Assembly (NCBI GenBank): GCA_019894715.1
Contig: JAGXOA010000248.1
Span: forward strand, 1 to 24,000
Reading direction: 5' to 3'
Length of the DNA: 24,000 nucleotides
Source of the DNA: Promethearchaeota archaeon
GTDB taxonomy: Archaea; Asgardarchaeota; Lokiarchaeia; Sigyniarchaeales; SOKP01
The notes under the pieces were generated by a model. That model saw nothing but the letters and a program-made list of their open reading frames with translations, was not told the DNA's origin and did not search any database. The position numbers and the translations under genes are program-made. Numbering within the stretch: position 1 is the stretch's first letter; every line of letters begins with the position of its first letter. Shown piece by piece: positions 1 through 24,000 of this stretch.

Positions 1-513
1 GTTGAAAGAAGAGGCATCAGAGAAAAGACCAGTCATGATTTTAACACTAGAAACATCCCAATTTCCAATAGGTTGGTTGAAATCATAAGCTTTGTCAAAC
101 ATATTCGTCATGTCTGTAACGCTAGAAACATTCCAATCATCAATAGATTGGTTGAAAATAGAAGCATACGCAAACATATAAGCCATAGTAGTAACACGGG
201 AAACACTCCAATTACCAATAGGTCGATTGAAGGAAGTAGTACCTGCAAGCATACGATCCATTTGTTTAACGTTGGAAACGTTCCATTTTCCAATAGATTG
301 GTTGAATAAAGAAGCACCATGGAACATAAAGCTCATACTTGTAACGCTAGAAACTTCCCAATTACTGATATCTTGGTTGAAACTAGGAGCATAATAGAAC
401 ATCCCTCCCATATTAGTAACTCTGGAAACATCCCAATTACTGATATCTTGATTGAATGAATTAGCACCAATAAACATATAGTACATGTTAGTAACTCTGG
501 AAACATCCCAATT
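1..513 (-). repeat. Tandem coding repeat, 75-nt (25-aa) period, DUF285/BspA-type 'NW[DN]VS.V..M..MF..A..FNQ.I.' units, at least 6 full copies
   Basis: Units read from my translation: NWDVSRVTNMYYMFIGANSFNQDIS / NWDVSRVTNMGGMFYYAPSFNQDIS / NWEVSSVTSMSFMFHGASLFNQSIG / KWNVSNVKQMDRMLAGTTSFNRPIG / NWSVSRVTTMAYMFAYASIFNQSID / DWNVSSVTDMTNMFDKAYDFNQPIG / NWDVSSVKIMTGLFSDASSFN. Nucleotide strings such as 'gtaactctggaaacatcccaatt' recur 75 nt apart (415 and 490). Confidence 0.9.
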
Positions 514-1815
514 GTTCATAATTCCAGTAGCACCAAGACTTTGGCAACCTGAAAAAGCACGATACAAACTAGTAGTTCCTGTTAGATCTAAAGTATCAGA
601 CGCTGTAAGATTTAAATTAGTACATCCATTAAAGTAACCTCCAGAATTTCCTAAACGCATTGCGCCCCATTCTTTAATTTCAAGTAATTTTAATTTATCA
701 CCTCCACCATTAAATCTCCAACCAATTAAGATACCTTTAATTTCAATAGTGTAAACACCCTCTGACGCGTATGTATGAGTTATTTCTGGCTGATTATAGC
801 TCAAAATTCTATTGTTGTTTCCATCACCCCAATTTACTGTAAAATTATAGATACCTCCCAATTCTAATGGTAATTTAATTTGATTGCTTGAACTGGAACC
901 ACCAGAACCACTAAACGAAGTATTCCATTCAGTTACAAATGTTAAATCGAGATCTATTATATCCATAGTAAAGGTTAAGGGAGTTGTTCCTATATTTCCC
1001 ACGGAATCATTAGCCCAGACATGTATAGTTTTTAATCCTTCAGTAAATGTGATATAATGTGCTGATGAGTAAATCACGTTTATGTTGTTCCAGTTGTACC
1101 AAATAGTATCGACAGCTACATCATCTGATGCTGAGATATTGAGTAATTGCGTGGGGAAATAATAAGTTGAATTCACAAGACTATTTATTTCTATTATTGG
1201 AACAGTTGTGTCAATGGTAAATGTTTCGGACGTTGTTCCTAAATGTCCAACAGAATCATTAACCCAGGCATGAATGGTGTTCAATCCTTCATTAAAGGTG
1301 ACTGAATCTTGGGAAGTATAAGTAAAATTTTCACCATTCCAGTTGTACCAAATAGTATCGACAGCAACATTATCTGAGGTTGAGATAGTTAGTAATTGCG
1401 TAGCGTTATTATAAATTGTATTCACAGGGGTCTCTATTTCCACTATTGGGTCAGTTGTGTCAATGGAAAATGTTACGGAAGTTGTTCCCTTGTTTCCCGC
1501 CGAATCATTAGCCCAGGCATTTATAATGTTTAAACCTTCATCGAAGGAGATATAATATGCTGAAAAGTAAGTTACATTTTCACCCTTCCAATTATACCAG
1601 ATTGTATCGACTGCAACATTATCTGATGCAGTGATTGTCAGTAGATGGGTAGGTGAATCATAAATAATATTCACAGGGCTATTTATTTCAACAGTTGGGC
1701 CATTTGTATCCTCTGTTGCTGAAGGAAAAAGAAATACAAGCACACCAACAATTGAACCTATGAAGATGATCAATGTAAAAGAAAAAATAGTTAATAAGAC
1801 TTTTTTTTTTATAAT
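1..1815 (-). CDS. Surface protein (3' end beyond window): N-terminal signal-anchor, 3 tandem Ig-like repeats, PKD-like segment, BspA/DUF285-type 25-aa repeats
   Basis: The minus-strand frame is uninterrupted from the window edge up to a TAA at 1833..1831. It is absent from the ORF track because it runs off the window. My translation: (I)KKKVLLTIFSFTLIIFIGSIVGVLVFLFPSATEDTNGPTVEINSPVN..., then 3 x 83 aa of '..SDNVAVDTIWYNWNGEN..NDSxGN.GTT..TF.IDTT', then 'VNWGDGNNN..THTYASEGVYTIEIKG', then repeated 'FNQDISNWDVSRVTNM..MF'. There is no in-frame ATG/GTG at the 5' end. Start taken as ATT 1815..1813 (GGTG + 7 nt); the alternative is TTG 1773..1771. Confidence 0.85.
   Translation of the reverse strand, partial: MIKKKVLLTIFSFTLIIFIGSIVGVLVFLFPSATEDTNGPTVEINSPVNIIYDSPTHLLTITASDNVAVDTIWYNWKGENVTYFSAYYISFDEGLNIINAWANDSAGNKGTTSVTFSIDTTDPIVEIETPVNTIYNNATQLLTISTSDNVAVDTIWYNWNGENFTYTSQDSVTFNEGLNTIHAWVNDSVGHLGTTSETFTIDTTVPIIEINSLVNSTYYFPTQLLNISASDDVAVDTIWYNWNNINVIYSSAHYITFTEGLKTIHVWANDSVGNIGTTPLTFTMDIIDLDLTFVTEWNTSFSGSGGSSSSNQIKLPLELGGIYNFTVNWGDGNNNRILSYNQPEITHTYASEGVYTIEIKGILIGWRFNGGGDKLKLLEIKEWGAMRLGNSGGYFNGCTNLNLTASDTLDLTGTTSLYRAFSGCQSLGATGIMNNWDVSRVTNMYYMFIGANSFNQDISNWDVSRVTNMGGMFYYAPSFNQDISNWEVSSVTSMSFMFHGASLFNQSIGKWNVSNVKQMDRMLAGTTSFNRPIGNWSVSRVTTMAYMFAYASIFNQSIDDWNVSSVTDMTNMFDKAYDFNQPIGNWDVSSVKIMTGLFSDASSFN
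961..1701 (-). repeat. Three tandem 249-nt (83-aa) Ig-like domain repeats inside the surface-protein gene
   Basis: Unit boundaries are 1701..1453, 1452..1204 and 1203..~961. Long near-identical DNA stretches occur, e.g. 'ccagttgtaccaaatagtatcgacagc' at ~1090 and ~1339, with a diverged copy at ~1588. Confidence 0.9.
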
Positions 1816-1822
1816 TATATTA

Positions 1823-1827
1823 CACCC
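1823..1827 (-). promoter_or_regulatory. Shine-Dalgarno-like GGGTG, 7 nt upstream of the proposed ATT start of the surface protein
   Basis: Minus strand reads TAA TTA GGG TGT AAT ATA ATT ATA AAA AAA AAA GTC. GGTG ends at 1823 and ATT sits at 1815..1813. Confidence 0.4.
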
Positions 1828-1899
1828 TAATTATTTTATAAAATCGAAACATAATAATATATTTTTATTATAATAATTAAATATTTGTGGTATCCTTAT

Positions 1900-2178
1900 C
1901 TAACTATCATCGATCCTGAGATTTTTAATAAGATCTTGACCCAAATTATTTGAAATATCTTTTCCAGCACTATATTTCTTAAGATTCTTGATTAAATGTG
2001 GTTCAATTTTCCGATAATTCCCTCCTAATCTTATCAAAGATGTTTTTAATTTATAGTTACTATTAGATAATCCTCTAAAAGCTAAAGGTGCTCTAAAATG
2101 ACCAAGATTTGGATGCTACCAATCTTTAAATAATTCATCACTTAACTCCTTCCAACTTTCTACTTTTATAATATTCAT
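1900..2178 (-). pseudogene. FRG-domain protein remnant: 5' fragment with an in-frame TAG
   Basis: My translation from ATG 2178..2176: MNIIKVESWKELSDELFKDW*HPNLGHFRAPLAFRGLSNSNYKLKTSLIRLGGNYRKIEPHLIKNLKKYSAGKDISNNLGQDLIKNLRIDDS*. The internal TAG is at 2118..2116 and the terminal TAG at 1902..1900. 'FRG....y.L..Sl.R' resembles the N-terminal FRG motif. The downstream conserved part of the domain is missing. Confidence 0.55.
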
Positions 2179-2435
2179 AAGATTCTATTTTTTATCTATT
2201 GTTAAAATAATGAATTTAATTTGCTACACATAATTAAAAATTACTATTTTCGGTTTGAATTCTATGAAAAAAAATGTTAGGAAAAAAAGGAAAATATTAC
2301 TTAATTTAATAAAATCTTTCTTAATAGACAAATAGTTTGTCTAATAGATTTACATAGTGGCATATTCTTTTTAGAATTTGAAAAATAAAAATATTTTAAT
2401 AATGATCTCTATAAAAAAAATACAAATTAGAGTGT

Positions 2436-2440
2436 GGTGA
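2436..2440 (+). promoter_or_regulatory. Shine-Dalgarno GGTGA, 7 nt (from GGTG) upstream of the proposed ATT start at 2447
   Basis: Sequence is agtgtGGTGAattgaaATTaatttt. The GGTG-to-start spacing matches the ESCRT-III gene exactly. Confidence 0.45.
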
Positions 2441-2446
2441 ATTGAA

Positions 2447-2962
2447 ATTAATTTTGAACGAAAATTAGGTTGTATTGGTTCAGGTATTTTCTTATTATTA
2501 GGTATATATTTCTTTTTTGGATTAAATAATTTTACAGAATTTTCTTTTGATTTTTATTTCATAGGTCCCACATATTATACCACCCCAGATATAATACTTG
2601 TATATATAAGTGGTGGAACAACAGCAATTATCTCTATCATTTGCTTTATTTGCATTTTTCTTTCTTATGAAAATAAAAAAATTGGTTCTCAATTATTGGT
2701 AATAATGGGATTTTTATCTGTATTTCTAAATGTAATTCCTTATGCTACAATCACTTATTATGGTCATAATTTCTATGGTACTAGTACCCGTGATATTTCT
2801 ATATCCCTTTGTACAACATTATTTTTTATTCCAAATATATTAATTCTTCTAAGTGGCTTCTTAGAATTAAAATCTTATACAGAAGAAAGATATATTCTAA
2901 AAAAAACTATAATAGAGCTAGTTATATTAGCCAAGATTAGAAGTAAAGAAGTTATAGTTTAA
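2447..2962 (+). CDS. Small polytopic membrane protein (about 4 TM), function unknown
   Basis: The ORF track gives only 2696..2962 (TTG start). The same frame stays open back to a TGA at 2438-2440 and encodes clearly hydrophobic sequence: NFERKLGCIGSGIFLLLGIYFFFGLNNFTEFSFDFYFIGPTYYTTPDIILVYISGGTTAIISIICFICIFLSYENKKIGSQLLVIMGF... An 85-codon stop-free stretch is unlikely by chance in DNA this AT-rich. No canonical start exists in it, so ATT 2447 downstream of GGTGA is proposed. Confidence 0.6.
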   Translation: MNFERKLGCIGSGIFLLLGIYFFFGLNNFTEFSFDFYFIGPTYYTTPDIILVYISGGTTAIISIICFICIFLSYENKKIGSQLLVIMGFLSVFLNVIPYATITYYGHNFYGTSTRDISISLCTTLFFIPNILILLSGFLELKSYTEERYILKKTIIELVILAKIRSKEVIV

Positions 2963-3043
2963 AAAAATATAGAAGATGTTTTTTTGAAGATAAATAGAAA
3001 TAAGAGGAATACATGAAAAAAATGATGTCAATTATTATTTTCT

Positions 3044-4183
3044 CTATTTAGATTCTCCAAAAACTATGAAGGGAAATGAGTTTAGAAATAATCTATCAAT
3101 TTCTGGTTGAAGTTCATTTGAAGAAATCGCTTGATTATTAATTTTTTCAATAAGATACAGTGGCATTTTATTGATGAAATGTTCAATAGAAAAATCAAAT
3201 ACTTTTGTTGCACCATATGCAATAATAACAAGTGTTCCACCCAAACTAGGAAGTGATCTGAGGAAAAAATTAAATTTATCCGCTTGGATGTGCTCTAATT
3301 GAGCGTTTGGCCCTAAAGTCACACGGATAATACTTGATATAGCTGTTAATGCTCCTGAGACTAAGTTTTCATCATATTTAAATTCAGGTGTAAAAACCTC
3401 TCTATTATATACTGTAATTCCTGCTTTATTATATAAAATGATATTTTGAATTGGAAAAGGAAGACGGAAGATATAGTTAAAATTGATAATAAAATTAGCT
3501 AGAAGTAGGAATAACCCAATAAAAGTTATAATAATAATAATTAACATGAATAATATGTGTATAACGTTTAATTCCTCAGATATTGTTATAATTACCCAAT
3601 CAAATCCAGAATTAACATCATATAATCCAATAATAAATGCTAAACCAACAATAGCATAAATTATTCTGGAAATAAATAAAAATAGAATTCCAAAAAACTC
3701 TATTTTAACATCTGATTTATCAGTCATCTTATTAATTTTAGAAATAATAGTAAGTGCTTTAAAAAGAGCAATAGTAGCTCCAAGTCCTGTTAGAAATCTA
3801 ATGAATTGTAAAACTATTTCAAAATCCAATAAACCTATCGATTGTGCAATAATAAGAAATAAATTTAAAATTTGAAATCCAACCATAATACCAAAAAAAT
3901 ATGGATCAGGTTTTAATTTAGAAAGAGTTTCATAATGAACAAATATTAAGAAAAAAGCAAAACCTATCAATGAAAAAGATATTAGTCTACTAGTACCCGT
4001 AAATACCGATAATAATTGCCCGATTAGACCAATTAATACCGAAAAAGATAAATATCTAACAACTCCTCGTTTTTGACTGCTTTTATATAGAAAAATTAAC
4101 CAAATTGCTAATAAACTAAATATAATAAAAATTCCAATATATGAATTAATTGTATATAGTACATCACCTAGATTAAAAATCAT
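3044..4183 (-). CDS. Polytopic membrane protein (about 8 TM) with a C-terminal soluble alpha/beta domain, possibly roadblock/longin-like
   Basis: 379-aa ORF. The N-terminal 240 aa form successive hydrophobic helices. The C-terminal ~130 aa read 'IQNIILYNKAGITVYNREVF..ENLVSGALTAISSIIRVTLG..LEHIQADKFNFFLRS..TLVIIAYGATK..IEHFINKMPLYLIEKIN', which shows a beta-beta-alpha-beta-beta-alpha pattern. Confidence 0.8.
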   Translation of the reverse strand: MIFNLGDVLYTINSYIGIFIIFSLLAIWLIFLYKSSQKRGVVRYLSFSVLIGLIGQLLSVFTGTSRLISFSLIGFAFFLIFVHYETLSKLKPDPYFFGIMVGFQILNLFLIIAQSIGLLDFEIVLQFIRFLTGLGATIALFKALTIISKINKMTDKSDVKIEFFGILFLFISRIIYAIVGLAFIIGLYDVNSGFDWVIITISEELNVIHILFMLIIIIITFIGLFLLLANFIINFNYIFRLPFPIQNIILYNKAGITVYNREVFTPEFKYDENLVSGALTAISSIIRVTLGPNAQLEHIQADKFNFFLRSLPSLGGTLVIIAYGATKVFDFSIEHFINKMPLYLIEKINNQAISSNELQPEIDRLFLNSFPFIVFGESK

Positions 4184-4361
4184 AATGAGAATATCGCTAT
4201 TCCCATATTTATTTATTACTATATATTCTCATAAAATACTATATTTGTTATTATCATTAACATAATAATAAGATAATTAGATTTTAATCTACATAGAAAA
4301 TTATAAAAATATAATGTTATAATAAAATGCGCTCGCCGGGATTCGAACCCGGGTCGCAAGG

Positions 4362-4392
4362 ATTTAGCAGAAATAACGAAAAGTTTCTTCTA
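4362..4392 (-). other. Putative canonical tRNA intron (31 nt) at position 37/38
   Basis: Insert TAGAAGAAACTTTTTCGTTATTTCTGCTAAA lies between TTGCCA and T-CCTTG. Internal helix TAGAAGAAA / TTTCTGCTA has 9 bp with 1 mismatch. The exact boundary is ambiguous by 1-2 nt. Confidence 0.7.
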
Positions 4393-4416
4393 TGGCAACC
4401 TTGCATACTACCAGTG

Positions 4417-4445
4417 TATAGAATAAGTAAACCTTATTACTCCTA
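4417..4445 (-). other. Putative non-canonical tRNA intron (~29 nt) in the D-arm
   Basis: The 33-nt segment GTATAG GAGT AATAAG GTTTA CTTATT CTATAC forms a hairpin inserted where the 4-nt 5' D-stem strand should be. Only 4 nt (GTAC) can be retained. Boundaries are ambiguous by ~3 nt because of the GTATA/TATAC redundancy. Confidence 0.6.
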
Positions 4446-4599
4446 TACTACGAGCGCAAAATAATTAGGTTGAATTAGTAAATTTATAAAAATATTAAAA
4501 TTTATCCTAATTACAAAAAATTGCCTTTCTTTTATTAATTTCTCAACTATATAAAAAAAAATAAAATTTTAAAAAAAATAGTATGAAACAATAGAATTA

Positions 4600-5721
4600 T
4601 TAGGATTTATTATTCTCTTGTGTTTCTTTATCTTCATCCTCTTTATATGGGAACTCATGAATGTGATCTGGTGTTTCTGATTCAAAATCTTGGGCCGTAA
4701 ATTTATCAATACTACTTTCAAATACTTTTGTAACTTCATACTCTGGTTCTCTTCCCAATTCTGCCTCTTTTATAGCTTTATCTTCACTTGCTACTATTTT
4801 CTTAAAAGTAAGCTTAATTTCAGCAAATTCAACAATTCCTAATTTTCTTCCATATTTTCTTACATAATCTCCACTTGAATGTCTTATCAATTCATTAAAA
4901 ATCAATCCTGGAATTGTTGCTAGTAACATCATTATAACTAAGACAATCCATAAAGTTAGAATTGACGCAGCAACGATAAATTCTCCTGTATCAATTAATG
5001 TTTCGACCGTGTCTGTAATAATTGAAAAATACGTCACGATTACACCTATCCCCGCATAACCTTTTATTACAGTATGAAACCAACCTCCTACTGATTTTAT
5101 TACCATTGGTTCTGATATGGTTTTTACTTTCATCTCATTTGAATAAATTATACCCGAATTCTTTAAGAACCATATAGCAGCAAATAAAAACATTGAAATA
5201 AAAAATGTTACAGGTAACATGATTAATAAACCTAGGATTTGGTTAAATAATTGGTCAGTCTCACCTGTTAATGTTAGAAGATCATTTGATAGGAGGTTTT
5301 GGAATACAAAATCAGTACCTATAATTCTAGATGCAAGATTAGTAGCCAACATTAAAGCAAACATAATCGGAAAAAAACCTTTTCCGAAAAATCTAATTTC
5401 TGAAGTCTTTGATTTTTCTTGTATACCATAAATTAAATTTTTTCCTAATATTTTTTTATGAATGAATAAAAATAATGGAGCCAGTAAATAACCTCCTAAT
5501 AAATAACCGAAGAATCCAGCTACAGGGATAAGAATAGTGAAGACAAGTAGGAATTCCAATATCATAATTTTTCCAGGAATCCAAGGACTTAATTCATAAT
5601 CTAGTATAGTTGGGAAAAAGAAATACCATATTAGTGCTAAAGATAACCAAAATAATTCATAAACTCCAAAATATAAAAATGGTTTAAGATATTTCTTTAC
5701 AAAAAAAATTATTCTTTTCAT
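4600..5721 (-). CDS. Polytopic membrane protein with an acidic C-terminal tail, function unknown
   Basis: The ORF-track ORF is 4600..5751. I prefer ATG 5721..5719 (MKRIIFFVKKYLKPF...) because GGAGA lies 6 nt upstream (aaaGGAGAttaaaATG), inside the longer ORF. It has multiple hydrophobic helices and the C-terminus is 'EPEYEVTKVFESSIDKFTAQDFESETPDHIHEFPYKEDEDKETQENNKS'. Confidence 0.8.
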   Translation of the reverse strand: MKRIIFFVKKYLKPFLYFGVYELFWLSLALIWYFFFPTILDYELSPWIPGKIMILEFLLVFTILIPVAGFFGYLLGGYLLAPLFLFIHKKILGKNLIYGIQEKSKTSEIRFFGKGFFPIMFALMLATNLASRIIGTDFVFQNLLSNDLLTLTGETDQLFNQILGLLIMLPVTFFISMFLFAAIWFLKNSGIIYSNEMKVKTISEPMVIKSVGGWFHTVIKGYAGIGVIVTYFSIITDTVETLIDTGEFIVAASILTLWIVLVIMMLLATIPGLIFNELIRHSSGDYVRKYGRKLGIVEFAEIKLTFKKIVASEDKAIKEAELGREPEYEVTKVFESSIDKFTAQDFESETPDHIHEFPYKEDEDKETQENNKS

Positions 5722-5877
5722 TTTAATCTCCTTTAATTGCATTAGTTGCAATCAAAAAATCAAACAGATTATAAGAATTGATATTAATAAAGATTTGTAT
5801 AAGATTTTCTTTTTAAAATTAAAACTAAAAAAATGAATAAAAAAAATACTTTAACATGCTAATTTATATTAAGCATA

Positions 5878-6891
5878 TTATTTTTTTACGAGCTGAGACA
5901 TGATTTGTTTTATTTCATTATTTTTTGTAAAGTCTTCTAATTCATTAAGGCTTGTTGGTAAACCCACTCGGACACCTAATGATTTGCATTCTAAGTGAGA
6001 CATAGCTGCAGCAATTTTAGCTGTTTTCTTTAGAGAAAAATCATTTAAAGTGGAAATAAGAATTCCGCTCATGAAAGCATCGCCCGCTCCTGTTGTATCT
6101 TCTACAGGGCCTTCAAAAATAGTGCTTCTCACAGTATTTTCTCCATCAAATAAGAGAGATCCATTTTGTCCATCTGTTAAAGATATTAATTTAACACCCC
6201 AATCATATAGGGTTTCTAATATTTCAAATGAATCTTCTTTTTGTGTAATTTCTTTAGCTTCTTCTTTATTGAGTGAAATTACATCCGATTTTGATATCAA
6301 GATTTTTGCCCATTTTCTATTATGTGAAAGAATAGACATACTTGGTGCTGCAAAAACCTTTCCCCCTTTTCTTTTTGTAAGATCAATTGCTTTATCAATC
6401 GCTTTACAAGCTTCTTCGTTTGTTAAAGAAGTCCAAACAAAAGCTTTTATGTCATCAAATAACTCTTCTTTTATATCTTCTGGTTTTAATAGATTATTTG
6501 CACCTTTATATGCTAGGATACTTCTATCTTTACCCCATTCAGTTTTTAAAATTACAGAAAATGCTGTACTATCCTCATCTGTCTGAGTGATATCTGATAG
6601 ATCAACTCCTCTTTTTTTCATATCGTCCATGCATATTTGAGCTGAAAAATCCTTACCTAATATACCTAAATAAGCACTACGTAAACCTAACATTGCACAG
6701 TTTGATGCGATATTAGCAGCAGATCCTCCTGGAACAAACCTAACATTATCAACATTCATTTTACGACTATATTCAACCGCAGTATATTTCTTGATTGTAT
6801 TCTTATCAAGCAATTCAAATCTGAGAATATCATTAATTTGGATAATACAATCTAATGTACAACTTCCAATTGTAATAAGCTCTGGTTTCAT
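5878..6891 (-). CDS. PfkB-family (ribokinase-like) carbohydrate/nucleoside kinase
   Basis: 337 aa. Contains the 'VPGGSAANIA' N-terminal motif and the 'DTTGAGDAFMSG' C-terminal PfkB signature. GGAGA lies 8 nt upstream of the ATG. Confidence 0.9.
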   Translation of the reverse strand: MKPELITIGSCTLDCIIQINDILRFELLDKNTIKKYTAVEYSRKMNVDNVRFVPGGSAANIASNCAMLGLRSAYLGILGKDFSAQICMDDMKKRGVDLSDITQTDEDSTAFSVILKTEWGKDRSILAYKGANNLLKPEDIKEELFDDIKAFVWTSLTNEEACKAIDKAIDLTKRKGGKVFAAPSMSILSHNRKWAKILISKSDVISLNKEEAKEITQKEDSFEILETLYDWGVKLISLTDGQNGSLLFDGENTVRSTIFEGPVEDTTGAGDAFMSGILISTLNDFSLKKTAKIAAAMSHLECKSLGVRVGLPTSLNELEDFTKNNEIKQIMSQLVKK

Positions 6892-6989
6892 TATTTTCTC
6901 CTATTATCAACATATATAATATTATGAATTAAATTAGAAATAATACCTATTCTTAAAAACTTTATTTAAGAATTCTCTAAATGACAAAT

Positions 6990-7364
6990 TTATATCATTA
7001 ATTCTAATTTTAATATATACTCTTGAATTGAAATTCCGTGTAATAAGGCATTATGAAGTAATCTTATATTAATTTTTTCAAGATCCTCTTGATCATTTAT
7101 TATAATATTTTCTTTTAGAATATAATCAAGATCATCAATCAAAGAATATTTTTCATAAGAAAACATTCCAAAATATCCTCCATATTTAGCCAATATGGAT
7201 AATAATAATTCTTTATCATCTTTATCAAAAGTTTTTTCACATTCATAACAAAACGGAATAAATAGAATCTCAGAATTGTATATTTTTGAAGAATTCAGGA
7301 TTTCAGAATGACAAATTCCACATTTTAATGGAATACTATCAAATTTGATATCTAAAACTTTCAT
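6990..7364 (-). CDS. Small zinc-ribbon (CxxC...CxxC) protein with a helical C-terminal half, function unknown
   Basis: 124 aa. 'LKCGICHSE...(21 aa)...FCYECEKTF' gives four Cys in two CxxC pairs. It sits 106 nt downstream of ESCRT-III on the same strand. Confidence 0.65.
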   Translation of the reverse strand: MKVLDIKFDSIPLKCGICHSEILNSSKIYNSEILFIPFCYECEKTFDKDDKELLLSILAKYGGYFGMFSYEKYSLIDDLDYILKENIIINDQEDLEKINIRLLHNALLHGISIQEYILKLELMI

Positions 7365-7470
7365 ATAGAATAAAAGAGTTATTTATATTTAAAGAAAAAA
7401 TCAGAAAATAATATGAATTGAGCTAGATATTCGTTAAAAATAAATTGCTAAATTTTAAAAATAAATTATT

Positions 7471-8097
7471 TTAATCTTTAGATTTTAGCCTATTCAGTTC
7501 CTTTTCAAGTTCATCAATCTTCTCGTTTGATACAACACTAGGTAGTGCACCTGTCATTTCTACATTAATTTCAGCATCAATTTCCCCTAGTATATTATTT
7601 ACTTGACTGTCTGTAACTGCTGTATCTAAAGTAATTCCGTCAATACCTTCCGCAGTAATTTCAGAAGTAACTTCGAAGTCTTCTATATCCATATTGATAT
7701 TTGTCATCATTTCTGTAATTTGAGGGATCGAAAGTGTAGCTTTAAGGGTCGCAACTGATTGAGAAATATTTTTCATAATTCCTGCAACATCGCTAATAGC
7801 ACTTGCTTGTTCTAATTTAAATAATAGTCCTTCTAAATTAGTTCGAAAAGCATCAATAGATCGAGCCTGTTTTTTTACTTGTAAATAATTACGTGCATGG
7901 AATTTTGATCCATCCATATCTCCTTGTTGTCTTAGCCTAACTGCTTTATCTCTGGCTAGTTTTGAAGTCATTTCTAACTTTTTTGCTTGTCGTAACAATC
8001 TTTTGTTAAAAACCTTTAACTTTATTGTTGCAGAACGAATATTATCAGCTTTCTTGCCTCCAGATAACCAACCACTAATATCTTTTAAAAATCCTAT
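7471..8097 (-). CDS. ESCRT-III (Snf7/CHMP family; Vps2/24/46-like with C-terminal MIM1-like helix)
   Basis: The ORF track gives 7471..7998 from an internal TTG. The frame is open up to a TGA at 8106..8104 and encodes (M)GFLKDISGWLSGGKKADNIRSATIKLKVFNKRLLRQAKKLEMTSKLARDKAVRLRQQGDMDGSKFHARNYLQVKKQARSIDAFRTNLEGLLFKLEQA... This is the basic N-terminus plus alpha1-alpha2 hairpin typical of ESCRT-III, followed by an acidic C-terminal half ending 'IDELEKELNRLKSKD'. Start proposed at ATA 8097..8095 behind GGTGA, giving 208 aa. Confidence 0.9.
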   Translation of the reverse strand: MGFLKDISGWLSGGKKADNIRSATIKLKVFNKRLLRQAKKLEMTSKLARDKAVRLRQQGDMDGSKFHARNYLQVKKQARSIDAFRTNLEGLLFKLEQASAISDVAGIMKNISQSVATLKATLSIPQITEMMTNINMDIEDFEVTSEITAEGIDGITLDTAVTDSQVNNILGEIDAEINVEMTGALPSVVSNEKIDELEKELNRLKSKD

Positions 8098-8103
8098 AAG
8101 AGA

Positions 8104-8108
8104 TCACC
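8104..8108 (-). promoter_or_regulatory. Shine-Dalgarno GGTGA upstream of the ESCRT-III ATA start
   Basis: Minus strand reads ttttttaGGTGAtctcttATAggattttta. That is GGTG, then 7 nt, then ATA. The TGA within GGTGA is the in-frame upstream stop, so only TCT, CTT or ATA can precede the conserved N-terminus. Confidence 0.55.
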
Positions 8109-8681
8109 TAAAAAATTATTATTCTTTTTATAATATATATAAAATCTAATTATATAAAATTATTTTCGGAGTCCAATTTTCAAATTTCTCTATTGAAGAA
8201 AAAATTTGAAATAATGTTCAATATATATCAAAATAATAACTTCTATTTGGTGATTATTTTTCTTCATTTTTCATTTTCTCATAATTTTTAATGAAGACAT
8301 AGATATGTTTAATTTAGTGATTGCTTATAGAAAAAAAAGTGATAATGAAAAAACATTTCAATTGCATTTTCAAAAACCTTCCTGTTGAACTCCCTTTCAT
8401 TATCTTCAACACCCGTAGAAGTGTTCTGGTTGGATTAATGCAACTGTAATTTCTGGCAATAAAACTCTTTGGGATAGAGAACATAGTGGAAATCCTTCCA
8501 TAAGCTCAAGATCCAAAAAAAATTTAAAAATATAAATTTAAAAAAAGTGAAAAATTCTTGATTTTTATAACTGATTATATGTTTTTATAAATTTAGCAAA
8601 CAATTAAAATAATAATTTAGATTGTTATAATAATAAATAACAAAAATTTTCTAAAATAATAATTATTTAAGGTAAAGTGAA

Positions 8682-9896
8682 ATGTCCTCTGTAGATTCAA
8701 AATTATATCAGTTTGCTGTACAGGAAGCAAAAGAAGCTGTTGCATTAGATGCTAAAGGCCAGTTTAAACTAGCAATCGTAAAATATCAAAGAGCGGCAGA
8801 AAGTTTAATTCAGTTTATAAAATTTAGTAAAAATCATATTATGAACCAGAAATGTAAGGCTCAAATAGGAGAATATCTTGAACGTGCTAAGGCACTAAGA
8901 GATCATATTGGTGGATCTCGTTCAAAAAAGAGTACACAAAAGAAATCTGGCAGTAAACCATCCGATGATAAAAGGGAAGAAGAACCTGAAAATATTTCAA
9001 ACGAAGAGCAAGACTTATTCGATATGGTTTCTGGAACAATTATAACAGAATCACCTGAAATAAGATGGAAAGATATAGCTGGACTAAGTGATAGTAAACA
9101 ATTAATAAGAGAAGCAATAGTATTACCCATCTTAAAACCAGAATGGTTTACTGGAGTTGTTAAACCTTGGAAAGGAATACTCTTATTTGGTCCTCCTGGG
9201 TGTGGTAAAACACTATTAGGAAAGGCAGCTGCATCAGAAATTAAAGCTACTTTTTTTGGTACTTCTGCATCTGATTTATTAAGTAAATGGCTTGGAGAAA
9301 GTGAAAAATTAATTAGTTCTTTATTTAAATTAGCTAGAATAAAGGCTCCAAGCTTAATATTTATGGATGAAATTGATGCTATAGCAACAAGAAGAGGGGG
9401 ATCTGAAAGTGGGGGTGAAAGAAGGGTAAAAACACAATTATTAAGTGAAATTGAAGGTTTAAAAACATCTCATGTTAAACCATTATTAGTAATTGGAGCT
9501 ACTAATCATCCATGGGATTTAGATAATGCTATTCTTAGTAGATTCCAAAAACGAGTTTATGTACCACTACCAGATATGGAAGCTAGAACAGCAATATTTA
9601 AAATTCATACGAAAGGTGTAAATATGCAAATAGAAGATGATGATTTTGTAGAACTTGGAGTACGCTCAGAAGGATATTCTGGAAGAGATATTGCTAATAT
9701 TTGTCAAGAAGTTGTAATGCTTCCTATTCGGGAAATAGATATGAAAGGTATTTTAGAAGACCCAAATTTGGATATAAAGAGGAGAGATGTTAATATCAAT
9801 GATTTTAAAAAAACTCTTAAAAAATCTAAACCCGTATTGTACAAAGATGATCTGATGCAATATGATAAATGGGAAGAAAAATATGGCCAAACTTAA
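8682..9896 (+). CDS. vps4: Vps4 / CdvC-type AAA+ ATPase (N-terminal MIT domain, AAA domain, Vps4 C-terminal helix)
   Basis: 404 aa. The N-terminal three-helix MIT-like region is 'LYQFAVQEAKEAVALDAKGQFKLAIVKYQRAAESLIQFIK..IGEYLERAKALRDHI'. Walker A is 'GPPGCGKT' and Walker B is 'SLIFMDEIDA', followed by 'GATNHPWDLDNAILSRF' and a C-terminal 'YDKWEEKYG'. Confidence 0.95.
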   Translation: MSSVDSKLYQFAVQEAKEAVALDAKGQFKLAIVKYQRAAESLIQFIKFSKNHIMNQKCKAQIGEYLERAKALRDHIGGSRSKKSTQKKSGSKPSDDKREEEPENISNEEQDLFDMVSGTIITESPEIRWKDIAGLSDSKQLIREAIVLPILKPEWFTGVVKPWKGILLFGPPGCGKTLLGKAAASEIKATFFGTSASDLLSKWLGESEKLISSLFKLARIKAPSLIFMDEIDAIATRRGGSESGGERRVKTQLLSEIEGLKTSHVKPLLVIGATNHPWDLDNAILSRFQKRVYVPLPDMEARTAIFKIHTKGVNMQIEDDDFVELGVRSEGYSGRDIANICQEVVMLPIREIDMKGILEDPNLDIKRRDVNINDFKKTLKKSKPVLYKDDLMQYDKWEEKYGQT

Positions 9897-9921
9897 TTAA
9901 TCTAATACTTGTTGCATAAAA

Positions 9922-10869
9922 ATGGAAAAACAAAGAGAAAGAGCAAAAGAAGTCTCGAAAGAGATTAAGCAAAAGACAGATAAAGAATTAGATAGGCTCA
10001 GAAATGAGCTTGAAAGATTAAAAAAGCTTAAAGAGCAAAAGCTAAAAGAAGAAGAAGAACCAAGAAAGAAAGAATCAGAAGAAGAAAAAATTGTATTTAT
10101 TCCTCAAGAAGATAGTGGAACTATGGAAGAAATTACTCCTGATCTCAACATAGAAACTACAGGAATCGAAAAAATTGAGGAAAAACTGAGTGAAATGGAT
10201 GAATTTCTAAGTAAAGAATTAGAACGAATTGATCATAAAACCTATGAAAAAAATGCAGAATATATTGAATCCCAACTAATTGAATTAGAAAAAGAGATTG
10301 TTGGAGAGACTGGACTTATTAAAGAAGAATTAAGTCCATATGAAAAATTATTGGAAAATCATCCGTGGCTTGAGGAACCTAGATATGAATATATGTACCA
10401 TATCCCAAATAAAACTAAAAATCCCAATGATTTTGAATCTTGGCAAGATGAATGGGGAAAAGTATTATTTGACTATGCAAGATATGCAATTTTACATATT
10501 CTCTACTTAACAAAATTATATAGTGAAGATCCTTTCTCTAAATTTAAGAATCGCAAAAAAGCTATAAAAGAAATTGCAGATAAATTGGTTGTTGATGAAT
10601 TAGGAGAATGGTTATCAAAAAAACAAGATAAGATTCGAATTTATTGGAAAACTTTAGATATTTGGGCAGAAGAGATATATGATTGGGTTTATGAAATGGG
10701 TAAACTTGATCCAATACTTATTTATGAAATTAGAGATGCAAATCAAGAATTTAGTTCTCTTCCTAAAGAAGAAATAGAAAAAATATTTAATCTACTCAAT
10801 AAAGATGGGAAAGGAAAGATTATCAAAACAACTGATGGTCATATTGCTTTTAAAATAAAAATTGAATAG
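9922..10869 (+). CDS. Vps25-like ESCRT-II subunit (tandem winged helix) with a ~150-aa charged coiled-coil N-terminal extension
   Basis: 315 aa, starting 26 nt after the vps4 stop. The C-terminal ~165 aa read 'FESWQDEWGKVLFDYARYAILHILYL..DPFSKFKNRKKAIKEIADKLVVDELGEWLSKKQDKIRIYWKTLDIWAEEIYDWVYEMGKLDPILIYEIRD..EFSSLPKEEIEKIFNLLNKDGKGKIIKTTDGHIAFKIK'. This follows the Vps25/EAP20 pattern as I recall it (W..li..Y; F.N..i.R.l; aEW; iyW+s..eWa..Iy.wv; yEl; L..L.k.GKa; g.KF). The N-terminus 'MEKQRERAKEVSKEIKQKTDKELDRLRNELERLKKLKEQKLKEEEE..' is K/E-rich heptad-like sequence. Confidence 0.75.
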   Translation: MEKQRERAKEVSKEIKQKTDKELDRLRNELERLKKLKEQKLKEEEEPRKKESEEEKIVFIPQEDSGTMEEITPDLNIETTGIEKIEEKLSEMDEFLSKELERIDHKTYEKNAEYIESQLIELEKEIVGETGLIKEELSPYEKLLENHPWLEEPRYEYMYHIPNKTKNPNDFESWQDEWGKVLFDYARYAILHILYLTKLYSEDPFSKFKNRKKAIKEIADKLVVDELGEWLSKKQDKIRIYWKTLDIWAEEIYDWVYEMGKLDPILIYEIRDANQEFSSLPKEEIEKIFNLLNKDGKGKIIKTTDGHIAFKIKIE

Positions 10870-10882
10870 TTTATTAAAATTT

Positions 10883-11608
10883 TTATAATGATGGGAAAAA
10901 CCATTGCTTTCCTTTCAATATAGATTCTCTAAATTTTGCGAGTCCACTATCTTCTAATGACTTTAATGCCCTAAGAGACCTATCCTGGGTCCAATTTAGA
11001 TCATTTATAATATCTTCTAATAAAATAACACCTTTACCTTTATCTTTTACTATTTCAATTACTTTCACCTGATCAGCAGTGTATTGGATAGGAAAAAACT
11101 GAACCATGATGGCTCCTGAATCTAGTTTTTTAACATCCTCTATTACACCTTTTTTTTCGAGAAGATTCATGGCCTTTACCACATCACTGAGATCTACTCT
11201 ACCTTTTAAATCTCCTGTATTCACAATATCAAAGATCTCTGATAATGGCAATAAACCTACACCTATTTCCTCTTTTCTAAGGAGTATGCGCTGATATGCT
11301 AACATACCTAAATTATTTAAATTCATTTTATTTAATTTCTTACCTAAAACATCAATTTCCTTTATTTGTTCTTTAATTATTTTTGAAGAAGGGATATTAT
11401 ATTTTTTTTGTAAATATTCAACTTCTTCTTTTAAATCTGGATTTAAAGCTAAAATAACACCATGATTTTTTGCCATTTCATCAATCTTATCCTTTGTTAG
11501 ATTCTTCACTGAAGCTTTTGCTTCCATTTCTTTAAATTTTAATTCTGTACCTTTTTTTCTCATGGCTTCTCTAAGATCTATCTCATTTTCAATCTTTCTT
11601 ATACCCAT
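10883..11608 (-). CDS. EAP30-domain ESCRT-II subunit (Vps22/Vps36-like)
   Basis: The ORF track starts at TTG 11623. I prefer ATG 11608 (MGIRKIENE...), which has GGTG 9 nt upstream. The C-terminal two winged helices read 'GVGLLPLSEIFDIVNTGDLKGRVDLSDVVKAMNLLEKKGVIEDVKKLDSGAIMVQF..ADQVKVIEIVKDKGKGVILLEDIINDLNWTQDRSLRALKSLEDSGLAKFRES..KGKQWFFPSL', matching the EAP30 pattern that ends in 'yWFPsl'. Confidence 0.8.
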   Translation of the reverse strand: MGIRKIENEIDLREAMRKKGTELKFKEMEAKASVKNLTKDKIDEMAKNHGVILALNPDLKEEVEYLQKKYNIPSSKIIKEQIKEIDVLGKKLNKMNLNNLGMLAYQRILLRKEEIGVGLLPLSEIFDIVNTGDLKGRVDLSDVVKAMNLLEKKGVIEDVKKLDSGAIMVQFFPIQYTADQVKVIEIVKDKGKGVILLEDIINDLNWTQDRSLRALKSLEDSGLAKFRESILKGKQWFFPSL

Positions 11609-11686
11609 AGTAAATAACACCAATTTTTAATTATAGTAGTAATTAAATAATAATAAAATAGATATATTTATTTATCTAATCTGAAA

Positions 11687-12259
11687 ATGGTACTCTTAAC
11701 TGACTTTAGGCTGTTAAATAATATTGAAAGAAAAATTATTAAAAAAACATTCTTAAAAATCTCAAAAGAACTCATTTCTTTTTTAGATATAAACTTAGAT
11801 TATTTATATATTTTAATTGATAAGAATAATAAATTAAAACCTTTTCCTGAAATATATTACTATCATAATCTATCAAAATATATAATTGAACAATTTAAAT
11901 CTAATATTTACTATGCTGGTATTTATTTTGGTTTTATTAAAAGAGGAGATTTCTATCTGAGCCTTGAATGCATTGAATTTATTGACAATAAAAAATTAGT
12001 TCCAAAAAAAATAAAAATAAAGGTTAACGAAAAAGCTGAAAAATCTATTTTATATGGAAATAATATCAAAAAAAAGATGATATCATCATTATCAGACCAT
12101 ATTGAAAAAGACAATTATATTATTATCTATAACAAATTTAATGAATTAATTGCTTTAGGCTATTTAATAATAAATACTAATGAGATTAAAGACCTTCAAG
12201 ATAATAGGGATATTGCTCTAAATCTAATTGATAAAGGTTATTTTCTAAGAAATCAGTAG
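11687..12259 (+). CDS. NIP7-like protein (N-terminal alpha/beta domain + C-terminal PUA domain), ribosome large-subunit biogenesis factor homologue
   Basis: 190 aa. 'FRLLNNIERKIIKKTFLKISKELISFL...YAGIYFGFIKRGDFYLSLECIEFI..KIKVNEKAEKSILYGNNIKKKMISSLSDHIEKDNYIIIYNKFNELIALGYLI..DIALNLIDKGYFLRNQ' parallels yeast Nip7 from memory (R.LTeeE.k.vf.kl; lG.clGkFtK.gkF.L.i..L; v.v...ge..FLYGn.v.k..v......i.....vvv......PLGfG; D.GeYLR). Confidence 0.7.
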   Translation: MVLLTDFRLLNNIERKIIKKTFLKISKELISFLDINLDYLYILIDKNNKLKPFPEIYYYHNLSKYIIEQFKSNIYYAGIYFGFIKRGDFYLSLECIEFIDNKKLVPKKIKIKVNEKAEKSILYGNNIKKKMISSLSDHIEKDNYIIIYNKFNELIALGYLIINTNEIKDLQDNRDIALNLIDKGYFLRNQ

Positions 12260-12266
12260 TATATAT

Positions 12267-12782
12267 TCAAGCCTTTTCTAATGTTTCTTTAAGACGATTA
12301 AGATTTGAGATATACTCTTCACGATATTCCCAATTAGTTCGTAATTCTGATGAAATAATTTCTCTATCAAGAGCTAACTTTATTATTGGTTTTGCCTCCT
12401 TTTCAATAAGGCCTTCATCAACTAACTGCCCAAATCCTGTAGCAATAATAGATATATCTAAAATAAAAATATATTGTTCATCATCAAAATCTTCATCATA
12501 TATTTGTGAACTCAATAGATGAATATCCAATAAGTTGTCATTATAATCCTCAAAATTCATATCGCCTACATCTTCTATTACCCAAATTAGAAAATCTATT
12601 ATGAATTTATCTAGATTCTCACGTCTCCATTCTCTATATTCTGCTAATGCAGTATCTCCTTCATCACTTCCAAAAGGTGATAGTTCATCAACACAATTCC
12701 AAAAGAAATCATCTGGAATCAATTCTATCGCTCTAGGATGAGCAAATTCTTTTCTAATTCCATATCTTTCTTCATCATCCAT
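12267..12782 (-). CDS. Acidic cytoplasmic protein, function unknown
   Basis: 171-aa ORF, strongly D/E-rich, with a conserved-looking 'IPDDFFWNCVDELSPFGSDEGDTALAEYREWRREN' N-terminal segment. I cannot assign a family. Confidence 0.7.
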   Translation of the reverse strand: MDDEERYGIRKEFAHPRAIELIPDDFFWNCVDELSPFGSDEGDTALAEYREWRRENLDKFIIDFLIWVIEDVGDMNFEDYNDNLLDIHLLSSQIYDEDFDDEQYIFILDISIIATGFGQLVDEGLIEKEAKPIIKLALDREIISSELRTNWEYREEYISNLNRLKETLEKA

Positions 12783-12827
12783 AATTAAACAACATTAGAT
12801 TGATTTTTATGCTTATTATTAATTAAA

Positions 12828-13742
12828 TTAAAAATTTTTACCTTTTTTTTTTATTAGACATATAAAAAAACCAATTGTATCATGAATATGTGGAAAAAAT
12901 CGTTGAGAAAATTTTAAATCATTTTTTAATTGCTTTCCTAATACTTCAGTAAATCCAGACACCCCATATTGATTCTCTATTTTAATAACTTTTAAATTGT
13001 TTGTCTTTTTCAAAATGTTATTAATAACCATTTCATTTTCCTCAGGAGCAATGGAACAAGTACTATATAATAATAATCCCTCATTTTTCAACAATTTTAT
13101 CCCAGATAGCAATAATTCTTCTTGAATTTTAGCCATTTTTTTTATATCTACAAGAGTTTTATTATTTTTCCTTTTTGGATCATCTCTTATTAATCCTTCT
13201 CCTGTACATGGTGCATCTAACAATATTTTATCAAATTTTAAATCAAGATCTTGTAAATTCCTCGCATCCTCATTTATGACTATTGCATTATGAATTCCCA
13301 TTCTCCGTAAATTAAAGACTAAAGCTGGAATTCTTTTTTTATTTCTCTCTATCAAAATTAATTTTCCTTTATTCTTCATAATTTGTGCTAAGTGTGTTGA
13401 TTTTCCTCCTGGTGAAGCACACATATCTAATACAAGCTCATTTAGATTAGGATTAAGTATATATGGTGGGAGCATAGATACCTTATTTTGAATATAGAAG
13501 TAACCTTGTAGATATTCATGAAGTGAACCTAAATTTAGTGATTCTTTTTTGACACCAAAACCATAAGGTATCCAATCTATCCTTTCTAAACTAAATTTTA
13601 ATTCTAAAAATCTTGATTTTAGCTCTTCGGGTGTAATTTTTAAAGTATTAACTCTAATAGATGGGTTTGATTTTATTTCATTAGCTTTTAATAACTTCTC
13701 TGTATCATCAATTCCAAAGAAATTAAGATATCTTCTAATCAT
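12828..13742 (-). CDS. NOL1/NOP2/Sun-family RNA cytosine-C5 methyltransferase (Nop2/NSUN/RsmB-F-like)
   Basis: 304 aa. Contains 'IRVNTLK', the SAM motif 'VLDMCASPGGKSTHLAQ', 'ILLDAPCTGEG' (motif IV Cys), 'LLYSTCSIAPEENE' (motif VI Cys) and 'GFFICLIKK'. The frame stays open 40 codons upstream of the ATG (see findings). Confidence 0.92.
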   Translation of the reverse strand: MIRRYLNFFGIDDTEKLLKANEIKSNPSIRVNTLKITPEELKSRFLELKFSLERIDWIPYGFGVKKESLNLGSLHEYLQGYFYIQNKVSMLPPYILNPNLNELVLDMCASPGGKSTHLAQIMKNKGKLILIERNKKRIPALVFNLRRMGIHNAIVINEDARNLQDLDLKFDKILLDAPCTGEGLIRDDPKRKNNKTLVDIKKMAKIQEELLLSGIKLLKNEGLLLYSTCSIAPEENEMVINNILKKTNNLKVIKIENQYGVSGFTEVLGKQLKNDLKFSQRFFPHIHDTIGFFICLIKKKGKNF

Positions 13743-13897
13743 GTAATTGGAATATCCATATTTTTTAGCAAGTTCATCTGCTATATTAAGATTATTTATA
13801 ATATTAAACCAACCCAGAATTTTTGATATTACAAAATTATTATTTAAAATAAATATTATTTATTCTTAATTAAATATTAAATAAAGAATTGATATTT

Positions 13898-14497
13898 ATG
13901 ATTGAAGTTGAAATTAAAATACCTCTTCCAAATCCAGAATTTATCAAAGAAGAGTTAAAAAAAATGAATGGGCAATATATATGCTCCCTTATACATGAAG
14001 ATACTTATTATAATATGCCTGAAAAGCTAAGAGATTTTAAAGAAACAGATGAAGCTTTAAGGATAAGAAAATCCATAAAATTTAATAAACATCATAAAGA
14101 AGAATCTCAAATATCTAACACGTTTCTTACTTATAAAGGTAAGAAAATTGATATAGAAACAAAAACAAGGAAAGAATTAGAAACAAAAGTAGAAGATGGA
14201 GAAAAACTTAGAGAATTACTTAATATTTTAGGTTTTAGAGAAGTATTAACTGTTAAAAAAGAGAGAGAATTGTTTAAACTAACTTATAAAGATTATGATA
14301 TTGAGATTCTATTGGATTATATCCCAGTACTACAGAAATATTTCCTTGAAGTGGAATATATAAGCCCCAATGAAGAAAAAATAGATATGATTAAAGCTCT
14401 CTTGTTTGAATTTTTAGGAACTTTAAATATAACAAAAGCAGATTCTATAAGAAAATCTTATCTCGAATTAATCATAGAATCATTCTCTAATTCATAA
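13898..14497 (+). CDS. CYTH-domain protein (class IV adenylate cyclase CyaB / triphosphatase-like)
   Basis: The track ORF starts at TTG 13889. I prefer ATG 13898, giving 'MIEVEIKIPL' with the N-terminal ExExK signature. Further matches are 'EALRIRK', 'TYKGKK', 'TRKELE' and 'LEVEYI'. Confidence 0.85.
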   Translation: MIEVEIKIPLPNPEFIKEELKKMNGQYICSLIHEDTYYNMPEKLRDFKETDEALRIRKSIKFNKHHKEESQISNTFLTYKGKKIDIETKTRKELETKVEDGEKLRELLNILGFREVLTVKKERELFKLTYKDYDIEILLDYIPVLQKYFLEVEYISPNEEKIDMIKALLFEFLGTLNITKADSIRKSYLELIIESFSNS

Positions 14498-14534
14498 TAG
14501 TTTTTTATTTATTCGAGGTAATTGCTTAGATTAA

Positions 14535-15668
14535 TTAAATTATATCCTTTTTTACTATTTCATGAGGACATATTGAAATAGAGTGATTTGTTGGAGAAAT
14601 TATTTTAATATTTTCATTAACTTGAACATATGAAGAGATAATTACAAGATTTTTTTTATTACCTTTTAATGTAGTATTTTTATTTATTATACTATGATCA
14701 GCAATTATAGATTTTAAAATATCTGAATTCTCTGAAATAATTACATTTTTATAAATTAAAGAATCCTTGATTTTACAGTGATTTCCAATTTCAACATTTT
14801 CACCTATAATAACATTTGGTCCAATAATACTGTCTTTTCCAATTTTTACATTCTTACCAATTGTTATCGGAGGATCTATTTTAACATTAGAATTAATTTG
14901 AACATTTTTATCAATAATGTTTTTCTCATTATTATTTCTTTTATCTATTATATCTTTCATAAATAAGATATTGCCTTCTAATAATTGAAAAGGTAGACCA
15001 ATATCCTTCCAAATACCTGTTATTGGATAATGAGAAAGCTTATTCTCCGATGCAAGAATAGGAAATATATCTCTCTCAAGAGATAAATTTTTATTAGATT
15101 GAATATATTGAAAAATTTCTGGTTCTAGTATGTAAATCCCCGCATTTACTGGCATATCTGAATTGCCGTGTATTGAGGGGTTGAAATTATCTTTTTCTAA
15201 AAATTGTGCTATTTTTTTTTTTTTATCTGAAATCAGAACACCATACCTTGATGGATTTTTTACTGTTCTGCTTGCTATTAATCCGATATCATCCTTTGTG
15301 TTATGTGTATCAAGCATTTTTTTAAAAACAAAATTGATAATGATATCTCCATTTATCATGAAAAAATTATCATTGTCTAATAATTCTTCTGCTAGTTTTA
15401 ATGCTCCTGCGGTTCCCATGGGTTTTCTTTCATTTGTATAGTGAAGTTTTAATCCCAATCTATCCCCATTTCCAAAATAATTACTTAAATACTCGGACAT
15501 GACACTTACCGCAAGGACAATCTCTTTTACTCCTGCTTCTTTTAAAAGTAACATTAATCTTTCAATAACAGGAATATTTACTACTGGAACTAAGGCTTTT
15601 GGAGTTGTACAAGTAAGTGGACGTAATCGTGTTCCCCAACCACCTGATAGAATTATTGCTTTAGTCAT
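14535..15668 (-). CDS. Sugar-1-phosphate nucleotidyltransferase (NDP-sugar pyrophosphorylase) with a C-terminal left-handed beta-helix
   Basis: 377 aa. The N-terminal signature is 'AIILSGGWGTRLRPLTCTTPKALVPV', followed by 'GTAGAL' and 'NGD'. The C-terminus carries hexapeptide-type repeats ('IGKNVKIGKDSIIGPNVIIGENVEIGNHCKI'). Confidence 0.92.
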   Translation of the reverse strand: MTKAIILSGGWGTRLRPLTCTTPKALVPVVNIPVIERLMLLLKEAGVKEIVLAVSVMSEYLSNYFGNGDRLGLKLHYTNERKPMGTAGALKLAEELLDNDNFFMINGDIIINFVFKKMLDTHNTKDDIGLIASRTVKNPSRYGVLISDKKKKIAQFLEKDNFNPSIHGNSDMPVNAGIYILEPEIFQYIQSNKNLSLERDIFPILASENKLSHYPITGIWKDIGLPFQLLEGNILFMKDIIDKRNNNEKNIIDKNVQINSNVKIDPPITIGKNVKIGKDSIIGPNVIIGENVEIGNHCKIKDSLIYKNVIISENSDILKSIIADHSIINKNTTLKGNKKNLVIISSYVQVNENIKIISPTNHSISICPHEIVKKDII

Positions 15669-15844
15669 TTTCGAGTATTTCTTATTATATATGAATAATT
15701 AGTATACCTATTATTTTAAAATTACTTAAGAAAATAATGTTATTGATTTTTTACTTTAAAATTTCATAGTTTATAATAAAAAACATTATAAGATGTAATT
15801 AATTTCACTAGACATCAATTAGATATCTTTTAAGTTATATTAAT

Positions 15845-16252
15845 ATGCCTTGTAATCACGGTCTTGATGAAATTAATTGTCCCATATGCAGAATAGCAAA
15901 TCATACAACTCCAAAAAATTTAATAAGAGAAAATAAAATAAGAATAAATCCTTTAAAACAAGAGAATCAAATATTTAAAGATAATATAAGTGAAAAAATC
16001 TTATTTAATGAAAGATTATCACGAAATCATAGTCTATCTGAATTAAAAATAATAAAACCTATTAAAACAGCTCCATTTCTCAATGAAATCCCTGATTTTA
16101 AAAATAAGATGTTTATGAAAAGATTACAGGAAATAGATTTAAAAAATCCAGATAAATTTGGAATCTCAAATAAAAACTCTCTTGAGAGTCCAGAATGGAA
16201 GTTTAATTTAAAAAAAGTTGCTGATCAGGATAATAATATAGATGATCAATAG
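15845..16252 (+). CDS. Small hypothetical protein with an N-terminal Cys/His cluster
   Basis: 135-aa ORF. 'MPCNHGLDEINCPICRIANH' has C-x-H and CPxC, which may form a zinc knuckle. The remainder is low-complexity N/K-rich sequence. No family recognised. Confidence 0.5.
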   Translation: MPCNHGLDEINCPICRIANHTTPKNLIRENKIRINPLKQENQIFKDNISEKILFNERLSRNHSLSELKIIKPIKTAPFLNEIPDFKNKMFMKRLQEIDLKNPDKFGISNKNSLESPEWKFNLKKVADQDNNIDDQ

Positions 16253-16447
16253 TTTAATTACTGATTTTTATCATTAAAAAAAAATATATTTCATTTTTTA
16301 GAATTGTATTTTTCTTTTCTATTTCCAATATTTACCTATTTTTAATTATTGATTATCTACTAAATTATTTTTTTTTAAAAAGAAATGCGATCAAATTTTT
16401 ATGTAATAGATTATGATAATTTCTGTTAATAATTAAAATTTCGAGGG

Positions 16448-16486
16448 TTGTCCATAGTTTCTAAAATTCTGGACAAATCTGGACAT
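16448..16486. promoter_or_regulatory. Clustered TGGACA motifs: one inverted copy plus two direct copies at 10-bp spacing
   Basis: Sequence is gggTTGTCCAtagtttctaaaattcTGGACAAatcTGGACAttg. It lies in a 432-nt intergenic region about 200 nt upstream of the MBL-hydrolase gene. Confidence 0.25.
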
Positions 16487-16684
16487 TGAGTGTTAATGTT
16501 TATTTTTCGTTGAGTATAAGAGGGAATTCTAATAAAAATGTCAATTCATCAAGAATTGAATACCATAAATACTATATTTCTAAAATAAAATGCTTTTATA
16601 TTCATTTTCACTAAATAATTTATAAAACATATTTTTATGATATAAATTATAAAAAAAAATACATTAGACAAAGGTAAGAAGCAA

Positions 16685-17320
16685 ATGGAAATAACATTAA
16701 TTTCACACGCGTGTTTTAAAATTAAAACAGAAAAGGGAATGATAATATTTTTAGATCCATATGAAATATCTGAAAATGAGGAAAAAGCTGATTATGTAAT
16801 TTCAAGTCATAGTCACTATGATCATATGGATAGTGATTCAATTGATAATGTAATGAAGGATAATACTATTGTCATAGGGCCTGAATCGATTTCTAGGAAT
16901 CTAAAGAAATATAATGGAAGATCATTAAAAATCGGTGAAACTCTTGAAGAAAATGATGTTCGAATAGAATTAGTCCCAGCTTATACAATTAAGAAAGGAA
17001 CTCATCCAAAGGGAAATCAATTTGCAGGTATTATCGTTGAAGCAGAAGGTAAAAAGATATATCATGCTGGAGATACAGAAAGGATTCCTGAGATGAAAGA
17101 AATGAGTTCTAAAGGGATCACTGTAGCACTTCTTCCTTGTGGGGGAACTTATACTATGGATTTTGAGGAAGCATGTGCTGCTGCAATGGATATAAATCCA
17201 AAAATTGTAATACCAATGCATAATTGGAATAAAGATCTAAATGAATTTAAGAAATTATTAAATGGAAAAGATCCAAATATTAATGTAGAAATTTTAGAAG
17301 GAAAAACTCTAAAATTATAA
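16685..17320 (+). CDS. Metallo-beta-lactamase-fold metal-dependent hydrolase (UPF0173-like)
   Basis: 211 aa. 'ITLISHACFKIKT..IIFLDPY', the 'SHSHYDHMD' metal-binding motif, 'YHAGDT' and 'IPMH'. Confidence 0.88.
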   Translation: MEITLISHACFKIKTEKGMIIFLDPYEISENEEKADYVISSHSHYDHMDSDSIDNVMKDNTIVIGPESISRNLKKYNGRSLKIGETLEENDVRIELVPAYTIKKGTHPKGNQFAGIIVEAEGKKIYHAGDTERIPEMKEMSSKGITVALLPCGGTYTMDFEEACAAAMDINPKIVIPMHNWNKDLNEFKKLLNGKDPNINVEILEGKTLKL

Positions 17321-17471
17321 ATCAAATTAAACAAATTTTTGATTTATTCTGTATTTTTCCTATATTTCTTTAAGTAATTATTTAAATTACCTTAAGAATA
17401 TTACTTAAAATAACTATATTAAAAAAATACAAAAATCAATCGAAAATTACCAATTGACTAGTTGAAATAAT

Positions 17472-19193
17472 ATGGAAATTGACCAAAATTTAAAAGATAA
17501 TACAAATGTTGCTTATATTTCAATGGAAATTGCATTCGATAGCAACATCCCAACCTATAGTGGGGGTTTAGGTGTGCTAGCAGGAGATACTGTTAGGTCT
17601 GCGGCAGATTTAGAAATACCTATGGTTGGCATTTGCCTTTGTTATAGTTCAGGATACTTTTATCAATTATTTAATGAAAAGGGGGAACAAAAAGAAAAAG
17701 AAATTGAATGGAGCTTTTTCTATGAATTTGATAAAGTAGAAAAACCAATCTCTATAATGATAGAAAACAAAGAAATAAAAGTAAGTGCTTGGCTTTATCG
17801 TGTTATAGGACAATCTGGTCACGTAATTCCGATATATCTTTTAACAACTGAGGTAGAGGGCAATGAACCATGGATGCAGAAATTAACTGGTTCGCTTTAT
17901 GATTCCACTTCCCGATGGAATAGAATTTGCCAAGAAATGATACTAGGTATAGGTGGAGTTAGATTATTGAATTCTTTAGGATTTAATAATATCAAAACAT
18001 TTCATATAAATGAGGGACATGGTGCTTTTTCTTCTATTGAATTATATAAAAATTTTAATAATAATATTGAAAAAGTTAAAGATAATGTGGCCTTTACAAC
18101 ACATACTCCTGTTCCCGCAGGTCATGATCGTTTTGGTTTAGATTTGGTAAAAAAAGTATTTATTGATAGATTTCCTCCAGAGATGTTAAAATTGGGAATG
18201 GAAAATGGTAATCTAAATATGACTATTTTAGCTTTAAATAGTGCTAGATATATCAATGGTGTTTCTAAAAAACATGGTCTTATTACAAGAAAAATGTTTC
18301 CCGATTATAACATTGATTCAATTACAAATGGAATACATTTACCTTTTTGGATTTCAAAACCAATTAAGCAGATTTTTGATAGAAAATGGCCTAATTGGAA
18401 ATCAAATCCTTCTATATTGCAAAATGCAATTGAGATTGATGATTTAGATTTATTTGATGCTCATATTGAAAACAAATTTAATTTAATAAATTACCAAAAA
18501 GGTCATTCTTGGAATCTATTAGATGAAGAACTCATCACCGTTGGATTCGCTCGAAGATTTGCTACCTATAAAAGAGCAGTTTTAATGTTTCATGATTTAG
18601 ATCATTTAGGTAAGATAAGTCAAGGAAAAATACAATACATTTTTGCTGGTAAAGCACATCCAAAAGATCAAGAAGGAAAAAAATATATTAAACAGATTTT
18701 TGAAGCAAGTGAATATCTATATGATAATTATGGTGTAAAAGTTGTTTTAATGGAAAATTATAATATGGATCTCGCTCATATGCTTGTATCGGGTGTAGAT
18801 ATATGGTTAAATCATCCAGAGAGATATAGAGAAGCAAGTGGAACAAGTGGAATGAAAGCCTCTTTAAATGGGGTTTTAAATCTAAGTGTACTAGATGGAT
18901 GGTGGATTGAAGGATATCGCATGAATAAATTAGCAGGTTGGGCAGTTGGTAAATTTCCAGAAGAATATACAAAAGATGAAAAATTAAATGATTGGAAACG
19001 AGATGCTCTTGATATTTATGATATTTTAGAGAATGAAGTAATCCCAACTTACATGAACCATGATGAATGGCTTTTTAAATGTAAAAATGCTATCGCTCTC
19101 GCAGCTTTTTTTAACACTCATCGAATGATTGAAGAATATGCTGAAAAAGCTTATAGATTAAAAAGACAAATGCCTTGGAAGTTTATCAAATAA
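17472..19193 (+). CDS. Alpha-glucan (glycogen/maltodextrin) phosphorylase, GT35 short archaeal/bacterial type
   Basis: 573 aa. 'AYISMEIAFDSNIPTYSGGLGVLAGDTVRSAADLEIPMVGI', 'HINEGHGAF', 'FTTHTPVPAGHD', 'GFARRFATYKR' and 'EASGTSGMKA' (PLP lysine motif). Confidence 0.93.
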   Translation: MEIDQNLKDNTNVAYISMEIAFDSNIPTYSGGLGVLAGDTVRSAADLEIPMVGICLCYSSGYFYQLFNEKGEQKEKEIEWSFFYEFDKVEKPISIMIENKEIKVSAWLYRVIGQSGHVIPIYLLTTEVEGNEPWMQKLTGSLYDSTSRWNRICQEMILGIGGVRLLNSLGFNNIKTFHINEGHGAFSSIELYKNFNNNIEKVKDNVAFTTHTPVPAGHDRFGLDLVKKVFIDRFPPEMLKLGMENGNLNMTILALNSARYINGVSKKHGLITRKMFPDYNIDSITNGIHLPFWISKPIKQIFDRKWPNWKSNPSILQNAIEIDDLDLFDAHIENKFNLINYQKGHSWNLLDEELITVGFARRFATYKRAVLMFHDLDHLGKISQGKIQYIFAGKAHPKDQEGKKYIKQIFEASEYLYDNYGVKVVLMENYNMDLAHMLVSGVDIWLNHPERYREASGTSGMKASLNGVLNLSVLDGWWIEGYRMNKLAGWAVGKFPEEYTKDEKLNDWKRDALDIYDILENEVIPTYMNHDEWLFKCKNAIALAAFFNTHRMIEEYAEKAYRLKRQMPWKFIK

Positions 19194-19271
19194 TTATTAT
19201 TATAATTTTTAGATTTAAATTTCAAATTAAATCAAAGAAAATATGATAAAAAATTAATACGTGAAAAATAA

Positions 19272-21185
19272 ATGAAATTAAATGATGAAAATGATAATTT
19301 CCTTACAATAATTAAAGATATTCCAGATATATATTTTTTAGTTTCTGGTGATACAACAATATTAGATTATCATGGAAGAAATGAAGACCTATATAAATCC
19401 CCAAAAGAATTTCTTGGTAAAAAAATGAAAGATATTTTACCAGAAGAAATTGGAAAAAAAAGTTTTGATTCAGTTAAAAATGCAATAGAAACTCAAAAAA
19501 TCCAAATTTTAGAATACTCCCTACCTATAAAAGAAGAAATTTTATATTTTAAAGCAAAACATATTTACATCTCTGAAGATCAAATAGCCATATTAATTCG
19601 AAATATGACTGATCAAAAACATTCAGAAGAGAAATTCTTAAAAGTTTTTAAATTAAATCCATCTCCAATGGCAATTTCTACTATTGATAATGGAAGTTAT
19701 ATTGATGTAAATGAAAGTTTTTTAGACATAATTGGTTACCAGAAGGAGGAAATAATAGGGAAGTCCTCTACTAAACTTAATATATGGGAAAATATCAAAG
19801 ACAGGGAAAAAGCAATAAAAGCAATAAAAAAAAAAGGAAGAATTCAAAATTTAGATTTAAAAATTAGAACTAAAAATGGTAAAATAATAAACGGATTATT
19901 TTCTGCAGAGATTATTCAAATACAGAAAAAATCTTATATATTATCGATAATGAATGATATAACTGAACTTGTAAAAATAGAAGAAAAACTGAAAGAATCT
20001 GAAAGAAATTTAAGATTATTAAATCAAGAATTAGAACAAAGAATAGAAGAAAGAACAAAAGAATTAAAAGAATCTGAAAAAAAATATCGTACTTTATTTG
20101 AAAATATGACTGAAGGTTTCGCATATCATGAAGTTATAGTAGATAAGGATAATAAACCAATTGATTACAGATTTATCGAAGCAAATCCTGCTTTTAGTAA
20201 ACTTACAGGTATAAATATAAATAATTTAATTGGAAGGAAAGTTACAGAGGTCTTACCGGGCTCAGAAAATGATCCAACAAATTTTATTAAAAGATTTGGT
20301 AATGTAGGGCTTACGGGGGGTACTCTGACCATTGAGGAATATTCGGAAGCATTAGATCGCTGGTATAGGGTTTCGGGATTCTCTCCCGAACAAGGTTATT
20401 TTGCTGTTGTTTTTACTGACATTACAAAAATAATAAACGCTCATAATGAAGTAAAAAAATCAGAGGATAAATATCGCAAAGCTTATAATAATGCGAATTT
20501 TTATAAAGATCTTATTACCCATGATATGAGTAATATCTTACAATCTATTATTTCCTCATATGAGCTTATTTCAATCAATCAAAACCAGCTTAATCTTAAA
20601 GAGAAATGTTTTAAATATTTAGATATAATTAAAGAATCTACTTTTAGGGGTAAAAAATTAATTTCTAATGTTCAGAAAATATCAGAAATCGAAAATACTA
20701 CACCAATTCTAAAAAAGATCGATGTATATAATCTTTTAAATAAGATTATTAGCTTTATTAAGAAGATTTTTCAAAATAGAGATATTAATATACAAATAAT
20801 ACCAATATATGAAAACATATATGTAAAAGCTGATGATTTCTTATCAGATGTATTTGAAAATATTCTAATTAATGCAATTAGATACAATAATAATCTTCAA
20901 GTTAAGATCATCATTCAAATTTCAATAAGAAAAGAAAATGGTACTGATAATGTAATCTTGGAATTTATTGATAATGGTATTGGTATAGAAGATTCAAGAA
21001 AAAAATTCCTTTTTAAAAAAGGTTTCAAAAATAAAAAGGGTAGTAAAGGAATGGGTTTAGGATTATCTCTTGTGAAAAAGATTATTAAAGGATATGAAGG
21101 AAAAATATGGCTTGAGGATAAGATAAAAGGCGATTATTCAAAGGGATCTAAATTTATAATAATGATCCCTAAAATTGATCAATAA
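19272..21185 (+). CDS. Soluble multi-PAS sensor histidine kinase
   Basis: 637 aa with no hydrophobic segment. It has at least three PAS-like modules ('FLTIIKDIPDIYFLV', 'FLKVFKLNPSPMAISTIDNGSYIDVNESFLDIIGYQKEEIIGKS', 'YRTLFENMTEGFAYHEVI..IEANPAFSKLTGI'). The H-box is 'ITHDMSNILQSI', the N-box 'ILINAIRYN', G1 'DNGIGI' and G2 'GMGLGLSLVKKII'. Confidence 0.9.
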   Translation: MKLNDENDNFLTIIKDIPDIYFLVSGDTTILDYHGRNEDLYKSPKEFLGKKMKDILPEEIGKKSFDSVKNAIETQKIQILEYSLPIKEEILYFKAKHIYISEDQIAILIRNMTDQKHSEEKFLKVFKLNPSPMAISTIDNGSYIDVNESFLDIIGYQKEEIIGKSSTKLNIWENIKDREKAIKAIKKKGRIQNLDLKIRTKNGKIINGLFSAEIIQIQKKSYILSIMNDITELVKIEEKLKESERNLRLLNQELEQRIEERTKELKESEKKYRTLFENMTEGFAYHEVIVDKDNKPIDYRFIEANPAFSKLTGININNLIGRKVTEVLPGSENDPTNFIKRFGNVGLTGGTLTIEEYSEALDRWYRVSGFSPEQGYFAVVFTDITKIINAHNEVKKSEDKYRKAYNNANFYKDLITHDMSNILQSIISSYELISINQNQLNLKEKCFKYLDIIKESTFRGKKLISNVQKISEIENTTPILKKIDVYNLLNKIISFIKKIFQNRDINIQIIPIYENIYVKADDFLSDVFENILINAIRYNNNLQVKIIIQISIRKENGTDNVILEFIDNGIGIEDSRKKFLFKKGFKNKKGSKGMGLGLSLVKKIIKGYEGKIWLEDKIKGDYSKGSKFIIMIPKIDQ

Positions 21186-21264
21186 CTGGACTGATTAAAT
21201 AATTCTCTAACTATTACCAACAATGACTAAATCATATAATTATTCAATAAAAATTCATTATAGT

Positions 21265-21750
21265 TTATTGTTTACTAAGTTTAAATGGAAAAATCTCAAT
21301 GTAACCCTCAAATTTCTTTTTCTGAAAATAATCATCTAATATTTGATCTAATATATTATCCATAGTATGAATTCCGGCAATTATTCCTTCCTCATCTTTT
21401 GATAATAATATCATATATTCCGACTTTGATTCTATAAAGAAACAACCTTTCTCTATATTAAGGTCTAAATAATTATTCATAATTCCATTAAGTTTTTTAA
21501 TAGCTTCATAAGTAGAGAAGAATAAAATATAGAATGATTCAGTATTATTTTCATTTAGATATGTGTCTCGTATCCCAGCTGCTTGAAGCGGATTACCAAG
21601 ATATTTCTTAAATAAATATTGTAAAATATTGAGTTCTTTTCGAAATTTTAATTTATTATGATAGAATTTAAAATCAGAAATTATTTTCAATGAGTCTCCC
21701 GTCGTAAATTCAAGGTTATAGTTCTCATCATTTAATTCAAATTGATTCAT
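21265..21750 (-). CDS. Hypothetical protein
   Basis: 161-aa ORF with an AGGAAT SD-like element 7 nt upstream. No family recognised. Confidence 0.55.
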   Translation of the reverse strand: MNQFELNDENYNLEFTTGDSLKIISDFKFYHNKLKFRKELNILQYLFKKYLGNPLQAAGIRDTYLNENNTESFYILFFSTYEAIKKLNGIMNNYLDLNIEKGCFFIESKSEYMILLSKDEEGIIAGIHTMDNILDQILDDYFQKKKFEGYIEIFPFKLSKQ

Positions 21751-21898
21751 TTAATTATTCCTTTTTTTTTTAATTAATAGTTAAAATAAATCTTTGATTA
21801 AATTTATATTTCAATTTGAAATATAAGATATTCTTATATCAATTAAAATTGAAGAAAAATAAAATATTATCTATAATTATAAATTCTATGAGTTTTAT

Positions 21899-22564
21899 TC
21901 AAGTTAAGATTATTCCACCCCATTCTATAACACTAAAACCTGTTCTTATTAGAGTTGTAATAATCGGCGATTCTAAAATGATTGGATTTTGAAGAGGTTT
22001 AAAGACAAGAATAATTCTAATAAGTACATCAGGGAAAGGATCTACATCTAAACTCCAATATTCATTTAAATACTCTTTTGATAATAATTTAATTTCATAG
22101 TAATTTGCTTTAGGAAGAAAATTTAGCCAAAATTCTTTAAATTCGTCTTTTTCGTTGTTATTCAAACCCATTTCTATTAAATATCTATCCATCCATGTTT
22201 CAAGAGAATTAGATTGAATACACCAACCTTTTAAAGGATTTTCTAAAATTGTTATTTTTGCTTCATAAAATAGATAATCATATCCCCCTTCGATAGATCC
22301 ATTTGGATTAGCTAAAACACTCCATCCATTATTATATTCAGGATCACTTATTGTTACTTCCCCACCCTTAATAGAAAGAGATACATTAACTCGAGTTGTT
22401 TCTTGGGGATATAAATAGATAACAGGTTTAAAAACCTCAATTTCTTCTATGAATATAGGCCTAATATAATTAATCAAATAAACAACACCCATCCCTATAA
22501 TTATAATTATTAGGAGGACAAATGCATAAGTTGTAACTTTACTATGGGTGCCTTTTCCTCTCAT
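21899..22564 (-). CDS. N-terminally membrane-anchored protein of unknown function
   Basis: 221 aa. A single N-terminal TM helix ('YAFVLLIIIIIGMGVVYLINYI') is followed by 'KPVIYLYPQETTRVNVSL...GWSVLANPNGSI...YDYLFYEA...FWLNFLP...GFSVIEWGG', which looks like a conserved uncharacterised extracytoplasmic domain. Confidence 0.7.
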   Translation of the reverse strand: MRGKGTHSKVTTYAFVLLIIIIIGMGVVYLINYIRPIFIEEIEVFKPVIYLYPQETTRVNVSLSIKGGEVTISDPEYNNGWSVLANPNGSIEGGYDYLFYEAKITILENPLKGWCIQSNSLETWMDRYLIEMGLNNNEKDEFKEFWLNFLPKANYYEIKLLSKEYLNEYWSLDVDPFPDVLIRIILVFKPLQNPIILESPIITTLIRTGFSVIEWGGIILT

Positions 22565-22799
22565 AGTAAATCATAAGATACTAAATTATTTAAAATTAAT
22601 GTCCAATCTCTATGTTTTCTATAACAAAAAAACTGTTGAAATAGACAATAAAAATGTTTAATAATTTCATAGGAGTATTTTTTAAAGAATTAAATTCAAA
22701 TTATAGGTTATATTTTTTAATTAAAATACTATTCTATTTTTAAAAAGCAATACGTTTTATAAAAAAAAATCAGAATATAAACAAGATACTATTTCAATA

Positions 22800-23804
22800 A
22801 TGAAATTAGGGACATTAAATTTAAGTAATAATCTATTGTTAGCACCTTTATTAAATATAACAACAGCACCATATAGAAGATTTTGTAGATCTTTTCAGAA
22901 TATTGGTTTAGTCTATGTTCCTATGATATATACACAAAGAGTAATTAAAGATCAAAGAAAGATTGAATATGATTTAGCTTTGGTTGAAAAAGAAAAACCA
23001 ATTTCTATCCAATTAATTGGTAATGAACCGGAGGCTTTTAAATCCGCATTAGATCATCTTGAGAGCTATAAACATGACATAATTAATATAAATGCGGGTT
23101 GTGCTTCATTAAGATCTCTAAGGGCTAAACAAGGGGGATACTTAATAAAAGATTTGGAACTATTACAAAAAATTATTGATTCAGTTACAAAATATTCCTC
23201 AAGACCAGTATCTTTAAAAACCAGGTTAGGATATGCAAATATTGTTAATATAAGCAAATTTTCCTCAATAATTAATAATTCAAATTTAGATTTTATCACA
23301 GTTCATGCAAGAAAAGTAAAGGATAGATTTGATCAAAAGACTCTAGATTTAGAGACATTAAAAAAAATAAAAGAAAGTGTTAAAATTCCTGTAGTTGGAA
23401 ATGGTGATATTAATTCTCCAATAGATGCAAAAAACCTAATAGATTATGCTAAAGTTGATGCTATTATGATAGGAAGGGCATCCATGGGAAATCCTCAAAT
23501 ATTTTCTCAAATAGAAGATTATCTTTCTAAAGGTATCCTTAAACCTCAAATTAATGATATTTTATTGATGAAAAAGTATTTAAAAATATTTGAAAAAATA
23601 ATTAACGATTTTGTAAGAGATGTTACTCTAAAATCAAGTATAGATGATTATAAATTTAAAGAATTAAAACGAAATTCTATATGGCAAACAAAATATCTTC
23701 CAAATTCCACTATATACAGAACAAAATTAAGTAAAACAAAAAGTCTTCAAGAATTAAGAACAATTTTAAATCAAATCTTTTCTGGAGATTTAATAAAAAA
23801 TTAA
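22800..23804 (+). CDS. dus: tRNA-dihydrouridine synthase (Dus family, FMN TIM barrel)
   Basis: 334 aa. 'LLLAPLLNITTAPYRRFCR', 'IQLIGNEPE', 'ININAGCA' (catalytic Cys region), 'ITVHARK', 'VVGNGDI' and 'DAIMIGRASMGNPQIF'. Confidence 0.9.
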   Translation: MKLGTLNLSNNLLLAPLLNITTAPYRRFCRSFQNIGLVYVPMIYTQRVIKDQRKIEYDLALVEKEKPISIQLIGNEPEAFKSALDHLESYKHDIININAGCASLRSLRAKQGGYLIKDLELLQKIIDSVTKYSSRPVSLKTRLGYANIVNISKFSSIINNSNLDFITVHARKVKDRFDQKTLDLETLKKIKESVKIPVVGNGDINSPIDAKNLIDYAKVDAIMIGRASMGNPQIFSQIEDYLSKGILKPQINDILLMKKYLKIFEKIINDFVRDVTLKSSIDDYKFKELKRNSIWQTKYLPNSTIYRTKLSKTKSLQELRTILNQIFSGDLIKN

Positions 23805-23831
23805 AAAAAATTGTAGAAAAATCTGTGAAAT

Positions 23832-24000
23832 TTATTTTTTGTATCTTTCAAGAAGTTCTCTAGGTGTAAAAACACCATCCTCTGTGATTATTCCAGTGAC
23901 TAATTCAAATGGAGTAATATCAAATGCATAGTTTAGACACTCTACACCTTCAGGAACAATACGTACTTTTCCTAATACACAAGATACTTCACTATCATCT
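23832..24000 (-). CDS. C-terminal fragment of an eIF-2B alpha/beta/delta-related isomerase (MtnA / ribose-1,5-bisphosphate isomerase family); 5' part beyond window
   Basis: My translation of the minus strand: [55 protein letters not shown]. This matches the family C-terminal signature 'N.AFDVTP..LIt.iITE.Gv'. Confidence 0.8.

Follow-up and report, generated by a model that had tools for sequence, protein, structure and literature searches.

A core ESCRT locus of a probable Lokiarchaeon with an apparent ATA start codon in the ESCRT-IIIB gene

Results

The window analysed here is the whole stretch of 24,000 nucleotides, in which four neighbouring ORFs lie between positions 7471 and 11608. They were found at the coordinates given in a preliminary description of this DNA, which had named their products as an ESCRT-III, a Vps4, a Vps25-like and an EAP30 protein. 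These identities held, each protein scoring above the Pfam curated cut-offs, and the families Snf7, MIT, AAA, Vps4_C, ESCRT-II and EAP30 were all matched above theirs in the profile HMM searches. The four genes are a genuine eukaryote-type ESCRT (membrane-cutting) module.

The ESCRT-III gene (7471..8097, minus strand) and vps4 (8682..9896, plus strand) are divergent and 584 nt apart. The vps25 gene (9922..10869, plus strand) follows vps4, and the EAP30 gene (10883..11608, minus strand) converges on vps25 with the 13-nt gap previously reported. The short spacing between vps4 and vps25 was also observed, at 25 nt and not the 26 nt first given. The proposal that these two genes probably form an operon agrees with their co-directional arrangement and with a spacing of 8-27 nt in five relatives. 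Scanning the window for Rfam families and tRNAs returned no match, and the divergent intergenic region (8098..8681) contains no known RNA family or tRNA. Approximately 80 nt of this region, beside the ESCRT-III gene, were 94-96% identical among three species; the spacer is about 200 nt long in the relative L092 and about 450 nt in L088. A scan for sigma-70 promoters and terminators gave counts no higher than those of shuffled sequences, the model being unsuited to archaea. The motif AATTWAGATT was considered as a common cis-element upstream of the ESCRT-III, vps4 and EAP30 genes and was discarded (38 matches, 42 expected by chance).

The Vps4 AAA+ ATPase has 404 aa, comprising an MIT domain (residues 12-73), an AAA domain (166-296), a lid and a Vps4_C domain. 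The Pfam scores for AAA (137.8 bits), MIT (41.9), AAA_lid_3 (35.4) and Vps4_C (28.7) all exceeded the cut-offs. Yeast Vps4 and human VPS4B were matched over the full length, with E-values of 1e-88 to 1e-90, and the translation contains a Walker A motif (GPPGCGKT), a Walker B motif (IFMDEIDA) and a pore loop (KWLGESE).

The two ORFs described as EAP20- and EAP30-like (9922-10869 and 10883-11608) gave significant matches, of 48.4 bits to ESCRT-II (PF05871, cut-off 27) and 35.3 bits to EAP30 (PF04157, cut-off 26.8), respectively. The Vps25 homologue (315 aa) consists of an N-terminal extension of about 135 aa and tandem winged helices at residues ~139-315. In the PDB, its matches included Odinarchaeota Vps25 (7pb9; E = 1.1e-23, 30% identity) and, with a lower E-value of 1.7e-51, the entry 9uyv, an 'ESCRT-II complex subunit'. 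The AlphaFold2 model reached a pLDDT of about 90 in the winged-helix part, and its top Foldseek matches were the Odinarchaeota, human and yeast Vps25 proteins, with target-normalised TM-scores of 0.65-0.73. Conservation of the extension was seen in 40 Lokiarchaeial orthologues, and a tandem winged-helix structure with an N-terminal extension has been solved for the MK-D1 VPS25 (bioRxiv 10.1101/2025.11.01.685982).

The EAP30 protein (241 aa) is a Vps22/36-like ESCRT-II subunit, with a helical region at the N-terminus and a pair of winged helices. Human SNF8/Vps22 was its best sequence match in the PDB. The five best Foldseek matches of its model (mean pLDDT 80.6) were Vps22 and Vps36 chains (E-values of 1e-7 to 3e-5), the human and yeast Vps22 ranking above Vps36; the TM-score was only about 0.4 because the domain orientations differ. 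The start was placed at the ATG at 11608, and not at the TTG at 11623, because all orthologues start with MGIRKIE. Helices resembling a steadiness box have been reported as fused to the N-termini of Asgard Vps22 and Vps25 (PMC10936438); in the models of both window proteins the N-termini were helical, with low to moderate confidence only.

The ESCRT-III gene matched Snf7 (PF03357) with 56.5 bits (cut-off 27.3) over profile positions 5-170 of 171. The best PDB matches of the single sequence were CHMP1B and CHMP2A, and a profile built from 25 orthologues recovered CHMP1B (1e-12), CHMP2A (2e-11), CHMP1A, Vps24 and CHMP3. No eukaryotic Snf7, CHMP4, CHMP6 or Vps20 chain (the Vps20/32/60 class) was recovered at E<=10 by either search of the PDB. 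Among the Asgard entries in the profile search, the 'Vps20/32/60-like' 9fn1 (1e-5) was placed slightly above the Heimdall ESCRT-IIIB 9ftl (4e-4). As these Asgard entries were not discriminated, the gene is classed as Vps2/24/46 (CHMP1-like, ESCRT-IIIB) type on its eukaryotic matches and on published naming, and not on a tree. The C-terminal helix EKIDELEKELNRLKSKD (7474..7524, minus strand), which aligns with the MIM1 region of CHMP1B and is kept in 25 orthologues, is a putative MIM1-like motif and is presumed to be the binding site of the Vps4 MIT domain. The MIM1 helix has the consensus (D/E)xxLxxRLxxL(K/R). The segment IDELEKELNRLK matches it at the L, L, L and K positions, with E replacing the central R.

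The first canonical start of the ESCRT-IIIB gene would give an ORF of 7471-7998 (minus strand). The coding sequence in fact reaches 8097 (208 codons), and the alignments to CHMP1B and CHMP2A extend upstream of that start. No ATG, GTG or TTG was present in the conserved N-terminal region between the upstream stop and codon 35. The position of the ATG in relatives, whose proteins start there with MGFLKD, is occupied by an ATA (8097-8095), the probable start. Six nucleotides upstream of it lies the Shine-Dalgarno-like sequence AGGTGA (8104..8109, minus strand), which includes the in-frame TGA closing the upstream frame. A GGTG-type motif was found in 10 of 11 orthologues with a non-ATG start and in 1 of 74 with ATG (Fisher p = 4e-11, counting orthologues as phylogenetically independent), and the pairing of ATA with a Shine-Dalgarno site arose in at least four separate clades. 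The ATA stands at the orthologues' Met position in three species and was identical in independent ENA, Logan, NCBI and JGI assemblies, by which an assembly error was dismissed. An upstream ATG or a frameshift was likewise set aside, as none of the frames has an ATG within the ~60 nt upstream and each is closed by stops. Public annotations of the gene start at TTG 7998 (175 aa, MBY9007791.1) or at ATG 7971 (166 aa), and all eight members of its 90%-identity cluster, including that of the window, are truncated in the same manner.

The four-gene island recurs in five relatives (L007, L088, L090 on a 1.18-Mb contig, L091 on a 1.83-Mb contig, and L092). Its neighbours are the same across all five, with pfkB on one side and a NIP7-like PUA protein, an RsmB-type methyltransferase, a CYTH protein and an NTP-transferase on the other. 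No further ESCRT or ubiquitin gene was present in the flanks of these islands, for which up to 10 kb per side was covered, and less at contig ends.

The preliminary description had reported that the window lacks further ESCRT and ubiquitin genes. This was found to be correct: Pfam scans of every other ORF in the window yielded neither a second Snf7 gene nor one for Vps28, UEV/E2, ubiquitin or CdvA, and the gaps between genes, scanned as stop-to-stop ORFs, contained no ESCRT or CdvA gene and no ORF of ubiquitin size. Unannotated ORFs had no ESCRT-I or ubiquitin match in Pfam even at E<=10. The result was the same on inspection of the flanks, with no CdvA, second ESCRT-III, ESCRT-I or ubiquitin gene within 33.8 kb of the 35.4-kb contig. 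The single Snf7-family gene in those 33.8 kb is a statement on the locus, not on the organism. No family match at E<=10 was obtained for the 171-aa (12267-12782), 379-aa and 383-aa membrane ORFs or for the other unannotated ORFs. A 124-aa zinc-ribbon protein (6990-7364) was considered as an ESCRT-I component or adaptor and was rejected, having no Pfam or NCBIfam match. It is not part of the module: it is missing from this position in L007 and L091, is unrelated to the 170-aa protein found there in L090, and in L092 stays beside pfkB and not beside ESCRT-III. An 81-aa ORF farther along the contig, considered as ubiquitin, was Cys-rich and not ubiquitin-like.

The Asgard origin proposed for this DNA was corroborated, as proteins identical to those of the module are deposited in GenBank under a MAG named 'Candidatus Lokiarchaeota archaeon' (MBY9007791/2, KGD63_13710/15). 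The taxonomy was drawn from the source names of these identical proteins. A scan of genome contigs with Vps4 was not used for this purpose; it returned one true orthologue (L007), and otherwise mostly partial matches to the AAA module from unrelated archaea and bacteria, of no value for taxonomy.

Discussion

Very probably, the four genes represent the conserved core ESCRT locus of a Lokiarchaeon with a low GC content, composed of ESCRT-IIIB, vps4-vps25 and a convergent Vps22/36-like gene, with the ESCRT-IIIB gene most likely started at ATA. An alternative would place the genes in a TACK archaeon, as a cell-division locus of the Cdv type (CdvA/B/C), in which genes for an ESCRT-III-family protein and an MIT-AAA ATPase also lie side by side. 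The NCBIfam CdvB and CdvC models were indeed weakly to partially matched, and a PDB chain named 'CdvB, Vps2 like' was hit at E = 3e-6. The NCBIfam scores were far below the equivalog cut-offs, however (21.7 bits against 370 for CdvB; 280.2 against 650 for CdvC). A nearby cdvA gene, which would have spoken against an ESCRT module, was absent from the 33.8 kb of contig, while two bona fide ESCRT-II winged-helix genes, which the CdvABC system of Thermoproteota does not share, adjoin in the window and the proteins are deposited as Lokiarchaeota. The Cdv alternative is therefore highly improbable. Even less credible is an origin from eukaryotic DNA or from a chimera created by metagenome mis-assembly. 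The clear eukaryotic homologues of the proteins might suggest it, but the genes are intron-free, dense, on both strands and Shine-Dalgarno-led, in DNA of 23-35% GC; the same contig sequence occurs in independent assemblies, with conserved synteny; and the closest relatives, at 50-90% identity, are without exception proteins from Lokiarchaeial MAGs, compared with 18-30% identity to eukaryotic and Odinarchaeota chains. It could also be argued that ESCRT-I, ESCRT-IIIA and ubiquitin coupling were lost from the lineage, which retains a reduced, stand-alone ESCRT, given that the genes for these were not found in 33.8 kb of contig. Against this, the compact island without those genes (flanks of up to 10 kb) was seen in all Lokiarchaeial relatives examined, on megabase-size contigs as well. 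In addition, Lokiarchaeota are reported to keep their ubiquitin genes in a separate region (PMC9192718) and to possess many ESCRT families (PMC10936438). Absence from one contig is therefore uninformative on the genome, and a reduced system is quite unlikely.

For the same reasons, there is no support for the first view that the absence of these genes is a notable difference from Lokiarchaeota, the same compact island with the same neighbours being present in every Lokiarchaeial relative examined. The locus corresponds to a core locus that is standard in Lokiarchaeia and has been published before, and its one unusual feature is the apparent ATA start of the ESCRT-III gene. The four gene families are shared with Lokiarchaeum, 'Ca. 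Prometheoarchaeum syntrophicum' MK-D1 and related MAGs (PMC9192718, PMC10936438), as are the co-directional adjacency of vps25 to vps4, the Vps22-like gene beside vps25 and the lineage-typical N-terminal extension of Vps25 (about 120-170 aa). ESCRT-III and Vps4 have been reported as linked most tightly to Vps25, with Vps22 close by (PMC9192718). The window genes differ as species-level orthologues (50-80% identity for Vps25, 64-89% for the Vps22-like protein), in the ATA in place of ATG, in the spacer enlarged to 584 nt, and in the divergence of ESCRT-IIIB from vps4, co-direction being typical for Asgards (PMC10936438).

The Ub-ESCRT supercluster of 'Ca. Odinarchaeum yellowstonii' LCB_4, Heimdall- and Helarchaeia has homologous Vps25, Vps22, ESCRT-III and Vps4 genes. 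In these lineages ubiquitin, E1/E2, ESCRT-I, -II, -III and Vps4 occur in one cluster (PMC9192718), whereas only ESCRT-II, ESCRT-IIIB and Vps4 are together in the window. Features shared with the eukaryotic ESCRT are the tandem winged helices of Vps25 and Vps22, the Snf7 fold, with a putative MIM1-like helix at the C-terminus, and the MIT-AAA-Vps4_C architecture. The ESCRT-II part departs from the eukaryotic complex in having one Vps22/36-like gene only and no Vps36 with a GLUE/PH domain, in the long N-terminal extension of Vps25, and in sequence, the identity being 11-20%; one ESCRT-III gene is present at the locus, compared with 7-12 paralogues in eukaryotes. The earlier statement that, outside eukaryotes, ESCRT-II-type winged-helix subunits occur only in Asgard archaea was overstated, as Vps36-like proteins with duplicated winged helices are described from some euryarchaeal ESCRT neighbourhoods (PMC10936438).

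By analogy with homologues, the Vps22-like protein and Vps25 would form an ESCRT-II-like adaptor on the membrane, and Vps25 would recruit and nucleate ESCRT-III filaments, which would deform and cut the membrane. The MIT domain of Vps4 would bind the MIM-like helix of ESCRT-III, with ATP-driven remodelling or disassembly of the polymer. Complex formation and membrane scission by the window proteins are thus predicted. The order of assembly from ESCRT-II to ESCRT-III to Vps4, and the membrane remodelling, come from homologues only (PMC9192718; bioRxiv 10.1101/2025.11.01.685982). Yeast two-hybrid assays have shown self-association of lokiarchaeal Vps22, as well as interactions of Vps25 with ESCRT-IIIB and of ESCRT-III proteins with Vps4 (PMC9192718). 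There is no ESCRT-IIIA partner in the 33.8 kb of the contig; a complete ESCRT pathway is assumed for the host, in which, as in other Lokiarchaeia, the genes for ESCRT-IIIA, ESCRT-I and ubiquitin would be expected at other places in the genome.

In Lokiarchaeia, a compact four-gene island flanked by a fixed set of housekeeping genes is the normal condition, and ESCRT-I or ubiquitin missing from such a contig is not to be taken as loss. As an ESCRT locus, the window adds little: it supplies a further orthologue of the Lokiarchaeial ESCRT-II/IIIB/Vps4 island, on which the view of an Asgard origin of the eukaryotic membrane-remodelling machinery rests.

With regard to the start, the ESCRT-IIIB gene might be decaying, or N-terminally truncated from TTG 7998 or ATG 7971, after an ancestral ATG changed to ATA. 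The lack of a canonical start before codon 35 would fit this explanation, as would the downstream starts picked by gene callers and PGAP. Judged from the coding sequences, however, the codons upstream of the first ATG are under purifying selection, with a dN/dS of about 0.07 (dS 0.75-1.1) for codons 2-42 among three species which all carry ATA. Furthermore, the TTG at 7998 is replaced by TTA in L088, the 33-42 residues that would be missing align with helix alpha-1 of CHMP1B, and the consensus AGGTGA precedes the ATA in a pairing that recurs in independent clades. Decay or truncation is accordingly unlikely. ESCRT-IIIB is most likely translated from the ATA, positioned by a strong Shine-Dalgarno site, and for this reason the annotated proteins of 166 and 175 aa are most likely N-terminally truncated artefacts, 33-42 residues short. 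The missing part would comprise the N-terminal motif together with one half of helix alpha-1, and expressing or modelling ESCRT-IIIB from these database entries would give a defective construct.

A second gene in the window (2447-2962) has the arrangement GGTGA-N6-ATT, the ATT coinciding exactly with the Met of a 169-aa homologue. AUA and AUU may thus be genuine starts after a strong GGTGA Shine-Dalgarno site in this lineage, to which the ESCRT-IIIB gene would have switched repeatedly, in at least four clades; the balance for and against this broader proposal is even. If it is true, standard gene callers would systematically shorten such proteins in Asgard databases, and ATA and ATT starts would document non-canonical initiation in Asgard archaea and possibly a control of ESCRT-III dosage. 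The repeated switch would also suggest selection on the translation rate of the polymer-forming ESCRT-IIIB. Its direction in this reading was from an ATG start without a Shine-Dalgarno site to an ATA or ATC start led by one.

A four-gene ESCRT module of Lokiarchaeial type

The window, which was AT-rich (GC 23-35%) and densely coding on both strands, corresponded to positions 1-24000 of the 35.4-kb metagenomic contig ENA ERZ27271168 k141_3706480. All four ORFs of the predicted ESCRT module scored above their Pfam cut-offs. The minus-strand ESCRT-III ORF, which ends at 7471, matched Snf7 (56.5 bits; cut-off 27.3), the Vps25-like ORF (9922-10869, plus strand) matched ESCRT-II/Vps25 (48.4 bits; cut-off 27), and the EAP30 ORF (10883-11608, minus strand) matched its namesake family (35.3 bits; cut-off 26.8). 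The Vps4 ORF (8682-9896, plus strand) matched MIT, AAA, AAA_lid_3 and Vps4_C, each above cut-off, and intact Walker A, Walker B and pore loop motifs were read from its translation. The gap between vps4 and vps25 was 25 nt, and vps25 and EAP30 were convergent, 13 nt apart. From these matches and measurements, the preliminary description of a compact ESCRT module was therefore correct in all material respects.

The module sequence is already public in GenBank under generic annotation. The ESCRT-III protein is entered as MBY9007791.1 ('Snf7 family protein') and the Vps4 protein as MBY9007792.1 ('AAA family ATPase'). A MAG labelled 'Candidatus Lokiarchaeota archaeon' contains entries identical to the Vps25-like protein ('hypothetical protein KGD63_13710') and to the EAP30 protein (KGD63_13715). 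At 50-90% identity there are hundreds of relatives, labelled Lokiarchaeota or Promethearchaeota, and the Asgard origin proposed from the sequence was therefore right. The module is orthologous to a Lokiarchaeial locus that is already well described, and the sole features beyond what is known are the probable ATA start of the ESCRT-III gene and the putative ATT start of a neighbouring gene.

For the Vps25-like protein, matches were obtained to PDB 9uyv ('ESCRT-II complex subunit'; E 1.7e-51), which probably corresponds to the crystal structure of MK-D1 VPS25 in bioRxiv 10.1101/2025.11.01.685982, and to the Odinarchaeota Vps25 tandem-WH structure 7pb9 (E 1.1e-23). Its AlphaFold2 model, with 40 orthologues as input, had a pLDDT of ~90 over residues ~139-315, and the best Foldseek matches were the Odin, human and yeast Vps25 structures (target-normalised TM 0.65-0.73). 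The N-terminal ~135 residues were modelled, with low to moderate confidence, as a long charged helix, a disordered linker of acidic character and two paired helices. The sequence of this extension was kept across 40 Lokiarchaeial orthologues (~290-335 aa), in agreement with the N-terminal additions described for Asgard Vps25 (PMC10936438) and for MK-D1 VPS25 (bioRxiv 10.1101/2025.11.01.685982). The top PDB sequence match of the EAP30 protein was human SNF8/Vps22, and its model (mean pLDDT 80.6) matched human and yeast Vps22 and then Vps36 (E 1e-7 to 3e-5).

Class of the ESCRT-III protein and proposed working of the module

Single-sequence and 25-orthologue profile searches of the PDB matched ESCRT-III to CHMP1B (1e-12), CHMP2A (2e-11), CHMP1A, Vps24 and CHMP3, and in the same searches no eukaryotic Snf7, CHMP4, CHMP6 or Vps20 chain was matched at E≤10. 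The C-terminus, IDELEKELNRLK, aligned with the MIM1 helix of CHMP1B and was conserved in the orthologues. On these grounds the protein was assigned to the Vps2/24/46 (ESCRT-IIIB) class, an assignment based on eukaryotic PDB matches rather than on a reference tree. The Asgard PDB entries 9fn1 and 9ftl, whose labels are opposite, gave similarly weak scores against the ESCRT-III profile. Identities as Cdv proteins were rejected, the ESCRT-III protein reaching 21.7 bits against NCBIfam CdvB (cut-off 370) and the ATPase 280 bits against CdvC (cut-off 650), and profile scans found no CdvA gene among the window ORFs.

The analysis itself bears on the mechanism through domain composition, folds and operon-like spacing. 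By homology, a Vps22-like dimer and Vps25 would form an ESCRT-II-like membrane adaptor, through which Vps25 would bring in ESCRT-III, and the ESCRT-III filament would remodel the membrane. The MIT domain of Vps4 would grip the C-terminal MIM-like helix of ESCRT-III, and its AAA ring would take the polymer apart. Vps25-ESCRT-IIIB and Vps22-Vps22 interactions have been reported by yeast two-hybrid (Hatano et al., PMC9192718).

A probable ATA start codon in ESCRT-IIIB

The first ATG, GTG or TTG codon of the ESCRT-IIIB ORF was TTG 7998. Homology to CHMP1B and to all orthologues reached 33 codons upstream of this codon, up to an in-frame TGA (8106-8104). Where the orthologues read ATG-GGT-TTT (MGFLKD...), the window reads ATA-GGA-TTT, with the ATA at 8097-8095, and AGGTGA precedes this codon by 6 nt (8095-8109, minus strand; native 5' region AGGTGATCTCTT-ATA). 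Translation of ESCRT-IIIB probably starts at this ATA, giving 208 codons; within this clade, every public gene call is shortened to 156-175 aa.

An identical ATA and Shine-Dalgarno (SD) sequence was present in two other species (loci L088/L089/L095 and L092-L094). An assembly error as the source of the ATA was rejected, as the same ATA and SD were found in independent ENA, Logan, NCBI and JGI assemblies. The codons upstream of the canonical starts are under purifying selection: among the three ATA species, codons 2-42 had a dN/dS of ~0.07 at a dS of 0.75-1.1 and were as constrained as the remainder of the gene. The TTG at 7998 was not conserved among the ATA species.

Across 85 ESCRT-IIIB orthologues, the start-position codon was ATG in 74 and non-ATG in 11 (seven ATA, one ATC, two GTG and one ATT, the last in L169, which has a GTG three codons upstream). 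A GGTG/GGAG-type motif was present in 10 of the 11 non-ATG orthologues, the exception being L169, and was absent at -3 to -16 from 73 of the 74 ATG orthologues (Fisher p 4e-11, with no phylogenetic correction). The codon at the orthologues' initiator-ATG position was ATA in the window, L088, L092, L095, L097, L129 and L135 and ATC in L168, always with a GGTG-type SD 4-8 nt upstream. In a neighbour-joining tree the ATA loci nested among ATG relatives and formed at least four distinct clades; the combination of ATA and SD thus arose separately in at least four clades. A literature search found no description of such non-canonical starts for archaea, which is weak evidence of novelty.

The ~80 nt upstream of ESCRT-IIIB (8098-8180, minus strand; TTGGACTCC, TATA-like runs and AGGTGA, with equivalents in L088 and L092) showed 94-96% identity among three species, with third codon positions at only ~65%, and this region appears to be a promoter or 5' leader under constraint. 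The spacer between ESCRT-III and vps4 (8098-8681), 584 nt long here, was shorter in L088 (~450 nt) and L092 (~200 nt). The additional DNA is bracketed by a 21-nt motif in two copies (8227-8247 and 8603-8623; 81% identical). The spacer had no Rfam match, and its longest stop-to-stop ORF was 63 codons.

Other candidate non-canonical starts in the window

The stop-to-stop ORF at 2441-2962 (plus strand; 173 codons) encodes a multi-pass membrane protein, and its first canonical start comes only at codon 85; the gene caller returned only the last 85 aa. GGTGA is followed after 6 nt by ATT at 2447, from which 171 codons extend (whole element 2436-2962). This ATT fell precisely at the Met position of P0242, a homologous protein of 169 aa (E 3.8e-11): the alignment begins at residue 2 of both proteins when translation in the window is started from the ATT (MNLSEKLGLIGS and INFERKLGCIGS). 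ATT 2447 would be a second SD-led non-canonical start, as validated by the homologue alignment. On the minus strand, a large surface protein running past the left edge (1-1830) carried three N-terminal repeats of ~90 aa each as well as four DUF285 (BspA-like) repeats (408 bits). Translation from the first canonical start (TTG, codon 19) would cut its N-terminal signal-anchor helix, and GGGTG-N4-ATA lies upstream, so this gene is a possible third candidate.

Gene neighbourhood of the module

The absence of ESCRT-I, ubiquitin and second ESCRT-III genes had been called a notable difference from Lokiarchaeota. Neighbourhoods were compared in five Lokiarchaeial relatives, L007, L088, L090 (1.18-Mb contig), L091 (1.83-Mb contig, GCA_019058415.1) and L092. 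The order pfkB, ESCRT-III (reverse), vps4, vps25 and EAP30 (reverse), then NIP7-like PUA, RsmB-type methyltransferase, CYTH, NTP-transferase, metallo-beta-lactamase-fold and phosphorylase genes, was common to all five. Neither additional ESCRT genes, ESCRT-I included, nor ubiquitin genes were found within flanks of up to 10 kb per side in these relatives (less at contig ends), or past the window on its own contig, read to position 33,803. In a published survey of Lokiarchaeota, ubiquitin and ESCRT genes occupy two separate regions, Vps25 is the tightest linkage partner of ESCRT-III and Vps4, and Vps22 is usually near (Hatano et al., PMC9192718). The supposed difference thus describes the usual state of the class, a compact island without ESCRT-I or ubiquitin genes; missing genes on one contig are uninformative on the whole genome. 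In contrast to the Asgard-wide generalisation that vps25 is co-directed with vps4 and ESCRT-III (PMC10936438), ESCRT-IIIB was divergent from vps4 here and in all Lokiarchaeial relatives examined.

In the window, the island is flanked by the pfkB kinase gene on one side (5878-6891) and by the NIP7-like pre-PUA/PUA, RsmB/NSUN-type methyltransferase, CYTH and NTP-transferase genes on the other (11687-15668); these fixed neighbours are probably a matter of synteny alone and not functionally linked to the island. Elsewhere, the gene at 19272-21185 (plus strand) encodes a cytoplasmic PAS-PAS sensor with a C-terminal HATPase_c domain, in which no HisKA or transmembrane region was detected. Two ~380-aa multi-pass membrane proteins with soluble C-terminal domains (3044-4183 and 4600-5751, both minus strand) matched no family in Pfam or NCBIfam, even at E≤10. 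Just downstream of ESCRT-IIIB, a 124-aa protein (6990-7364, minus strand) that combines a helical tail with a zinc ribbon of the form CxxC...CxxC had no family match. It was not at this position in L007 or L091, and was 59% identical to an L092 protein that adjoins pfkB instead.

Follow-up and report, generated by a model that had tools for sequence, protein, structure and literature searches.

The window analyzed here, a 24,000-nucleotide stretch of a lokiarchaeial contig, carries on its minus strand an ESCRT-III gene whose conserved N terminus is directly preceded by ATA and not by one of the usual start codons. Does translation of this gene begin at AUA, or does the ATA have another origin? 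A first reading, made from the letters of the window alone (here called the sequence-only reading), had placed the start at the ATA and had offered two options, namely, genuine AUA initiation on a key cell biology gene or an ATG-to-ATA error or mutation.

Anatomy of the ESCRT-III gene

The coding sequence, a Snf7 family member of the CHMP1-3 (Vps2-24-46-like) type, occupies positions 7471..8097 of the minus strand and comprises 208 codons counted from the ATA (8095..8097), plus a TAA stop codon (7473-7471). Around its 5' end, the minus strand reads ...TAA(8118-8116) TTT AGG TGA(8106-8104) TCT CTT ATA(8097-8095) GGA TTT TTA AAA GAT ATT... The in-frame TGA (8104..8106), two codons 5' of the ATA, closes the ESCRT-III frame and is embedded in a Shine-Dalgarno (SD) sequence, AGGTGATC (8102..8109). 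Between this TGA and a TTG at 7998-7996, no ATG, GTG, or TTG occurs in the ESCRT-III frame. The TTG is codon 34, and a start there would give a protein of 175 aa, while ATG 7971, a later in-frame candidate, would give a form of 166 aa; neither codon is preceded by an SD in the sequence. The layout given by the sequence-only reading was recovered in all its details: the frame opens just upstream with TGA TCT CTT ATA GGA TTT, the ATA lies exactly 7 nt after GGTG (8108-8105) and behind a perfect GGTGA, and TTG 7998, the first canonical start, would cost 33 residues. The SD match extends beyond GGTGA to the 8 nt of AGGTGATC. We also considered whether the TGA is read as sense and rejected this possibility, since the TAA at 8118-8116 lies three codons further upstream and there is no start between the two stops.

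The 3' end of the genome's own 16S rRNA, read on contig C241, is ...GGATCACCTCCT, so that the ideal SD is AGGAGGTGATCC. The SD of the ESCRT-III gene is a perfect 8-nt complement of this end, and no SD in the genome-wide set is longer. Among the genome's ATG codons located just after an upstream stop, the spacing from GGTGA to ATG peaks at 6 nt, and ATA 8097 also lies at 6 nt. Further upstream, a TATA-box-like sequence, TTTTATATATATTA (8131..8144, minus strand), is conserved in the orthologues of the same genus and represents a putative archaeal promoter; with the usual TATA spacing of -26/-27, the leader of the mRNA would be about 16 nt long.

From the ATA, the predicted N terminus is (M)GFLKDISGWLSGGK. 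It includes the conserved motif GFLKDISGWLSGG (codons 2 to 14, 8056..8094, minus strand), which persists in over 100 orthologous loci, even where overall identity has fallen to 38%, and which probably forms an amphipathic membrane-binding helix.

There is nothing unusual about the ESCRT-III protein itself. Its stop-to-stop translation (P0001) matches Pfam Snf7 (PF03357) over residues 28 to 194 with 56.5 bits, against a cutoff of 27.3. Among solved structures, the best relatives are CHMP1B (E value of 6e-10, query residues 21 to 207), CHMP2A (1e-8), CHMP1A (2e-5), and, more weakly, the Heimdallarchaeal ESCRT-IIIB (3e-4; PDB 9ftl), with which it shares the Snf7 domain; a Vps20/32/60-like protein follows at 5e-3. 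These relatives indicate a protein of the Vps2/24/46 (CHMP1-3)-like type. With CHMP1B and the Vps2-24-46-type proteins it shares the Snf7 domain, an alignment over nearly the full length, and a C-terminal MIM1-like helix, IDELEKELNRLK (7483..7518, minus strand), which aligns with the CHMP1B C-terminal DELSQRLARLR. We take this stretch to be a MIM1 motif, and the helix likely contacts the MIT domain of Vps4. Polymerization on membranes and remodeling by Vps4 are traits of the family that the protein may share. Unlike CHMP1B, however, the lokiarchaeial protein harbors about 18 additional N-terminal residues (MGFLKDISGWLSGGKKAD) before the CHMP1B-aligned helix alpha1.

The gene is located in a classical Asgard ESCRT cluster. 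It is divergent from a Vps4 gene (MIT, AAA, and Vps4_C domains; 8682..9896, plus strand) with an ATG start, which is followed by an ESCRT-II (Vps25-like) gene (9922..10869, plus strand) and by a second ESCRT-II gene, of the EAP30 or Vps22-36-like type (10883..11623, minus strand). Elsewhere in the same genome, contig C113 carries a second ESCRT-III gene, which starts with ATG.

Conservation of the ATA codon in orthologues and strains

We aligned the ESCRT-III gene with 110 orthologous loci, which come from many independent studies and assemblers, and recorded the codon at the position of the ATA. This codon was ATG in 86 loci, ATA in 15, and TTG in 7, with one ATT and one ATC. The ATG and TTG starts stand directly before the motif GFLKD.S.WLSG, which is kept in more than 100 orthologues, exactly as the ATA stands immediately 5' of the conserved G-F-L-K-D in our gene. 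At the position of TTG 7998, on the other hand, not one of the aligned orthologous loci has its start.

The ATA, together with the same SD, is present in four of four genomes of the genus, and four further ATA-type upstream sequences come from other genera and studies. After removal of duplicates, eight distinct upstream sequences of the ATA type remained, representing at least five genera; none of them has an upstream canonical start (0/8), and all of them carry GGTG at N6-7, with GGTG(A/T) at the identical spacing of 6 nt (8/8). In a quick maximum-likelihood tree of 85 orthologues, the start class (canonical versus ATA/ATT) changed at least five times, four of these changes being on well-supported branches, and one pair of ATA loci (L084 and L100) falls within a clade of ATG loci. 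Repeated exchange between ATG and ATA has thus taken place at the ESCRT-III start.

The genome is metagenome assembled (3.36 Mb, 288 contigs, 26.8% GC), which would speak for an assembly or sequencing error in which the true codon is ATG. Against this, the same ATA recurs in the eight distinct upstream sequences, obtained in different studies and with different assemblers. Logan contigs from other samples and from two other studies likewise keep the ATA and the SD and show no alternative letter over 8095-8109, the start codon at 8095-8097 included; these are contigs and not raw reads, and they could miss rare variants. We consider the probability of such an error to be negligible.

The Logan contigs also contained a strain with about 10% divergence. 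Between codons 2 and 33, nine of its changed codons are synonymous and only two are nonsynonymous, and TTG 7998 is replaced by TTA. Mostly synonymous change in these codons and the presence of TTA at codon 34 argue that the 33 codons are translated and that TTG 7998 (7996..7998, minus strand) is an internal leucine codon and not a start. The pattern of substitutions thereby indicates that the N-terminal 33 codons of the gene are under purifying selection.

These data bear on the view that translation starts at a downstream canonical codon, either TTG 7998 (175 aa) or ATG 7971 (166 aa), the upstream 33 to 42 codons being an untranslated leader. ORF finders limited to ATG, GTG, and TTG do return the 175-aa form, and a protein of 166 aa (P0006) is on record for this genome. 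The view is nevertheless contradicted by the strain and by the orthologues, in which the N-terminal motif directly follows the ATG or TTG start, as well as by the domain structure and by the lack of an SD at both codons. Indeed, TTG 7998 corresponds to residue 36 of the stop-to-stop translation, which places it 8 residues into the Pfam Snf7 match and, judging from the CHMP1B alignment, within helix alpha1. Since this alignment begins at residue 21 and the Pfam match at residue 28, a start at the TTG would remove about 15 residues of alpha1 in addition to the N-terminal motif, as the sequence-only reading had anticipated when it wrote that a canonical start would cut into this helix. A downstream start is therefore, in our view, very unlikely.

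A third explanation is that the change from ATG to ATA is a recent loss of the start codon on the way to a pseudogene, the function being taken over by a paralogue, for which the ATG-started gene on contig C113 would be available. The ATA is, however, kept across several genera, and the ATA-type orthologues have no internal stops and encode a protein that is conserved along its whole length. Moreover, purifying selection acts on the N-terminal codons, and all ATA lineages hold the SD at the N6 spacing. We give inactivation hardly any credence. Both forms of the error-or-mutation option put forward by the sequence-only reading thus fall away: the error because the same ATA is found in eight distinct upstream sequences and in the contigs of other studies, and the inactivating mutation because selection still acts on the N-terminal codons while TTG 7998 is TTA in the sister strain.

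Predicted ATT and ATA starts in the genome and the family

We then determined which codons follow SD sequences in the genome as a whole. When only ORFs of at least 100 codons opened by a triplet after GGTGA-N6 were considered, this triplet was ATT in 12 cases, ATG in 10, ATA in 8, TTG in 3, and ATC in 2, all others occurring at most twice. For a broader count, we used 2,475 nonoverlapping frames of at least 120 codons, any SD 5-mer, and a spacing of 5 to 7, and kept a codon only if its frame contained no canonical start 5' of it or within the next 8 codons. This gave ATG 69, TTG 29, ATT 29, ATA 21, AAA 8, and AGA 4, while the control codons TTT, TTA, TAT, and AAT were found 3, 2, 2, and 1 times, respectively. 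The 50 ATT and ATA codons compare with 4.8 expected from the control-codon rate (Poisson P = 3e-33). ATT and ATA starts are also found where the preceding stop is TAA or TAG, as well as with SDs of the GAGGT/GGAGG type, which is a further reason against a sense reading of the TGA at the ESCRT-III gene.

A similar picture emerged from a measure independent of the SD. The first canonical start is located at least 40 codons past the stop in 81 frames and at least 60 codons past it in 49, compared to chance expectations, estimated from base composition, of about 11 and less than 1, respectively. Furthermore, in 7 of 10 genes tested, a Pfam domain starts 5' of the first canonical codon. These seven genes encode a GPN-loop GTPase, two Ras-like GTPases, a RagA-like GTPase, a chorismate mutase-prephenate dehydratase (in which the first canonical codon comes 220 codons in), aIF5A, and Kae1. 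The SD-led ATT/ATA genes are thus ordinary conserved genes, and GyrA and aIF1 are also among them. The window itself contains a second case, a 171-codon membrane protein frame on the plus strand (2436..2962), in which GGTGA (2436-2440) is followed after 6 nt by ATT 2447 and the first canonical start comes 83 codons later. By these counts, the ESCRT-III gene is one of about 50 genes with a predicted ATT or ATA start in this genome, and the recurrence of the pattern in some 50 further genes is one more argument against a sequencing error at the ESCRT-III locus.

Other members of the family share this feature, and at the codons that align with an ATT or ATA start of our genome, the relatives alternate among ATT/ATA/ATC, ATG, and TTG. 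For aIF5A, genera g1, g5, g9, and g13 have ATT, and the remaining relatives have ATG or TTG; for the GPN GTPase, ATT or ATA is found in g1, g2, g3, g5, g6, g9, g10, and g11, and every sister-family genome listed has ATG; and for Kae1, ATT or ATC is found in g1, g3, and g11. Overall, ATT, ATA, and ATC account for a share of 0.34 of the SD-led starts in the genome studied here and, in 400-kb samples, for 0.36 in the family-mate G010 (28.6% GC) and 0.16 in G018 (30.2% GC). In a 400-kb sample of the closed sister-family genome G032 (31.0% GC), in contrast, the share is 0.04, which corresponds to the background level (Fisher P = 0.0009 versus this genome). When all non-ATG codons are taken together, they make up 54% of the SD-led starts in this genome versus 11% in G032. 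Given the small size of the samples and the relatedness of the genomes, the presence of ATT/ATA starts in family-mates and their absence from the 400-kb sister-family sample are an indication that they are restricted to the family, not a measurement of it.

Taken together, the orthologue alignment, the SD, the conservation of the codon, and its genome-wide recurrence support genuine AUA initiation. We estimate at roughly 85% the probability that translation of the ESCRT-III gene starts at AUA 8097-8095, guided by the SD and with an ordinary Met-tRNAi, and that such starts are routine in the lineage. The start that the sequence-only reading had assigned to the ESCRT-III gene stands; beyond what the letters of the window could show, it is not a peculiarity of a key cell biology gene, as ATT and ATA are used genome- and family-wide. 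Its proposals for orthologues and for the rest of the genome led to the same conclusion: in the orthologues, the codon aligned with the ATA is mostly ATG or TTG, and none of them starts at the equivalent of TTG 7998, while the genome has 29 ATT and 21 ATA codons in SD-led ORFs without a competing canonical start.

How could AUA be used? The initiator tRNA gene, found by a pattern search, is ordinary: it has A1:U72, the GGG/CCC anticodon stem, a CAT anticodon, and two introns. ARAGORN, run with and without introns, did not find a Met or Ile tRNA in the genome; Rfam gave 36 tRNA matches in this metagenome-assembled genome, in which the tRNA set is incomplete, so that a second initiator-like tRNA may exist. 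As the initiator tRNA gene is conventional, the simplest mechanism would be that Met-tRNAi pairs with the first two bases of AUA or AUU. On the short-leader ESCRT-III mRNA, SD/anti-SD pairing would preposition the 30S subunit, the 8-nt SD binding the 16S tail at the optimal distance of 6 nt from the AUA and thereby bringing this codon into the P site. The initiator tRNA would then sample the P-site triplets, and Met-tRNA with its CAU anticodon would be accepted on a two-of-three match despite the mismatch at the third base, presumably yielding M-G-F-L-K-D... In a family with 27 to 30% GC, AUU and AUA (rarely AUC) would start SD-led genes about as often as UUG. The probable driver is mutation pressure from G to A/T, which would convert ATG, while a permissive start codon check would tolerate the result. 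In the archaea studied so far, aIF1 opposes full accommodation and destabilizes non-AUG initiation complexes (PMC6237735), suggesting that efficiency at AUA may be low, a point that counts against the proposed mechanism. Among the sequencing runs listed as containing the locus, none is an RNA run, which likewise counts against it.

It is also conceivable that translation starts at or near the ATA by another route, namely, on a leaderless mRNA, with an Ile-tRNA or a modified CAU tRNA, or through a +1 shift that begins at the GTG within the SD. This GTG (8107-8105) indeed lies in the -1 frame, and an agmatidine-type modification of C34 is the normal archaeal way to read AUA. However, ATT is used even more than ATA genome-wide, so that an AUA-specific tRNA modification offers no explanation, and an SD conserved at a fixed spacing favors a leadered, SD-guided start. 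The frameshift was rejected as well: the GTG frame stops after 10 codons, there is no conserved slippery site, and the ATG-type orthologues need no shift. These routes are, as a group, unlikely, and we retain SD-guided initiation at AUA by the ordinary initiator tRNA.

Does a strong SD make up for the ATA? In the genome-wide set, which was selected for SDs, the SD is slightly longer before ATT/ATA than before ATG/TTG (5.6 versus 5.4 nt; P = 0.04). Among the distinct upstream sequences of the ESCRT-III orthologues, GGTG is present in 8 of 8 ATA-type but in only 1 of 66 ATG-type sequences by raw count; there are only four phylogenetically independent contrasts, of which three agree with the association and one does not, which is not significant. 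Compensation of the ATA by a strong SD is thus plausible but unproven.

Precedents, aIF1, and significance

An automated annotation has already arrived at the same start. The NCBI orthologue P0002 ("Snf7 family protein," contig JAFGOA010000207.1) has 208 aa and begins with MGFLKD, although the DNA reads ATA behind AGGTGATC, showing that the NCBI pipeline made the same call. This call is homology driven and comes with no stated evidence, and the protein of the present genome, P0006, was cut to 166 aa.

AUH starts as such are known. NCBI table 11 lists ATT, ATC, and ATA as possible starts, and the AUU of the bacterial infC gene, which encodes IF3, is the textbook case. Similar to the ESCRT-III start, it is a near-cognate AUH codon located behind an SD and read by the normal initiator tRNA. 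Bacterial AUU, AUA, and AUC starts are, however, isolated, regulatory, and inefficient exceptions, whereas in this archaeon about one-third of the unambiguous SD-led starts are ATT or ATA, and the proofreader would be aIF1 instead of IF3. Mitochondria offer another parallel, with AUA and AUU initiation as part of a third-position-relaxed AUN start set in extremely AT-rich genomes. They use a single f5C34-modified tRNA-Met, read AUA as Met also internally, and have no SD. In this lokiarchaeial genome, by contrast, ATA is a common internal Ile codon, and the starts that we found are SD led. In eukaryotic near-cognate initiation, it is likewise e/aIF1 that sets the stringency of start selection, and the mRNA of the factor itself has a weak start (PMC6237735). 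Eukaryotes, however, scan with Kozak context, and their near-cognate starts are mostly regulatory or belong to uORFs, while in the lokiarchaeial genome the SD anchors the main ORFs of housekeeping genes.

The closest precedent comes from another Asgard class. For the tubulin AtubA of the Kariarchaeaceae (Heimdallarchaeia), a "rare ATT start codon" was called likely (Sci Adv 2026; PMC13394414). The deposited protein was N-terminally truncated, and the authors restored it by assuming an ATT behind a plausible ribosome-binding site (PMC13394414). As in our case, an Asgard gene with a eukaryotic signature had a truncated deposited protein; unlike our case, this was a single gene with ATT instead of ATA, termed rare, and with no genome-wide or comparative analysis (PMC13394414). 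A full-text literature search revealed no account of ATT/ATA initiation on a genome-wide scale in archaea, the AtubA remark being the only relevant item (PMC13394414). What is new here is therefore the scale (about one-third of the unambiguous SD-led genes), the apparent restriction to one family, and the possible involvement of aIF1.

The last point arises from the aIF1 gene itself, which in this genome reads TGA CAA AAA AAA ATT AGC GAA GAT GAA ATT TGT... and has no canonical start, its only ATG lying about 80 codons in. Among the family orthologues listed, ATT or ATC is the sole candidate start in 17 of 22, the other five having an in-frame GTG; in the sister family, the aIF1 start is GTG, TTG, or ambiguous. 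As in infC, a fidelity factor would thus carry a poor start codon, ATT. Alignment of aIF1 from the family with that from sister families revealed no interpretable relaxed-fidelity substitution. By analogy with infC and eIF1, we hypothesize only that the AUU start of aIF1 might act as a feedback that keeps aIF1 permissive for AUU and AUA. A broader proposal, for which we see the odds as even, is that a whole family of the Lokiarchaeia uses an expanded initiation code, in which AUU and AUA serve regularly on SD-led mRNAs (about one-third of such genes here, with more than half being non-AUG) and the AUU feedback on aIF1 keeps the stringency low. Such a code would cover housekeeping genes as well as eukaryotic-signature genes, including those for ESCRT-III, the Ras/Rag-like GTPases, GPN, Kae1, and aIF5A.

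These considerations matter in practice because Asgard proteins are cloned and modeled from database sequences in order to reconstruct the origins of eukaryotic cell biology. If 2 to 10% of the genes in some lokiarchaeial families start with ATT or ATA, gene finders limited to ATG, GTG, and TTG delete functional N termini: ESCRT-III loses half of alpha1 together with its probable membrane-binding helix, and GTPases elsewhere lose their P-loops. One such truncation has already been repaired by hand, by the authors of the AtubA study (PMC13394414). If the expanded code is real, Asgard proteomes derived from gene callers of this kind would be systematically truncated at their N termini. The family would then also represent a natural system in which a eukaryotic-type archaeal initiation apparatus (aIF1/1A/2) tolerates third-position mismatches at scale.

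ESCRT-III proteins and their recorded starts

The ESCRT-III protein of the window is recorded in the protein collection (P0006) as 166 residues starting from the ATG at 7971, and this record is short by 42 residues at the N terminus. Two NCBI orthologues, P0002 and P0003, are each 208 residues long and begin at the ATA. A second ESCRT-III paralogue, which starts with ATG, is encoded on the plus strand of contig C113 of the same genome (locus L002, 1438-2094). Both proteins share the N-terminal motif MG-LKD, and their identity is only 19%.

Non-ATG starts in the genome and in its relatives

The window contains a second gene of this kind on the plus strand (2436-2962), in which GGTGA is followed, after a 6-nt gap, by ATT at 2447. 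Its frame encodes a hydrophobic protein of 171 codons, and 83 codons separate the ATT from the next canonical start downstream. We surveyed start codons genome-wide in this organism (G000) and in 400-kb samples of two family-mates (G010 and G018) and of the closed sister-family genome G032. Among unambiguous Shine-Dalgarno-led starts, namely those without a competing canonical codon, the non-ATG share was ~54% in G000 versus ~11% in G032, and TTG was likewise heavily used as a start beside ATT and ATA. This relaxation seems to track lower GC content (26.8 to 28.6% versus 30 to 31%).

The initiator tRNA gene, which ARAGORN did not detect on contig C214, lies there on the minus strand at about 42831-42967 and has a normal CAT anticodon. 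Two introns interrupt the gene: the first follows the anticodon loop, and the second falls within the T loop. The tRNA has an A1:U72 pair and a GGG/CCC anticodon stem.

aIF5A and Kae1 in related genomes

In the aIF5A orthologue of genome G019 (locus L061), the frame reads TGA ACG AAA GGT GAG AAA GCT TTT TCA ATT AAA, and no ATG, GTG, TTG, or ATH codon was found at the aligned start position, which is occupied by TTT before the conserved S-I. The open frames of Kae1, compared between loci L211-L215 and L186-L210, span about 570 to 640 codons in the sister family versus about 340 in the family of G000, suggesting a Kae1 fusion confined to one family, with Bud32 as its probable partner.

The start of aIF1

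The gene for the start-codon fidelity factor aIF1 (SUI1; minus strand, contig C56, 21737-22051; locus L032, 1471-1797) has a frame without any canonical start, TGA CAA AAA AAA ATT AGC GAA. The ATT, replaced by ATC in genus g5, follows 'AAAGGTTGTGA' and is kept in 17 of the 22 family orthologues. Sister-family aIF1 genes start with GTG, TTG, or an unclear codon, and no evident start was found in that of G032. As a fidelity factor with a weak start of its own, aIF1 here would resemble the autoregulated infC and eIF1.
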